Positions 1-64,000 of a stretch of 64,000 nucleotides of DNA are shown here, piece by piece. A program made the translations under genes and the position numbers. Every line of letters starts with the position of its first letter. The stretch's first letter is position 1. The notes under the pieces were generated by a model. The model did no database searches and had not been told where the DNA came from. It saw only the letters and a list, made by a program, of their open reading frames with translations. The DNA is from Chloroflexota bacterium (GTDB taxonomy: Bacteria > Desulfobacterota > Binatia > UBA9968): contig JBLMXG010000190.1 in the NCBI GenBank assembly GCA_050257635.1, positions 3,992 to 67,991 on the forward strand, in the 5' to 3' direction.

Positions 1-960
1 CAAGTTGGCGACGACCTTGACTTTCAGACCGAGAATCTTACCGTCTTTTCTAAGCGCCATCTCGGAGGTCATCGCCTGGTCGCGGCCTTGAATCGTCGTG
101 ATGAAGTCTTCGCTGCGGGTGGCAACCCATTTGATCGGCTTGCGCAATTTGAGCGCGAGATAGCAGGCAAGGATGTCTTCTCGATAGACCGGCCCCTTGC
201 TGCCGAAGCCGCCGCCGACATCCGGCGCAATCAGATGGATCCGGTTTTCGGGAAAACCCAAAACGCTCGCAATCTCAGCGCGGGCCCGATGGGGTCCCTG
301 GGTGGAAAGCCAGACGTTTAAGTTCTTGCCGAAGGGGTCGGGGCTGGCCACAATGCCGCGCGGCTCCATCGCCAATGCCACCTGCCGCGGGCTGGCGATA
401 TGCATGGTGAAGACATGGTCCGCCTCGGCGAAGGCTTTGTCGACGTTGCCGCCGTTTTTCACCAGCGTGTAACAGATGTTGCTGTCGATCTCTTCGCGCG
501 CGAGCGCCGCGCCGGGCTTGATCGCTTCCTCAGCATTCGATACTCCTGGCAATTCGGCATATTCGACTTCGATGGCATTGGCGGCATCCTGCGCTTGCGC
601 TCGGGTGCGCGCGACCACGGCTGCCACCGGGACGCCGACGCAATGCACCGCGCCGCGCGCCAATACCGGATGGGGCGGAATTTTCATGTTGGCCAGTACC
701 TGCGATGGCGCGAGGTTCAGCCTCTCGCCGATATCGTCGCCCGTGAGCACGGCTTCGACCCCGGGCATGGCTTTGGCCTTGCTCGTATCGACGGAGAGAA
801 TCTTCGCATGGGGATAGGGGCTGCGCTGGACCGCGAGATAGCGCATGCCGCGCAATTGGATGTCATCGACGTAACAGCCCTTGCCGGTGATTAATGGCGG
901 ATCTTCGACCCGCTTGAGCGCGGCGCCGATGAGTCCGTCGGGTGTGTGTTCGGTTGTCAT
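1..960 (-). CDS. Xanthine dehydrogenase / aerobic CO dehydrogenase family molybdopterin-binding large subunit (CoxL-like), N-terminal 320 codons; 3' end runs off the window
   Basis: Not in the ORF track because there is no stop inside the window. Reverse-complement translation from ATG 960-958 reads MTTEHTPDGLIGAALKRVEDPPLITGKGCYVDDIQLRGMR... and stays open to nt 1 (...MALRKDGKILGLKVKVVANL). GAGGGG SD lies 6 nt upstream. It follows the small and medium subunit genes on the same strand. Confidence 0.8.
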   Translation of the reverse strand, partial: MTTEHTPDGLIGAALKRVEDPPLITGKGCYVDDIQLRGMRYLAVQRSPYPHAKILSVDTSKAKAMPGVEAVLTGDDIGERLNLAPSQVLANMKIPPHPVLARGAVHCVGVPVAAVVARTRAQAQDAANAIEVEYAELPGVSNAEEAIKPGAALAREEIDSNICYTLVKNGGNVDKAFAEADHVFTMHIASPRQVALAMEPRGIVASPDPFGKNLNVWLSTQGPHRARAEIASVLGFPENRIHLIAPDVGGGFGSKGPVYREDILACYLALKLRKPIKWVATRSEDFITTIQGRDQAMTSEMALRKDGKILGLKVKVVANL

Positions 961-1051
961 GATTAACCCCTCAATACGTGATCGTGTTCGTGCTCGAAAG
1001 TTACAACCCTCGTGCGCTCGTTTTTCCAAACACGGGTCACTGCCACGATTT

Positions 1052-1921
1052 TTAGCCTTTTGCCCGCTCCACCGCTGCTTCGATGGCCTTGCGCGCGTAC
1101 ACCGTTGCGACATGTTGTTTATATTCCGCGCTGGCGTAGGAGTCTTCCACGGGGTCGGTCTCCTCGGCGGCCTTTGTCGCCGCGGCGGCGACGATTTGGG
1201 AAGTGAGCGGCTTGCCTTGAAGCTCCATTTCCGTCGAAATCGCGCGAAGCGGGCCACTGCCTAGCCCGCCGATGGCGACTCGCGCCGAAACACAAGTGCC
1301 TGACGCTTGCCGCGCGATCATGGCGCCGGCGCTGACGACGACATAGCCCGAGGCCGGGTGGGGCAGCTTGGCGTAAGCCGTGCCGGTTTCCGAAGACGGA
1401 ATCGGCACGCGGATTTCCGTGAGGATCTCGTTCGCGTTCAATGCCGTGGTGTAAAAGTCAATGAAGAAATCGTCTACTTCAATGGTTCGGGCGCCTGATG
1501 GCGAGTGGGCGATGAACGAGGCGTTGAGCGCGGTTAAAACGACCGGCAAGTCCGCGGCCGGGTCGGCGTGTGCGATGCTGCCGCCGATCGTGCCGCGGTT
1601 GCGCACCTGCATGTCGCCGATCACCGACGCGGCGTCGGACAGTCCCGGTACATGCCGGCGCACGAGGTCCGACGAGGCCACGTCGGCGTGGACCGTGAGC
1701 GCGCCGATGACCAGTTGATTAGCGTCGACTCTTACCCCGCGCAGGCCGGGCACAGTGCCGAGATCGATCAACATGCGCGGCGACTGAAGCCGAAACTTCA
1801 TCGCCGGAATCAGACTATGGCCGCCCGCGAGCAGTTTCCCGTCCTCGCCGTGTTTAATCATCAACTCCAGCGCTTCTTCTATCGACCGGGCTGCGACATA
1901 GCCGAATTTAGCGGGAAACAT
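1052..1921 (-). CDS. FAD-binding medium subunit of xanthine dehydrogenase/CO dehydrogenase family (CoxM-like)
   Basis: 289-aa ORF MFPAKFGYVAARSIEEALELM...LLAGGHSLIPAMKFRL...RNRGTIGGSIAHADPAADLP, the typical FAD_binding_5 pattern. GGGAGG SD precedes the ATG. Confidence 0.85.
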   Translation of the reverse strand: MFPAKFGYVAARSIEEALELMIKHGEDGKLLAGGHSLIPAMKFRLQSPRMLIDLGTVPGLRGVRVDANQLVIGALTVHADVASSDLVRRHVPGLSDAASVIGDMQVRNRGTIGGSIAHADPAADLPVVLTALNASFIAHSPSGARTIEVDDFFIDFYTTALNANEILTEIRVPIPSSETGTAYAKLPHPASGYVVVSAGAMIARQASGTCVSARVAIGGLGSGPLRAISTEMELQGKPLTSQIVAAAATKAAEETDPVEDSYASAEYKQHVATVYARKAIEAAVERAKG

Positions 1922-1945
1922 TTTCGCCTCCCTTCGCGACCAGGC

Positions 1946-1973
1946 GTGAGGCCTGAGGCACGAGGCTTGAGTT
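1946..1973. repeat. Tandem heptamer repeat (gtGAGGC ctGAGGC acGAGGC ttGAGtt)
   Basis: Read directly in the coxS-coxM intergenic spacer. The 18-mer aggcgtgaggcNtgaggc recurs at 30452-30469. Confidence 0.6.
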
Positions 1974-2002
1974 CGGAACAGGTCTCGGATCGAGGCTAGG
2001 GT

Positions 2003-2503
2003 TCATGCCCGTCTTCTCCTCATTCTTTCTGCCGCCCACTTTATCGACTCGACGATGTTCACATAACCCGTGCAGCGGCAGAGATTACCTTCGAGAGCGT
2101 GCTTGATCTCTTCCTCAGTGGGGTTGGGATTGGTTTCCAGCAGATGGACCGCGGTCATGATCATGCCCGGCGTGCAATAGCCGCATTGAAGGCCGTGTCT
2201 CTCGCGAAACCCTTCCTGCACGGGATGAAATGAGTCACCGACGGCGAGCCCCTCGATGGTTTTCACGTCGGCGCCGTTTGCTTGCACCGCGAGAATCGTA
2301 CAGGATTTCACCGCGCGTCCGTTCAAGTGCACGGTGCAGGCGCCGCACTGGCTGGTGTCACAGCCGACATGCGTGCCGGTTAAACCCAAATGCTCGCGCA
2401 AAAAATAAACCAGCAGCGTGCGCGGCTCGACGACGGCATCGCGTTTGACGCCGTTGACGGTCACGCTAATCGGCACCGCGGCGTACTCGGCCTCAGCAAT
2501 CAT
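2003..2503 (-). CDS. (2Fe-2S)-binding small subunit of xanthine dehydrogenase/CO dehydrogenase family (CoxS-like)
   Basis: Cys patterns [11 protein letters not shown] and CGYCTPG...CRCTGY. I place the start at internal ATG 2503 (MIAEAEY...) because GGAGG lies 8 nt upstream. The longer track ORF (to 2566) adds an Arg/Ser-rich leader. Confidence 0.9.
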
Positions 2504-2711
2504 ACTCCAAGGTCCTCCGTTTGAAGTTCTGTGGGTTGATCTCCGGCGAGAATATCGCGAGATCATTGGCGTTCGCCGTCGACTGTGACAGAGACGCTAG
2601 ATTGCTGTCTTACACCTGATTAGAGCCGGTCTCAAGACGCCGGCGCCAAGGGCGTCATCCTTTCGCCAAGCTTGTCTTGACAGGCCGGAGCGGTGCCGAT
2701 AAGGAGCTTCA

Positions 2712-4025
2712 ATGAGCGCTCCGATTGAAGGAGGTGTCGACGTGGATATCAAATCCCTGATCGATCCCGAGGGCGGTATCGTCGACCGGCGCATCTTTGC
2801 CGATCGCGAAATCTACGAGATCGAGCGCGAGCGTCTATTCGCCCGCTGCTGGCTTTACCTCGGCCACGAGTGCGAGATTCCCAACCCGGGCGATTTCGTT
2901 ACCCGCTACATGGGCGAAGAGCCGGTGATCCTCTGCCGCGATTTGAATGGCAGAGTGCGCGTGCACTTGAATATGTGCCGGCATCGCGGCAACCGCGTCT
3001 GCCGCGCCGATCGTGGCAACACGAAGCTTTTCACCTGTTCGTATCACGGTTGGGCGTACACGGGAGACGGCCGGCTCGCGCTGGTGCCGATGCTGGACGC
3101 TTTCAAGGATCTCAACCGAGAAAAGTGGGGCTTGATTCCGGTCGCGCAGACCGACAGCTACAAAGGGCTGATCTTCGCGACCTTCGATCCGGAAGCGCCG
3201 AAATTATTGGACTACCTGGGCGACATGGCCTGGTATCTCGATATACTTTTCGACCGGCGCGCGGGCGGCACCGAAGTGAGCGGGCCGCATCGCTGGCTGC
3301 TCGACGCCAACTGGAAAACCGCGGCGGAAAATTTCGGCGGCGACGGCTATCACATTACTGCAACCCACGGCTCGGCGCGCGAGCTCGGCGTCGATACGAC
3401 CACGAGCTCGACCCGGCAATGGAACCGAGGCTGTCAGATCGCCTGCGCCAACGGCCATATTCTCGTCTCCTGGATCACACCTCCGGACGGCGGACCTTGG
3501 TTTGCGCAGCCCGACGATCAACTCGTCGAATACATGAAAGAACATGCGACCGAGATTGAAAACCGGCTCGGACCTGTGCGGGCGCGGCAAATTGCGCCTT
3601 CGGCGGGAACGGTTTTTCCGAATCTATCCGTCCACTGGCTCACGCGCACGATCCGCGTCTGGCAGCCGCGCGGGCCGGATAAAATGGAGGTGTGGAGCTG
3701 GACCGTCGTCGATGAGGCAGCTTCGCGGAAAATTAAAGAAATCATGCGCTTCGTGTCACAGTATCGTTTCAGCCCGAGCGGCGTTTTCGAGCAGGACGAC
3801 ATGGACAACTGGATCCAAGTCACCGGCGCGGCAAAGAGCTTGATTGGCCGGCGCTTTCCCGCGAATTATCAGATGAGCGGCAACGAGCCGCCGATTGAGA
3901 TCGACCTGCCCGGGCGGGTGAGAAGCCGGTTCAGCGACAACAATCAGCTAAGCTTTTATATGCATTGGGCCAAGATGCTTCAGGCGAAAAATTGGAGCGA
4001 AGTTTCGAGCATGCAAAATGGTTAG
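2712..4025 (+). CDS. Rieske non-heme iron aromatic ring-hydroxylating oxygenase, alpha subunit
   Basis: Rieske motif CRHRGNRVC...CSYHGW. Mononuclear iron motif ENFGGDGYHITATH (E-x3-D-x2-H-x4-H). AAGGAG SD. Confidence 0.9.
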   Translation: MSAPIEGGVDVDIKSLIDPEGGIVDRRIFADREIYEIERERLFARCWLYLGHECEIPNPGDFVTRYMGEEPVILCRDLNGRVRVHLNMCRHRGNRVCRADRGNTKLFTCSYHGWAYTGDGRLALVPMLDAFKDLNREKWGLIPVAQTDSYKGLIFATFDPEAPKLLDYLGDMAWYLDILFDRRAGGTEVSGPHRWLLDANWKTAAENFGGDGYHITATHGSARELGVDTTTSSTRQWNRGCQIACANGHILVSWITPPDGGPWFAQPDDQLVEYMKEHATEIENRLGPVRARQIAPSAGTVFPNLSVHWLTRTIRVWQPRGPDKMEVWSWTVVDEAASRKIKEIMRFVSQYRFSPSGVFEQDDMDNWIQVTGAAKSLIGRRFPANYQMSGNEPPIEIDLPGRVRSRFSDNNQLSFYMHWAKMLQAKNWSEVSSMQNG

Positions 4026-4527
4026 CGGGCTGCGCCGTCAGATCGAAGAATTTCTTTACTATGAAGCCGAGCTGCTCGACGATCGCAAACTGCGCGAGTG
4101 GCTCGATCTGCTTACCGACGATGTCCGTTACTGGATGCCGATTCGTCACAATGCTTTCGAGCGGCCCGAAGATCCGGCCGAAGAGCTTTCGAAGCCCGGC
4201 GAGGGATATTACTTCGACGACGACAAAAAGACTCTCCGTGTAAGAGTCGAGAGGGTTTACGCCAGAAACGCTTGGGCGGAGATGCCGCCGTCGCGGACGC
4301 GCCATCTCGTTTCCAACATTCGAATCAAGAAGGATGACGGCGTCGAAATCGAAGTCCACTCCAACTTTCTAGTGTACCGCACGCGCATGGAGACCGATCA
4401 AGACATGTTCGTCGGAATGAGAAAGGACATTCTGCGCAGAGTCGACGGTGCTCTCAAACTCGCTCAGCGAACGATCATTTTGGATCAAGCGGTCCTGAGC
4501 GCGAAGAACATCAGCGTATTCTTATAG
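4018..4527 (+). CDS. Ring-hydroxylating oxygenase beta subunit (NTF2/SnoaL-like fold)
   Basis: 169 aa. The ATG overlaps the alpha subunit stop by 8 nt, which suggests translational coupling. EEFLYYEAELLDDRKLREWLDLLTDDVRYWMP is typical of beta subunits. Confidence 0.85.
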   Translation: MVSGLRRQIEEFLYYEAELLDDRKLREWLDLLTDDVRYWMPIRHNAFERPEDPAEELSKPGEGYYFDDDKKTLRVRVERVYARNAWAEMPPSRTRHLVSNIRIKKDDGVEIEVHSNFLVYRTRMETDQDMFVGMRKDILRRVDGALKLAQRTIILDQAVLSAKNISVFL

Positions 4528-4557
4528 GACCGAGTTTTAGTTGGTTGTCTTTCGAGC

Positions 4558-5841
4558 TTACTGTTTCTCGTTCGACCGAAGCGCGTCGAGGGCTTGCTGC
4601 ACCAATTTTCGGCGCAGTTCTTTTTCATCCTCGGGCTTGAGCTTGGCGTCGCCGGTGACGTGGACGATGCCGGTGCCGAGAACGACGCGGTTGGAGCCGA
4701 CCATTTTGGCGATCGGTTTGGCGGCGGTAATTTGCACGACGGGAATGCCGGCTTTTTCGAGTTCGGTGGTGATCGCAGCGCCGCTGCGAGTGCTCGTGCC
4801 TCAGGTGGAGGTGAGGATCACCGCGTCGACGCCTTCCTGCTTGATTTTCTCCGCCATCTCGCGCCCCAGGCGCCGCGTATTCGACAGCGGATTCGACCGG
4901 CCGCAGGTGGAGAGAAACTCGTCGTGCAGTTTGCCGATCACGCCGTTTTTTTCCATCTCGCGCAGGACATCGAGCGGCACCAGCCGGTCGGGATCCTGCT
5001 GGACAAACCGGGTGTCGTAGCCGCCGTGGGATACTTCGTAGTCTTCCGCGCGCAAGTCGTCGCTGCCCGCGATGCTATAGGCACCCCAACGGGTGGCTGC
5101 CGTGCCTTCGATGCGGTCCGGGTTGCCCTTGGGAACCAGTCCACCGTCGGTGATCAACATCACTTTGGCTTTGGAAATGTCTTTGACCGCTGGCGGGATC
5201 GGCACCGGCGCAAAAGCGGTCGCGGGCATTTCGGATTCAAAAGGCGCACCGCTCAACTTGGCCATGAGCATATCGCCAAGCCGGGTCGCCGCGTTCTTCT
5301 CGACCAGCTGATCGCGCAACCAGCCGCGCTGTAAATATCCTTCTTGAGCGGGCAAACCGATCGGCTCTTTGGCAACCAGTTTTCGGCTGAGGCTTGCCAT
5401 CGAGCCAACCACGTCGCGCAGTTTGGTCACGTTGGTGCCGGAGTCGATGATGTAGAGCGCATCGCGGAAAAGGTCGACGCCGGGATTCTCTTCGCTCATC
5501 GCGGCGACGGCCGCAATGCCCAGCTCGTCTTGCACGGCGCGGCAAATCGCCCCAGCCGCCATGCCGTAGCGGCCGGCGTCGAAGCATGGGCCAGCGACAA
5601 ACAGATCCAGCTTCTCGGCGCGGATTCTCTCCAGCACCGCGGCAGTGAGCTCGGCCTGGTTTTCCACGGCGTAGTTATCGCCGCAAACAAAAGTCAAAAC
5701 GACTTGGGCGTCGGCGCCGAGCAGCGATGCGAAGAGCTTGCCCGGTCCGACCGCGCCGAAGCGAATTTCCAGACCCTGGCCCGCATGTTCTTCCGCCCCG
5801 ATGCCGCCGAAGAACTGATTCAAATAGTGCGCGATGCGCAT
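4558..5841 (-). CDS. Glycine/sarcosine/betaine reductase selenoprotein B family protein (GrdB-like), with in-frame UGA (4803-4801) read as selenocysteine
   Basis: Track ORF 4801..5859 ends ...DAVILTST-TGA. The same frame continues GTSTRSGAAITTELEKAGIPVVQITAAKPIAKMVGSNRVVLGTGIVHVTGD... for 80 codons to TAA 4560-4558. The whole 427-aa product is colinear with GrdB (MRIAHYLNQFFGGIG, AGPCFDAGRYG, DGGLVPKGNPDRI, SHGGYD). Start is ATG 5841, with AGGAG 6 nt upstream. Confidence 0.8.
4773..4789 (-). promoter_or_regulatory. Candidate bacterial SECIS hairpin for the grdB-like UGA
   Basis: Sense strand UCGCAGC-GGC-GCUGCGA: 7-bp perfect stem and a G-rich apical loop. It starts 11 nt after the UGA. Confidence 0.4.
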
Positions 5842-5928
5842 GTGAAACTCCTGAGGCAAAAGGCCATGATGAAATCAATGCAATCGCGGTTCTTAACTAT
5901 TGCCTAACGCCTATTGCCAATTGCCTTC

Positions 5929-7209
5929 CTAGTACACCAAAGACCTCATTCGCGACGCGCCTTGCTGGTTGGTGACGCCGACGATGTTGTTGGCATCGAG
6001 GGTCATGGGGCCTATCAACAGGTCGGAAAACCCGGGCGTGGCTGCGATGACGCGATCGACTTTGGGCACTTGCCATTTCGTGCCGTTGCCGCCGTTGTAG
6101 ACGATGGCATCGACTTCGGGAACGTTGAAGAGCAGCGCCGACTCGACGCGCCGGTCGCGCGATACGTCCGACACCATGACTGCCGTGCGAATTCCCATGG
6201 TCTCCAGAAGGCGCGCGGTTTCCGCCAGATCGGCGTGCGGCAAGCCGCCGCCGTACTTGGAGAGCACCGCACCGTCGGCCTTTAGATTCCAGCCGACCAG
6301 ATTGGCTGCCGCCCTGCAGTGGCGCTCGCGATCGAAATTGTCGGAGCCCGCGATTGTCGCGACGGCGCCGACAAAATTGATCTCGCGCGCATGATGGCGG
6401 CGATAGAGATCGAGAATAATTGGCTGGTTTTGATAAAAATAAGTTTCCGTGCCGCCGAACCAGGAGTGCAGCGACGGCACGATGGCGCCGTCGAGCCATT
6501 CGTCGGGATGAAGCATAATCGGCAACATGCCGTCTGTATTGGCTCCATAGAGAATCGGCTCGTCGACTTCCGGTTTTCGTTGCCGCGAAAAAATCTGCCC
6601 GACGTACGCCACCCGCGGCAAACCTTCGTGCCCGCTCAATGCTGGTCCGACGGGTTCGAACTGATGCAGCGAGTGGGGCGGCTGATCCGCTGCGATTCGC
6701 GCGAGCGCCACTGCAACCCGCAGTCCCGCGATGCGGTAAGCTCTCTCGATGGCTTGGCGGGATAGGCCCGGCTTGGTGTGTGGAACCACCAGCAGATGAC
6801 AAAGCGACGAATAGTCGCTCGCCGCAACCGGTGCGCCGCTCATTTCGAGCACCCGCCCAGTGGCGCTGCGGGTCAGGTCGGGGGAGATTTCCGCGAGCAC
6901 CGAAACCGCAGCGCCGGTCAGCACATGCGTTGTTCCGGTTCCGGCTGTGACCGGCGGGCCAAGAATGCCAGGGAAATCCGCGCCTGAGCCGGGCGCCTTT
7001 GAGCGCGGCTCAATGACGTCGAAAATCGGCCCGGCGCGGCAGCTCTCACCGGGATGGACGATGTCGAAATCAACGCCGATATAGCAATCGTCTTGCAACA
7101 CCAAACAGCGCAGCTCGCCGGCGTCAATGACCAGCGCCGTGCCGTCAAGCCGGGATGGGGCGCCGAATTTAAACTCGCGAATCAGATGCTTGGCAAGAGT
7201 CAGTTGCAA
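5929..7209 (-). CDS. Glycine/sarcosine/betaine reductase component B alpha/beta proprotein family (GrdE-like)
   Basis: LTLAKHLIREFKFG...IVHPGES...DVIEPRSK...GTTHVLTGAAV... is colinear with GrdE. I place the start at TTG 7209-7207 (AGGAAG 6 nt upstream). The track ORF start at 7389 would overlap the divergent gene and adds a non-homologous leader. Confidence 0.8.
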   Translation of the reverse strand: MQLTLAKHLIREFKFGAPSRLDGTALVIDAGELRCLVLQDDCYIGVDFDIVHPGESCRAGPIFDVIEPRSKAPGSGADFPGILGPPVTAGTGTTHVLTGAAVSVLAEISPDLTRSATGRVLEMSGAPVAASDYSSLCHLLVVPHTKPGLSRQAIERAYRIAGLRVAVALARIAADQPPHSLHQFEPVGPALSGHEGLPRVAYVGQIFSRQRKPEVDEPILYGANTDGMLPIMLHPDEWLDGAIVPSLHSWFGGTETYFYQNQPIILDLYRRHHAREINFVGAVATIAGSDNFDRERHCRAAANLVGWNLKADGAVLSKYGGGLPHADLAETARLLETMGIRTAVMVSDVSRDRRVESALLFNVPEVDAIVYNGGNGTKWQVPKVDRVIAATPGFSDLLIGPMTLDANNIVGVTNQQGASRMRSLVY

Positions 7210-7406
7210 GACACGCTTCCTTTCGCTGGTCGAGAGTTGCCCCTGTGAGTCACCGCGTTTCGGAGATCTTATTCCCGGCGAAAGAAGGTTGTCAACGTAC
7301 ACGGACAGTCGCGATAGCAGCAACGGAAAATATTCAGGGAGACGAAAGCCCGGTGCGCGGCCGAGACTGCGGCGCGGCGAGTTTTTCATGCGCCCCGGAG
7401 GGTGAT

Positions 7407-8927
7407 ATGAATATTCTCATTCCGACGTTGGTGTCGAACATGATCCGCTTTTCTCCCAACCCCAACCTCGCTCATTTGATTCGTTGGTACGAGTGGGAGG
7501 ATGACGCCTTTCAAAAAGCACGCGACGAGGATAAGCCGGTGATGCTTTTCCTGTCGGCTTTCTGGTGCCGCTATTGCCAACGCATGGACGAAGGCGCGCT
7601 GTCTGACCGCGAGAACATGGCGCTGCTCAACGCATATTTCGTTTCGCTGCGCCTGGAAAACGCCAAGCGGCCCGATATCGACGCACGTTTTAATCTCAAC
7701 GGCTGGCCGACCATCGCGTTTTTCACGCCGGCAGGACAGTTACTCGCCGCCGCCAACTTTCTACCCGTCGAGGAATTCAAAAATCTGCTGCTCAGCGTCT
7801 ATCTCGCTTATCGGGAAAGAAAAGCCGACACTCAGCATGCGCAATCGGCGCACACCGACGCAACTTTGCCCGGTCATTTTGCCAAAGAACCGCGGCAGGA
7901 TATTCTATCCGCGATCACGCAATCGATCATGACGCTCGCCGATTCCGCAAACGGCGGATTCGGGACCGGCCAGAAATTCATCCACGCGCCGGTACACGAT
8001 TTCTTGCTTAACCGCTACGAGGTGACCGGGAATCCCGTGTATCTCGATCACGTGAGCTTGACGCTGGATCGCATGCGCGAAGGTGAGATCCACGACGTCA
8101 AGGAAGGCGGATATTTTCGCACCACAACGGGCCCCGGTTGGGCACAGCCGCACCGCGAGAAGCTGTTGGTCGAACAGGCAGGTCTCTTGTCGAATTGTCT
8201 TTCTCTGTTTCGTCTGACCGGCCGCCATGAGTATGCGCGCATGGCCGAGGAGATTCTCGCTTATCTCGACGACAGGCTTTTCGATCCGAAGACGGGCGCT
8301 TTTTTCGGCTGCGAGGATTTTATCCGGAGGGGAACGAGCGAGGCTCCGTCGGGCGGAGAGTTTTTTTCGATCCGCGATGAATGCATCTACACCGACGCTA
8401 ACGCCATAGCCGCCATTGCCCATCTCGAAGCCAGCGTGGTCTTGGGTCGCGCCGACTGCAGAGAGCGGGCGCTCAGCCTGCTTGATTTTCTCTGGAGCGA
8501 TTGCCACAACGTCGAGGCGGGCATGTATCACTATCATGACGGCGCGCCGCGGCTGGCGGATATGCTGCTGGATCAGGCGCTGGTCGGGGTCGCAATGCTG
8601 GACGCTTATAACGCCAACGGTGATCCGAAATATCTCGAGCGAGCGCAAACAAGCGCGGAATTTATGCTCGTGGAACTCAAAAATCCCGACGGTGGCTTCT
8701 ACGATCGCGACGCACACAAGCTCAGTTTTCTCAAGCCTCCGCTGACGGATCTGGATCAGAATGGAGTCGCAGCGATATTTTTTCTAAAGCTGGCCCGGGC
8801 CGAGGGCAAACCACGGCATCGAGAGTCCGCGCTCTGGGCTTTTCGAGCTGCGGATGGGGACCCGGCTTCCCATGGTCTTCAGGCAGCTCGGTTCGGCCGA
8901 GCAGTAGCAGAATTTCTAGAATCGTAA
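7407..8927 (+). CDS. Thioredoxin-fold domain protein of the DUF255/YyaL type (N-terminal Trx-like domain plus alpha/alpha-toroid domain)
   Basis: WYEWEDDAFQKARDEDKPVMLFLSAFWCRYCQRMDE...RPDIDARFN matches the DUF255 N-terminus. Start is ATG 7407, after GGAGGG. Confidence 0.85.
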   Translation: MNILIPTLVSNMIRFSPNPNLAHLIRWYEWEDDAFQKARDEDKPVMLFLSAFWCRYCQRMDEGALSDRENMALLNAYFVSLRLENAKRPDIDARFNLNGWPTIAFFTPAGQLLAAANFLPVEEFKNLLLSVYLAYRERKADTQHAQSAHTDATLPGHFAKEPRQDILSAITQSIMTLADSANGGFGTGQKFIHAPVHDFLLNRYEVTGNPVYLDHVSLTLDRMREGEIHDVKEGGYFRTTTGPGWAQPHREKLLVEQAGLLSNCLSLFRLTGRHEYARMAEEILAYLDDRLFDPKTGAFFGCEDFIRRGTSEAPSGGEFFSIRDECIYTDANAIAAIAHLEASVVLGRADCRERALSLLDFLWSDCHNVEAGMYHYHDGAPRLADMLLDQALVGVAMLDAYNANGDPKYLERAQTSAEFMLVELKNPDGGFYDRDAHKLSFLKPPLTDLDQNGVAAIFFLKLARAEGKPRHRESALWAFRAADGDPASHGLQAARFGRAVAEFLES

Positions 8928-9199
8928 ATAGTTGATCCGGTCAATTCTTGTCGACAATCCGTCAAACTCGTGTTCGGCAAGATTGGTGGATTCAGCGACC
9001 TCAATCATCGGACCGCCGGGATATCACCGAAGCGCGCGTTCCGGAGCGAAATTACCCAAAGCCTCGCTCACGATCTGATCAAACCCCTTTTCACCCTTGC
9101 CGATCAGGCGAGAACCATTCAAACTAGGCAAGTCGGCAGAACCGAGACGGCGGCGTCACGGCCACGAAGCTCTTTTTAGCCTAGCGGGAGGAGGCGATC

Positions 9200-10369
9200 A
9201 TGTCGTACAAAATCCGCACGCGAGACGAGCACTTTGCCAATGACGGCAGTCCGAAGCGCATCCTCGCCCTCGACGGCGGCGGGCTGCGCGGCATCGTCAC
9301 GCTGTCGTTTCTCGCCGAGATCGAAGCGATCCTCCGAGAGCGCCACGGCGGGGCGGAGAAATTTCGCCTCAGCCACTATTTCGATTTGATCGCCGGCACT
9401 TCGACCGGCTCGATCATCGCCGCGGGGCTGGCGCGCGGCATGGCCGTGGCGGAGATCACCAAAAAATATCTGGAACTCGGTCAGCGGGTATTCCAGAAGA
9501 GCTGGCTGCGCCAGGGGTACATTCGGGCGCTGTACGATGAAGCCGGTTTGATCGAGGAGCTCAAACAAGTTTATGGACCGAGCACCTGCATGGGCGATCC
9601 GTCGTTGCAAACCGGCTTGCTGATCGTCACCAAGCGACTCGACACCGGCAGCACCTGGCCGGTGTCGAACAATCCACGCGGGAAATACTACAGCCCCCGG
9701 CCGAACAGCGAAGTAATCGCCAACTCCGCTTATCCGCTCTGGCAGGTCGTGCGCGCGTCAACTGCGGCGCCGCGCTATTTCGATCCGGAAAAGATCGAGA
9801 TCAGCCGCGGCAAAGCTGGCGAGGAGCCGATCGTCGGCGAGTTCGTCGACGGCGGCGTGAGCCCGTATAACAACCCTGCGCTGCAGGCGCTGATGTACGC
9901 GACTTTGGACGGCTATCGCATCGGTTGGCCGATGGGTGCGGATAAGTTGCTGCTGGTCTCGGTGGGCACGGGTTCGCGCGATCCCAAGACGGCGCCGGCG
10001 AAGTTGGCAGCGGAAAACGCCCTCAAGTCAATGCTCTCTCTGATGGACGACTGCGCCGAGCTGGTGGAAACCTTGCTTCAATGGATGTCGAGCAGCCACA
10101 CCGCGCGCGTGATCGATCGCGAGCTCGGCGACTTGCGCCACGACCTGGTCGCGTCAGCTCCGCTGATTAGCTACTCGCGCTACAACGTCGCGCTGTCCCA
10201 GGACTCCCTGACTTATCTGGGGTTTATATTCGAGGAAGAAAAAGTCGCAGAGTTGAGCGCGATGGACGATCCGGCGAACATGACGACGCTCGAGGGAATC
10301 GGCGCCAGGGCGGCGAATCAGCAGGTGCGCGGTGAAGATTTCCCCTCGAGCTTCGACTTGATGCCGTAG
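9200..10369 (+). CDS. Patatin-like phospholipase
   Basis: LDGGGLRG oxyanion loop, GTSTG nucleophile elbow (G-x-S-x-G), FVDGGV catalytic Asp motif. GGGAGGAGG SD. Confidence 0.9.
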   Translation: MSYKIRTRDEHFANDGSPKRILALDGGGLRGIVTLSFLAEIEAILRERHGGAEKFRLSHYFDLIAGTSTGSIIAAGLARGMAVAEITKKYLELGQRVFQKSWLRQGYIRALYDEAGLIEELKQVYGPSTCMGDPSLQTGLLIVTKRLDTGSTWPVSNNPRGKYYSPRPNSEVIANSAYPLWQVVRASTAAPRYFDPEKIEISRGKAGEEPIVGEFVDGGVSPYNNPALQALMYATLDGYRIGWPMGADKLLLVSVGTGSRDPKTAPAKLAAENALKSMLSLMDDCAELVETLLQWMSSSHTARVIDRELGDLRHDLVASAPLISYSRYNVALSQDSLTYLGFIFEEEKVAELSAMDDPANMTTLEGIGARAANQQVRGEDFPSSFDLMP

Positions 10370-10421
10370 AAATGGCCCAGCTCTGGCCGTTGCAAAAACC
10401 CGAAACGAGAAGAGGTGCGGC

Positions 10422-12419
10422 GTGAAGAATGTTTTCATCGTGCGGCCGTTCGGCGAGAAAGATGGTATCGATTTCGAGCGAGTGGAGGCCGATCTGATCC
10501 AACCGGCGATGAAACAGGCCGGACTTACCGGCGGCACCACGGGACAGATTCTCCAGCAGGGAAACATCCGCACCGACATGTTCGAACAGCTCTTGATCGC
10601 CGATCTGGTGATCGCCGATATTTCGATTCACAACGCCAATGTTTTTTACGAGCTGGGAATTCGCCACGCCCTGCGCGACAAGCGAACTTTTCTGATCAGA
10701 GCGAATGCGGACAAAGCAGGGGCGGCGGACGCAAATCCAAAGGACGTTCCCTTCGATCTCAAAACCGATCGCTATCTGGCCTATGATGCCAATAATCCCG
10801 GCGCCACTGTCAGTGTTCTAGCGGCGGCGCTCAGCGCTAGCTTGGATTCGCTCAACGCCGATAGCCCGGTTTACCAATTGCTGCCAGAGCTGGATCCCGC
10901 CGATCCGAGCGAGTTTCTGGTCGTGCCGCTCGATTTCCGCGAGGAAGTCCAGCGAGCCGAGGCGCTCAAAGATTGCGCCTACCTCCAGCTTCTCGGCGCA
11001 GAAGTGGATGGCTTTGCCTGGCGCGCCGCAGGTTTGCGCCGGGTCGGCCACGCACAGTTTCGCCTTAAGGATTGGTCCGGCGCCAAAGTGACCTGGCTAG
11101 CGGTACGCGACTATGACGATATGGATGTTGAAGCGAACGCATTGCTGGGCACGATTTACCAGCGGCTCGGCGACCTGGTGAGCTCGGATCAAGCCGTCGA
11201 GCGAGCGCTTCAGAACAAGGAGATTTCTCCGGCTCAGCGCGCCGAGATTCGCGCTTTGATCGGGCGAAATGCAAAGACTCAATGGGAGCAGAGCTGGGCG
11301 GGTGCGGCCGACCTCGATGCGACACAGCAATCGGCTCTCTCTTCTCCTTATCTCGAAAAGTCGTTTGAGCTTTACCGTGCCGGTTTCACCGAAGACCGCA
11401 ATCACTTTTATTCAGGGCTGAATGCGTTGGCGATGGTGACGATCATGACCGAGCTAGCGCAGGCGAAAACCGCGATCTGGGAAGACGGCTTCGACTCGAA
11501 GGAAGAGGCAACGCAAAAACTTCAGAAACTAAAAGAGCTACGCGGCGATCTCGCGGCCGGAGTCAGATTGGCGATCGAATCGAGGCAGGTTGCACTGGAG
11601 CGCACCGGTCAAAGCGACGTCTGGACCGAGATCAGCACGGCCGATCTGATCTGCTTGACCTCCAACCGTCCGGGCCGAGTCGGGCAAGCGTACAAGAAAG
11701 CGCTCGCCGATGCCTCGGAGCAGGCGCGCGACGCCGTGCGACGACAGCTGACGCTTTACCAACGGCTGGGAATTTTGCAGGACAACATTCAAGCTGGCCT
11801 TGACAATATCGCGCCGGGGGCAGGTAAGACCGCGGATGCGTCGCCGCGCGTGTTGTTATTTACGGGTCATCGAGTGGATGCTCCGGGTCGGAGCGCGCCG
11901 CGTTTTCCACCGGCGAAAGAATCGGAGGCGCGGGCGATGATTCTCGATGCCGTAAAAAGGGAGATGCAAAACCCCAATGGACGGATCTTTGGCATTTCCG
12001 GCGGCGCATCCGGCGCCGATATCTTATTCCAGGAGGTATGCGAGGAGATCGAGATTCCAAGTCAGATGTATCTGGTGTTGCCGAAAAGCGATTACATCAA
12101 AGCTTCGGTTGCGGATGGCGGGCCGGAGTGGGTCGAGCGTTTCAACCGCCTCTTCGACAAGCTTCAACCGAAGATCCTTTCCGACACCGACCAGTTGCCG
12201 CGCTGGCTCAGGGCGAAAATGGATTACAACCTCTGGCAGCGCTCCAATCTCTGGATGCTCCACAATGCGCTGTTTATATCCCAGGATCATGTGACGCTGA
12301 TCGCCTTGTGGAATGGCGCCACCGGCGACGGTCCGGGCGGCACCGAAGACATGGTCAAGCGCGCCCAAGACCGCGGCGCGAAATTTATCCATCTCGACGC
12401 GCGCAAGCTTGTCTCTTAG
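10422..12419 (+). CDS. 665-aa multidomain protein: N-terminal TIR / nucleoside 2-deoxyribosyltransferase-like (DRHyd) Rossmannoid module, central helical (TPR-like) region, C-terminal SLOG/LOG-like module
   Basis: GTG start 52 nt after the patatin stop, with GAGAAGAGG SD. N-terminus: VFIVRPFG...DLVIADIS...NANVFYELGIRHA. C-terminus (nt 11838-12416): LLFTGHR...GISGGASGADILF...GDGPGGTEDMV. The coding call is solid. The domain assignment is by motif only. Confidence 0.75.
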   Translation: MKNVFIVRPFGEKDGIDFERVEADLIQPAMKQAGLTGGTTGQILQQGNIRTDMFEQLLIADLVIADISIHNANVFYELGIRHALRDKRTFLIRANADKAGAADANPKDVPFDLKTDRYLAYDANNPGATVSVLAAALSASLDSLNADSPVYQLLPELDPADPSEFLVVPLDFREEVQRAEALKDCAYLQLLGAEVDGFAWRAAGLRRVGHAQFRLKDWSGAKVTWLAVRDYDDMDVEANALLGTIYQRLGDLVSSDQAVERALQNKEISPAQRAEIRALIGRNAKTQWEQSWAGAADLDATQQSALSSPYLEKSFELYRAGFTEDRNHFYSGLNALAMVTIMTELAQAKTAIWEDGFDSKEEATQKLQKLKELRGDLAAGVRLAIESRQVALERTGQSDVWTEISTADLICLTSNRPGRVGQAYKKALADASEQARDAVRRQLTLYQRLGILQDNIQAGLDNIAPGAGKTADASPRVLLFTGHRVDAPGRSAPRFPPAKESEARAMILDAVKREMQNPNGRIFGISGGASGADILFQEVCEEIEIPSQMYLVLPKSDYIKASVADGGPEWVERFNRLFDKLQPKILSDTDQLPRWLRAKMDYNLWQRSNLWMLHNALFISQDHVTLIALWNGATGDGPGGTEDMVKRAQDRGAKFIHLDARKLVS

Positions 12420-12541
12420 CGCGCCGGAATCTCGGTCCAATGCCTGTCAAATAGTGCCATTCGCCGGACGCCTCCCTGGAAGATTGCAAAGCTTATCATC
12501 ATCATTCTATGATCCGGCGCAAATCGTAAAGGAGCGATTCC

Positions 12542-12955
12542 ATGTCGATTGCCGGACTTCGTTTTGGCCATGTTGCGTTTAAAGTCGCCGACGTCGAGCG
12601 CAGTGTACGCTGGTACGGCGACGCCTTCGGGGCAACAAAAATGTATCACGCTCCGGCGCAGGGAGATCGGCCCGAACTCATGTTTTTGGAATTTTCCAAA
12701 GGGCAATATATCGAGCTCTTCACCGGCGGCAAAAACATCTTGCCGTCGCCGGTGGACCCGATCGGTTACGTTCACTTCTGTTTGGTGGTGGATAATCTCG
12801 AACAAGCCCTCGAACATCTGGCGAAGATGAATGTAAAGCCCGAACGCAAATTTATTGGCCGCGCCCAGCAACGCATCGCCTTCATCTCCGATCCCGACGG
12901 TAACAGCATTGAGTTGATGGAAATTCCGCCGGAGTCGGAAATCTATCGGGCGTAA
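12542..12955 (+). CDS. VOC (glyoxalase/bleomycin resistance/dioxygenase) family protein
   Basis: 137 aa: FGHVAFKVADVERSVRWY...GYVHFCLVVDNLEQALEHL...AFISDPDGNSIELME. Confidence 0.85.
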   Translation: MSIAGLRFGHVAFKVADVERSVRWYGDAFGATKMYHAPAQGDRPELMFLEFSKGQYIELFTGGKNILPSPVDPIGYVHFCLVVDNLEQALEHLAKMNVKPERKFIGRAQQRIAFISDPDGNSIELMEIPPESEIYRA

Positions 12956-13132
12956 ATTCATGCACTGAGAGGTGTTTCGCGTCGGACTACGGGCTTTTCT
13001 GCGCACGTCCTCGCCGCGGCGTTTGGCTCACGCGAAGGATCGCTGCGCAGAAAATCGCGATCGCGATTATTTACAGCGCCTCGACTACGCAAAAGCGCCG
13101 CTTTAGCTTCGCTAATTGATTGCCGCCTAGGT

Positions 13133-13154
13133 GCGGGTTTGAAACCCGCCCTAC
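13133..13154 (-). repeat. REP-like element: GTAG head plus hairpin (GTAGGGCGGGTTTCAAACCCGC on the minus strand)
   Basis: Lies 5 nt downstream of the stop of the 13159..14022 gene. It is 21/22 identical to 46224-46245, in the same orientation. Confidence 0.5.
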
Positions 13155-13158
13155 GTTT

Positions 13159-14022
13159 TCAATAGCCGTACTTTTTTTCCAGCGCTCGAAGCTCTTCGTT
13201 GCCTAGATTGGCGTACCATTTGCGCGTGTCTTCGATGCCCGGCGTGTTTTTAAAATAGCCGGCCTCGGTGCCGTTTTTCATGAGCTCCTCCAAGCATTGG
13301 CGCATGCCGTGCAGCGCCGCGACCTGCAAGACGGTCGGGATGCAACCGACGCGACCGCCGAGCTCACCCCAGCGCTGTACGGGCATCACCTGACGCGGCG
13401 GCACGCCGACCAACGGTTTGCCGAGCCTCGCGTAGGCTTTGATGTCGTCTTCGGAGCGCGCGCTCAGCCAGGCGGCGTCGGCGCCGGCTTCGATGCTGGC
13501 CTGGGTGCGCTCCAGTCGTTCCTGCAAGGAATCCTTGGCTTCTGAGCGGGCGATGATTACGAGATTTTCATCGCGGCGCGTATCGACCGCTGCCTTGATC
13601 TTGTTGACGAACTCCGCTTTCGAAACCAGACCGACGTCGAAGCCTTCGTGGCCGGCGCGCTTGGGCGTCATCTGATCCTCGATATGAACTGCGGCGACTC
13701 CCGCTTTTTCGAATTCGCGCATGGCGCGCGCCACGTTGACGGCGTTGCCGTAGCCGGTTTCGGCGTCGCTGACAATGGGAATATTTACCGCGTCGACGAT
13801 CTCACGGGCCCGGTTGGTCATTTCTGTCAGCGTGAGCAAGCCGGCGTCGGCGAAGCCAAGCGAGCGGTGCTGGCCGCTGCCTGAAATATGCACGAGAGGA
13901 AAGCCGAGCCATTCCACCAGCCGAGCTTGAATGCCATCGTTGCAACTCGGAGCTAAATGACAGGCGGGCTCTGCGAGCAACTTGCGCAGCGTTTTACGTT
14001 TTTCAGTTGCGGTTGGTTCCAT
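13159..14022 (-). CDS. Isocitrate lyase / PEP mutase family protein
   Basis: 287 aa: LLAEPACHLAPSCNDGIQARLVE..., SDAETGYGN, VAAVHIEDQ. Confidence 0.85.
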   Translation of the reverse strand: MEPTATEKRKTLRKLLAEPACHLAPSCNDGIQARLVEWLGFPLVHISGSGQHRSLGFADAGLLTLTEMTNRAREIVDAVNIPIVSDAETGYGNAVNVARAMREFEKAGVAAVHIEDQMTPKRAGHEGFDVGLVSKAEFVNKIKAAVDTRRDENLVIIARSEAKDSLQERLERTQASIEAGADAAWLSARSEDDIKAYARLGKPLVGVPPRQVMPVQRWGELGGRVGCIPTVLQVAALHGMRQCLEELMKNGTEAGYFKNTPGIEDTRKWYANLGNEELRALEKKYGY

Positions 14023-14108
14023 TTTGGGTTTTTCCTTTCAAGTATCGATCGTTTCATTTGTCGGATAGGGCGACCGCCGGTCGCTCCCGCATCGTTGCGA
14101 TGATCAGC

Positions 14109-14792
14109 CTAAGCACGCCGAGTTCCTGCTCGTGCGAATTCATCTCTTCGTCCGACGGTTGCTTTGAGTAGCTCGGGCGGAATCGCTTTGGCGCCGCCGA
14201 GCACCTCGGCGAAGATCGCCATCTGCGCCGCTTCCTCGACGATCAAATTAGCCCGCGCCGCGGCGGCGGGATCGGCGCCGAACGCGAGCACGCCGTGGTT
14301 TTCCAGAAGCACGGCCTTGGCATTTTTCGCCGTGCTCAAGGCGACGGCGATATTCGTAACAGACTCGGCGGAGCCCCGCGGTCCGTATTTCGCCAGCGGG
14401 ACGCCGTCGATCATATCTTGGCGCACCAGGGCTTCGTACGAACAACTGAGGGGGCGGCTCGCCAGCGCGAAGCTGGTCGCGTAAGTCGAATGCGTATGCA
14501 CCACCGCGCCGGACTCGGGCCGCTCTTTGTAGACGATCGCGTGCATATGGACGATCTCGGCGTTGGTCGGATTGATCTCGCCTTCGAGCAGCTTGCCGTC
14601 GAGGTCGAGCAGCGCGAGATTTTCCGGCTTCAAATTGTCGAACGAGCTGGTGGCGGTGAGTAAAATCGTGTCGGTGTTCGGTACGCGCACGCTGAAATTG
14701 CCATGGTGGGTCATCGATATCGCGCCGGTGCGCACGAGAAAATTGGCACTCTCGATCACCGCTTGACGCAGTTCTTTGTAGTTCATCGCCAT
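14109..14792 (-). CDS. Class II aldolase/adducin family protein
   Basis: 227 aa: HGNFSVRV...AEIVHMHAIVY...VVHTHSTYATSFA...LLENHGVLAFG. Confidence 0.85.
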   Translation of the reverse strand: MAMNYKELRQAVIESANFLVRTGAISMTHHGNFSVRVPNTDTILLTATSSFDNLKPENLALLDLDGKLLEGEINPTNAEIVHMHAIVYKERPESGAVVHTHSTYATSFALASRPLSCSYEALVRQDMIDGVPLAKYGPRGSAESVTNIAVALSTAKNAKAVLLENHGVLAFGADPAAAARANLIVEEAAQMAIFAEVLGGAKAIPPELLKATVGRRDEFARAGTRRA

Positions 14793-14832
14793 AGGATCTC
14801 CTTTGTGTGTGAGCGGTAGGATTTGATTGGCA

Positions 14833-15513
14833 TCAATCGTTGTTCACTTGGCTCCCAAAATATTCCCAGGCCCGGTTCGACACTTCTTCGCTTGAAACCT
14901 GCGGGTAAATGACTGCCAATTCTTCTGGTGTAAAATAACGCGGCTTGCCCGCCGACATGGCGCGCAACTGATAATTCGCCGCCTCTTCCATCCATAGCGT
15001 CATAATGCAGACGCGCTTCACGTCTATATCGGCGACATTGACGCCGTGGCCGCGCAGCAGCATCGCCCCATGCGTGCCTAAAGTTTTAGCGACCTGATCG
15101 CCCAGCTCGCGGGTTCGGATCAGCGTGATCGGGTCAAACACTTGCACGTTGTTTTTGAAGATCGCGCCGGAAGCGTGCAGCGGGCGGATCGTCTCGCCGA
15201 GGGAACTCAGCACCACGCAGCTCGGTGGATGAACGTGGCAGACCGACTGAACATCGGGCCGCGCTTTGTAAATCCTTGCGTGAATCCAAAATTCGGTGTT
15301 CGGCCGACCGTCTCCGGATAATTGATGGCCGTTGACATCGAGCTCTAATAGGTTGTCCAAGCGCACTAGCGCCGGGCTCATGCGCGGCGGAAAGATGAAC
15401 CGGTCCGTGCCGGGAATACGCGCGCTCACGTGGCCGAAGGCGGCGGCGATTCCCTGTTGGTGCAATATATGGCTCGCCGTGACGATGTCTTGCTTGAGTT
15501 GGTCGATATCCAT
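14833..15513 (-). CDS. Class II aldolase/adducin family protein (paralog)
   Basis: 226 aa: FGHVSARIPG...FWIHARIYKARPDVQSVCHVHPP...LLRGHGVNV. Confidence 0.85.
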   Translation of the reverse strand: MDIDQLKQDIVTASHILHQQGIAAAFGHVSARIPGTDRFIFPPRMSPALVRLDNLLELDVNGHQLSGDGRPNTEFWIHARIYKARPDVQSVCHVHPPSCVVLSSLGETIRPLHASGAIFKNNVQVFDPITLIRTRELGDQVAKTLGTHGAMLLRGHGVNVADIDVKRVCIMTLWMEEAANYQLRAMSAGKPRYFTPEELAVIYPQVSSEEVSNRAWEYFGSQVNND

Positions 15514-15534
15514 TCGGTGCGCTCGATGAATCTT

Positions 15535-16626
15535 TCAATCGAAGTGATACAACCGCTGCGGATTGTTCGAGAGGATTTTCTCGACGGTTGCATCGCTCAG
15601 ATCGCCGCGAGCTTTGAGGCCGTTGGCGAGTTGATCCTGGCGAAAGGCATCACCATGAGGAAAGTCGGTGGCGGTGACCAAAAAATCGTCGCCGACTTTG
15701 CTCTGAATGTAAGGGATGTCGTCGTCGATGGCGCAGGAGACGAAGACGCGTTCGGCGAGCCATTGGTTGATTTTTGCGCCCTCGCCGGCGCGAAGTCCTT
15801 TCACCAACCGTACGGTCCAATCCGCGCCCGCCTCCAGAAACGCCACGCGAAGGTTGGGAAAGTCGTCGAGCAATTTCGAGCCGAGAATTTGTTGAAAGGC
15901 ATAAAGCACGTACGGGCCGCTCACCAGCCCCTTGCTGAGCGGATGGACATGGGGGCGCGAATCTTCGTAGGTCGGCCGGGGCACGCCCTGAAACATTTCA
16001 CGGATCATCGGGCTTGAACCATTACCGACGTGCACGGTGATCGGCAAATCTTGACGCTCCGCCTCTTGGTAGATCGGCCAGTGGTCGGGATGGGTGAGCG
16101 GCCGGTCCCATTCGATGCCCCGGGCGTAAATTCCCGCAACGGCGCCGAGCGCTTTGACGCGGCGAATTTCCTGCGTCGCTAAATCCGGCCGGCGCCAGGG
16201 GACAATCGCGACGAAATGGATGCGTCCCCCCGACAGGCCACACTGCGTCGCCATGAACTGGTTGTAGCTGCGCGTGAGCGCTGCTTCCAATTCAACGTTT
16301 TCTGCCAAACAGCCGAGCCAGATCGACGGAAAAACCACTTGCTTGTCGATGCCTAACTCGTCCATGTAGCGCAGACGCTGCTGGACATCGCGCATTTCTT
16401 GCACCGGGATCGGCACGTCTTTTTCCGACGCGCGCTTCATCGCGGTTGGATTGGCCGCGAAGAAACGGAGCTTGTAATCGATCACCCAGGCGGCATTGTG
16501 CGTGCCGAAACAGGTGTCTTCCGGAAAAGTGACCGGGATCGGCCTCAAAAGGTAAAACTCGGGGTCAAGATACTGCCAAGTGTCGACGCATTCCTCGACG
16601 TGGGCATCGCAATCAATCACTGTCAC
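15535..16626 (-). CDS. Amidohydrolase_2 family protein (ACMSD/LigW-type metal-dependent hydrolase/decarboxylase)
   Basis: MTVIDCDAHVEE... N-terminal H-x-H type motif, ...ATDFPHGD near the C-terminus. Confidence 0.85.
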   Translation of the reverse strand: MTVIDCDAHVEECVDTWQYLDPEFYLLRPIPVTFPEDTCFGTHNAAWVIDYKLRFFAANPTAMKRASEKDVPIPVQEMRDVQQRLRYMDELGIDKQVVFPSIWLGCLAENVELEAALTRSYNQFMATQCGLSGGRIHFVAIVPWRRPDLATQEIRRVKALGAVAGIYARGIEWDRPLTHPDHWPIYQEAERQDLPITVHVGNGSSPMIREMFQGVPRPTYEDSRPHVHPLSKGLVSGPYVLYAFQQILGSKLLDDFPNLRVAFLEAGADWTVRLVKGLRAGEGAKINQWLAERVFVSCAIDDDIPYIQSKVGDDFLVTATDFPHGDAFRQDQLANGLKARGDLSDATVEKILSNNPQRLYHFD

Positions 16627-16678
16627 GGATTTTTCTCCTTGTTGCGCGACGCAAGAGCCGTTCCGGTTCTTCCACTAC

Positions 16679-17842
16679 CTATTTCACAATCCCTTGCGCG
16701 CGTAAATCACTCACCTCAGCGGCGCTTAGGCCGAGAACACCGCTGAGAACCTCAGCCGTGTGCTGGCCGAGGGCGGGAGAGTCGGTGCGAATGCTCGGCG
16801 GAGTCTTCGACATATGAATCCATGGGGCCAAAAGCTTGGTCGGTCCGGCGCTCGGATGATTGCGATCGATGAAGGCTTTGCGCTCTTTGATATGCGGATC
16901 GTCGATCACCTCGCCCATCGACAACACCGGGGCGCCAAAATAATCGATGGCGCGCAGCCCATCCCAAAGTTCCTGTCGAGTTTTGCCACGAGCCCAGGAA
17001 CGAATCAGCTCGTACAATTCGGAGCGATGCTGCTTGCGCGCCGCTGCGGTCGCGAATCGCGAGTCTTCGAGCAAATCGTCGCGGCCCATGAACTTGGCGA
17101 GCTTGACCCATCCGCTGTCGCTGAGTTCCGGTACGCGCAAAGTGAAGTACCCGTCCGCAACCGGGACCGGCTTGTTGCCGATCTCGATGCCGATAAAGTG
17201 CTCGTGGAACTCGCTGATCATGAAGCCGAGCAACGCTTCCTGCATCGATACGACGATTCTTTGCCCCTCGCCGGTGCGCCCGCGCCCGTGCAGCGCGGCA
17301 AGAATGCCGCACACCATGCTGACGCCGGCCGCCTCGTCGCCGATGCCGATCGCCTTGGTGCCGGACGCCCCGCTGTAATTCCATCCCGTGTGTGTCCAGC
17401 CGGTCATGCTGTTATTGGTATGCGCGGTGCTGCCGTAGTCTTTGTAGGGCCCGGTCTCGCCGAAGCCGCGCGAGCAGGCGTAAATCAAGCGCGGATTAAT
17501 CTTCTGTAAGTCTTCGTAGCCGAGACCGAATTTCTCCATCGTTCCCGTGTGATAATTCTCCACGACGACATCGGCCTTCGCTATGAGCTTGCGCGCCAGC
17601 TCCACACCTTCCGGGGTTTTCAAATTCAGCACAACACTTTTTTTATTGGCGTTGACCCAGAGGAATTCATAGCCGTCGACTTTCGAATTAGGCGGCATCC
17701 ACGAACGGCGAAAGCCGTCGCCCGCGGGCGGTTCGATTTTAATGATCTCCGCGCCCAGGTGGCCGAGCAGCATGGTGCAAAACGGTCCGTTCAAAGCGTG
17801 GGTGAAATCGATCACGCGAATGTCGTCGAGTGCGCCGGCCAT
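16679..17842 (-). CDS. Family III CoA-transferase (CaiB/BaiF family)
   Basis: LDDIRVIDFTHALNGPFCTMLLGHLGAEIIKIEPP is typical of the family. Confidence 0.9.
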   Translation of the reverse strand: MAGALDDIRVIDFTHALNGPFCTMLLGHLGAEIIKIEPPAGDGFRRSWMPPNSKVDGYEFLWVNANKKSVVLNLKTPEGVELARKLIAKADVVVENYHTGTMEKFGLGYEDLQKINPRLIYACSRGFGETGPYKDYGSTAHTNNSMTGWTHTGWNYSGASGTKAIGIGDEAAGVSMVCGILAALHGRGRTGEGQRIVVSMQEALLGFMISEFHEHFIGIEIGNKPVPVADGYFTLRVPELSDSGWVKLAKFMGRDDLLEDSRFATAAARKQHRSELYELIRSWARGKTRQELWDGLRAIDYFGAPVLSMGEVIDDPHIKERKAFIDRNHPSAGPTKLLAPWIHMSKTPPSIRTDSPALGQHTAEVLSGVLGLSAAEVSDLRAQGIVK

Positions 17843-18107
17843 GGAGTACCTCCGTAGTCAGAAAAGGATAAAGGATGAGGACAGAAGGATAAAAACAATT
17901 CCGATATTTTGTTTTACCGATTGAGTCATTTCGTTGGCCGGAACATAGCATGAAATGGCATCGAGACAACAGAAATTCAGACCAGCTCGCGGCCGAATTT
18001 TCCCAGCTGAAAACTTGACCGAAGTCTTTGTTGGGACTAGCGTACCCCGCGGTACTTTCGAATGACCCAAAACTGGTTCGCTGAACGGCAGAGACCGAGG
18101 AGGTAAG

Positions 18108-19193
18108 ATGAAGATTCGATTTCAGCGCTGGTTAGTGTTCGCGTTTTTCATGATCTTTTGTTTTTCGTTCAGTTCGGCGACTGTGGCTGCAACCGTGGCA
18201 GATATCGCACTGATGAAATCTGCCAACCGAGAAAAGATTCTCATCGAAGGTGCGAAGAAGGAAGGCAAGGTGTCGTTCTACACCGGACTGATCGTCGACC
18301 AGGTTGTGCGACCGGTCAAAGCCGCCTTCGAGAAAGAATATCCCTTTCTCCAGGTGGAATTTTTCCGCGGCAACTCCGACCGGCTGGCACAGAAGATGCT
18401 AGCCGAGTATCAGGCCAAGCGCTACGATGTCGATGTCGTCAGCGGCAGCTCCGCGGCGACGATCTTGCTACGCGCGGGCGTCATGCAGCGTTTTTACTCG
18501 CCGCCCATCGCCGAGTATCCGCGCGAGCTCAAAGACCCCAACGGTTTTTGGGGCAGCACCAACGTTTACTTCATGACCCTTGGCTACAACACGAAAATGG
18601 TCAAAGCGAGCGAGCTGCCTAAAACCTATGAAGATCTCCTCGACCCGCGTTGGAAGGGGCAGATGATGTGGTCCACCAGCCGCGGCTCGGGCGCGCCGCA
18701 GTTCATCGGCAACATCTTTCTCACCATGGGAAAGGAAGCCGGGAAAGCCTATCTGCAAAAACTCAAGCAGCAAGATATTGCCAAGAGCACTGCCAGCGCG
18801 CGACAGATTCTCGACCTGGTGATCGCCGGCGAATACCCGATGGCAATCCAGATATTCAATCATCACGCTTATATCAGCAAAAAGGCTGGCGCGCCGGTGG
18901 ACTGGCAGCCACTCGAGCCGGTCACCGCGACCATCAACTCCATCGGGCTTGCCAAAAACGCGCCGCACCCGCATGCGGCGATGTTGTTTCTCGACTTTGT
19001 GCTTTCGAAGAAGGGTCAGAAAGTTTTCCAAGCGGCGAATTATCTGCCCGCTCACCCCGAAATTCCCGCGCTGCAAGCCGACTTGAAGCCCGGCGGCGGC
19101 CGATTCACAAAAGTTAACTACTTGAGTCCGGAAATCCTATTCGACCAAAGCAACGAGTGGTCGGATTATTTTGACAAGGAGTTTCTCAGGTAA
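18108..19193 (+). CDS. ABC transporter periplasmic substrate-binding protein (extracellular solute-binding family 1-like)
   Basis: Signal peptide MKIRFQRWLVFAFFMIFCFSFSSATVAA. 361 aa. GAGGAGG SD. Confidence 0.8.
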   Translation: MKIRFQRWLVFAFFMIFCFSFSSATVAATVADIALMKSANREKILIEGAKKEGKVSFYTGLIVDQVVRPVKAAFEKEYPFLQVEFFRGNSDRLAQKMLAEYQAKRYDVDVVSGSSAATILLRAGVMQRFYSPPIAEYPRELKDPNGFWGSTNVYFMTLGYNTKMVKASELPKTYEDLLDPRWKGQMMWSTSRGSGAPQFIGNIFLTMGKEAGKAYLQKLKQQDIAKSTASARQILDLVIAGEYPMAIQIFNHHAYISKKAGAPVDWQPLEPVTATINSIGLAKNAPHPHAAMLFLDFVLSKKGQKVFQAANYLPAHPEIPALQADLKPGGGRFTKVNYLSPEILFDQSNEWSDYFDKEFLR

Positions 19194-19262
19194 GAGCGAT
19201 AGCGTACGACAATAGCACCGACTGTTCAATTTCAAAAAACTCATTAGACCCGCAAGTGGCTT

Positions 19263-20348
19263 CTACAGCCCGTAAAACGTTTTCGCGTTGTCGTAAAGAA
19301 TTTTCTGCACGGCGGAGTGTGATATTTCGCCTTTGTCGGCGCGCTCTTTGAGCAGACGGGGAAATTCGTATTCCATCGACGAATCGCGGTGGGTGTAGTC
19401 GGAGCCGATCATCAGGCTGTCCTCGCCGGCGACCTTTAAGATATACGGCAGATCTTCGTCGACTTGGCAGGTGACGTACACGCGGTTGGCTTTGAGCAAA
19501 TCGGAAGACAGCGTGTAGCGGGCGAACTGACTGAAAGTGCCGGCGCCGTCGGCGGCTTTTTCCATGCGCCGTTTGAGTTCCCAGGCGATAAAGGGAATCC
19601 ACGAGCAGCCCGCTTCGATAATGCCGAAACGGAGCTTGGGAAATTTTTGCGGCAATTGATGGCGGATGATTGTGTGAAAAGCGTGCACCGTCGGAAGCTG
19701 CGAGCGCATAAAGGAGCCGAGGGAAAACTCCCGTGCGGGCACGAAGTCGGGCGTACCCGAGCCTATGTGCACGCAGATCGGCAGATCGAGGCGATTGGCT
19801 TCTTCGTAGAGCGGGAAGAAGTAGGGATCGGCCGGCCATTTGCCCGCTTCCAAATCGCCTTTCTTTAGAATCCCGCAGGCGCCGTGGTCTTTGGCGAACT
19901 GCAATTCCTTGATCGCCTCATCCATATTCATCAAGGGCGGCAGGCAGACCCAGCGTAAGCGGCCACGAGATTCGGCCCAACGGTCGGCAAGCCAGCGGTT
20001 GTAGCTGCGCCGCAACGCCATGGAAACTTCCGGGCGCTCGGTCGCTTCCATCAAGAAAAGCGTCGGATAAATAACTTGGATTTCCGTGCCCATGGCGTCC
20101 ATGTCGCGCAGGCGCGCTTGAACGTCGAGCAGCTCGCGCGTCTCGACCGTCGTGCGCGTGTTGTTGTCGTCGCGCACGAAACGGATTTGACGATGTCCGT
20201 CGATCAGCCAATACCGTGTCGGGGTTTTTGACGGATCGATCCGCGAAGGATGCTGAGTGATCGGTTTGAATTCCTGCTCGAAGTCCCGAAGGTATTCCCA
20301 GGTGGCTTCGGTTTCATCGACATGAGTATCGGCATCGATGATCGGCAT
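19263..20348 (-). CDS. Amidohydrolase_2 family protein
   Basis: MPIIDADTHVDE...GSDYTHRD. Confidence 0.85.
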   Translation of the reverse strand: MPIIDADTHVDETEATWEYLRDFEQEFKPITQHPSRIDPSKTPTRYWLIDGHRQIRFVRDDNNTRTTVETRELLDVQARLRDMDAMGTEIQVIYPTLFLMEATERPEVSMALRRSYNRWLADRWAESRGRLRWVCLPPLMNMDEAIKELQFAKDHGACGILKKGDLEAGKWPADPYFFPLYEEANRLDLPICVHIGSGTPDFVPAREFSLGSFMRSQLPTVHAFHTIIRHQLPQKFPKLRFGIIEAGCSWIPFIAWELKRRMEKAADGAGTFSQFARYTLSSDLLKANRVYVTCQVDEDLPYILKVAGEDSLMIGSDYTHRDSSMEYEFPRLLKERADKGEISHSAVQKILYDNAKTFYGL

Positions 20349-20410
20349 AGCGCACCTCCGGCTTATCGGAGATCATAAGCATAAATAATATTCCCGGTGC
20401 AAAGGTATTT

Positions 20411-20446
20411 GTTCAAAAAGTTCAAGCCGTTCAAAACGTTCAATTC
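20411..20446. repeat. 4 x 9-bp tandem repeat GTTCAAnnn (gttcaaaaa gttcaagcc gttcaaaac gttcaattc)
   Basis: Read directly, 63-98 nt upstream of the 19263..20348 gene start. Related arrays lie at 42936-42971 and 26035-26076. Confidence 0.7.
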
Positions 20447-20475
20447 GCCGGAAGAGACCGTGCGATCGGACTGAG

Positions 20476-20507
20476 AAAAAAAGGCCACTCGATAGAGTGG
20501 CCTTTTT
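20476..20507 (-). terminator. Rho-independent terminator-like hairpin (bidirectional: A-run, 9-bp stem, T-run)
   Basis: aaaaaaAGGCCACTCgataGAGTGGCCTtttt, about 30 nt downstream of the cupin gene stop. Confidence 0.6.
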
Positions 20508-20539
20508 GAGAAGCCCAAATTACTGCGGTGCGCGCGCGA

Positions 20540-21031
20540 TCAGCCAGCGGATTCCGCGAAAAAGGTGCCGGCTTCGATGGGCGGGAGATTACGGTTCTGC
20601 GGCGTTCCCGTCACCACCGGCTTGCCGTCGGTGCCAAGGCGCATTTCCTGGCCGCCCTGTTGCTGGCCTTTGATGCCGGCGCCGACGCGGATGACAACCA
20701 GGTTACCTTCACCGGTATTCAGATAGCGATAATAGGCGCCCTTCGGAATCATCACGCCCTGGTACTGTTTCACTTCGATCTCGCCGCCGTTTTCGTCGAA
20801 CACGCTCATCTGGCCTTCGAGAACGATGAAGGCGTGGTCTTCGTCCATGTGCTTGTGAATTTCGTTTTCACCGCCCTCGGCGTTGATCTTGGTGTGAATC
20901 CACATGTTGGCCGTCTCGGCGACGAGCTGGGTCACTCGGCCTTGTTTCATGTAGGGCGTTTTCAACGAGAACAACGCGGTCTTCGGTTTTTCCTGGTTGG
21001 TTAACTTGGCTGCGGTTGCGCCGGTTTGCAT
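20540..21031 (-). CDS. Cupin domain protein
   Basis: 163 aa: GGENEIHKHMDEDHAFIVLEGQM...VMIPKGAYYRYLNTGEGNLVVIRVG, a cupin two-motif pattern. Confidence 0.75.
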   Translation of the reverse strand: MQTGATAAKLTNQEKPKTALFSLKTPYMKQGRVTQLVAETANMWIHTKINAEGGENEIHKHMDEDHAFIVLEGQMSVFDENGGEIEVKQYQGVMIPKGAYYRYLNTGEGNLVVIRVGAGIKGQQQGGQEMRLGTDGKPVVTGTPQNRNLPPIEAGTFFAESAG

Positions 21032-21098
21032 CTTTAGATCATCCTTTCCAAAATTTGTTGTTTTGATGCGGTTCTAGACCTTTCGCATTCGCTCAGGG

Positions 21099-21127
21099 TG
21101 ACATGCTCCCTCTCACGGAGCATGTCA
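21099..21127 (-). other. Strong intercistronic hairpin (11-bp stem, 7-nt loop) overlapping the stop codon of the 21125..22183 gene
   Basis: tgaCATGCTCCctctcacGGAGCATGtca. No U-run follows, so it is not a canonical intrinsic terminator. Confidence 0.35.
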
Positions 21128-22183
21128 GTTGTTGATCCCGTCTATTTTTAAATCGTAGAGCTTGATCACATTCTCGCGCACGACTTTGCGCAGCACGTCT
21201 TTCGGCAAGTGGCCGAGCTCTTCGGCGATTACCTTGCGGGAGTGTGGCCACGGCGATGCGGCGTGCGGGTAGTCGTTGGACCACATAAAAGTGTCTTGAC
21301 CATAGCGGCTCATGAGCAAGCCGCCGGTCGGATCGCTGAAAAATGTCGCGTAAACCTGTTCGGCTACGTATTCACCCGGCAGTTTCTTCATGAACGGCAG
21401 CGGCACTTTGCTTTTGAAGCGCAGGTAATATTTGTCCCATTCATGCATGTAAAAAGGCAGCCAGGCGCATTCGTTCTCGACGTAGACGAGTTTCAATTTC
21501 GGAAAACGTGAAAGAACCCCGGTGAAGATGAGGTCGAACAGCGTGTTGGCCGCGTCGTTGACCTTGTCATTGACCGCGGTTTTATAGACGTCGAGCCCTT
21601 TGCGCTCCCAGCGGCTGTAGTTGAAGCCGGTGAGGATGTGCAGGTTAACGGGCATGTTTAACTCCGCCGCGGCTTCCCAGAATGGGTCGTAGTAATCGGT
21701 CCGGAACGACAAGTGCTCAGGAGGCACTTGCCAGATCAAGCAGCCGACCATGCCGGCCTTCTTGCAGCGTTCGAGCTCCTTGATCGCGTTCTTGATGTTG
21801 TAGAGCGAGATCATCGGGATGCCGATCAAACGACCCGGCGTTACTTTGCAGTAGTCGATCATCCAATCGTTGGCGATTTGAAAGCAGGCTTCCTGACATT
21901 CGGCATCTTCCATGGCGAACAAGCGCAGGCCGAGGGTCGGATAGAGCACTTCGGCGGAAACGCCGTCGGTCTCCATTTCGCCGATGCGAGCCTTAGGGTC
22001 CCAGCCGCCGGGCTTTTCGCCGGGTGAGTTACGCTTGGGAAACTTCGGGTATCGGCCTTTCAACGACGGCGAAAGATTATTAATCCACAGATCTTCCGAT
22101 TCCTGGATGTGCGAATCCGCGGAAATAATTTTCTCTCCCGCCAAAACGGTCTCCGGGGTGTAGACGGCTGTTGCTGTGCTCAT
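21125..22183 (-). CDS. Amidohydrolase_2 family protein
   Basis: ...ISADSHIQE...WSNDYPH.... 352 aa. Confidence 0.85.
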   Translation of the reverse strand: MSTATAVYTPETVLAGEKIISADSHIQESEDLWINNLSPSLKGRYPKFPKRNSPGEKPGGWDPKARIGEMETDGVSAEVLYPTLGLRLFAMEDAECQEACFQIANDWMIDYCKVTPGRLIGIPMISLYNIKNAIKELERCKKAGMVGCLIWQVPPEHLSFRTDYYDPFWEAAAELNMPVNLHILTGFNYSRWERKGLDVYKTAVNDKVNDAANTLFDLIFTGVLSRFPKLKLVYVENECAWLPFYMHEWDKYYLRFKSKVPLPFMKKLPGEYVAEQVYATFFSDPTGGLLMSRYGQDTFMWSNDYPHAASPWPHSRKVIAEELGHLPKDVLRKVVRENVIKLYDLKIDGINN

Positions 22184-22270
22184 ACTTTTGCCCTCCGTTC
22201 CGGTTTGATGGCGACGATGAATTGGCTCTCAATGGCTATTCAGTACGAAACCCGTGTTGCCTTGTCAAAT

Positions 22271-23158
22271 TCACTTGCTTTGCGCCGGCAGCTTGGTGGC
22301 GCGCCAAGGGATCGGCTGTTTGCTTCCCGGCGTCATGGCAGAGCCTTCCATTTTTCCGTTGATCACTTTGCCAGTGAAACGGTAGGGGCTTGAGCCGATC
22401 GTGAGATCGAAGACAATCTCGTCGCCGCGCATCCGTGCATTGTCGATTTTCAATGGCCCCAAAATATTTTCCGCCGAGGCATTGAGGATTTGATATTCCT
22501 GATCGAAGGCCATCGCGATCAACTGCCGGCGGGTGGTGCCGGGATCGAGCTCCACACGCCAGTTGCCCGCGACCACGCTGGGCACGATCCAAAGATAAAG
22601 GTAGGCTTTATCGGTGCCGTTGGCGTCGAGTTTTTCCGGAACCGTGAGTGAAAATTGCCGGTCGGGATACCACCCGCGCATGTAATAGTCGTGCGCTACG
22701 ATGCGCGCTCCGGGTTTCAGCTCGGACAGCAGCTTGGGACGCAGTTTCTCCATGAAGTCGGGCAAGACATAGAGGGTCACGACGGTTGCCCGGCTGATGT
22801 CGGCCTTGAACATATCTTGCTCGATAAATTTCACCCGGTCGGCTACGCCCTCGGCTTTGGCGTACTGGGTGGCGCGCTCGACCAGCTTGGCATCGATATC
22901 GACGCCCAAACCGCGGGCTTTGAATTTCTGCGCCGCGGTGATGATCATACGGCCGTCGCCGGAGCCGAGGTCAATGACAAAATCTTTGGCGGTAACGTTG
23001 GCGAGCTTCAACATTTCATCGACAACCACCTGCGGTGTCGGTACGTAAGGGAGCTTACTGAGCTCCTGGGCGCGTGACGCGCCGGGCAAGATCAACAAAC
23101 CGTTTGTCGCCAATACAGCAGCGACAAACAAATTTAGAAAAGCCAATCTGCGTAACAT
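22271..23158 (-). CDS. Class I SAM-dependent methyltransferase with N-terminal hydrophobic signal/anchor and a C-terminal beta-rich extension
   Basis: Start at ATG 23158 (GAGGAG SD): MLRRLAFLNLFVAAVLATNGLLILPGASRAQE. SAM motif I is VIDLGSGDGRMI. Confidence 0.8.
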   Translation of the reverse strand: MLRRLAFLNLFVAAVLATNGLLILPGASRAQELSKLPYVPTPQVVVDEMLKLANVTAKDFVIDLGSGDGRMIITAAQKFKARGLGVDIDAKLVERATQYAKAEGVADRVKFIEQDMFKADISRATVVTLYVLPDFMEKLRPKLLSELKPGARIVAHDYYMRGWYPDRQFSLTVPEKLDANGTDKAYLYLWIVPSVVAGNWRVELDPGTTRRQLIAMAFDQEYQILNASAENILGPLKIDNARMRGDEIVFDLTIGSSPYRFTGKVINGKMEGSAMTPGSKQPIPWRATKLPAQSK

Positions 23159-23361
23159 GCAAAACTCCTCGGTCTGTTCCTCGATAATAAACTTATTTGC
23201 TCGTGAAATTGCAAACAACTGACGCCATCCATGGGCGTCATGACCGCTCGTTCGAGGCGGTCGGCTTGACGCCCCGAGGAAATCCCCCTATTTTCTAGCT
23301 CGCACGGCTGGCCATGCGGGCTCGACCGGCTCGTATCGGGCGGCGAGGAGATCAAAAAGGC

Positions 23362-24396
23362 GTGAACTTCGGCTATTATATTCTCAACACCTACGTTCCG
23401 GAATTAGACGGCGGCTGCAAAGAGGTATACAGCCGCTGGCTCGAGCAGATGGACGCGGCGGAAAGCCTTGGCTTCGACTCGCTCTGGGTCACGGAACATC
23501 ACTTTCGTCACTTCGGCGGCATGATGCCGAGTCCGGCGGTGATTCTCGCCGCTGCGGCGCAGCGCACGAGACGCCTGCGCCTGGGTGCCGCGGTGTCGAT
23601 CTTGCCCATGCATAATCCGCTGCGTATCGCGGAGGAATTCGCCATGGTGGACCAGCTGTCCGGCGGCCGGCTGAATTTCGGCGCCGGACGCGGCATGCAT
23701 CCCACCGAGTACGCGGTTTTTGGATATGACTGGAACGACGCGCAAAAACGTCTGCCCGAGGCACTCGATATCGTGATGCGGGCGTGGGGCGGTGGGGAGT
23801 TTGAATGGCAAAGCGCGCATTACCGATTTCCCAAGCTCAGAGTCTACCCGCAGCCGCTGCAGCAGCCTCACCCGCCGATCTACGTGACGGCAAACCGCGA
23901 TCCGGAAAGTTTCAATATGATCGGCAAACGGGGCCATCATTTGATGACCTTGCCCTGGATCGCGACCAACGAAGAGCAGCGTCCGCGGGTCGAGATGTAT
24001 TGGGCGGCGTTGCGCGAGGGCGGTCACCCGGTCCAACACCGAGAGGTCTTCACCATGTATCCGATCTATGTCGGCGCCAGCGACGAAGAGGCGCGCGCCG
24101 AGGTAATCGAGCACTGGCACCGCTGGCGCGGATTTGCCATGGAGGCGCAGAACCTCACGCCGGAAAACCCAGCCTACCAGCGCGTCCTGGCTCACTTGGA
24201 CTACGATGCGATGGTACGCGATAGCCGAGGTGTCTTCGGCGGGCCGGAAAGCTGCGCGCGGATCCTCAAGCGCATCATCGAAGTGGTCGGCACGACCCAC
24301 GTCGGTTTGACCTTTCATTTCGGCGGCCTCGGCCAAGATAAGGTCTTACGGTCAATGGAGCGCTGCGCCCGCGCCGTGCTGCCGGCGCTGCGTTAG
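23362..24396 (+). CDS. LLM-class (luciferase-like) flavin-dependent oxidoreductase
   Basis: FGYYILNTY...AESLGFDSLWVTEHHF.... The start (GTG 23362 versus the track's 23314) is uncertain. Confidence 0.85.
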   Translation: MNFGYYILNTYVPELDGGCKEVYSRWLEQMDAAESLGFDSLWVTEHHFRHFGGMMPSPAVILAAAAQRTRRLRLGAAVSILPMHNPLRIAEEFAMVDQLSGGRLNFGAGRGMHPTEYAVFGYDWNDAQKRLPEALDIVMRAWGGGEFEWQSAHYRFPKLRVYPQPLQQPHPPIYVTANRDPESFNMIGKRGHHLMTLPWIATNEEQRPRVEMYWAALREGGHPVQHREVFTMYPIYVGASDEEARAEVIEHWHRWRGFAMEAQNLTPENPAYQRVLAHLDYDAMVRDSRGVFGGPESCARILKRIIEVVGTTHVGLTFHFGGLGQDKVLRSMERCARAVLPALR

Positions 24397-24520
24397 CCTT
24401 TTATTTCGTTTCGTCCTGTCGATTTGTCCGACCGGCGCGGCCGATTCTTTTACCGGATATTAAATTGACTGAACCTGGACCGCCTGTTACAAACCAAAAA
24501 ACTTCCGAGAGAGGGATCCT

Positions 24521-25978
24521 TTGAAAGCCTTGCAATTCGAAGAGCTCAAGTCCCTGGATCTGCAAAAATGCGCGAGCGTCGGCGATATCGTGGCCGCCAT
24601 GCGCTACTGCGCCTTCGGCGCGCGCATGCTCGGCGAATTGGCGCACACGATCCATGAAATGGCGACGGCGAAGGACAAGCCGCTGCTTCTCTACGACGGT
24701 ATCGAAGCCACGCCGCTTGGCACACTTTTGAAAAAATTCGTCGCCAATCGTTGGTGCCGAAAAATCCTCCGGCCGTCGCAGTACGCGAAGGGAAAGAGCG
24801 GCGGCGAAAACGTCATCGTCGTCGGCGCGTTCTCGGAGCGGGATGCAGCGGCGATTTATTCCAAACCGGCGCGGGCACTCTTCATCAACTCCTTCGACAT
24901 GGCTCGGCCTGGGCAGATTCGCGACGGATTTTTTCCCGATGCTGTGTTCGCCGATCCGCGCTATATCATGCCGGTCATTTACTCGGCCCTCGATGAGTGG
25001 ATCGGCGAAAAATCCAGATCGGTTGGCGCGCTGATTTCAGCTCTGGAGCCCTACGGCGGCCTCGCCGCTCAGGTGGCGCACGGCGCCAAGGCACTCGAAG
25101 CGATGATGAGGGACAAGAGCTGCATGCGCTTTCTCACGATCAGTGGAGCGATGACCGTCGGCAAAATGGATCTCGTCATCTGCGACATGATCGAGCGGGG
25201 CTTTATGCAAGCGATCTCGTCCACCGGCGCTTTAATGGCGCATGGGTTGGTGTCGTCCATCGGGCTCAAACACTACAAGTACAACCCCAAGTACAACGAC
25301 ACCGAGTTGGCGCGCCGCAAGCTCAACCGGGTGACCGACACGCTGGAGCCGGAGACCAATCTCGACAACGTCGAGGAAGTGATCGGCAGGGTGATCGACA
25401 AACTCGAAGGTAAAGAGCCGCTCAGCCCGACCGTGCTAAACCGGCTGATCGGCAAGCATCTGGCCGAGAACTATCCGAACGAGCGCGGCATTTTGAAATC
25501 CGCCTATCTCCACCGAGTGCCGGTTTTTGTTCCCGCATTCGTCGACTCGGAGCTGGGCAACGATATTTACATTCACAACCTCAAGCGGCGGCGCCGCGGC
25601 AAGCGCCCGATTCTGATGGACCTGGAGCGCGACAGCAAGGAGCTGATCAAGCTCGTCACCGGCGCCAAACGCTTCGGTATTTTTTCCATTGGCGGCGGCG
25701 TGCCGCGCAACAACGTGCAGAACGTCGCGCCGTTGATCGAGATTGTCAACGAGCGGCTCGGCCCGACTTTTCCCAATCGCAAATTTACCTACGGTGTCCG
25801 CATCTGCCCCGACAGGCCGCATTTTGGCCATCTTTCCGGCTGCACCTACTCGGAGAACGAATCCTGGCGCAAAGCCGACAAGAACGGCATCTATGCCGAG
25901 ATGCTCGCCGACGCCACGCAGGTCTGGCCCTTTTTGGTGAAATACCTCATGGAGCGAAGAGCCGCTGGCGACAAATAG
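24521..25978 (+). CDS. Deoxyhypusine synthase family-like protein with an N-terminal extension of about 190 aa
   Basis: C-terminal 300 aa are colinear with DHS: FLTISGAMTVGKM, ISSTGALMAHG, VFVPAFVDSELG, FSIGGGVPRNN, ENESWRKA. TTG start after GAGAGAGGG. Confidence 0.7.
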   Translation: MKALQFEELKSLDLQKCASVGDIVAAMRYCAFGARMLGELAHTIHEMATAKDKPLLLYDGIEATPLGTLLKKFVANRWCRKILRPSQYAKGKSGGENVIVVGAFSERDAAAIYSKPARALFINSFDMARPGQIRDGFFPDAVFADPRYIMPVIYSALDEWIGEKSRSVGALISALEPYGGLAAQVAHGAKALEAMMRDKSCMRFLTISGAMTVGKMDLVICDMIERGFMQAISSTGALMAHGLVSSIGLKHYKYNPKYNDTELARRKLNRVTDTLEPETNLDNVEEVIGRVIDKLEGKEPLSPTVLNRLIGKHLAENYPNERGILKSAYLHRVPVFVPAFVDSELGNDIYIHNLKRRRRGKRPILMDLERDSKELIKLVTGAKRFGIFSIGGGVPRNNVQNVAPLIEIVNERLGPTFPNRKFTYGVRICPDRPHFGHLSGCTYSENESWRKADKNGIYAEMLADATQVWPFLVKYLMERRAAGDK

Positions 25979-26034
25979 TTAGAGTCGCCGTAGGGTAGCG
26001 TCATTTTTGTCGGCAAGTCGCGACAGATCTTAAT

Positions 26035-26076
26035 GTTCCAACAGTTCCAGGCGTTCCAGTCGTGAAGGTTCCAGGC
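26035..26076. repeat. Tandem nonamer repeat GTTCCAnnn (gttccaaca gttccaggc gttccagtc [gtgaag] gttccaggc)
   Basis: Read directly, 15-56 nt upstream of the ATG at 26091. Confidence 0.6.
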
Positions 26077-26090
26077 CGGCGAGGTCATTT

Positions 26091-27245
26091 ATGAAGCGAA
26101 GCACGGATCGGATTCTTGTCACTCACGTCGGCAGCTTGGCGCGGCCGAAGGATTTGATGGAAATGCTTTTGGCGAGGAACGAGGGCAAGGCTTACGACGC
26201 CCAGGCACTGGCCCACCGCACCCGCGAGGCGGTGGCCGAGGTGGTGCAAAAGCAGATCGACTGCGGCATCGATATCGTCAACGACGGAGAATTGGGCAAA
26301 TCGAACTTTTCCCGTTATACCCGCGAACGACTTTCCGGTTTTGTCGAGCGGCCCGCGGCGCCGGACTTCAAACCGACATCCATCTTCGGCCGCGATCAGG
26401 TCGAATTTCAGGACTACTTTAACCGCGGCGGGCGCACCGCCATCGGCCATCACGCCCGGGTTTTCTACTGCGTCGAGCCGCTCAAGTACATCGGCCAGGA
26501 CGAGGTGAAAGCGGACATCGACAACTTGAAAACCGCGCTCCAGGAAAAGCGGGTTGAAGAGGCCTTTCTGCCGGCGATCGCGCCGGGCACACTGGAGCAC
26601 TGGATGAGAAACGAATACTACCCGACAGAGGAGGCGTATCTATTCGCCATCGCCGACGCCATGCGCGCGGAATACAAAGCAATCATCGATGCGGGGTTTG
26701 TCCTACAGATCGACGACCCGGACCTGGCCGACGCTTGGCAGATGCATCCGGAGATGAGCGTGGCTGAGTATCGCCGGTATCAAGAGACGCGCATCGATGC
26801 GCTCAATCAAGGCCTGCGCGACCTCCCCATCGATCGTATTCGCTTTCATATGTGCTGGGGCAGTTACCATGGCCCGCACAAATACGACATTCCGCTTAGA
26901 GACATCGTCGATCTTATTCTCAGAGTCCGCGCTAGCGCCTATTCGATCGAAGCATCGAATCCTTGCCACGACCATGAATGGCGGGTGTGGAATGACGTCA
27001 AATTTCCCGACGGCAAGATTTTTATCCCCGGCGTGATCGGCCACTACAGCGACTTTATCGAGCACCCGCTAGCGATCGCCGATCGCCTGGTGCGCTACGC
27101 AAAAATCATGGGGCGAGAAAATGTCATCGCCGGCACCGACTGCGGCATCGGCTCGCGCGTTGGCCACCCGCAGGTTGGGTGGGCGAAGTTCCAAGCGATG
27201 GCCGAGGGCGCGCGCATCGCGACGGACGAATTATGGGGACGCTAA
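26091..27245 (+). CDS. Cobalamin-independent methionine synthase (MetE C-terminal domain)-like family protein
   Basis: ILVTHVGSLARPKDL...IDIVNDGELGK...HMCWGSYHGPH...AGTDCG. Confidence 0.85.
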   Translation: MKRSTDRILVTHVGSLARPKDLMEMLLARNEGKAYDAQALAHRTREAVAEVVQKQIDCGIDIVNDGELGKSNFSRYTRERLSGFVERPAAPDFKPTSIFGRDQVEFQDYFNRGGRTAIGHHARVFYCVEPLKYIGQDEVKADIDNLKTALQEKRVEEAFLPAIAPGTLEHWMRNEYYPTEEAYLFAIADAMRAEYKAIIDAGFVLQIDDPDLADAWQMHPEMSVAEYRRYQETRIDALNQGLRDLPIDRIRFHMCWGSYHGPHKYDIPLRDIVDLILRVRASAYSIEASNPCHDHEWRVWNDVKFPDGKIFIPGVIGHYSDFIEHPLAIADRLVRYAKIMGRENVIAGTDCGIGSRVGHPQVGWAKFQAMAEGARIATDELWGR

Positions 27246-27299
27246 CTGCTCAGTGTGTTACCACGGTGAATTTGGATCGGTTGGTGTTGCCCTGCATGT

Positions 27300-27890
27300 T
27301 CACTGGGCCAAACCCAAGAGCTGCCTGCCGTAAAGGTTGACAAGCTGGTCGCGCTCTTCGGACGGCGCCAAGTTTTTCAGTCGATCTTCGATACGGCCGC
27401 GCTCCTCTTGTTTCAGGTCGCTCCAGCGCTCCAGCTCTTTTTGCAACTTGTCACGCTCGTTTTCTGTAAGTGGCGCTGTCGGCTCGTTTTTGACAGCCGG
27501 AACGGCCGCGTCGCCACTATTCTCCCGCGCGCCCAGAACGACGGCGCGGCGGGGATGCCCTTGTTCGTCGTAAAGCAGCGCGAAGTTTTTATAACCGATC
27601 TTTGAAATCAACGATCGCACGGCGGGCTCCAGCGGCTGGCGCTGGAGCTTGAGATTCACCACTTTGATGTCGGGCGTCGAGGGAACGACGATCTGAAAAC
27701 CGGTCTTGGCTTGAATCGCGTAAAGCGCAAAAGTGACCGGCGTCTGGTCAAAGTCGACGGAAATCTCGCCGTTGCGGTAATCGACCCATGGACGATAAAA
27801 ATCCTCCGAGTCGGTTTGGGCGATGGCCGACGTATTTAGCCTGACAATGAGAACCGCGAGGGGGAGGACGATTCGGAATATAGGCTTCAT
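27300..27890 (-). CDS. Hypothetical secreted protein
   Basis: Signal peptide MKPIFRIVLPLAVLIVRLNTSAIAQ. The C-terminus is a charged helical region. No confident family assignment. Confidence 0.6.
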   Translation of the reverse strand: MKPIFRIVLPLAVLIVRLNTSAIAQTDSEDFYRPWVDYRNGEISVDFDQTPVTFALYAIQAKTGFQIVVPSTPDIKVVNLKLQRQPLEPAVRSLISKIGYKNFALLYDEQGHPRRAVVLGARENSGDAAVPAVKNEPTAPLTENERDKLQKELERWSDLKQEERGRIEDRLKNLAPSEERDQLVNLYGRQLLGLAQ

Positions 27891-28144
27891 AGCGCTGACC
27901 TCGGCTAACCCTCAACTACAGCAACCCCTATACCTCTTCGCCGAGCGCGCACGAGCACCCTAAAATCACTCATTTGGCAAAATTGTTCCATCAGTGTGCC
28001 GAAGGGTGTGCAGTTTGGAACAAAATTGCACTGAGAAGGCAATCTAAATTTTGGGCAAATTCAGCACGGCACTAAAAAACGACAGGCCCAAGTTCGTTCG
28101 ACTGGGGCCCCCCGCATAGATGAATGCGCTTGATGCTCGACAGA

Positions 28145-29170
28145 CTATACGCCGCCAAAACCCTCGTCCTGCGCTTCGGCGAGAAGCCACGGGTCTTTGA
28201 CCTCGGTGGTCGGACCTTTCCCGCTCAACACGTTGACGACCTCACGCGCGGCGTGGGTCTGACAATCGATGTAGGACTCGTCCGAATTTGCTGCCGTGTG
28301 GCAGGTGACGATGACGTTGGGCAGGGTCAAGAGTTTGTGATCTGCGGGCAACGGCTCGGGGTCGGTAACGTCCAGTGCGGCGCCCGCCAATTCGCCCGCA
28401 GTCAGAGCGTCATAAAGCGCGTCCGAGTCGACCAGGCCGCCGCGGGCACAGTTGATCAGATAAGCGGTGTTTTTCATCGCCTTGAACTGCGGCATGCTGA
28501 ACATCTTGCGCGTCTGCCTGGTGAGCGGGGCGTGCAAGCTGATGAAGTCGGAAGTTTTCACCAGCTCGTCAAAGGAAACCATTTTGACCCTCATCTTTTC
28601 AGCAATCTTGGGATCGAGATACGGGTCGTAGGTTTGCACGTTTAAGCACATGCCTTGGGCGCGCGGGGCGACTTGTTTGCCGACGTGGCCGAGACCGACG
28701 ATGCCCATGGTGCGGCCCTGAATGCGGTACACGCGGCCGCGATAAGCGTGCAACTCGGCGGTGTGGCGCCGCCATTTGCCGTCGCGCACGTACTGATTCA
28801 TGCGCATGAGCTTGCGCGAGATTGCGATCAATAAGCCGATAGCTTGCTCCGAGACCTCGATGGAATTGCAGCCGGCGGCATTGCAGATGATCAAGCCATG
28901 TTCCTTGGCCGCGGCGAGGTCCATGCGGTCGACGCCGACACCGGTGCGGCAGATCACTTTGGTGCGCTTGAGCTGCGCGATGATTTCGCGCGACAGTGGC
29001 ACCGAGCCGTGCATGATGATGCCGTCGGCGTCTTTGCCCATCTCCACGACTTCGGCGTCGTTGGTCGGGCGGCGGATCGTCATGTCTGCGTCGATCTCGG
29101 CCAAAATCGGTTTGATGAGATCCACCGGCACGTCGTTGCTGCCGAAGTACACTACGTGAAACTTGCCCAT
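28145..29170 (-). CDS. D-isomer-specific 2-hydroxyacid dehydrogenase family protein
   Basis: Start ATG 29170 (GGAGG SD), 5 nt after the upstream gene's stop. NAD motif GIVGLGHVGKQVA. ...NCARGGLVD...AALDV.... Confidence 0.85.
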   Translation of the reverse strand: MGKFHVVYFGSNDVPVDLIKPILAEIDADMTIRRPTNDAEVVEMGKDADGIIMHGSVPLSREIIAQLKRTKVICRTGVGVDRMDLAAAKEHGLIICNAAGCNSIEVSEQAIGLLIAISRKLMRMNQYVRDGKWRRHTAELHAYRGRVYRIQGRTMGIVGLGHVGKQVAPRAQGMCLNVQTYDPYLDPKIAEKMRVKMVSFDELVKTSDFISLHAPLTRQTRKMFSMPQFKAMKNTAYLINCARGGLVDSDALYDALTAGELAGAALDVTDPEPLPADHKLLTLPNVIVTCHTAANSDESYIDCQTHAAREVVNVLSGKGPTTEVKDPWLLAEAQDEGFGGV

Positions 29171-29175
29171 TTCCG

Positions 29176-30312
29176 TTAAACCTCCAGTCCGTATAGGCGC
29201 AGCGGATTGTCCCATAAAATTTTCCGCCGCGCTTCGGTCGCAATATGATCGTTCTTGGTGAGATCGCCCACGGTGCGATCGGGAAATTTGCCGATGCAAT
29301 CGCTATGCGGGTAATCGGTGGCGATGGTCAGATAATCGGCGCCGACATGCTCGACAAACGCCGGCGCGAGCTCTTCGCCGGCTTCGCAGCTCGCCCAGCA
29401 CTGCCGCTTGAAATAATAGCTGGGCTTTTCCTTGGTAACCTTCGCCCGGCCGTGCCCTTCATGCTCCCAATGCTCGTCCATCCGCTCAAGCCAAAACGGC
29501 ACCCAGCCGCAGCCCGATTCGAGATAAGCGACTTTAAGCTCGGGAAATTTTTCCAGCACGCCGTCGGCGCAAAAATTCAAGCTCGCGAGCATTTGCTCAA
29601 GCGGATGACAGGCGATATGGCGGCCGAACTCGCTGTAGCGGTCCGAGCCGGCTTGCGGAAGCACGGTGCGCGCCCCTTCATGCACGCAGACCGCGACGCC
29701 GAGATCAGCGGCGGTTTCATAGATCGGAAAATAATCCGGGCTCGACAGCGTGCGGCCGCAGAGCTTGTTCGGCCGCCAGAAAATGCCGACATGGCCGAGC
29801 TTCTCCTTGGCGTAACGCAGTTCCTCGACGGCGCGCGCCGGATCTTGCAGCGGGATCAGACAGACGCCGTGCAGCCGCTCGGGATCAGCGCTGCAATAGT
29901 CGGCGAGCCAGGTGTTGTAGGCCCGGCAGATCGCCGCGCTCAACTCGGGATCGAGGTTGTCGCGCCACATAATATAGAGACCGAGCGTCGGAAAAAGCAC
30001 GCTCACGTCGACGCCTTCGCGGTCCATGTCGCGCAAGTTGGACGGCGCGTCGAATTTCGCTGCCAAAGCGTCGGCAAAAGTCTCGCGCCAGCGTTTCGAT
30101 CCGGCAAAAGTAAAGCCGAAATCCTCCTGCTTCGAAGTGTCGCGCAGTTTGTCGGCGTCGGAAATCGGTTCGCCGTCGATGGAGCGGCGCGACTGGTTGG
30201 GCCCTTCGATCTTCACCCGGTTGCGAAATTTCGCGGGCAAATAGTTTTCAAACAAGTCGCTCGGCTCCAGCACGTGGCGGTCGGCGTCGATGACCTTGAA
30301 TCCGTTTAGCAT
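29176..30312 (-). CDS. Amidohydrolase_2 family protein
   Basis: Start ATG 30312 (GAGGAG SD): MLNGFKVIDADRHVLEP...ATDYPHSD. Confidence 0.85.
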   Translation of the reverse strand: MLNGFKVIDADRHVLEPSDLFENYLPAKFRNRVKIEGPNQSRRSIDGEPISDADKLRDTSKQEDFGFTFAGSKRWRETFADALAAKFDAPSNLRDMDREGVDVSVLFPTLGLYIMWRDNLDPELSAAICRAYNTWLADYCSADPERLHGVCLIPLQDPARAVEELRYAKEKLGHVGIFWRPNKLCGRTLSSPDYFPIYETAADLGVAVCVHEGARTVLPQAGSDRYSEFGRHIACHPLEQMLASLNFCADGVLEKFPELKVAYLESGCGWVPFWLERMDEHWEHEGHGRAKVTKEKPSYYFKRQCWASCEAGEELAPAFVEHVGADYLTIATDYPHSDCIGKFPDRTVGDLTKNDHIATEARRKILWDNPLRLYGLEV

Positions 30313-30455
30313 GATCGAACTCCTCGCTTGATTCTTGAACGGTTGGCGCGCAGCGAGATGTGAGCCAAACCGACAAATAGCCGCGCGTCCCATTATTCAT
30401 AGGATGAGTTTACGAAGGGAGTCAACAGGAGGAAAGCAGGCGCGAAGTTTAAGGC

Positions 30456-30469
30456 GTGAGGCATGAGGC
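30456..30469. repeat. Two heptamer units gtGAGGC atGAGGC (same family as 1946-1973)
   Basis: Read directly in the 30313-30578 divergent intergenic region. Confidence 0.4.
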
Positions 30470-30578
30470 GGGATTTTCCAGAACGATCGCGTTGCGATCG
30501 TTCGGCTGCCACATTGTTTAGAATCGGCTGCGATCATAGACGGCGCAGGCGCAGACGTAGTAGATTACGGGCTCCCCT

Positions 30579-32258
30579 ATGAATGTTCGTCGCACGCGCT
30601 TGACCACCGGTTTGATCCTGCTCACCTACCTGACAACGCACCTGCTCAATCATGCCCTTGGTCTGATCTCACTCGGCGCCATGGAAACCGGACGAGAATG
30701 GTTCCTGGCGCTGTGGCGCAACCCGGTCGGAACGGCGCTTTTGTATGGGTCGTTGCTGACCCATTTCTCGCTCGCCCTCTGGTCGCTCTATCAACGCCGT
30801 CATCTGCGCATTCCTTTGTGGGAGGCGCTGCAACTGACCCTGGGCTTGTCGATTCCGCCGCTGCTCTCGCTACACTTCGTCGGCACGCGCATGCAGCATG
30901 AATGGTTCGGCGTCGAAGACTCCTATTCGTTGCTTGTGCTCACCCTCTGGTACGCCTCACCCTGGGACGGCCTGAAACAGACGCTGCTGATTACCGTCGC
31001 CTGGCTGCATGGCTGCATCGGCTTCCATTTTTGGTTGCGATTGCGATCTTGGTACGGCCGGGTGGCGCCTAGCCTTCTCGGCTGCGCCCTCCTTTTGCCG
31101 GTGCTCGGTCTCCTCGGCTTTTCCCAAGCGGGTCACGAGGTCGACAACCTGATCGCGCGCGAGCCCGATTGGATCGAGCGGGTTCTGGCGCAAGCCAAAG
31201 TCCCGCCACGCAGTCAACGGGATTCTATTTACCGTCTCGATGACGCGATCATTGCGACCTATGGGTTCGCTGTCGTGCTGACGCTGCTCGCCCGCGTTGC
31301 CCGCGACCTGGCCGAGCGGCGGCGCCGGATTCGCATTACCTATCCTGCGGGACGCGAAGTGCAGGCGCCGCGCGGCTTCTCGGTTCTGGAAGCGAGCCGC
31401 TTTGCCGGCATTCCCCACGCCTCGGTCTGCGGCGGGCGCGGCCGTTGCTCGACTTGCCGCATTCGCGTCACTCAAGGCTTGTCGAGGCAACCGCCGCCAG
31501 GCGCCGCCGAACAAAGAGTGCTCCAACGCGTCGGCGCACCGCCCAACGTTCGCCTGGCTTGCCAGCTTCGGCCGACGGACAATATTTCCATCACGCCGCT
31601 GGTGCCGGCCACGGCGCGAGCGAGCGACGGTTATGCTCAGCCGTCGTATCTGGCCGGCCAAGAGCGCACCATCGCCGTGTTGTTCGCCGACCTGCGCACC
31701 TTTACCGGCATCGCCGAGCAAAAGCTGCCCTATGATCTAGTTTTTCTGTTAAACAGTTATTTCGAAGCCGTGGGCGAGTGCATCCTCCAGGCCGGCGGCA
31801 CCGTCGATAAATTCATCGGCGACGGTGTCATGGCCTTGTTCGGCGTTGAAAGCGGGCCGCAATCGGGCTGCCGGCAAGCGCTGGCGGCGGCGGTGCGCAT
31901 GGTCGAGCAAGTCAAAGCATTGAGCGAGGCGCTCGCCGGCGAGCTTGCCGAACCGCTGAAGATCGGCATCGGGATTCACTGCGGGCCGGCGGTGGTCGGT
32001 CGCATGGGTTATGGCTCGACCATTCATCTCACGGCGATCGGCGATACCGTGAACGTGGCCAGCCGGCTGCAAGATCTGACCAAGGAGTACGCGTGCTCGC
32101 TGGTCGTTTCGGAAGAAGTCGCTGCGCAAGCAGGGTTGCAGGTGACCGGTTTGCCACGGCACGCGATCACGGTGCGCAATCGCCGCGAAATGCTCACCAT
32201 ATTCGTCGTCGACGATGGTGCCGCTCTTGAGATTCGCCAGAACGCACCGGTGACTTAG
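30579..32258 (+). CDS. Membrane-anchored class III adenylate/guanylate cyclase with an internal plant-type [2Fe-2S] ferredoxin domain
   Basis: N-terminal half of about 230 aa with multiple hydrophobic helices and several His. CGGRGRCSTCRIRV...LACQ ferredoxin motif. Cyclase motifs VLFADLRTFTGIAE and KFIGDGVMALFG. Confidence 0.85.
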   Translation: MNVRRTRLTTGLILLTYLTTHLLNHALGLISLGAMETGREWFLALWRNPVGTALLYGSLLTHFSLALWSLYQRRHLRIPLWEALQLTLGLSIPPLLSLHFVGTRMQHEWFGVEDSYSLLVLTLWYASPWDGLKQTLLITVAWLHGCIGFHFWLRLRSWYGRVAPSLLGCALLLPVLGLLGFSQAGHEVDNLIAREPDWIERVLAQAKVPPRSQRDSIYRLDDAIIATYGFAVVLTLLARVARDLAERRRRIRITYPAGREVQAPRGFSVLEASRFAGIPHASVCGGRGRCSTCRIRVTQGLSRQPPPGAAEQRVLQRVGAPPNVRLACQLRPTDNISITPLVPATARASDGYAQPSYLAGQERTIAVLFADLRTFTGIAEQKLPYDLVFLLNSYFEAVGECILQAGGTVDKFIGDGVMALFGVESGPQSGCRQALAAAVRMVEQVKALSEALAGELAEPLKIGIGIHCGPAVVGRMGYGSTIHLTAIGDTVNVASRLQDLTKEYACSLVVSEEVAAQAGLQVTGLPRHAITVRNRREMLTIFVVDDGAALEIRQNAPVT

Positions 32259-32369
32259 AGCCTCACCTTGCTGCCGCGCCCGATCCTACCGTTACAAGAA
32301 CATGCGGATAGGCGACAGCATCTCCCGGACGGAAAGGACATGAAAAGACTCGATCGCGATAACGTAATC

Positions 32370-32948
32370 TCAATCGAATTTAACGACCGGCGCCAGCCCA
32401 GCCGATGTGTCGCCGAGCACGGCGCCGTGGTCAATGCCGAGGGTTTTGATCCAGCGCTGCTGGCCGAGGGTGAGGCCGATGAAAAAGCCCAGCTCGACCA
32501 ACTCGGGGATGGTGAAGTGCCGATGGAGTTTTTCCCACAGCGCGGCGTCGGCGATGTCGGAGTTCCAAGCGATCGCGCTGGTATAGGTCAGCGCGACTTT
32601 CTCTCGTTCGGTGAACTTGTCCGAGTCGGTGAAGTTGAGCAGCTCATCGTACTTTTCTTCGGTGAGGCCTTGCCGTCCAGCCTGGACGGAGCGCTGCACG
32701 CCTCAATATTCGCACTGGATCGATTTCGAAACGTAGACTCGGCATAGCTCTTTGAGCGCGTGATCGACAACGCCGTTGCGGAAGGTGAGATCCCAAGCCT
32801 GAGAGAAAGCGCGGATGACATTGGGAACATGAGCGCGCACCGCTTGGCTTTCCGGGCGAGGCGTGCCTTCTCGGCGTGCCCGTTCGAGATAACCTTTGAT
32901 CTCGGGATCGCTCACCGTTTCGGGATCGACATAAGGAATGTGTGGCAT
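32370..32948 (-). CDS. Carboxymuconolactone decarboxylase (AhpD-like) family selenoprotein, in-frame UGA at 32705-32703 (C-E-Y-U motif)
   Basis: Track ORFs 32703..32948 and 32370..32699 are in the same frame, separated only by TGA. The joined product ...LKELCRVYVSKSIQCEY-U-GVQRSVQAGRQGLTEEKYDELL...ELVELGFFIGL... is colinear with CMD/AhpD-like proteins. The UGA sits where the second Cys of CxxC normally is. Confidence 0.75.
32673..32689 (-). promoter_or_regulatory. Candidate SECIS hairpin for the CMD-family UGA
   Basis: Sense strand CCGUCCA-GGC-UGGACGG: 7-bp perfect stem and GGC loop. It starts 13 nt after the UGA. Confidence 0.4.
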
Positions 32949-33023
32949 GGGTCATCTCCACTCGGCTGGCACTCGCTGGCACTGCTACAGACCAACAATT
33001 GCGCGGCCCCAGCTTAAACTTTT

Positions 33024-33515
33024 TTATTTCTCAGCAGACTCTTCCCACTCTTTTAAGATCTGATTCAACTGCTCGCGGATCTCGGCATCGCTCTTGGTCA
33101 GATCCATCGGCTTGCCGAAGGGCTGTGGCACATCAAAGCCGCTCGGCCAGTAGACTTCTACCGAATTGCCGTCGGGATCCTGGGCGTAGACGCTGACGGT
33201 GTTGCCGTGGCTGACGACGCGGTTGATCGGCACCCGGTTGTCGACGAAAGTATGGTAGAAATTTTTGACGTCCTTTAACGTCGCGCAGCGGAAAGAGATT
33301 TGCTGCAGAATATTAACGTTGCCCTCGTCGCTGCGTCCCGGCGCTAACAGCAACTCATGATGTTCCAGCGCGCGGTCCTGCGCGGTCATAAAAACTCCGC
33401 CGCGCGGGCTGCGATCGCTCACTTGCAAGCCGAGGATGTCGCGGTAGAAGGCGACCGAACGCTCGATGTCCCGGACGTAAACGCCGACGTGGCCCAGCGA
33501 ACTGACTTTCGGCAT
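33024..33515 (-). CDS. VOC family protein (glyoxalase/extradiol dioxygenase-like)
   Basis: LGHVGVYVRDIERSVAFYRDILGL...HHELLL...VYAQDPDGNSVEVY. Confidence 0.85.
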   Translation of the reverse strand: MPKVSSLGHVGVYVRDIERSVAFYRDILGLQVSDRSPRGGVFMTAQDRALEHHELLLAPGRSDEGNVNILQQISFRCATLKDVKNFYHTFVDNRVPINRVVSHGNTVSVYAQDPDGNSVEVYWPSGFDVPQPFGKPMDLTKSDAEIREQLNQILKEWEESAEK

Positions 33516-33622
33516 AGGACCTCCTTCGGATCGAGGGATTGTTAAATTTTCGCAGCGGGGCTGTCAACGCCTGCGGCCGCGACGCGGGCCAGTTGAAAAA
33601 AACCGCTCCGAATCTCCAACAA

Positions 33623-35260
<1,638 letters not shown>

Positions 35261-35414
35261 GGCTTATGGCGGCAATTTGATAACCCGTAGCATGAAAAGC
35301 AGTGGCCGTCGACGTGGGCCGATGCGAGGTCACTTTCAGTCTGGTCAGAGAGGCGCTGCTTTGCTAGAAGAAGTCCGGAGTAAAAACTGCTAACAGATGA
35401 TTGGGGAGGGATTT

Positions 35415-36767
35415 ATGGACGTAACAAAAACAATCGCCCGCTTTGCAACCGGGTTGAAGTTCGACACCGTTCCCGTCGCGGCGGTGCAGACAGCCAAAAC
35501 GGCCGTACGCGATTGCCTCGGCGTGGCCCTCGCCGGTAGCCAGGAGGAAGACGGCAAAATCTGTGCCGCGGTCGTGCGCGACGAGAATGCCAGAGAAGAA
35601 ACCACGGTCATCGGTCAAGGCTTCAAGACCTCCGCGTTGAACGGGGCGCTGGCCAACGGCACGGCGGCGCATGCGCTCGACTTCGACCATAGTTTCACTT
35701 TGATGGGCCAGCCCACCGCGCCGATCGTGCCCGCGGTCTTCGCCCTCGGCGAAGCGCTTGGCGCCAGCGGGCGGCAAGTGATCGAAGCCTATGTGGTCGG
35801 TTACGAGGTCACTGCCAAGCTCGCGCATTCCCTGCGCGACAGCGCCCATGACGGCTGGCACGCGCCCAGCGCGTTGGGCTCTTTTGGCGCCGCGGCGGCC
35901 TGCGGCAAACTGCTTGGCTTGAGCGCGGCGCAAATCGAAATGGCGCTCGGTATCGTCGCGTCGATGGCGAGCGGCGTGGTGGCTAACTTCGGCACTATGA
36001 CCAAACCGCTTCACACCGGTCTCGGCGCGCGCAATGGCGTGCTCGCCGCCAAACTCGCGCGCGGCGGCTACACGGCAAACGGCAGAGCAATCGAAGCCGC
36101 GGGCGGTTTTTATCAGATCTATCATCAAGGGGCGGCGATCAACGAGGCGGCCATCGATGAGCTGGGGCGCTCCTTCGCTCTTTTAACCGACGGCTTGAGA
36201 ATCAAACCTTATCCTTGCGGCGGTCTCACCCATCAAGTGATCGACGCCGTGCTCGACATCAGAGCCCAGCATGGCCTCACCGCCGAGATGATCGAAGCGG
36301 TGGACGTCGATGTGGTCAAGCATACCTTCGATCGCATCGTCTTCCGCGTGCCGCAAACCGGCATTCAGGGAAAATTCTGCATGCCTTATCTGGTGGCGCG
36401 GGCGATCATCGACGGCAAGGTCGGTATTCACGCGTTCACCGATCAGGCGGTGCGCGATCCGGCGGTTTTGAAACTCGGCGAACGGGTGCGGATGAACCTC
36501 GATCCCAATCTAAAAAAGACCGATTTGAGCGGCCGCCCTTGCCGAACCACGATCCGTTTGAAAAACGGCCGGACATTTTCCCACGAGGCGCAACATGCCA
36601 AAGGCGGTCCCGAGCATCCCTTGACCGAGGAAGAACTCAGAGCGAAGTTTCGCGATTGCGCAGAGCAAGCCGTCGACCCAGCCGCAGCCGAACGGGCCTT
36701 GGCCGAGATCGAGCGTTTGGATGAACTTCCTAGCATCGCTCCGCTTTGCGATATTCTGCGCGGATGA
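35415..36767 (+). CDS. MmgE/PrpD family protein
   Basis: Start ATG 35415 after GGGGAGGG. MDVTKTIARFATGLKFDTVP...AHALDFDH... is typical of the family. Confidence 0.85.
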   Translation: MDVTKTIARFATGLKFDTVPVAAVQTAKTAVRDCLGVALAGSQEEDGKICAAVVRDENAREETTVIGQGFKTSALNGALANGTAAHALDFDHSFTLMGQPTAPIVPAVFALGEALGASGRQVIEAYVVGYEVTAKLAHSLRDSAHDGWHAPSALGSFGAAAACGKLLGLSAAQIEMALGIVASMASGVVANFGTMTKPLHTGLGARNGVLAAKLARGGYTANGRAIEAAGGFYQIYHQGAAINEAAIDELGRSFALLTDGLRIKPYPCGGLTHQVIDAVLDIRAQHGLTAEMIEAVDVDVVKHTFDRIVFRVPQTGIQGKFCMPYLVARAIIDGKVGIHAFTDQAVRDPAVLKLGERVRMNLDPNLKKTDLSGRPCRTTIRLKNGRTFSHEAQHAKGGPEHPLTEEELRAKFRDCAEQAVDPAAAERALAEIERLDELPSIAPLCDILRG

Positions 36768-36896
36768 TCGGCGCTTTCGTCTCGCAGCCAAAGAATTGGC
36801 CAACCGGAACGAACACGATTTGCCTCCGGCGGCGAATTGACGTTATATCTTTTCTGGCTCAATCGCTCGGCATTTGCAGTCTGGAGGTTTCGCTTC

Positions 36897-38333
36897 ATGC
36901 CCATCAGAACAGGGGCGCAGTACGTCAGCGGGTTGCGCGACGGCCGCGAGGTCTGGCATGCCGGACGACGCATCGCCGACGTGACGGCGCATTCCGGCTT
37001 TACCGGCACGATCAGAACCCTGGCCGATATCTATAACAAACAGCATGACCCGGAGTATCGGGATATCATGACCGTCGAGCACGATGGCGAGCGCATCTCT
37101 TACAGCTATTTTCCCCCCCGGGATCGCGAGCAACTGGCGCGCAAGCGGCGCAACATCGAGTTTTGGTCCGAGCAGACCTTCGGGCAAATGGGGCGTTACC
37201 CGGAGTTCGTCGCCGAGCTCGTCGTCGGATTGCTCGACTGGACCCATGTCATCGAAAAAAGCAATCCCCAATGGGCGGAAAACGCCCGCGCCTATCATCG
37301 CGATGTAAGCCGTAAGGATCTTTGCCTGACCCACGCGCTCACCGACCAATATTATGACCGGACCAAGCGGGTGAGCGAGCAGGAAGATCCCGACTTGATC
37401 CTGCATATCGTCGGCGAGACCAAAAGAGGGCCGGTGGTGCGCGGCCTGCGTACGCTGGCGACGCTGGCGCCGATCTCGGATGAAGTGTTGGTCTACCCCA
37501 ATCGGCCGCGCGATCCCGACGAGCCGGACTATGCCATCGCCTTCGCCATTCCGATGAACGCGCCGGGACTGAAGATGGTTTGCCGCGATCTTTACGCCGA
37601 GCACGCCGATCCCGAACGCTATCCGTTAACCACGCGCTTCGACGAAGTCGACGCCGCGCTGATTTTCGACGACGTCGTGGTGCCTTGGGAAAGGGTGTTC
37701 GTTTACAAGGACCCAAAGCTCCTGGCCGGTATCAATTACATCCACACCTGGGGCCAGTACTCGACGATGCTGCGGCTTGTTACAAAGTTGGAAGGCTTCC
37801 TCGGTATTGCCCAACTATTGACGCAATACGCCAAACGGCAGTCGACGGGTTCGTCGCAGCTATTGCTCTCGTCGTTGATGCAAGATATTGAAATTCTGCG
37901 CTCGTGCATTCAAGCCGGCGAAATGAGGGGTTATCTGAGCCCGGGCGGAACCTGGGCGCCGCTCTTGAGCCCCGCTTATCGCGTGCACAGCATCGAAGCC
38001 TCGGATCGCGCTGAGCGAACCCTGGAAGGTTTACTGACCAGCACGCTCATGTTAAGCGGCGGCGCCTCCGATCTCGCCAGTCAAGAAATTGGTCCCTTCA
38101 TCGAGCGCTACTTTCGCGGCGGCGCACCCAGTACGAAGGATCATCTGCGCTTGATGGCGATCGCCGCCGATATGGTCATGAGCCCCTTCGGCAAACGCAG
38201 CCAGCTTTACGAGCGCCTGCAGAGCGGCGAGCTCGACCGCATGCGCCAGCGCCTCTACGGGCAGTCCAAAGATCCCCGTCCCGCCGAGCGTATGCTGCGA
38301 TTCATCAAAAACATGGAGACCGGGCGCCGGTAA
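36897..38333 (+). CDS. 4-hydroxyphenylacetate 3-hydroxylase (HpaB) family flavin-dependent oxygenase component
   Basis: Start ATG 36897 (GGAGG SD). MPIRTGAQYVSGLRDGREVWHAGRRIADVTAH... is typical of the HpaB N-terminus. Confidence 0.85.
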   Translation: MPIRTGAQYVSGLRDGREVWHAGRRIADVTAHSGFTGTIRTLADIYNKQHDPEYRDIMTVEHDGERISYSYFPPRDREQLARKRRNIEFWSEQTFGQMGRYPEFVAELVVGLLDWTHVIEKSNPQWAENARAYHRDVSRKDLCLTHALTDQYYDRTKRVSEQEDPDLILHIVGETKRGPVVRGLRTLATLAPISDEVLVYPNRPRDPDEPDYAIAFAIPMNAPGLKMVCRDLYAEHADPERYPLTTRFDEVDAALIFDDVVVPWERVFVYKDPKLLAGINYIHTWGQYSTMLRLVTKLEGFLGIAQLLTQYAKRQSTGSSQLLLSSLMQDIEILRSCIQAGEMRGYLSPGGTWAPLLSPAYRVHSIEASDRAERTLEGLLTSTLMLSGGASDLASQEIGPFIERYFRGGAPSTKDHLRLMAIAADMVMSPFGKRSQLYERLQSGELDRMRQRLYGQSKDPRPAERMLRFIKNMETGRR

Positions 38334-38358
38334 TTTCTTTTCCAGCAGCGCCCCCGCT

Positions 38359-38832
38359 ATGAATAAACCGAAAAAGCAAAAAAAAATCAGTAGAAATTTC
38401 GCCGTGCGCCGCTCGCCGATCCATGGCCGGGGCGTGTTCGCGTTAAAAGCCATCCCCAAAGGCAAGCGCATCGTCGAGTATAAGGGCGAGCTGATCTCCG
38501 ACGCCGAAGCCGATCGACGTTACAGCCGCATCCATGAGAGTTCGCCGCACACGATGCTTTTCTCCGTGGACGGCGGCCTGGTCATCGACGCCACCCGGCG
38601 CGGCAACTCGGCGCGCTGGATCAATCATTCCTGCGCGCCCAACTGCGAGATCGCCGAGGAAGGCGCGCGCGTCTTCATCGATGCGGGCCGTAACATTCAA
38701 CCGGGAGAAGAGCTGACCTACGATTACAACTTGCAGATCGGCGAGCGCCATACCCAAGCGGCGAAACGGGAGCATGCCTGCTTCTGCGGCGCACGCCGTT
38801 GCCGCGGTACCATGCTCGGCGAAGAAGAGTAA
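38359..38832 (+). CDS. SET domain protein-lysine methyltransferase-like protein
   Basis: SPIHGRGVFA, RWINHSCAPNC, ELTYDY, and a post-SET Cys cluster CFCGARRCRG. Confidence 0.85.
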   Translation: MNKPKKQKKISRNFAVRRSPIHGRGVFALKAIPKGKRIVEYKGELISDAEADRRYSRIHESSPHTMLFSVDGGLVIDATRRGNSARWINHSCAPNCEIAEEGARVFIDAGRNIQPGEELTYDYNLQIGERHTQAAKREHACFCGARRCRGTMLGEEE

Positions 38833-38880
38833 GTCGACTGGAACATAAATTGTTTTTGTAAACGGTTGATCTGACTCGTT

Positions 38881-40095
38881 ATGGACGCACCGGCGGAAAT
38901 TCACTGGAGCGGTTACTCGCTCGCCGAGCGCGACTGGCGCTGGCGGCGCGTGCGCGACAACGCGGCCCAGGCCGGCTTTGACGCGATCTTCGTGCCGCTT
39001 TGCGTCGACGGGCGCAACCTGCATCTCTCCCTGGAGCAGGCGCGCGGCACGCGTTCGGACTGCCGCTTTTTAACCCAGCTGGAAAATGGTGCGGTGATCT
39101 TGCCCGCCGACGGACGCGCGCCGATCGTCGTTTCGGATCAGGATTCGTCCAACGCTTGGGTGAAGGAACTTCGCCCGGTGGAGCGTTCCTGGGGCGAAAG
39201 CATGGCGCAAGCGCTGATCGATGCCGGCCTGGAGCGCGCCCGAATCGGCGTGTCGGGAATTCAACGGGGCTTTTATACTCATGGCCGCGCCTTTCACGGA
39301 GTGGTCAATCATAGCTCCTATGTGGAAGTGCTGCGCCGCTTGCCCCACGCCCGCTTAGAAAATGCCACGGAGGTGATTGGCCGTGCCCGTTACGTCAAGA
39401 GCGCGGAGCAAATCGCCTGTCTGCGCCGCGGTGCGGCGATCGCCGCGGCCGGGATCGACAAGATGGTGGAGCTGGCCCGTCCGGGTATGGATGAAGGTTT
39501 GCTTTATACCCGCGTCATGCAGCGCATGGTCGGGCTCGGCAGCGAATACTATCCGATGGCGTTTTACAGCGGGTTGCACGGCGGCGGCAGGCTGCCGCGC
39601 TTCGAAGATCCGGCCGAAGGACGGACACTGCAGCCGATGTACCGCATTGCCAACGAAGTCGACGCCGTCTTCGGCGGCCTGATCGCTCAGGAGCAGCAGC
39701 CGATTCTGCTGGGCGTAATACCCGACGCTTGGAAGCCGGCGATCGAGTTGCAGAGGGATATGTACTACGCCGCCTTGGAACATTTGACGCCGGGCCGACC
39801 GTTCGGCGAATTCATGGATCTCATCAACGGTTTCGGCGCGAAGCGCGGCATGAAGAGCCAGCTGCTCATGCACGGGCGCGGCTACGGCGACGACGGTCCG
39901 CTGTTCACGCCGCAAAATCGCGGCGCGCGCAACCGCGAGTTGCTGATCGAAAAAGATTGCGTCTTCATCGTTAAACCGATCGCCCACAGCGCGGACGGGA
40001 CATTCGACACCAGTTGGGGCGGCTGCGTCCTGGTGACTGAAAAGGGCGGCGAGCCGCTGGTGAAACGCGCGCCGGGAATGGTGGAAGTCACATAA
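38881..40095 (+). CDS. M24 (creatinase/Xaa-Pro peptidase) fold family protein, paralog 1
   Basis: 404 aa. Creatinase_N-like N-terminus plus pita-bread C-terminus (...LLMHGRGYGDDGP...FIVKPIA...GGCVLVTEKGGEPL). Confidence 0.8.
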   Translation: MDAPAEIHWSGYSLAERDWRWRRVRDNAAQAGFDAIFVPLCVDGRNLHLSLEQARGTRSDCRFLTQLENGAVILPADGRAPIVVSDQDSSNAWVKELRPVERSWGESMAQALIDAGLERARIGVSGIQRGFYTHGRAFHGVVNHSSYVEVLRRLPHARLENATEVIGRARYVKSAEQIACLRRGAAIAAAGIDKMVELARPGMDEGLLYTRVMQRMVGLGSEYYPMAFYSGLHGGGRLPRFEDPAEGRTLQPMYRIANEVDAVFGGLIAQEQQPILLGVIPDAWKPAIELQRDMYYAALEHLTPGRPFGEFMDLINGFGAKRGMKSQLLMHGRGYGDDGPLFTPQNRGARNRELLIEKDCVFIVKPIAHSADGTFDTSWGGCVLVTEKGGEPLVKRAPGMVEVT

Positions 40096-40177
40096 TTGTC
40101 GGTTGTCGGTACTCAGTCCAGTTCTATTGATCTGGCAACCGAGAACCGGTCACCGGCAACTTTTAGAGGAATCAAGC

Positions 40178-41380
40178 ATGCCTTGGACAACGCCGCCGGG
40201 CGCGGGAGCAACGGTTCATATCTGGAACGGCTATTCACTGACGGAACGCGACCGGCGCTGGCAGACGGTGCGCGCCCATGCGGCTCGGGACGGCTTCGAC
40301 TGTATTTTGGTGCCGCTCGGCAACGGCATCGACGGCCGCTACATGACCCAACTGCGCTGCTCGGCGATGGTGCTGCCGACCGATGGACGTGCGCCGATCG
40401 TGATAGCCGATCGGCGTTCGAGCAACGCCTGGGTGCTCGAGCCCTGGCAAACCGGCCGCGAGTGGGCCGAACCCATGGCTGAAGCGTTGCTCGATCTCGG
40501 CATGGCGCGGGCGCGAATCGGCGTCGCCGGCATGAAAGGCGGCGCGGTGACGCACTGCAGTTCGATTGACGGCGTGGTCAATCATTCCGCGCTCGCCCGG
40601 GTGATGAGCAGACTGCCCGATGCGACTTTTGAAGACGCCACCGACACGGTCGGTTTCGCGCGCTACGTCAAAGGCGCGGAGGAGATCACCTTTGTACGAC
40701 GCTCGACCGAAGTCGCCGCCGCCGGTCTCGACGAATTGATTACGCTGGCGCGTCCGGGCGGCGATGCGGCAACCCTCTATGCCGATGTGCTGGCGCGCTT
40801 GCTCGAACTCCGCAGCGAATATTTCCCGCTGGCTTTCACGATCGATCCGCTCGGCGTGGAGAAACCAAAACGGTACAGCAATCCGCCGCTCGGGCGGCGG
40901 CTCGAATCCAACGCGCTGATCACCAACGAAGTGAATGCCATCCTCGGCGCCGAGCTCACCCAGGTCTGCCAACCTATTTTGCTCGGTAAAATTCCCGACT
41001 CGTGGAAGCCGGTGATCGAACTGCACAGGGAGATTTACAAAGAGGGCTTGGCGATGATCAAGCCGGGAACCCGCTTCGGTGCGCTGAGCGAATTTGTCAG
41101 CGGGTTGGGCGCCAAGCGCGGCATGAAAACCGTCGCGCGGCTGCAAGGCTGCGGTTACGGCGACGACGGTCCACTGCTGCCGGCGCAGGCCGGACGGCTC
41201 GGCGATCTGCGCATCGAAGAAGGCAACGCCTTTGTCTGGAAGCCGGCGGTGCAATCGGCCGACGGCAAAATCGAATTCAGTTTCGGCGGCCCGGTACTGG
41301 TGAACGAACGAGGCTGCGAAAATTTATTTCAGCACACCCACGGAATGGTAGCGATCACCGGAACGGCGGAGCCGGCGTAA
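40178..41380 (+). CDS. M24 fold family protein, paralog 2 (tandem duplicate)
   Basis: Start ATG 40178 (AGAGGA SD). Colinear with paralog 1 (IWNGYSLTERDRRWQTV versus HWSGYSLAERDWRWRRV; LQGCGYGDDGP; VWKPAV). Confidence 0.8.
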   Translation: MPWTTPPGAGATVHIWNGYSLTERDRRWQTVRAHAARDGFDCILVPLGNGIDGRYMTQLRCSAMVLPTDGRAPIVIADRRSSNAWVLEPWQTGREWAEPMAEALLDLGMARARIGVAGMKGGAVTHCSSIDGVVNHSALARVMSRLPDATFEDATDTVGFARYVKGAEEITFVRRSTEVAAAGLDELITLARPGGDAATLYADVLARLLELRSEYFPLAFTIDPLGVEKPKRYSNPPLGRRLESNALITNEVNAILGAELTQVCQPILLGKIPDSWKPVIELHREIYKEGLAMIKPGTRFGALSEFVSGLGAKRGMKTVARLQGCGYGDDGPLLPAQAGRLGDLRIEEGNAFVWKPAVQSADGKIEFSFGGPVLVNERGCENLFQHTHGMVAITGTAEPA

Positions 41381-41428
41381 CGGCTTTTCATCTCGATCCT
41401 TGGCGTGCGGTTCGGTGAAGATTTCTCC

Positions 41429-41968
41429 TTAGAATGTTTTGATTCCCTCGGGCGGTTTGACATCGAACATTCGGATCACCGTGCCGATAGTGATGTAGTG
41501 ACCGAGAAGGCCGACCGCTTCGACAAATTTTGCCCGCCCGAATTCCTGCTCCATGCGGGCGAACAGATCGTCAGATAAGGTGTGGTCGTGCATCAGCGTG
41601 CGGGTAAACTCGACGAGCAGCCGCACTCTGGCGGCAAATTTTTCAGAGGGAGCTTTGGCGCGCAGGGCTTCGATGACCTCCGATTGGATACCGACCTTAT
41701 GGGCACGGACCTCATGGCGCGACCAGGCGTAGCGCGCCTCGACTTCGCGCGCTGCGGTCAAGATGATGATCTCGCGATCAGCATCGGAAAGCAGGGAATT
41801 GTTGCGAAAGTAGTCCTCGGTGGCGGCGAAGTGTTGTGCCATCACCGGTGAATGGAGCAACATCGAATAAGGACCGCCTCCGCCGCTGCGCGCGGCGTTG
41901 ATGTGATCCCAAATCTGCTGATGCTCGAGCGATAAATCCTCGCGTCTGGCGCGCGGCATTCGGCTCAT
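41429..41968 (-). CDS. Carboxymuconolactone decarboxylase family protein
   Basis: 179 aa: ...REIIILTAAREVEARYAWSRHEVRAHKVG.... The ATG overlaps the upstream stop (ATGA). Confidence 0.8.
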   Translation of the reverse strand: MSRMPRARREDLSLEHQQIWDHINAARSGGGGPYSMLLHSPVMAQHFAATEDYFRNNSLLSDADREIIILTAAREVEARYAWSRHEVRAHKVGIQSEVIEALRAKAPSEKFAARVRLLVEFTRTLMHDHTLSDDLFARMEQEFGRAKFVEAVGLLGHYITIGTVIRMFDVKPPEGIKTF

Positions 41969-42906
41969 AAATCCTCCTCAGCCCGCTTCATCGACAGGCC
42001 CATCAGCTTCAGCGCGGCGCGGCCGGCGATGCCGTAGGGATTGCCGAGGGTCTCCTGCATCTCGAAATGGTTGAAGCCTTCGCCGACGATCAGCTCGACC
42101 GGTTTGCCCGCGGCTTGGACGGCCGCGGCGAACTCGCGGTTCTGGCGCTGAAACTCCGGCGTCTCTTGTGTGCCGTAGGCGACGATGATCGGCGCATTCA
42201 ATTGATCGAGGTGGCGCTGGGAGCTGAGCGCCTGCTCGATCTCATCGGTGAATCGGACATATTCGCTGCGTTTGGAGAGCCGGACCGGCGTCAAATCGTA
42301 CATGCCGCTGATCAAAAGCCCGCCCTTGAGCAAGTTCGCCGGTAGTCCGAATTCTTTCTGCCAATCGGTGACCAAGGCGACGCCGGTCAAATGGGCGCCG
42401 GAGGAATGGCCGGAGATATAGATGCGCTCGGGATCGCCGTCGAAGCTCGCGGCGTTTTGATACACCCAGGCGACGGCTCGGCGCACCTGATCGGCCATCG
42501 GCATCAAGCTGCCGCCGGCATCTTTCACCTGCACAAAGTCCGGCACGACAAAGTGCGCGCCGGCGTCGAGAATCATTTCCGCGGGGAAGGCGAATTCCTT
42601 GGCGAGGCCGTTACGCCAAGCGCCGCCGTGAATAAAAATGAGAATCGGCGCATGGGATCGATGCGCCTTGTAAATGTCGAGCTTTTCGATTTCCGTCGGG
42701 CCGTAAGCGACGCGTTGAGGCGGGCCGAGGCGTCTCACTGTCGCTTCGCTGGCGAGCCGACGCCGGTTGCCGACCAGTTGTTGGTTGGGCGCATAGACGC
42801 TTTGATCGTAAGCATCGTCGAGCTCTTGCTGATCCATGTCGAGCCAGACAAGCGGACCTTTGATTCGGTTTTGCGCCGCGGACTTTGCAGGACTGCTGGT
42901 TGCCAT
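41965..42906 (-). CDS. Alpha/beta hydrolase (esterase/arylformamidase-like)
   Basis: IFIHGGAW oxyanion motif and GHSSGAH nucleophile elbow. Confidence 0.85.
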   Translation of the reverse strand: MATSSPAKSAAQNRIKGPLVWLDMDQQELDDAYDQSVYAPNQQLVGNRRRLASEATVRRLGPPQRVAYGPTEIEKLDIYKAHRSHAPILIFIHGGAWRNGLAKEFAFPAEMILDAGAHFVVPDFVQVKDAGGSLMPMADQVRRAVAWVYQNAASFDGDPERIYISGHSSGAHLTGVALVTDWQKEFGLPANLLKGGLLISGMYDLTPVRLSKRSEYVRFTDEIEQALSSQRHLDQLNAPIIVAYGTQETPEFQRQNREFAAAVQAAGKPVELIVGEGFNHFEMQETLGNPYGIAGRAALKLMGLSMKRAEEDL

Positions 42907-42935
42907 CGGGACTCCCGTTGAATTTAAATTTTATT

Positions 42936-42971
42936 GTTCAAGCCGTTCAAAGAGTTCAAACCTTGCAAGTT
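42936..42971. repeat. Tandem nonamer repeat GTTCAAnnn (gttcaagcc gttcaaaga gttcaaacc, then degenerate ttgcaagtt)
   Basis: Read directly, 30-65 nt upstream of the 41965..42906 gene start. The first unit is identical to a unit of the 20411 array. Confidence 0.65.
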
Positions 42972-43002
42972 TAACGCCTGTCGCCCTTAGCGTAATGCCG
43001 CT

Positions 43003-44067
43003 TCAATCGATGCCGTAGAAGCGCTTGGCGTTTTGACCCAGGATCGCTTGTTTATCGCCTTGGGTGAGGTCCTCGCGCCGGAGCACATGGTCGATTTCGA
43101 CGCGGCAGGATTTTGCGTCGAAACTTTCGTGCGGGAAATCCGTGGCGAAGAGCAAGGATTCGTTGCCTGCTTCTTTGACGGCATATCCGAGACCGTGGTC
43201 GTCGCCGTCGAAGCCGACGAAGATCCTGCCCGCTTTCATGTGGCGCCGGAAATATTCGCTGGCCGCGACGTTGGGGTGCGAGCTTGGCAAAAATTCGCCG
43301 TTGATGTCGACCTGCAGATGGTGCGGATAAGATCGATCCAGACGGTCCATGAAGAACGGCACCCAGGTGGCGCCGCCTTCGAGAAAGCCGACGCGCAATC
43401 TGGGAAAACGGTCGAAAACGCCGTAAGAAAGCATCGCGGCGGCTTGCGCCATGATGCTGAAGGGGTGGCCGAGCGCGTGGACCGGATAGTAAACGCCGAT
43501 GCTGTCCATGCCGAGATGGTGCAGCGCGCCGACATGAACGGCCAGCGGCACGTTGAGTTTTTCAGCCTCCGCGTAAATCGGCCAGTAGATCTTCGAGCCG
43601 AAATGGCCTTTGATGCCTTCGCCATTGGAAGGCAGCATGGCGCCGGCCATGCCGAGCTCTTTCACCGCGCGGTCGAGCTCCGCCGCGGCCGCCTCGGCGT
43701 CCTGGATCGGTATCAGCGCCATGCCTTTGATGCGCGGGCTGACCTTGGTGAATTTCTCATACAGCCAATTATTGTAGGCACGGCAGGCGGCGATGGCCCA
43801 ATCCTCGGAAATGATTCTACCCACGGCCAGACCTGCGGTTGGATACACCACCGTCCAGTCGATCCCCGTTTCGTCCAAAAATTCCACCCACTCTTTGGGT
43901 CCGACATTACCTGTGCGCGAGCGTTTCTCGCCGCCTTCTAAAAAATGGAAATGAATGTGATCGAAAGCAGGGAAGACCTCGGTGCGGTTTCCCGGCGGCA
44001 TAAATCTCGAGATTTCGCCCATGCAAGGGCGGTCGTTGACGTGGCCGTCGGCATCGATGATCTGCAT
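43003..44067 (-). CDS. Amidohydrolase_2 family protein
   Basis: Start ATG 44067 (AAGGAAG SD): MQIIDADGHVND...ATDFPHES. Confidence 0.85.
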   Translation of the reverse strand: MQIIDADGHVNDRPCMGEISRFMPPGNRTEVFPAFDHIHFHFLEGGEKRSRTGNVGPKEWVEFLDETGIDWTVVYPTAGLAVGRIISEDWAIAACRAYNNWLYEKFTKVSPRIKGMALIPIQDAEAAAAELDRAVKELGMAGAMLPSNGEGIKGHFGSKIYWPIYAEAEKLNVPLAVHVGALHHLGMDSIGVYYPVHALGHPFSIMAQAAAMLSYGVFDRFPRLRVGFLEGGATWVPFFMDRLDRSYPHHLQVDINGEFLPSSHPNVAASEYFRRHMKAGRIFVGFDGDDHGLGYAVKEAGNESLLFATDFPHESFDAKSCRVEIDHVLRREDLTQGDKQAILGQNAKRFYGID

Positions 44068-44258
44068 GCGGTAACTTCCTTTCACGATCGACTGAGACGG
44101 CTATAACAAGGGCGCTTCGCGGCTGTCAATGCTCCGATCGATCTTTCGCCATGAGCGAAAAAATGCGTGGTTTCGGGATCTGATTTGTGAGACGGGATTG
44201 ACAGGTAGAACCGAAAGCACGGTGAATGTCGCGCACACGGCGCTTCTGGCAAATCTTA

Positions 44259-44537
44259 CTACCAACGAAAGAGGACTATCGGATTCATCACTTTTAGCTG
44301 CCGCTCCTTGGCGGCGTCCTCTTTGCGCGCCCGTTCTTCCGGCGTCGCGTCTTTTTGCGCCGCCGCAGCCAGTTCCTCGATGTAATTATCGAAGTCTTGC
44401 TGTGCCTGAGCAGGAACCCGCTCTAGCTCGATGTCCAAACGGCGCTCTTCGCGCGCAAAATGTTTCAACTCAAATGCTGAAATCGGGATAGCCTTAAGGA
44501 TAAAAACCAGCGTAAATATGAAGACGCCATATTTCAT
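44259..44537 (-). CDS. Small hypothetical secreted protein
   Basis: Start ATG 44537 after GGAGGG. Signal-like MKYGVFIFTLVFILKAIPISA, then a charged helix. Confidence 0.5.
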   Translation of the reverse strand: MKYGVFIFTLVFILKAIPISAFELKHFAREERRLDIELERVPAQAQQDFDNYIEELAAAAQKDATPEERARKEDAAKERQLKVMNPIVLFRW

Positions 44538-44731
44538 GGTTTTTCCCTCCTGCGGATTAAAAACGCAAAGCGCAGGCCAGCCGGAAGTCGCCGGATTTAC
44601 GAGCTTTAGGAGATTGTGGACGGGCGGGAGGAAGAGAAATTCCTCCACAAAGAGCCGGTAATTTTTACGCGCCGGGAGATTTTGCGATTTCTATCGTAGT
44701 GCAGATTAACACGATTGCGCGGCGTAAATAT

Positions 44732-46171
44732 TTATCTGAGGCCAAAGAATGCGCGGCCGAACTTGCCGAGGACTTTCTTCCTCAGCTCGGGACCAGTCTC
44801 CGCGACTTCGGGAAACTTAGCCAGCCACTCGTACGGCCGGCAAGCGTCGATCACGGCGCGCGAGTTCAAGAATATTTTCGAATCGGGATGGATCATCGGA
44901 TCGAGCGAGCTCGACCAGCAGCGGCGTTGCACGTCGATGTCATCGGCCGGGTCGCATCGCGTCGACAACGCCCAGACCACGTCGTCGATACGCGTCGGAT
45001 CGATGTCGTCGTCGACGACGATAGTGAAACGATTCTGATAGCCGCCGGAGAAACACTGCGAAGCGATCAAACCGGCTTGTTTTGCATGGCCGGGATAGCG
45101 CTGTTTGATGGCGACCACGGTGAATTGCCGCGGCCCCGGCTCGTGCGACCAGACGCCCCGAATGTCCGGCACGCCCGCTTTTTCGATCTCTTCCCAAACA
45201 TGCGCCGAGCGCGTAATCGCGCGCAGCAGCGTCAGCGTGTGCGGCGGACGCGCCGGGTTGGCGCAGGAGAGAATCGGCTCGTTGCGGTGCAGAATACGTT
45301 TGACGCGGATAAAAGGCTCGGGGCTTTTCGGACTTGCATAATAGCCGGGCCATTCACCGAACGGTCCTTCGTCGCGTAATTCGCCGGGACGGATCTCGCC
45401 TTCCAACACGATCTCGGCATCGGCGGGATAGGGCAGGCCGGTGATGTCGCTGCGGACGACTTGGGTCGGTGCGCCGCGCAGGCCGCCGGCAAAATCGAAC
45501 TCGCTGATGCCCTCCGGCACCGGACAAGACGCCGCAAACCAATCTAGCGGATCGCTTCCGAGGACGACGTTGACCGGCATCGCCTCGCCTTTTTCGAAAT
45601 ACTTTTGTTTGTGGATATAGGCGTGCTTGCCGGGACCGATGTAGATGCCGGCGCTGATTCGGTCCAGCAACATGATTCGATAGGTGCCGGCGTTGATCCA
45701 GTTCGAATCGGGATCTTTGGTAATCACCAGATGGCCGGTGCCGATATAGCGGCCGCCGTCTTTTTCGTGAAGCAGCGGCGCGGGAAAATCGAAGAGATTG
45801 ACGCGGGCGCCTTCCTGGACGTTCTCGTGTACCGGTCCGCTGGTGACTTCTACCCTCGGGATCGGCGCGCAGCGTTTAATTTTGTCGTGATAGATTCGGG
45901 TGAACTCGAGCACGTGATCGAAGTCGTCTTCAACGCCGAGGGTGAGGGCGATGCGCTGCGGTGAGGCGAAATGGCCGAAAAGCGCGCGATAGCCGGGCTT
46001 GTGATTTTTGATCTTGTCAAAGATCAACGCCGGCGGATAGGGCGGATGCTCGCGGTAGAGCACGTCGACGATGGCGCCCATTTCGAGATTCCAATCCACG
46101 TGTTCGAGCGTTCGCAGCTCGCCACGTCGGTCGATCTTCTCAAGCCAATCGCGCAGGCCATGGTAATTCAT
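44732..46171 (-). CDS. UbiD family (prFMN-dependent) decarboxylase
   Basis: 479 aa, colinear with UbiD (...LRDWLEKIDRRGELR...NAGTYRIM...). Confidence 0.9.
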   Translation of the reverse strand: MNYHGLRDWLEKIDRRGELRTLEHVDWNLEMGAIVDVLYREHPPYPPALIFDKIKNHKPGYRALFGHFASPQRIALTLGVEDDFDHVLEFTRIYHDKIKRCAPIPRVEVTSGPVHENVQEGARVNLFDFPAPLLHEKDGGRYIGTGHLVITKDPDSNWINAGTYRIMLLDRISAGIYIGPGKHAYIHKQKYFEKGEAMPVNVVLGSDPLDWFAASCPVPEGISEFDFAGGLRGAPTQVVRSDITGLPYPADAEIVLEGEIRPGELRDEGPFGEWPGYYASPKSPEPFIRVKRILHRNEPILSCANPARPPHTLTLLRAITRSAHVWEEIEKAGVPDIRGVWSHEPGPRQFTVVAIKQRYPGHAKQAGLIASQCFSGGYQNRFTIVVDDDIDPTRIDDVVWALSTRCDPADDIDVQRRCWSSSLDPMIHPDSKIFLNSRAVIDACRPYEWLAKFPEVAETGPELRKKVLGKFGRAFFGLR

Positions 46172-46223
46172 GCTTCGATCCTTAAGGCTCGTTCAGCGCA
46201 AAGACAAACATGGCAGAGTAGCA

Positions 46224-46245
46224 GCGGGTTTGAAATCCGCCCTAC
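46224..46245 (-). repeat. REP-like element GTAGGGCGGATTTCAAACCCGC (minus strand)
   Basis: 21/22 identical to 13133-13154. Its GTAG head overlaps the TAG stop (46244-46242) of the upstream gene. Confidence 0.5.
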
Positions 46246-47717
46246 CGGAGGTCTTTATTCGTTGACTTTCCAAGGGTAAGGGACAAGCCGTTACGTTTTA
46301 TGAAAATCCGGTTGCAATCCGTTTTTTTGCTGAGCTCTTCGATCAGTTGGAGGAGCGATCGTTTGCCGTCAAGTTGAGGTTTGGGTGCGCTGGTGACGGA
46401 GAGAGCGTCGACCGCCTCGGGGCCGGCGTAGATGCGCAGCAACAACTCTTCGTCGGAAATCGTCGCGCCGTATTTTTGCTGGACTTCGCGCAAGCTCAAG
46501 TCCGGCGCCGTCCAGTTCTCCCAGTCTTTGGCCCGGCTTCGGCTCAGGATCTTATCTTTGATATCCGGCGCCATTATTTCCGGCGCCTCTTTGCCCCAAA
46601 TGCCCAGCGCGTATTGAATCACTTGATCGGTGACTTCTTTGTAGCGCTCGCCGACGATGACGTTGATCGCCGCCTGGCTCACGACGAATTGCGACAGCGG
46701 CGTGACCATGATCGGATAGCCGAAATCGGCGCGTACGCGCGCGGCTTCTTCGAGCGTTTCCGCCAGTCGATTTTCTTTGCCGATCAGGCGCAGCTGATGG
46801 CGAAGATTGGAAATCACGCCGCCGGGAACTTGATGCAGATACTGCGCCTCGTCGTACGCGAAGGGTTTACCGATGGCGAGACCCTGCGCCATGGCGACGG
46901 CAGTAAAATGCTCTTCCACGGGTTTGATCGCATCTTCGTTGATGATTGGCGTATGGCCAAGGGCACGGAGGTTTCTCGCGACATTCATGATCGACGGTTG
47001 GGAAGAGCCGTTGGCGAGAGGCGGTACTGCGGTGTGTAACGCGGTGATGCCGAGCTTTACCGCCTCGATATAACAGAGTGTCGCCAAACCGTTGTTACAG
47101 TGAGCATGGTACTCGACCGGCGAATCGCCGGCATTTTGCAAGATCGCCGGGAGCAAGGTTCTAGCCCGCACCGGAGTGAGCAGGCCGCCCACGTCTTTGA
47201 AGCAGATACGATAGGGCCGGATGGCCGCCGCTTCGCGAGCTTTCCGCGCATAGTATTCATCGGTGTGGCGCGGCGAGACGGTGTAAATCAGGTTGACGAT
47301 CGTATCCATGCCCAAGTCGCGCAGATCGCGCAACTCGTCGCGCATTGCCGCAAAATCGTTCCAGCAGTTGGAGGTGCGCGTCAGTGTGATGCCATAAGAG
47401 ACGACACGCTCGGCGAGTAGCTTCATGGCAGCCTGGGGCAGCTTCTCCATGGCGCCGGAGCCGTGCAAGCCGCCGTGGTTACGTAGGCGCGTGCGGTGAA
47501 ATCGCTTGACGCCCTCGCGCAGCCAGAGCCAGGGGTTTTCCTTATGCTCGCGGACGTACTTTTTAATCATGATCGAAACAAAAAATTCCATCGACTCGAA
47601 GCCGATGCGGTCCATTTGCGCCGCGATCGGGAGCATCGCAGCCGTTTTCATGCCCAGCGCCCAGAGACTTTGTTGGCCGTCACGCAGGGTGGTATCGACG
47701 AAGGAAATTTCGCTCAT
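46242..47717 (-). CDS. Carboxyltransferase (pyruvate carboxylase subunit B / oxaloacetate decarboxylase alpha-like, HMGL-like domain) without a recognisable biotinyl domain
   Basis: MSEISFVDTTLRDGQQSLWA.... 491 aa. No MKM biotinylation motif seen at the C-terminus. Confidence 0.8.
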   Translation of the reverse strand: MSEISFVDTTLRDGQQSLWALGMKTAAMLPIAAQMDRIGFESMEFFVSIMIKKYVREHKENPWLWLREGVKRFHRTRLRNHGGLHGSGAMEKLPQAAMKLLAERVVSYGITLTRTSNCWNDFAAMRDELRDLRDLGMDTIVNLIYTVSPRHTDEYYARKAREAAAIRPYRICFKDVGGLLTPVRARTLLPAILQNAGDSPVEYHAHCNNGLATLCYIEAVKLGITALHTAVPPLANGSSQPSIMNVARNLRALGHTPIINEDAIKPVEEHFTAVAMAQGLAIGKPFAYDEAQYLHQVPGGVISNLRHQLRLIGKENRLAETLEEAARVRADFGYPIMVTPLSQFVVSQAAINVIVGERYKEVTDQVIQYALGIWGKEAPEIMAPDIKDKILSRSRAKDWENWTAPDLSLREVQQKYGATISDEELLLRIYAGPEAVDALSVTSAPKPQLDGKRSLLQLIEELSKKTDCNRIFIKRNGLSLTLGKSTNKDLR

Positions 47718-47811
47718 AGCGGAGAAATTGGGGTCATAGAGTAATGGAGTGTTGGAGTGATGTTGATCCGAAACCCAGCACTCCGATATTCCACCCCTCC
47801 AATACCCGGAG

Positions 47812-48789
47812 TCATTTCCTCGTCCCCGCTCTGGTTTGCAACAACTCTTTCAGAATCGAGTAGTCGGCGAGTTTGCTGCGGTCAATCGTCGCGGCCCGTT
47901 TATCGATGTAGGTCATCATCTTAAGCAAGTTGTCGACCGCGGTGTCGGGTGGCAGGAGATCGACGGTGGCGCGGTGGCGCATCTGCTCGTAAGCGTAATC
48001 GAGGGTTCCTCGATCGTCGGCCGGGATGATGCGCTTGAGAACTTCCACCGAGCCTTCTTTGTTCGTCACCATATAATGAGTCGCGTCCAGGTACGCGTTG
48101 ACGAAGCGCACCCACTTGCCGCGGTTGGCCTTGAGCGACGCCACTGTGACCGTGATCGGGCCGTTCATGAACGGGGTTTTTCGACCCGGGATCAAGTGGA
48201 ATCCCATCTGTTTCATCTTCGGCTCGAAGGCGAAGTCGACGGGGGCGGCGTCGATGCCGCCGCGAATCAGCGCGGCCAATCTTTCCTGCGAACCGCCGAG
48301 CTGGAGCAGGGTCACGTCCTTCGAGGCGTTGAGGCCGGCGTCTTCGAGCATGACGCGGAGAATCAACGACGATTTTCCGCCGAGCCGGTTGATGCCGACT
48401 TTTTTGCCGCGCAACTGCGACAGATCGTCGATCTTGTCACGGCTGATCATGGTGTAAGAAACGAGATTGTCCCAGCTGCCGAGAGAGACCACCGGCACTC
48501 CCTGGATGTTCGATTGCACCAGGCCGGTCGGCGCGCCCGAGGTGGCATCGATATCGCCTGAGATCAGCGCCTGATAGGTTGTCGGCTCGCTGTTGATCCG
48601 AATGATCTCGGCCTTGAGACCGTTCTTCTCAAAGAAGCCTTTCTCCAGCGCGATAAATACCGGGTAGGAAACTGTGGGAAACAACGGCACGCCGACACGC
48701 ACCCGGTCTTGTCCGAAAACGCTGGCAGGCAGAAAGATCCACAGCAATAAAACAATTGTGAACGGGGCGAGGAATTCAAGTCGTTTCAT
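47812..48789 (-). CDS. ABC transporter substrate-binding protein (NMT1/THI5-like, nitrate/sulfonate/bicarbonate type)
   Basis: Start ATG 48789 (GGAGG SD). Signal peptide MKRLEFLAPFTIVLLLWIFLPASVFG. Confidence 0.85.
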   Translation of the reverse strand: MKRLEFLAPFTIVLLLWIFLPASVFGQDRVRVGVPLFPTVSYPVFIALEKGFFEKNGLKAEIIRINSEPTTYQALISGDIDATSGAPTGLVQSNIQGVPVVSLGSWDNLVSYTMISRDKIDDLSQLRGKKVGINRLGGKSSLILRVMLEDAGLNASKDVTLLQLGGSQERLAALIRGGIDAAPVDFAFEPKMKQMGFHLIPGRKTPFMNGPITVTVASLKANRGKWVRFVNAYLDATHYMVTNKEGSVEVLKRIIPADDRGTLDYAYEQMRHRATVDLLPPDTAVDNLLKMMTYIDKRAATIDRSKLADYSILKELLQTRAGTRK

Positions 48790-49154
48790 GGCACCTCCAT
48801 AGCTATGCGGCACGACGACGGGCGGTATTATGGTTTAGGTTGGGGAACGGTTGCAAGGCGATATTGTCGTTATCAGTAGGATCACTGTCGGAACCTGCGC
48901 AATGCGCCCACGCTTACTATGGAATTACCCTCGATGAAGCGTCAGCGCAGCCGGCGCGATTCAATTAAAGGGAAATCTTGGTGTTGGGTAATTTTAAGGG
49001 TGTTGACTCATTTCGTTCGATGAGCGCGGCACTCGTTCAAATTCGCAAGCGAGATTCCTCGGCTGCGCCTCAGGTTGGCGCTTGACGAGTCGTCAGGCTG
49101 AACAAAGTAAAGGATCTGGATTTAAAATGAGTCAGCACCATCTGAAAGCGCAAG

Positions 49155-49183
49155 TTGACTTTACCGGATCGGCGCTGTAACAT
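49155..49183 (+). promoter_or_regulatory. Candidate sigma70-type promoter TTGACT-N17-TAACAT
   Basis: Read directly. It would give a leader of about 200 nt for the RRM gene at 49391. Confidence 0.3.
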
Positions 49184-49390
49184 GAGTTTATCTTCATCAG
49201 TATACGGCCTTCTGATAGAGGAGATTACACAGTTGTAAGGCCCTTGTCAGTCTCTTTCCTTGCGAGCAGATATCTAAAGGATAATCCGACCAGCGTGCGG
49301 TTCAGCAGTTTAGACCTCCCATGTTCGGTTCCCGTTAGTGGATAGTTTCTCAGGGTCAAAGACAATAACATTCTCTGATAGGAGGAGAAC

Positions 49391-49717
49391 ATGGGTAGTA
49401 AATTATACGTCGGCGGCTTGCCGTATTCGGTGACCGGCGACCGACTGCAGGAAATTTTTTCGGAGCATGGGACCGTCGAATCGGCAACCGTGATTTCTGA
49501 TAAATTCACTGGCCAATCGCGAGGTTTCGGCTTCGTCGAGATGAGTTCTAGCGGCGAGGCGCAAAAAGCCATCGACAGCCTGAACGGTACGCAGCTCGAC
49601 GGTCGCACTTTGACGGTCAACGAAGCCAAGCCGATGGCCAAGCGGGACAACTTCGGCGGTGGGGCGCGCGGCAATCGCGGTGGCAACCGCGACGGCGGCA
49701 GCCGCAATCGCTGGTAG
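49391..49717 (+). CDS. RRM-type glycine-rich RNA-binding protein
   Basis: RNP2 KLYVGGL and RNP1 RGFGFVEM. Gly/Arg-rich tail. GGAGGAG SD. Confidence 0.9.
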   Translation: MGSKLYVGGLPYSVTGDRLQEIFSEHGTVESATVISDKFTGQSRGFGFVEMSSSGEAQKAIDSLNGTQLDGRTLTVNEAKPMAKRDNFGGGARGNRGGNRDGGSRNRW

Positions 49718-49745
49718 TTTTCGCTAGCCAATAAACTGCCAAAAA

Positions 49746-49774
49746 GGGCAACCTCTTGGGTTGCCCTTTTTTTT
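49746..49774 (+). terminator. Rho-independent terminator
   Basis: GGGCAACCtcttGGGTTGCCC followed by T8, 29 nt after the RRM gene stop. Confidence 0.8.
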
Positions 49775-49818
49775 GCCCGGAGCTGTGAGCCGAAGTATAG
49801 TGTGATTTCCATCCTGCC

Positions 49819-50988
49819 ATGGAGAAATTTTTCGCCACCTGTCCTCGCGGTCTGGAGTCGCTGCTTGCCGATGAGCTGCGGCAGCTAAACGCGGAAAAGG
49901 TCCACGCGGTGGGTGGAGGAGTTCAGTTCTCCGGTGATTTTTTGCTCTGCTACCGGGTGAATCTCGAAAGCCGCCTAGCCAGCCGTATCTTGTGGCAAGT
50001 GGCGGCGACCGGCTACCGCGGCGAGGAAGATATTTACCGGGCCGCTTACGCACCGCGGTGGAGCGATTGGTTCGATTCGGCGCGCACCATTCGAGTCGAC
50101 AGCTCGGCAACCAGGTGCCCGCTGGGGAGCCTCAATTTTATCACGCTCAGAATCAAAGACGCAGTGTGCGACAAGATCCGCCTGCTTTGCGGCCGACGCC
50201 CCAGCGTCGATACCCGGGCTCCCGACGTTCCGATTCAAGCCCATTTGACCGAGCGCGATTTCACTCTCTATCTCGACACCACCGGCGAGCCGCTCTTCAA
50301 ACGCGGCCAGCGCGTGGCGGCGGGCGAAGCACCGCTCCGGGAAAATCTCGCCGCGGGAATTCTCCGTCTCGCCGCGTGGACTCCCGGCACGCCGCTACTC
50401 GATCCGATGTGCGGCAGCGGTACGATCCTGCGCGAAGCCGCGCTTATGGCGCTGGACAGCGCGCCCGGTCTAGGGCGCCACTTTGCGTTCGAGAAATATA
50501 GAAATTTCGAAGGCCAGCGTTGGCGCGAGCTGGTGCAGTACAGCTTGGCGCGGCAAAAGCGCAGAGCGCCACTGCCGATTTACGGCAGCGATCGATCCGG
50601 CGATGCGCTCAAAGCCGCGCGCACGAACTTTAGAGCCGCCGGTTTAGAAAATGTGGTCAGCCTCAAACAAGCCGACGTTCTGGATCTCACCGCGCCGGCG
50701 CAGAAGGGGATCATCGTCACCAATCCGCCCTACGGGGTGCGCCTCGGCGAGCAAAAGCAGCTGGCGGAGTTCTATCCCAAGCTTGGCGACGTCCTGAAAA
50801 AACAATTCGCCGGATGGAGCGCTTACATCCTCAGCGCCGATATGCGCTTGCCAAAGCTCATCCGCCTCGCGGTTTCCAGGCGCATACCGCTGTTCAACGG
50901 CGCGCTCGAATGCCGCTTGTTCGAGTACAAGATGGTCGAAGGAAGCATGAGGAAGATCAAGGGGAATACCGCCAGCCCCAACGATTAA
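49819..50988 (+). CDS. THUMP domain-containing class I SAM-dependent RNA methyltransferase (RlmL N-terminal-half-like)
   Basis: MEKFFATCPRGLESLLADEL...DPMCGSGTI...VTNPPYG. Confidence 0.85.
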   Translation: MEKFFATCPRGLESLLADELRQLNAEKVHAVGGGVQFSGDFLLCYRVNLESRLASRILWQVAATGYRGEEDIYRAAYAPRWSDWFDSARTIRVDSSATRCPLGSLNFITLRIKDAVCDKIRLLCGRRPSVDTRAPDVPIQAHLTERDFTLYLDTTGEPLFKRGQRVAAGEAPLRENLAAGILRLAAWTPGTPLLDPMCGSGTILREAALMALDSAPGLGRHFAFEKYRNFEGQRWRELVQYSLARQKRRAPLPIYGSDRSGDALKAARTNFRAAGLENVVSLKQADVLDLTAPAQKGIIVTNPPYGVRLGEQKQLAEFYPKLGDVLKKQFAGWSAYILSADMRLPKLIRLAVSRRIPLFNGALECRLFEYKMVEGSMRKIKGNTASPND

Positions 50989-51054
50989 GCGCAACGCGGC
51001 GATTCTATCGTGAGCCGCACGTGAAACATGAAAAAATGTTGGACCTAGCCGATG

Positions 51055-52350
51055 CTAGATGATCGTTCCGTCGGCGATGGTGGCGTTTTTAATCACGACC
51101 ACAATGCCGCTTTGAATGACGAAGCCGAGATTTTCTCGACTGCTTTCTACGACAGCGTCTCGATTGACAATAAGGACGTTGCGGCCAATGCGGGCATTTT
51201 TGTCGACGATCGCTTTGCGGATCGTCGAGTTTGCACCGACTCCCAACGGCACTTTGCCGGTTTGCAGGCATTGCAAGCGTTCGCTCGGCGATTCGTAAAA
51301 ATCCGATCCCATCAAAAGCGTGTTGTCGATAACGCACCCGGTTTCCACGCGCGAGCGAATGCCGATAACCGAACGCTTGACCGTGCACTCCTTGAGAATG
51401 CATCCTTCACCGACCATCGATTCGATCACTTTACTGTCGAGTAGTTTCGTCGGCGGCAGATAGCGCGGGCGTGTGTAGATCGGCGCCTTTTCGTCGTAGA
51501 AGCTGAAAGGCGGATCGGGCTGCACAGTGAGGGCCAGGTTGGCATTGTAAAATGCTTCTATAGTCCCGATATCCTCCCAGTAATCCTTGAAAAGGTAGGC
51601 CTGCACATTGTGAGTTCGGAGCGCGGAGGGAAGGATTTCTCTGCCAAAATCCGTCCGCAAAGGGTCGTGCTGCAGCAAGTCGTGCAAAACTTGCTTTTCA
51701 AAAATATAGATGCCCATGGAGGCGATATACGGAGAAGTCGCCGCATCCTTTGCCGCTAAACCTAGGACGGTCGTGTCCACGCGCATGGCCTTGAGGGCGT
51801 CACCTTTGGGTTTTTCGCTAAAGGCCATCACGCGTCCTCGATTGTCGATTTTCATCAAGCCGAAGTCGGACGCGTGACTCTCGTCCATCGGCACGACCGA
51901 GATCGTAATGTCGGCCCGGGTCTCCCGATGACGCTGGACGAATTCGGCGTAGTTCATCCGGTACAGGTGATCGCCGGAGAGAATCAAATACTGATCGACG
52001 TCCCATTCAGCAAACAGCCATAGGTATTTGCGCACGGCATCGGCGGTTCCTTCAAACCAACTCGGGCTTTCCGGCGTCTGCTGCGCTGCAAGCACTTCGA
52101 CAAATCCGGGCGAGAAGCCCGCGCCGGCCATGGCGTAGGTGCGCGCGATATGCCGGTTGAGGGAAGCGGAGTTAAACTGCGTCAAAACGTAAATGCGCTG
52201 GATCTCCGAATTGATGCAGTTGCTGATGGGAATATCGATCAGCCGATATTTGGCACCGAGCGGAACCGCGGGCTTGGCGCGCAGCTTGGTCAGCGGGTAA
52301 AGCCGGGTTCCCGCGCCGCCGCCCAAGATGATCGCCAGTACTCTTTTCAC
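51055..52350 (-). CDS. glgC: Glucose-1-phosphate adenylyltransferase
   Basis: [29 protein letters not shown] and a C-terminal left-handed beta-helix region. Start is GTG 52350, 7 nt after GGAGG. The track ORF extends to 52449. Confidence 0.9.
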
Positions 52351-52745
52351 AAAGGGACCTCCGATGTTCTGTGTCTGTCGTCCGTTGATTATTTTTTGCT
52401 CGCTGGCAATCGCACTCAAAGAGTATTCAACGTAGCGCACCTGTGTCAAACCAATTCAATCTAGATTCAATCTACACGCGTACTCGTGGATGTCGCGTGA
52501 TCAACGTCACCAGCGAAGTCTTCGGCGCCTCCGCTCCGCGAAATCGCTGGTTAGTTGAGCGCGAGGTATCTTTACGCACAGACTGTGCTATAGTGACGTT
52601 GATGTAACAGTTGGCATCCCGAAGTCCAATTAGCGCATGCTCGGTCCAATTTTGACCGAGTTCCAAAGAGGCGGTCCCCCATGGGTACCGCCTCTTTTCG
52701 TTTCTAAACCGGAAATTAGCCAGTGAGAGCGAGGAGATTTTACTC

Positions 52746-55031
52746 ATGGATCGCCGTACGAATCACTTAGAGAGAGATAGAATAGCCTTTGTCGGTAACT
52801 ACCTGCCGCGCCAATGCGGTATTGCGACTTTTACCACTGATTTGTGCGAAGCGATCGCTAGTGAACAGCCTCTCGCCACCTGCATCGCTTTGCCGGTAAA
52901 CGATATCGAAGGCGGTTATGACTACCCTCCACGGGTCCGTTTCGAGCTTGCCGAAAAGGACATCGACTCTTACCGCCGCGCCGCTGATTTCTTGAACATC
53001 AATAGCGTGGATCTTGTATCCCTGCAGTTCGAATACGGCATTTTCGGCGGCCGAGCCGGAAGCCATATTCTGGCCTTGCTGCGCGAGTTGCGAATGCCCA
53101 TCGTGACGACGCTCCACACGATCTTGCGAGAACCGGATCCGCACCAGCGCAGGGTCTTGGAAGAAGTGGCGGCGTTATCGGATCGCGTGGTCGTCATGAG
53201 CGAACGCGGCGCGGCATTCTTGCGGGAGATCTATCGCGTCTCGCCGGCGAAGATCGATTTGATTCCGCATGGTATTCCTGATCTACCCTTCGTCGACCCC
53301 GGCTTCCATAAGGATCTGTTCGGCGTCGAGGGCAAAGTCGTGTTGCTCAGCTTCGGCTTGCTATCCGCAAACAAAGGCATCGAAAATGTCATCGCGGCTC
53401 TGCCGGCGATTCTCGGCAAGCATCCGAACGTCGTCTATTTCATCGTCGGTGCAACCCATCCTCACGTCAAGCAGCACGATGGTGAAACCTATCGTTTGTC
53501 TCTACAGCGGCTGGCGCAGGAAAAAGGCGTCGAAGGGCAAGTCATCTTCTACAATCAATTTGTCACGCTGGAGGAACTTGTCGAGTTCATCGGCGCGGCC
53601 GATATTTACATTACGCCTTACCAAAACCCGGCGCAGATCGTTTCGGGCACGCTGGCCTATACTCTTGGCGCAGGTAAGGCCGTGATCTCGACGCCGTACT
53701 GGTACGCTGAAGAAATGCTTGCCGATGAACGCGGCGCGCTGGTGCCGTTCCGCGATCCGGCGGCGCTGGCCACGCAAGTTATCGACCTCCTCGACAATGA
53801 GGCCAAACGCCACGCCATGCGCAAACGCGCCTATATGTTCGGGCGCGGAATGATTTGGCCCCAGGTAGCGAGCCGCTATCTGGAGAGTTTTGCCCGCGCG
53901 AGGGCCGAGAAGCGTAATTTCACGCCGAGCGCTTTTGCGGTTAAACCGCTCGACAAACGACCGGCGGAACTCCCTCCGCTCAAGTTGGATCACTTGCAGC
54001 GGATGACCGATGATACCGGCATGTTGCAACACGCGCTTTTCACGTTGCCAAACTATCGAGAAGGTTACACCACCGACGATAACGCCAGAGCGCTAATGGT
54101 CAGTGTCTTGGTGGATGAGCTCGGCCATTCTGAAGCCTCGGAGATGGTCTCGCGCTATCTCGCTTTCATCTGCTACGCCTTTAACGGCGAGACCAAACGC
54201 TTTCGTAATTTTATGGATTACCGGCGCAATTGGTTGGAACCGAGCGGTTCGGACGACAGCCACGGCCGCACCCTGTGCGCGCTCGGCACCCTGCTGGGCC
54301 GCTCTAACACACCCGGGCTCCAGAGCATGGCGGGACGACTGTTCGAGCAGGCATTGCCGGCGATTCTCGCAACCACCAGTCCACGAGCCTGGGCCTTCGC
54401 GCTGATCGGTGTTCACGAGTATCTGCGCCGCTACGACGGCGACCGCCGGGCGAGTCAGGTGCGCGAGGAATTGGCCGGGCGTCTGCTCACGTTGTATCAA
54501 GCGAATCGCTCGGATGAATGGTGCTGGTTTGAAGAAAGTCTGAGTTATTGCAACGCCGTACTGCCGCACGCTTTTCTGATGTGCGGCCAATCCATACCGA
54601 ACAGCGCCATGAACGACGCCGCGCTCGAATCCCTCTCATGGCTCGCTGATATTCAGCGAGACAAGACCAGCGGCGGTCATTTTGTGCCCATCGGCTCCAA
54701 TGGCTTTTATCGCCGCGGTGCCGAGCGCGCCCGGTTCGATCAGCAACCCGTGGAGGCTCAAGCCATGGTCTCCGCCTGTCTAGAAGCGCAGCGGATCACC
54801 GGTGACAGGAACTGGCACAAGGAAGCCCGCCGCGCGTTCGACTGGTTCCTCGGGAGAAACGATTTAAATCTGCCAATCTACGATCCGACGACGGGCGGTT
54901 GTCGAGATGGGCTACATGCCGACCGTCCGAACGAAAATCAGGGCGCGGAATCTTCCCTGGCCTTTCTGCAGGCCGTGCTGGAGCTGCGTCTGGCTGAAAA
55001 TACACTACTGACCGTGGAGGCAGGATCTTAA
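52746..55031 (+). CDS. Family 4 glycosyltransferase (about 400 aa) fused to a C-terminal domain of about 360 aa of unknown function
   Basis: GT4/GT-B pattern (...IAFVGNYLPRQCGIATFT...YITPYQNPAQIVSGTLAYTLGAGKAVIST...). 761 aa. GAGGAG SD. Confidence 0.85.
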   Translation: MDRRTNHLERDRIAFVGNYLPRQCGIATFTTDLCEAIASEQPLATCIALPVNDIEGGYDYPPRVRFELAEKDIDSYRRAADFLNINSVDLVSLQFEYGIFGGRAGSHILALLRELRMPIVTTLHTILREPDPHQRRVLEEVAALSDRVVVMSERGAAFLREIYRVSPAKIDLIPHGIPDLPFVDPGFHKDLFGVEGKVVLLSFGLLSANKGIENVIAALPAILGKHPNVVYFIVGATHPHVKQHDGETYRLSLQRLAQEKGVEGQVIFYNQFVTLEELVEFIGAADIYITPYQNPAQIVSGTLAYTLGAGKAVISTPYWYAEEMLADERGALVPFRDPAALATQVIDLLDNEAKRHAMRKRAYMFGRGMIWPQVASRYLESFARARAEKRNFTPSAFAVKPLDKRPAELPPLKLDHLQRMTDDTGMLQHALFTLPNYREGYTTDDNARALMVSVLVDELGHSEASEMVSRYLAFICYAFNGETKRFRNFMDYRRNWLEPSGSDDSHGRTLCALGTLLGRSNTPGLQSMAGRLFEQALPAILATTSPRAWAFALIGVHEYLRRYDGDRRASQVREELAGRLLTLYQANRSDEWCWFEESLSYCNAVLPHAFLMCGQSIPNSAMNDAALESLSWLADIQRDKTSGGHFVPIGSNGFYRRGAERARFDQQPVEAQAMVSACLEAQRITGDRNWHKEARRAFDWFLGRNDLNLPIYDPTTGGCRDGLHADRPNENQGAESSLAFLQAVLELRLAENTLLTVEAGS

Positions 55032-55972
55032 TGGCCAATCATCATGCCGAACTCTTTCAACGTTGCGAGCACAATCCGATATTAACGGCAGCCGATTGGC
55101 CCTACCCGGTAAACAGCGTTTTCAATCCAGGCGCCACATTACTGCCCGACGGCACGACGCTCTTATTATGTCGCGTTGAAGATCGTAGGGGACATTCCCA
55201 TTTATGTGTCGCTCGCTCCGTCAACGGCCTGGATAACTGGCAGATCGATTCCCAGCCGACGATGCCGGCCGATCCGGAACGTTATCCAGAAGAATTGTGG
55301 GGCATTGAGGATCCACGCATCACCTACGTTGACGAACTGAAAAAATACGCGGTGGTCTATACCGCGTACACGCGCGATGGCCCGGGTGTTTCGTTGGCAC
55401 TCACGGAAAATTTCCGTGACTTCGAGCGCTATGGCGTAGTCATGCCGCCCGAAGACAAAGATGCCGCGCTGCTTCCTCATCGCATCGGCGGTCAGTGGGT
55501 CTTGATCCATCGTCCGGTGAGCGCGCCCCGCGCGCATATGTGGATTTCCTTTTCCGAGAACCTACGCCACTGGGGCTGGCATAAGCTGATGCTCGAGGCG
55601 CGCCGCGGCGCCTGGTGGGACGCCAACAAAATCGGCTTGTCGCCGCCACCTATAGAAACCGCTCAAGGCTGGTTGGTGATTTATCACGGCGTGCGCCAAA
55701 CGGCGGCCGGCGCGATTTACCGCTTGGGGCTTGCTTTGTTTGATTTGGAAGAGCCGCAGCGCTGCCTCAAGCGGAGCGAGCAATGGGTCTTCGGGCCAGA
55801 GGAGCCGTATGAGCAGCGCGGCGATGTCGACAACGTCGTCTTTCCCTGCGGTACGACCGTAGCGTCCGATGGCGACACCTTGCGTCTCTATTATGGCGCC
55901 GCCGACACGAGCATCGCCATGGCTACCGGGAGCATTGGCGCCATGCTCGACCGGCTTGAAAAAAAGAGCTGA
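55031..55972 (+). CDS. GH130 family glycoside phosphorylase/hydrolase-like protein
   Basis: NPILTAADWPYPVNSVFNPGATLLPDGTTLLLCRVEDRRG...EDPRITYV...YYGAADTSIAMA. The ATG overlaps the upstream TAA (TAATG). Confidence 0.8.
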   Translation: MANHHAELFQRCEHNPILTAADWPYPVNSVFNPGATLLPDGTTLLLCRVEDRRGHSHLCVARSVNGLDNWQIDSQPTMPADPERYPEELWGIEDPRITYVDELKKYAVVYTAYTRDGPGVSLALTENFRDFERYGVVMPPEDKDAALLPHRIGGQWVLIHRPVSAPRAHMWISFSENLRHWGWHKLMLEARRGAWWDANKIGLSPPPIETAQGWLVIYHGVRQTAAGAIYRLGLALFDLEEPQRCLKRSEQWVFGPEEPYEQRGDVDNVVFPCGTTVASDGDTLRLYYGAADTSIAMATGSIGAMLDRLEKKS

Positions 55973-55995
55973 AGGAAACAGCGAAAGTTCTTCCA

Positions 55996-56021
55996 CGCGG
56001 GAATATTTCGCGGGAATATTT
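55996..56021. repeat. Perfect 13-bp tandem duplication CGCGGGAATATTT x2
   Basis: Read directly. It ends 12 nt before the carD-like ATG (56034). Confidence 0.9.
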
Positions 56022-56033
56022 ATGGAGGGTTCA

Positions 56034-56600
56034 ATGAAATTCACTGTCGGGAATAAGGTCGTTTATCCGTCACAGGGCCCATGTCGAATCGGAGCCGTGG
56101 TTAAGAAAGTCGTCGCCGGCCGGCCAATAAACTTTTATTGCCTAACACGATTGGACGATAACGCCGACGCAGTCTTTGTCCCAGTTGATAAAGTGGGGGC
56201 CCTGCGTATGCGACAGTTGATGGGTAGATCGGAGATACCAAAGCTGCTGCGGCATTTAGCAAATTCAGTCACCGCACCGCCGAACTGGAAGCAGCGCGAG
56301 ATTAACAACGTTAAATTATTGAGCTCAGGGTCGGCATTTGACTTGGCTGAGATTGTTGAGTCCTTGACTGAGCTGAACGAAGTCAAGGCGCTGTCGCCGC
56401 GCGATCGACAAACGCTGGATAAGGCAAAAAGGTTCCTGATTTGCGAGATCTCGGAAGTGATGGGAGAAACCAGAAACGCCGCCGAAATTCATGTCGACAA
56501 AGCTCTCAAATGCAAAAAAAAGCTCCAAGGCTCCGAATCCACGCGGGTCGATCGCAATCGCTTCTACCCTAAGGGCGCCACAGAGAGTACAGCCATTTAA
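56034..56600 (+). CDS. CarD/CdnL family RNA polymerase-binding transcription regulator
   Basis: Start ATG 56034, 5 nt after GGAGGG. MKFTVGNKVVYPSQGPCRIGAV...FVPVDKVGALRMRQL...NWKQREINNVKLLSSG. Confidence 0.85.
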   Translation: MKFTVGNKVVYPSQGPCRIGAVVKKVVAGRPINFYCLTRLDDNADAVFVPVDKVGALRMRQLMGRSEIPKLLRHLANSVTAPPNWKQREINNVKLLSSGSAFDLAEIVESLTELNEVKALSPRDRQTLDKAKRFLICEISEVMGETRNAAEIHVDKALKCKKKLQGSESTRVDRNRFYPKGATESTAI

Positions 56601-56621
56601 CCAAAACGATAAGGAGATTCA

Positions 56622-56975
56622 ATGTACGCGCGAAAACTCAGGATTAAGCTCCGGCCTAATAGTACGATGGAGTTTAGGCATCTGCTGACGGAACGGGTGA
56701 TTCCTCTGCTGCGCACACAAAAAGGCTTTCAGGATCAGATCACACTCAGCACTTCCCGGCGAAACGAGGCGATCGCCATTAGTTTCTGGGATAGCGAGGA
56801 GACTGCGGACGCTTACAATCACGTGGGCGATCTCGACTTTTTGAGAGCCCTGTCGAAAGTAATTGAAACAGTGCCTATAGTGGAAAATTTCGAGATTATA
56901 GACGCGACGGGCGGCTCTCTGGCCGGCGCAATTTCCGTAGAGCTTTCAGGAGACTCACGGTTATTAAATGATTAA
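56622..56975 (+). CDS. Hypothetical protein, possibly ABM (dimeric alpha/beta barrel) fold
   Basis: 117 aa, AAGGAG SD. ...LLRTQKGFQDQITLSTSRRNEAIAISFWDSEETADAY... resembles ABM-domain proteins. Weak assignment. Confidence 0.5.
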   Translation: MYARKLRIKLRPNSTMEFRHLLTERVIPLLRTQKGFQDQITLSTSRRNEAIAISFWDSEETADAYNHVGDLDFLRALSKVIETVPIVENFEIIDATGGSLAGAISVELSGDSRLLND

Positions 56976-57039
56976 GGATATAACTCTGGAAAACACGCGG
57001 CGGAAAATATCCGCAGATTTAAATTTTGCTGAAACTAAA

Positions 57040-57772
57040 ATGACCAAATCTAGTTGGTATCAGATGACAGCGGCATATGGGCAGGCGAATCTGGGTAAAT
57101 GAGTCTGGCAACTCCTCAACACGTTTATTTTCTATTCCTTCCTGTGGGCGCTCTTGGTCCACACGATCCGATTGAAATATCCATATTGGGCCACGCTGGC
57201 GTTGGCTGTGCCTTTATCTTTTATTCTGCTCGGTCCAGGATCGATGCTGCTATTCTTGTTCCTGCAGCGACTTCCGACTAAAGGTGCGCGAAAGAGGGAG
57301 CGGAGGAGTGTTCTCTACAATAACCTTGCTCTCTTGCTGGTCGTCGGAGCGGCCTCGTGGGCGATCGGTCTACCGGCATATTTCTCGATTCAGTTGCCCA
57401 TCACTGTAATTGCCGGAGGGCTTGGGCTGTGGCTATGTTACATCCAGCGACCATTCGAAAGCGCCTGTTGGGGCGCGTCGCGAGGCTTGGGATCCAGTAA
57501 GGGTGGCGCTGGAAGGCAGCTCGTATTTCAAGTTGCCGAAAATACCCCAATGGTTCATGGGCAATGTCGGATTACATCACATTCACCATGTTCGGCCCAT
57601 CATTCCCAATTACAATCTCCAACAATGCAACGATGAAACACGGGCTTTTCAGGCGGTCAAAGCCATCACGTCCAAGACAAGTTTCCGGTCGCTGCAACTA
57701 AGCTTGTACGATGCCGAAAAACGGAAACTGGTCAGTTTTCGGTTTGTGTCGGCCGTTGAGCAGGGTAAGTGA
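57040..57772 (+). pseudogene. Degraded fatty acid desaturase gene
   Basis: In-frame TGA at 57100. N-terminal TM region (VWQLLNTFIFYSFLWALLV) runs directly into the C-terminal third (GLWLCYIQRPFE), with His boxes 1 and 2 missing. Frameshift near the G4 run at 57470-57473. The third His box GNVGLHHIHH...IPNYNL is readable only in the other frame (track ORF 57410..57772). Confidence 0.7.
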
Positions 57773-58044
57773 ACTGACCATGGTGCAATTACCGGGTTGT
57801 TTCCGCGATATCTGGAGGCTAGGCGAGTCGCCGCGCACGCTGACTGGTTCGGAGGGCTCTTTGAGATACCTCCGTAGACTTATAGTCGCGGAGTCTTGCT
57901 AACGTCGCTCGATTGACCTAGGCTTGATTATACGCTCCCGATGCGTAGGGTTCCCGTCTGCGGTTACCTGAAATTCTTCAAGTAAGCCTTTTTCCCCAGC
58001 CCTCCAATCAATCGGCCGTCAGTTCCGGCCACAGGAGAAAACAA

Positions 58045-58584
58045 TTGAGTCCAGTATCAGTTATTGCCATACCGCTAGCTTTGATCCTTATCGGTATCGT
58101 GTTGAACAGTATGCACATCGTCTACGATCAACCGGAATATTCGCTCGAAACGGATCCGGTCAATAAACTGGCTGCGGAACGGCAGGCGAACTATCACTTT
58201 TTCTATTTGCAGAGAACACGTATTTTGAATCGACAGAAGAGGATCGGTCAATTTGGCTGGTTAGTTCTCGCGGTATTTATCGCATCGTCATGGTTTCTCT
58301 ATTCCGATGCCATCAAAGCCACGACAGTGTCAAAGCAAATCAGCGAGATTCAAACACTACCGGTCGCCGGCGGTAAAGAGGCGGTGTTAGCGCTGACTCT
58401 GAGCGACGGCAGCAAGACTCACTATCTTGTCAAAGCAACGGACTCACGGTCACGGATGTCGGCCGTGACCGACGAGCGTGCAAAGGAAGCTATTCAAAAA
58501 TCGCAGCTGGCGGAGTTGGGCACAGCGGTCAATGTCGGTGACGCCGCGGTACCTTTAGGTATAGCGCTGAAAATTGCGCAATAA
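58045..58584 (+). CDS. Hypothetical membrane protein (two predicted TM helices)
   Basis: 179-aa ORF: VIAIPLALILIGIVLNS and FGWLVLAVFIASSWFLY. No family recognised. Confidence 0.5.
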   Translation: MSPVSVIAIPLALILIGIVLNSMHIVYDQPEYSLETDPVNKLAAERQANYHFFYLQRTRILNRQKRIGQFGWLVLAVFIASSWFLYSDAIKATTVSKQISEIQTLPVAGGKEAVLALTLSDGSKTHYLVKATDSRSRMSAVTDERAKEAIQKSQLAELGTAVNVGDAAVPLGIALKIAQ

Positions 58585-58623
58585 GCGAAAAGTCGGCGTT
58601 TCGACCGCGCGAGGGAGCGAAAG

Positions 58624-58860
58624 ATGAAAAACAGCATTTCTTACAAGGCCTGTCTGATTCGGGGCGAATCGTTTCAATTGGCGCAAAACAACGGCTGGGT
58701 TCCCCGATACACTCTGACGCGCCAGGATGCCATGAACAAGTGGAACGGCACTCCCTCGCATCAAGATCGGCTCGACCAAGTTTTTTGGACGGAGAACGAA
58801 GCCGACAAGTTCGCCCTGCAGGACGCCATGCGCTGGATCGATGAGAACGCGCAGTTATAG
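58624..58860 (+). CDS. Small hypothetical protein
   Basis: 78-aa ORF, GGGAGCGAAAG upstream. No family recognised. Confidence 0.45.
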   Translation: MKNSISYKACLIRGESFQLAQNNGWVPRYTLTRQDAMNKWNGTPSHQDRLDQVFWTENEADKFALQDAMRWIDENAQL

Positions 58861-58908
58861 CGCTGAGCCTTTACTAGTGAGGAGGTTGTTACGTCACTCT
58901 TAAACCAG

Positions 58909-59397
58909 TTGCCGGAAACGGTGTTCACGACCAAGGTGGATGACCTGCTCAATTGGGGACGCGCTTCGTCCCAGTGGTACATGCTGTTCGGCCTGGCATG
59001 TTGCGCCATCGAGCTGATGCAGACCGGCGGACCGCGGGCCGATCTCGACCGTTTCGGCGCGGTGCCGCGGGCCACGCCGCGGCAATCCGATCTGATGATC
59101 GTCGCCGGGACACTGACTTACAAAATGGCCAAACGTACCAAGCTGCTCTACGATCAGATGCCCGATCCCAAGTATGTGATCTCGATGGGCAGTTGCGCCA
59201 ACTGCGGCGGGCTTTTTCAGCTCGCCTACTCGGTCTGCAAGGGCGTGGACAAGATCATTCCTGTCGACGTCTATGTTCCCGGCTGTCCGCCCCGCCCAGA
59301 GGCGCTGACTGAGGGTCTTCTGCGAATCCAGGATAAGATCATGCACGAGAGATGGCTCGTCAAGGATCGCAAGGCTGAGCCGGTAGCCGCAGGGTAA
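58909..59397 (+). CDS. nuoB: NADH-quinone oxidoreductase subunit B (20-kDa/PSST family)
   Basis: [12 protein letters not shown]...[17 protein letters not shown]...[11 protein letters not shown]...[13 protein letters not shown], with all four N2 cluster Cys. The start codon (TTG 58909 or GTG 58921) is uncertain. Confidence 0.85.
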
Positions 59398-59420
59398 GCA
59401 AACGGAAGATATCCAATAGG

Positions 59421-59745
59421 GTGAGAGGCATCATCGTCACGGGTCGCGCCGCGCAAAAGATCCGGAGCCTTTTTGGCGGGACGACAGAAGGACAAGGGCT
59501 GCGCGTCAAAGTCGTCGAAGGCGGCTCCTCGGGCTTCGAGTACAAAATAGAAATTGATTTTCCCGGGCGCGAAGACCACGTTTTTGAGAAAGACGGCACT
59601 CTTGTCTTACTCGATGCTAAGAGCATTCTTCATCTCAATGGCACCGAGATTGATAACAAAGACGAGCTGATGCAATCGGGATTCGTATTCAACAACCCTA
59701 ACATCAAGGGGGGCATGCGGCTGCGGAACCTCGTTTAGCCCGTAA
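59421..59745 (+). pseudogene. HesB/IscA family Fe-S carrier-like gene with a frameshift in a G6 run (59708-59713)
   Basis: The track ORF ends ...NPNIKGGMRLRNLV*. Dropping one G gives ...NPNIKGACGCGTSFSP*, which restores the family's CGCGxSF C-terminus. The first conserved Cys is Ser here (GGSSGFEY). Confidence 0.65.
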
Positions 59746-59769
59746 GGTGAGCACAAATTAGAAGGAACC

Positions 59770-60192
59770 ATGACCGAGATCATGGCGCAACCTGAAGAGA
59801 AGAAAAAACAAAAGGGTGCTGCGCTGTTTGCGGTGATGGACGAAATCTGCAGCAGCTGCGCCGGCTCGCCGCTGTGCGACCTGCAGTGCCCGGTAGCAAA
59901 CTGCATTAATCTACTCTACGAGGAGACTCCCGGCGGTGGACTAAAGCTGTATCGGGTTTGGGTCGACAACGACAAGTGCATCGGCTGCCAGATGGGTTTC
60001 AGCTACGATATAACCAAGATCCATAGGCACAAGGAGATCGGTGAAATCTTCCGCGAGTTTGCCGGGAGTTATTACGACGGCTCCAAAAAGCCGGTCGAAG
60101 AGAACAGGCTGCAGAAGAAATTTCAGCTTGAGCTGATTGGCACGGAGTCCGACGATCGGCTCAATAAAAAATCTGCCCCTGGGATGCGATAA
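59770..60192 (+). CDS. 4Fe-4S ferredoxin-like domain protein (first motif CSSCAGSPLCDLQCP complete, second motif only CIGC)
   Basis: 140-aa ORF. Cys spacing read directly. The C-terminal half has no recognisable family. Confidence 0.45.
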   Translation: MTEIMAQPEEKKKQKGAALFAVMDEICSSCAGSPLCDLQCPVANCINLLYEETPGGGLKLYRVWVDNDKCIGCQMGFSYDITKIHRHKEIGEIFREFAGSYYDGSKKPVEENRLQKKFQLELIGTESDDRLNKKSAPGMR

Positions 60193-60397
60193 AAATGTAC
60201 GAATTCGACGAGGGCGCCGAGGTGTCCAAGAATTTTTACGAGCCGGAGCAGATCGATGAGGTGAACGGCGTGTACGTCATGGACGCCGATGAAAAACAGC
60301 GCCTGGAAAGAAAACAGATCGAGTCCTACATGGGCGGCAGTTAGCCGATGATCTCTGAGCCATTTGGCCGGCAAGCCTTCACCCAGGAGAGGGAGCG

Positions 60398-60967
60398 ATG
60401 AAAAGAATTGAACACATGTCGCTCTGGGAAAGAGCGTATGTCCCTGAGATCATGCGCGGGCTCTCCGTCACCGGATACCACTTCTGGCGCAATCTCGGCA
60501 TTCACGTTCTCCACGCGTTCGGTTTCGCGAAGACCCTTCAGGGCGCTGTCACGGTTCAATACCCGGAACGGAGAGCGCTGTATCCCGCTACGTTTCGCGG
60601 GCGCCACCGATTGACTCTCAAAAAGGACGACACCGCCGCTTGCACGGCTTGCTTCCTTTGCGCGACCGCCTGCCCGGCGGAGTGTATTTATATCGAAGCT
60701 GGCGAAAATCCGGTTAATCCCATTGAGAAGTTCGCGGTTCGCTACGAGATCGACACACTGCGCTGCATTTACTGCTGCTTTTGCGTCGAGGCCTGTCCGT
60801 GCGACGCGATTCGCATGGATAGCGGTACCCATCCCGGTAATTTGGGATTCAGCAGGAAGGCGTTTGTCGAAGACAAAAAGGTTCTCACCGACCGCTCACG
60901 CGACCTGCTGGCCAAAGGCAAGGAAGGCCTCTACGAGGAATACGTCGACCGGTATCGCAAAGTTTAG
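60398..60967 (+). CDS. nuoI: NADH-quinone oxidoreductase subunit I (TYKY family, 2x[4Fe-4S])
   Basis: CTACFLCATACPAECI and CIYCCFCVEACPCDAI. GGAGAGGGAG SD. Confidence 0.85.
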   Translation: MKRIEHMSLWERAYVPEIMRGLSVTGYHFWRNLGIHVLHAFGFAKTLQGAVTVQYPERRALYPATFRGRHRLTLKKDDTAACTACFLCATACPAECIYIEAGENPVNPIEKFAVRYEIDTLRCIYCCFCVEACPCDAIRMDSGTHPGNLGFSRKAFVEDKKVLTDRSRDLLAKGKEGLYEEYVDRYRKV

Positions 60968-61035
60968 TGGGCAGAATACCGGGCCCCGGCCTTGTCGGCT
61001 AGGCTGAGTTCTCCAAACAGAAAGCTGAGTCAAAT

Positions 61036-62252
61036 ATGAAGGTGCCAATCCGCAAATTTGCCGGCCGCGTCTGTACTATTTTTTCCGACCGGCACTTCGT
61101 CGAAACACTGCTTGAGCCTGAGCCGCGAAAGCGTGTGGGGAATTTCATCGCCGAAATCCGCAAGCAGTATGCTGCTAAAAAGAAGAACGTTTCGGCTAAC
61201 GACAAAGAATACCGACCGTCCCCGATCTGGTACTTGGTTGGCGCTGTTTCTCTCGTTTTGTTGATGGAAAACTTGCTTGGCAGCCCTCGCGTCGAAATCA
61301 TCAGCTACAGCCAATTCAAATCCCTGGTCAAGAAGGATTTGATCTACGATCTCATCATTCATGAAACGACCATCAATGGTAATGTGAAGGCATCGGCAGT
61401 GAAAGAAATCGTCACGCCGGAGAAATTAAAGGAGATGTCTCCGGAGGTGCTTGCGGGCAAATCCCGTCTTCCCTTCGAAACGGTAAAAGTGGACGATCCC
61501 AGCCTCACAGCCGAACTTGAAGCCGCAAAAATACCGTTTAGGGGAGAGCTAACCAGTAATTGGCTGCCGACGATTTTATCGTGGGTGGTCCCTGTCGCCT
61601 TGTTCTTTTTGTTCTGGGGTTATCTTGGCAGGAAGATGGGGTCGGGAAGTGGCAGTCTAATGCAGATCGGCAAAAGCAAAGCGAAAGTCTACATCGAGAA
61701 AAAAACCGGCGTTACCTTCGCCGACGTGGCCGGTATCGACGAAGCCGAAGACGAAGACGAAGTCGCCGAAGTTGTCGGCTTTCTGAAAGATCCGGATAAA
61801 TATCAGAGACGGGGCGGCCATATTCCCAAGGGTGTTTTGATCGTCGGACCGCCGGGTACCAGGAAAACGCTGCTGGCGCGCGCTGTGGCCGGCGAGGCGG
61901 GAGTTCCTTTTTTCAGCCTGACGGGCTCTGACTTCGTCAAGATGTTTGTCGGTGTAGGCGCGGCTCGGGTTCGTGATCTATTTCTTCAAGCGGTAAAAAG
62001 TCCCCGAGCATCATATTTATCGACGAGTTCGATGCGATGGGCAAAGCGCGGGGAGTGAGTCTAGTCACGGGCAACGACGAGCGGGAACAAACCCTCAATC
62101 AACTCTTAGCCGAGATGGATGGGTTCGATCCGAATCAAGGGGGTCATCATCATGGCCGCCACCAACAGGCCGGAGATCCTCGACACCGTACTGCTCCGTC
62201 CCGGTGGAGTCGATCGCCGATCCTGGTGGATGGTCCCGACATCAAGGGACGG
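61036..62252 (+). pseudogene. ftsH: Degraded ftsH (N-terminal TM/periplasmic region and AAA+ domain only; at least 3 frame disruptions; protease domain absent)
   Basis: Colinear with FtsH up to ...VDGPDIKGR only when the frame is switched at about 61993, at the G5 run 62139-62143, and at about 62218. Walker A reads GPPGTRKT (canonical GPPGTGKT). No HEXXH region follows. Confidence 0.8.
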
Positions 62253-62439
62253 ACCGCGGCAAAAGCCTTGACAACCTGAATCAGCAGGCGGGCAAGCTGC
62301 GCGAGACCGCCGACGTGATCATGCAACAAAGGAAAAAGCTGATCACTTGCAAGGGCTCCAATTCGGTCGACCACTCGACGGAATCGGAAAAGCAGAAATA
62401 TCAGGAAAACAGCCGGGAAAACTTGGGCGGCTAACGATT

Positions 62440-62467
62440 TTGGCAGCAGGCTTTCTAGAACTATAAT
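62440..62467 (+). promoter_or_regulatory. Candidate sigma70-type promoter TTGGCA-N16-TATAAT
   Basis: Read directly in an AT-rich spacer. A second TATAAT lies at 62494-62499. Confidence 0.25.
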
Positions 62468-62946
62468 GAGCTGAACATGCTTTGACTTAGCTTTATAATA
62501 CTGCTGGTCCTGGGCGGAGTGGGCTTGTTTGCGCCCTACGAAATGCCTTGCGCGTCATCCAAACCTTACTCATTAGCGCTCGGACTCCATCGCTTGCGGA
62601 GGTATCGAGTGGATTAGCGATTTCGATCTAAACGAGAGGAAAAATACGAAGCGTATCACGGCGATAACACTGATTGGCATCGCTCTTATCGTTCTTGGAA
62701 TTGTGACTTTTGCCTACCGCGGAATCCCGTACGCAAGGCGCGAAAAGATATTAGCTATGAGTCCCGTGCAGCCCGGCGTTAATGGCCGGAAGATAATCCC
62801 GATGTCACCGTTGTTGATAGGGTTGTCAATCGCGAGCGGCGCCGTGCTGGTCACGGTCGGATCCAAAAAGTCGTCTTAAAGGCACTTCCGGGTCGAGCGA
62901 GACGGTCATGAGGTGAGAAAAGGACCGTGGATCAATTATCATAGTT

Positions 62947-64000
62947 ATGTCTATGACTTCATTCTTATCTTATGTCCCGGTTCCGTTGGCGTTTGGCACC
63001 AGTGGGTTGCGCGGCTTGGTCACGGACATCACCGACCTTGAGGCCTATATCAATGTCAAAGCGGCCCTGCGGTATTTATCGAGCATCGGCGATATTCTCC
63101 CAGGCAGCGGAGTAGTCATCGCCGGTGACTTGCGACCGAGCACGGATCGCATCATGCGCGCTTGCGCTCATGCGATTGTCGATGCCGGCTGTCGAGTGGA
63201 GAACGCCGGTAAGATCCCCACGCCCGCGCTGATTGCTCACGCCATCGCTACCAGACGCGCCGGCGTGATGGTGAGCGGTAGTCACATTCCCTTCGATCGT
63301 AACGGCATTAAGCTCAACAAGAGCGTCGGCGAGGTCCTGAAGTCGGATGAAATGGGCATCATCCGCGAAGTCGATCGGCTGCGCGCCGAGGAGTATAGCC
63401 GGACGGCGACGACATCGGCATTCGACGCGTATGGAATGCTGAAACACGCGCCAGAGTTGCCGCCGCTCGATCGCGCCGCCGAAGACGCCTACGTTCGCCG
63501 CTACACGCAGAGTTTCAACCGCGGCGGTCTCACGGGCTTGCGGGTTATGGTCTATCAGCATTCGGCCGTGGGCCGCGACCTGTTGCCGCGCATCCTAGGA
63601 GAGCTCGGTGCGGAGGTGGACACCGCCGGACGCAGCGACATGTTCGTTCCCATCGACACGGAGAACATCACTGACAGGCAGTTGGATCAACTGGAGGAAT
63701 TTGCCGCCGCAGGCGAAACGTGCGGCCGACCCATTTCAGCCATCGTCTCTACTGACGGCGACTCCGATCGGCCGCTGGTAACAGCTGTGCTGCGCGCCGC
63801 CGAAGTTCATGCCGGCTCCAGACGCGTGCGCTTCTTGCCCGGCGACCTCTTAGGCCTCGTCGTCGCCGAGTATCTGCGCGCGGACGCGGCAGCGGTTCCG
63901 ATAAGCGCCAACGACGCGGTCGAGCGTCGCTTGCGCGAGCGCAAAGTTGCACTGGAGAAAACTAAAATCGGTTCACCCTACGTCGTTTCCGCCATCGACA
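62947..64000 (+). CDS. Alpha-D-phosphohexomutase (phosphoglucomutase/phosphomannomutase) family protein, 5' part; runs off the window
   Basis: Not in the track because there is no stop. ATG 62947: MSMTSFLSYVPVPLAFGTSGLRG...VMVSGSHIPFDRNGIK (phosphoserine loop)...STDGDSDRP (Mg loop). Confidence 0.85.
   Translation, partial: MSMTSFLSYVPVPLAFGTSGLRGLVTDITDLEAYINVKAALRYLSSIGDILPGSGVVIAGDLRPSTDRIMRACAHAIVDAGCRVENAGKIPTPALIAHAIATRRAGVMVSGSHIPFDRNGIKLNKSVGEVLKSDEMGIIREVDRLRAEEYSRTATTSAFDAYGMLKHAPELPPLDRAAEDAYVRRYTQSFNRGGLTGLRVMVYQHSAVGRDLLPRILGELGAEVDTAGRSDMFVPIDTENITDRQLDQLEEFAAAGETCGRPISAIVSTDGDSDRPLVTAVLRAAEVHAGSRRVRFLPGDLLGLVVAEYLRADAAAVPISANDAVERRLRERKVALEKTKIGSPYVVSAID

Follow-up and report, generated by a model that had tools for sequence, protein, structure and literature searches.

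A patatin-like lipase gene and its TPR-S/SLOG-fold partner as a probable TIR-less relative of type VIII Thoeris

The 64-kb stretch of DNA analysed here (the window) carries two adjacent genes, one for a patatin-like phospholipase (gene 1) and one for a three-domain protein (gene 2), which form a real, conserved and probably defensive module. The reading that we favour, with some confidence in the scheme as a whole, is that they make up one operon and a conflict module of the TPR-S family, most likely anti-phage and of the abortive-infection kind, related to type VIII Thoeris but without a TIR of its own. What was observed directly is the identity of the domains, the integrity of the catalytic and pocket residues, the recurrent adjacency of the two genes, the exchange of patatin for SLATT pore proteins and the homology of gene 2 to ThsI-type proteins. 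The features of the locus are:

9187..9194, + strand, Shine-Dalgarno (SD) sequence of gene 1, GGAGGAGG, read directly from the sequence and ending 5 nt upstream of the ATG at 9200
9200..10369, + strand, gene 1, patatin-like phospholipase, 389 aa, ATG start
10412..10417, + strand, SD-like GAGGTG of gene 2, within the 52-nt spacer and 4 nt upstream of the GTG
10422..12419, + strand, gene 2, 665 aa, GTG start
10422..10856, + strand, gene 2 N-terminal domain (aa 1 to ~145), Rossmann-like, nucleoside-2-deoxyribosyltransferase/CMP-hydrolase (DRHyd) fold
10866..11801, + strand, gene 2 all-helical middle (aa ~149-460), containing the TPR-S sensor domain
11838..12419, + strand, gene 2 C-terminal domain (aa 473-665 plus stop), Rossmann-like, predicted SLOG fold of the YspA/YAcAr/DprA type

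The two same-strand open reading frames with their own SDs, and the non-coding gaps of 272 nt (8928-9199), 52 nt (10370-10421) and 122 nt (12420-12541) described in a first-pass annotation, were all found again in the sequence, and inspection of the 52-nt spacer between the genes found no terminator-like site. Annotation of the flanking genes bears out the unrelated metabolic surroundings that had been described, the products being a Rieske dioxygenase, GRDB/Gly_reductase, a DsbH thioredoxin, a glyoxalase, a PEP mutase, an amidohydrolase and two class II aldolases. The neighbourhood is syntenic across relatives and is without mobile elements or defence genes, and the GC content at the locus (0.58-0.62) matches the surroundings, with no anomaly of composition. 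Beyond the pair, the 64-kb window is free of defence genes, TIR, cyclase and STAND included, and no CD-NTase/SMODS cyclase was found around the pair, in agreement with the earlier statement that CD-NTase, SMODS and STAND are absent nearby.

The gene 1 translation contains LDGGGLRG (aa 23-30), GTSTG (66-70) and FVDGGV (215-220), which hold the oxyanion loop G26-G-G-x-R30-G, the nucleophile Ser68 in GTSTG (nt 9401-9403) and the catalytic Asp217 in DGG (nt 9848-9850); this full patatin catalytic set, recognised in the first pass, is at least 90% conserved in an alignment of 45 partner patatins. The protein matches Pfam Patatin (E = 1e-25) and the PADLOC CBASS-type phospholipase effector PDLC00758 (3.5e-45), its PDB matches carry the name cGAMP-activated phospholipase, and the nearest solved structure is CapV (8zr9, 2e-20). 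Gene 1 is thus predicted to encode a CapV-like patatin with its catalytic residues intact. Its assignment as a CapV equivalog was rejected, as it scores 114 bits against NCBIfam CBASS_lipase, under the cut-off of 200.

An AlphaFold2 model of gene 2 (pLDDT 90.4, pTM 0.84) places two Rossmann-like end domains around a helical middle, which agrees with the three-part anatomy originally proposed. The middle consists of 19 helices, mostly with pLDDT above 90, and gives generic TPR superhelix matches in a Foldseek search of the PDB; within it aa 218-338 match Pfam TPR-S PF20308 (E = 5.5e-11). A resemblance to DUF4071 and the N-terminal region of ASK kinases had also been suggested, and it is strong in ThsI-type relatives of gene 2, which match Pfam MAP3K_TRAF_bd (formerly DUF4071) at E = 8e-39, and weak in gene 2 itself (aa 259-341, E = 0.2, below threshold). 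Foldseek output was without query coordinates, and matches were assigned to the N- or the C-terminal domain from aligned length and target names.

The N-terminal domain (model elements b3-7, a18-32, b36-38, a49-59, b62-66, a72-84, b88-94, b118-121 and a126-142) contains the motifs VFIVRPFG (aa 4-11), DLVIADIS (61-68) and NANVFYELGIRHA (71-83), with a signature N71-x-N73-x-x-x-E77. In 67 sequences of the gene 2 family E77, N71, N73, F10 and G79 are invariant, so the acidic residue of YELG singled out earlier is indeed conserved. The best PDB matches of the domain profile are to DNPH1/Rcl (E 0.08-0.2), in which E77 aligns with the Glu of the DNPH1 YELG segment, and the top Foldseek match in BFVD is a phage CMP/hydroxymethyl-CMP hydrolase (2.9e-5), with two nucleoside 2-deoxyribosyltransferases also matched; these matches back the DRHyd side of the original TIR/DRHyd-like description, and the domain also matches a PADLOC TIR effector (4.8e-4). 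Mutation of N82 or E86 of the related protein BcTpr abolishes NAD+ depletion and defence (bioRxiv 10.1101/2023.05.26.542521), and the invariant N73 and E77 of gene 2 have the same spacing as that pair.

The C-terminal domain (b476-482, a497-515, b522-526, a532-542, b547-551, a helical insert at 555-619, b624-630, a641-650 and b654-659) has the motifs LLFTGHR (aa 478-484), GISGGASGAD (524-533) and GDGPGGTEDM (635-644), which include the glycine loops GGASGAD (527-533) and GPGGT (637-641); H483, D486, R494, D533, E538, C540, W570, R573 and W611 are conserved. Its Foldseek BFVD matches include at least nine "YspA cpYpsA-related SLOG" proteins, two DUF2493 and one DprA-like protein, with target-normalised TM scores of 0.35-0.65 for these named matches, and one unnamed 171-aa protein at 0.75 (rmsd 3.1). 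Of the 67 family members, 5 match Pfam YAcAr (best 1.3e-3) and 2 match DprA, and the domain profile gave no significant match to E. coli DprA or PpnN. On the model, then, this is most probably a SLOG fold of the YspA/YAcAr/DprA type with weak sequence support, and the SLOG-like Rossmannoid suggested in the first pass is upheld mainly at the level of fold.

The search for gene 2 homologues found more than 3,500, with 531 clusters (50% identity) at E <= 1e-30, and at least 575 matches among 185,579 species genomes; the distribution is patchy, broad and phylogenetically scattered. Of 70 species-level loci with sufficient flanking sequence, 48 (~69%) have a patatin of the gene 1 type no more than 1.4 kb from the gene 2 homologue; they come from more than 10 phyla (Acidobacteriota, Bacteroidota, Pseudomonadota, Actinomycetota, Nitrospirota, Planctomycetota, Myxococcota, Chlorobium and others). 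The patatin is also beside gene 2 in 17 of 21 close relatives. The two genes are therefore conserved neighbours, the point on which the first-pass annotation had said its proposal could fail. Of these 48 patatin genes 39 are upstream and 5 downstream on the same strand, 3 are convergent and 1 is divergent, and the gaps are usually below 150 nt. The pairing is non-obligatory: gene 2 stands alone in 20 of the 70 loci and in several close relatives within the same synteny, presence of the patatin varies between close relatives, and two lineages of patatin are distributed out of step with the gene 2 tree.

Loci without the patatin often have a SLATT pore protein or a TIR protein beside gene 2, or no such partner at all. 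Patatin and SLATT pore proteins are interchangeable as partners of gene 2, a two-TM SLATT/DUF4231 protein replacing the patatin at four loci (L046, L077, L081, L085); SLATT/DUF4231 is also fused to a gene-2-type core in three cases (L079, P0175, P0177), and direct TPR-S-patatin fusions occur in three more (L009, L011, L065). The three-domain core is in addition fused to a C-terminal TIR_2 (P0123), to SIR2 and an ABC-type ATPase (P0181), and to ParA and nSTAND1/NB-ARC (P0143, P0159, P0164, L013), and the gene 2 ORF of L019 has a weak C-terminal TIR match. The commonest extra neighbour is a TIR gene (10 of 126 flanking ORFs); one lies within 10 kb at 25 of 80 species-level loci, and 72% of the patatin-bearing loci are TIR-less over that distance. 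Only a minority of the flanking genes in other genomes match PADLOC models, which counts against a defensive role. Some gene 2 relatives are on small mobilizable plasmids beside toxin-antitoxin genes.

Among known systems the closest is type VIII Thoeris, which consists of the TIR protein ThsB and ThsI, a "CMP hydrolase and TPR" effector that cADPR switches on and that confers phage protection (Yirmiya et al., bioRxiv 10.64898/2025.12.03.692087). The first ~460 residues of gene 2 carry the two domains of ThsI, likewise with the CMP-hydrolase-fold domain (N-x-N...E) ahead of TPR-S, and they match the ThsI-type protein of plasmid pA7J1, one of a group of ~410-aa proteins adjoining small TIR genes, at a BLASTP E of 3e-21. 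A Rhizobium operon with core, DUF4231 and TIR genes likewise has an N-domain and TPR-S homologous to those of gene 2. This way of arranging the operon is that of type VIII Thoeris, whose two-gene TIR plus core layout is shared by BcTir/BcTpr (Liu et al., bioRxiv 10.1101/2023.05.26.542521). Whether a ThsI/BcTpr-type protein produces a cADPR-type signal or is just its responder is a point on which the two reports differ: in type VIII Thoeris only the TIR makes cADPR, to which the ThsI-type protein responds (bioRxiv 10.64898/2025.12.03.692087), whereas BcTpr itself is said to yield a cADPR isomer through its N-domain (E86), which is homologous to that of gene 2 (bioRxiv 10.1101/2023.05.26.542521). 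TPR-S-centred systems with NAD+-derived signals were predicted by Burroughs and Aravind (J Bacteriol 2020, as relayed in bioRxiv 10.1101/2023.05.26.542521), and, so far as that account goes, the TPR-S domain, the TIR, YpsA/YspA-type SLOG, patatin, SLATT and solo arrangements and the ASK/MAP3K_TRAF_bd link were all independently recovered here. Among the 78 operons re-analysed by Liu et al. (a small sample; "Tpr alone" 29, "Tir-Tpr" 28, "YpsA-Tpr" 5, "Patatin-Tpr" 4) the patatin is rare, whereas in the mostly TIR-less three-domain subfamily it is the dominant arrangement (~69%).

Other systems share parts of this design. Gene 1 is closest to the CapV-type phospholipases of CBASS, with the same Ser-Asp dyad, and both probably rely on a membrane lipase under nucleotide control; unlike CBASS, the pair has no CD-NTase/SMODS and its lipase partner is a TPR-S/SLOG protein. 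A SLOG-fold domain is also coupled with a cell-killing enzyme in ThsA of type I Thoeris (SIR2-SLOG), whose SLOG is of the LSDAT type in contrast to that of gene 2, and with a patatin in the predicted "TIR + SLOG-patatin" operons, but here SLOG and patatin are separate polypeptides and neither SIR2 nor TIR is present. Those of the predicted operons that were assayed failed to protect E. coli (Table S2 of Yirmiya et al., bioRxiv 10.64898/2025.12.03.692087), which counts against the favoured reading. The MAP3K_TRAF_bd region is found in the N-terminal regulatory part of animal ASK1/MAP3K5, a eukaryotic kinase scaffold, whereas the pair has no kinase.

What follows on the part played in defence, on the identity and origin of the ligand and on the route of lipase activation is inference. 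Gene 2 would be the hub, its TPR-S and SLOG domains acting as sensors that bind a signal made from a nucleotide, most likely a cADPR-like derivative of ADP-ribose, which would come from gene 2 itself or from a TIR gene at another site in the genome. Once switched on, its N-domain may act as an N-glycosidase (catalytic Glu77) that cleaves NAD+ or nucleotides. Activated gene 2 would also turn on the patatin, by contact once its SLOG/TPR assembly has bound the ligand or through a small molecule bound or made by gene 2, and the patatin (Ser68, Asp217), as a second, membrane-directed executioner, would degrade membrane phospholipids and so kill or arrest the infected cell. The first-pass description of gene 2 as a signal-making and sensing protein survives in its sensing half; signal-making is uncertain because the closest relatives of the N-domain by context are described as a signal-activated effector, not a maker (bioRxiv 10.64898/2025.12.03.692087).

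A self-contained pathway that needs no TIR, with gene 2 as both maker and sensor, is nonetheless a possibility, if an unlikely one: the TPR region would detect a phage cue, and the N-glycosidase or a LOG-like SLOG would turn NAD+ or a nucleotide into a messenger that activates the patatin directly, as cGAMP does CapV. A TIR is missing near most patatin loci and in the window, so the pair must often work without one encoded in cis, and the cADPR isomer reported for BcTpr, the relation of the N-domain fold to TIR domains with its PADLOC TIR match, and conserved polar residues of the C-domain that could be catalytic (H483, D486, R494, E538, C540) are all consistent with this; PDB entry names also indicate that CapV-like patatins bind their activating nucleotide directly. 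Against it, cADPR comes from the TIR alone in type VIII Thoeris, a TIR is still the third neighbour seen most often, and nucleotide binding by a patatin that is not a CapV equivalog is hypothetical.

It is improbable that the pair serves normal physiology such as stress or membrane turnover, with gene 2 a nucleotide-responsive regulator or salvage enzyme and gene 1 a lipid-remodelling lipase. YpsA-type SLOG proteins and DNPH1 have housekeeping roles, the metabolic, syntenic surroundings and unremarkable GC content fit such a role, and orthologues are unusually well conserved (74-89% identical over 120 clusters), which suits a chromosomal gene under stable inheritance better than a defence island with rapid turnover. 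However, fusions and neighbours in the family are almost exclusively of immune type (TIR, SLATT, SIR2, STAND, patatin), and the scattered distribution, the variable presence and lineage swapping of the patatin among close relatives, the plasmid-borne relatives and the experimental support for the homologous core in phage defence (bioRxiv 10.64898/2025.12.03.692087; 10.1101/2023.05.26.542521) all argue against it. Still less probable is a reading in which gene 2 suffices by itself as a ThsI-like system of one protein, with the patatin an unrelated gene, or a separate single-gene defence, that merely travels with it. Gene 2 does occur alone and has a predicted enzymatic domain of its own, and the patatin is apparently frameshifted beside an intact gene 2 in L002, L096 and L121, although these are long-read metagenome assemblies and the frameshifts may be errors; the close adjacency across phyla in four orientations, the substitution of SLATT at the same position and the direct fusions speak for a functional link.

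The system carries no name of its own, and PADLOC has no model for it. The first-pass view that no named system fits must nevertheless be revised, since the pair falls within the TPR-S systems and its core is homologous to ThsI. We consider it to be, as judged from sequence, a TIR-less variant of the known TPR-S/type VIII Thoeris kind and so not wholly unnamed, set apart from the known TIR operons by its added 190-aa SLOG-fold domain, its conserved patatin partner in place of a TIR, and the absence of a TIR from the operon and the 64-kb window.

The module consists of a patatin gene (gene 1) and a gene for a three-domain protein (gene 2) immediately downstream of it, with the following features:

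9200-10369, same strand as gene 2: gene 1 open reading frame, 389 aa, ATG start
10422-12419, same strand as gene 1: gene 2 open reading frame, 665 aa, GTG start
9187-9194: ribosome-binding site of gene 1, GGAGGAGG
10412-10417: ribosome-binding site of gene 2, GAGGTG

Non-coding gaps of 272 nt and 122 nt lie upstream of gene 1 and downstream of gene 2, and the 52 nt spacer between them contains no terminator-like site, so the two genes most likely form a single operon. The ten flanking ORFs in the window are metabolic by Pfam scan, and encode Rieske dioxygenase subunits, GRDB/Gly_reductase, a DsbH-type thioredoxin, a glyoxalase, a PEP mutase, two class II aldolases and an amidohydrolase; the base composition of the locus does not differ from that of its surroundings. 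The first-pass annotation had described these two ORFs, their Shine-Dalgarno sites, the gap lengths and the metabolic flanks, all of which are confirmed in the sequence, and every motif it quoted is present in the two translations.

Elsewhere in the window, the ORF at 49819-50988 (also 389 aa) was checked as a possible second patatin and is unrelated. An ftsH-like ORF at 61036-62300 (+) ends after 340 aa, and FtsH sequence resumes in a second and then a third frame, so that the frame shifts at least twice in about 200 nt; either a paralogue is decaying here or the assembly has local indels. The region 56000-63000 has a GC content of 0.50-0.56 (0.57-0.63 elsewhere) and mostly short ORFs, which by eye resemble CarD-like, NuoB-like, IscA/HesB-like and NuoI-like proteins. 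No tRNA gene or Rfam family is found anywhere in the window.

Gene 1 matches the Pfam Patatin family over the whole profile (positions 1-191 of 191, E = 1e-25); the PADLOC models of CBASS-type phospholipase effectors also match it (best 3.5e-45), and its best match of solved structure is the cGAMP-activated lipase CapV (2e-20). Because its score of 114.4 bits against the NCBIfam CBASS_lipase equivalog is below the cut-off of 200, it is a CapV relative and not a CapV equivalog. The catalytic set comprises the oxyanion loop G26-G-G-L-R30-G, the nucleophile elbow G66-T-S68-T-G70 and the catalytic aspartate in D217-G-G. These are at least 90% conserved (except for variable position 29 of the loop) across 45 patatins that adjoin gene 2 homologues, and so the gene 1 enzyme is expected to be active.

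The gene 2 protein was modelled with AlphaFold2 from a diverse 62-sequence alignment (mean pLDDT 90.4, pTM 0.84). This was the only alignment to give a usable model, as 33 close homologues left residues 1-260 with pLDDT below 50, and a profile search of a 5.8-billion-protein set with the diverse alignment returned the same close clade again with its diversity unchanged. In the model, an alpha/beta N-domain of five strands (aa 1 to about 145) and an alpha/beta C-domain with a helical insert (aa 473-665) enclose an all-helical middle (aa 149-460). The middle contains the Pfam TPR-S domain PF20308 ("Tetratricopeptide Repeats-Sensor") at aa 218-338 (E = 5.5e-11, 43.4 bits against a cut-off of 27.6), which is present in all 120 gene 2 homologues among the matches listed, and there is a sub-threshold Pfam match to MAP3K_TRAF_bd, the former DUF4071 of ASK kinases. 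Whole-chain Foldseek searches of the PDB with both gene 2 models gave only generic TPR, OGT and SPINDLY matches (TM 0.1-0.25, rmsd 13-37 Å) and were uninformative on the end domains. The viral BFVD library has few TPR proteins, and matches to both ends surfaced there; this output carries no query coordinates, and matches were assigned to a domain by aligned length and target name and, for the C-domain, also by model topology. Sequence profiles agree with the folds assigned in this way, more weakly.

The top BFVD match of the N-domain is a phage "CMP/hydroxymethyl CMP hydrolase" (E = 2.9e-5), with two "nucleoside 2-deoxyribosyltransferase" matches lower down, and the best matches of its profile to the PDB are all DNPH1/Rcl (E = 0.08-0.2). 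In the latter alignments the invariant gene 2 Glu77, in the motif YELG, aligns with the glutamate of the DNPH1 YELG segment, the catalytic residue of DNPH1/Rcl. Pfam TIR and TIR_2 do not match the N-domain, and the PADLOC TIR-effector match to it is marginal (aa 40-92, E = 4.8e-4). The N-domain thus belongs with the nucleoside-hydrolase (DRHyd) families, which include nucleoside 2-deoxyribosyltransferase, DNPH1 and CMP hydrolase, and not with TIR proper. The C-domain is predicted by the model to be a Rossmann-like fold resembling known SLOG members: its BFVD matches, all at probability 1.00, include at least nine YspA/cpYpsA-related SLOG proteins, two DUF2493 (= YAcAr), one DprA-like protein and one "Rossmann-fold nucleotide-binding protein", over about 185-200 aligned columns and with target-normalised TM of 0.35-0.65 for the named matches and 0.75 for one unnamed protein. 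Pfam matches to C-domains across the family are weak (YAcAr in 5 of 67 members, best E = 1.3e-3, and DprA in 2 of 67, 0.025; no other family recurs), and the window's own C-domain matches no Pfam model. Its profile gave only chance matches to PDB sequences (TTK kinase, Arp8) and, by hhalign, probabilities below 1% against the single E. coli sequences of Smf/DprA and PpnN. Foldseek, Pfam and the model together bear out the three-part reading of the first-pass annotation, with its TIR/DRHyd label for the N-domain refined to DRHyd. Conserved positions in the N-domain (R8-P9-F10, D66, N71, N73, E77, G79, R81 and H82) and in the C-domain (F480-x-G482-H483, D486, R494, G531-x-D533, E538, C540, W570, R573, W611 and G639-G640-T641) argue for putative functional pockets at both ends of the protein.

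Gene 2 has more than 3,500 homologues in a 90%-clustered protein set and 531 clusters at 50% identity with E ≤ 1e-30, most of them full-length, of the same architecture and about 665 aa long. A scan of one genome per species gave at least 575 relatives, the best 80 loci of which span many phyla. The first-pass annotation had made its proposal depend on the two genes being neighbours in other genomes as well, and they are: a gene 1-type patatin (35-60% identity) lies within 1.4 kb of the gene 2 homologue in 48 of the 70 loci whose flanks reach at least 1.5 kb on either side (69%), and among close metagenome relatives (63-88% identity) the patatin is present in 17 of the 21 loci with enough upstream flank. 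The patatin is upstream on the same strand in 39 of the 48, downstream on the same strand in five, convergent in three and divergent in one. Adjacency kept across phyla despite such changes of order and orientation is strong evidence that the patatin and gene 2 are functionally linked. The pairing is optional: gene 2 is found alone at 20 of the 70 loci and, with the metabolic synteny preserved, in close relatives (loci L001 and L003/L008). In three further loci with an intact gene 2 (L002:6748-7909, L096:2751-3913 and L121:2749-3910) the patatin is seemingly frameshifted, appearing as two tblastn pieces in different frames; these may be real pseudogenes or indel errors, the latter because the assemblies are long-read-style metagenomes.

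Two patatin lineages partner gene 2, and they are discordant with the gene 2 phylogeny. In contrast to L094-L100, loci L107, L110, L111 and L119 have a gene 2 product 65-69% identical to the window protein and a patatin only 37-38% identical, and in L062 and L067 gene 2 is 38-39% and the patatin 59-60% identical. This pattern suggests module exchange, in which the effector has been replaced. The pairwise identities of patatin and gene 2 correlate only weakly (Pearson 0.22, Spearman 0.08) because the two lineages have been swapped, and the correlation was not used as evidence of co-evolution.

Where the patatin is missing, other partners are found. In four patatin-less loci (L046, L077, L081 and L085) the same-strand neighbour is a SLATT/DUF4231 protein with two TM segments, which in L079 is fused to the core (N-domain and TPR-S, plus the SLOG C-domain in the three-domain core). 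In the cyanobacteria Microcystis and Pleurocapsa (L075:234-4424 and L084:1449-5687) the patatin's place is taken by a triple-TIR_2 protein of about 1,400 aa that also has a large WD40 propeller and is followed by the gene 2 homologue, and patatin-less L013 has a TIR protein and a core fused with ParA-nSTAND1; the neighbours at other patatin-less loci are unrelated metabolic genes. Among representative proteins the three-domain core is fused to a C-terminal TIR_2 (P0123), SLATT (P0175, P0177), SIR2 plus an ABC-type ATPase (P0181) and STAND NTPases (P0143, P0159, P0164). The 788-aa P0236 has a PNP_UDP_1 phosphorylase domain before TPR-S in place of the CMP-hydrolase-fold N-domain; one nucleoside-processing enzyme is here swapped for another in the same position.

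The 126 ORFs that flank 44 patatin-bearing pairs most often carry TIR_2 (10), followed by DUF4231/SLATT (3) and direct TPR-S-patatin fusions (3), and PADLOC finds among them mostly TIR-type models and a few other defence proteins. The fusions, of about 940 aa, lie just upstream of the patatin/gene 2 pair in three Pyrinomonadaceae genomes (L009:286-3093, L011:4645-7497 and L065:1824-4646), so that each locus holds two patatins and two TPR-S domains. By iterated search, a TIR ORF is within 10 kb in 25 of 80 species-level loci, about 13 of them among the 48 with a patatin, and in L019 the gene 2 ORF itself has a weak C-terminal TIR match. Rhizobial plasmids also encode the C-domain on its own, as a protein of about 175-197 aa: in L093 (5043-5570) it comes right after a giant TIR protein (gene at 472-4893), in L089 (4989-5546) it has TIR genes nearby, and in L088 (5011-5604) an ORF matched in the TIR search is about 3.4 kb away; Pfam assigns no family to four such plasmid proteins. 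From these neighbours, fusions and TIR associations the gene 2 family appears to behave as the sensor hub of a nucleotide-signalling immune system, in which patatin and SLATT would be interchangeable membrane-directed effectors.

Shorter plasmid-borne relatives of about 410-450 aa have the N-domain and TPR-S only and are named "TRAFs-binding domain-containing protein" by NCBI. On Pseudomonas plasmid pA7J1 a TIR gene encoding 134 aa begins 6 nt after such a short core gene, with a toxin-antitoxin pair alongside, and a Rhizobium plasmid has core, DUF4231 and TIR in that order. BLASTP aligns gene 2 (aa 2-159, E = 3e-21) with the pA7J1 ThsI-type protein, ADLVIADISIHNANVFYELGIRHA opposite ADLVVADISTYNPNAIYELGIRHA. 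Burroughs and Aravind (J Bacteriol 2020) reportedly predicted a role for the TPR scaffold in recognising NAD+-derived signals, and its inheritance by the animal ASK signalosome; the Rhizobium core protein, which matches MAP3K_TRAF_bd strongly (8e-39), agrees with this. The pA7J1 and Rhizobium layouts are those of type VIII Thoeris, composed of TIR and ThsI ("CMP hydrolase and TPR"), and of the mixed ThsH/ThsI operons named in the same study (Yirmiya et al., bioRxiv 10.64898/2025.12.03.692087). In type VIII Thoeris infection leads the TIR protein to produce canonical cADPR, and cells that bear the system are poisoned when cADPR is added (Yirmiya et al., bioRxiv 10.64898/2025.12.03.692087). BcTir/BcTpr is a pair of the same kind whose N-domain was modelled on the CMP N-glycosidase MilB, and neither NAD+ depletion nor defence is seen when BcTpr carries N82A or E86A (Liu et al., bioRxiv 10.1101/2023.05.26.542521); gene 2 N73 and E77 have identical spacing. 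The same preprint re-analyses the 78 Burroughs-Aravind operons, with "Tpr alone" in 29, "Tir-Tpr" in 28, "YpsA-Tpr" in 5 and "Patatin-Tpr" in 4 (Liu et al., bioRxiv 10.1101/2023.05.26.542521).

The gene 2 protein is thus like type VIII Thoeris in having a CMP-hydrolase-like N-domain with invariant E77 followed by TPR-S, but the window pair has no adjacent TIR gene (ThsB); iterated jackhmmer with five TIR seeds, which found TIR ORFs in 30 loci, found none in the 64-kb window. It also resembles the TPR-S-centred NAD-signal systems of Burroughs and Aravind (2020) in its TPR-S core and in the association of the family with TIR, SLOG, patatin, SLATT, SIR2 and STAND. Membership in CBASS is rejected, as there is no cyclase (no CD-NTase or SMODS among the ten flanking window ORFs by Pfam scan or at the syntenic locus L004) and gene 1 is below the CBASS_lipase cut-off; type I Thoeris is rejected since neither SIR2 nor TIR is present. 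The "TIR + SLOG-patatin" operons of Table S2 of Yirmiya et al., of which those tested gave no defence in E. coli (bioRxiv 10.64898/2025.12.03.692087), differ in that sensor and lipase are fused there and are separate genes here. The earlier statement that the pair matches no named system therefore does not hold: it falls in a class defined by computation, and the TIR-containing form of that class is named and experimentally supported. The screen of Yirmiya et al. could not have found a TIR-less pair because it was anchored on TIR genes; the pair is absent from the PADLOC-DB v2 models, and a literature search found no experimental work on a patatin/TPR-S pair. The pair stands apart by the SLOG-fold domain added to gene 2 and by the conserved patatin partner; it is a new, TIR-less form of the TPR-S/ThsI kind of putative immune module. 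In the three-domain subfamily patatin pairing is dominant, mostly TIR-less and not rare.

We propose, as the best-supported reading, that gene 2 is a ligand-gated hub whose TPR-S and SLOG domains would be the binding sites of a signal derived from nucleotides, most likely an ADP-ribose- or cADPR-type molecule. Its putative Glu77 N-glycosidase would then attack NAD+ or nucleotides, as proposed for ThsI and BcTpr, and the patatin would be a second executioner, switched on by activated gene 2 protein or by the same small molecule, that destroys the membrane. The survival of gene 2 alone in some genomes fits an effector domain of its own, with the lipase as an add-on. Where no TIR gene is nearby, the signal might be supplied by a TIR system encoded at another place in the genome or by gene 2 itself. 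The stronger form of this last idea, that the pair is a complete second-messenger immune pathway, independent of TIR, cyclase and CRISPR polymerase, in which the hydrolase-fold or LOG-like SLOG domain makes a messenger after TPR senses infection and the messenger activates the patatin, draws on the claim that the BcTpr core itself produces a cADPR isomer (bioRxiv 10.1101/2023.05.26.542521); we consider it unlikely. A housekeeping role is less likely still: the locus is embedded in syntenic metabolic genes and its orthologues are unusually conserved (74-89% identity in 120 clusters, among the matches listed), but the partners found across the family speak against it.

What defines Thoeris-type immunity is a TIR enzyme producing an ADP-ribose-derived alarm signal. 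In the present module the ThsI-like responder has acquired both a lipase partner and a further domain of the sensor type, and most of the genomes have no TIR gene nearby; the module is widespread, being kept in hundreds of species of more than ten phyla. If the pair defends against phage, the question becomes where its signal originates, in TIR systems acting in trans or in the hydrolase or SLOG domain of gene 2, and the pair would offer a tractable two-protein case of a soluble sensor controlling a patatin lipase, and could also serve as a model, in bacteria, of how the TPR scaffold that animal ASK kinases inherited binds ligands. Should the self-contained pathway be true, it would represent a new class of signal-generating enzyme in bacterial immunity and, because the N-domain plus TPR scaffold survives in animal ASK kinases, would give a hint to the ancestral ligand of the ASK1 N-terminus.
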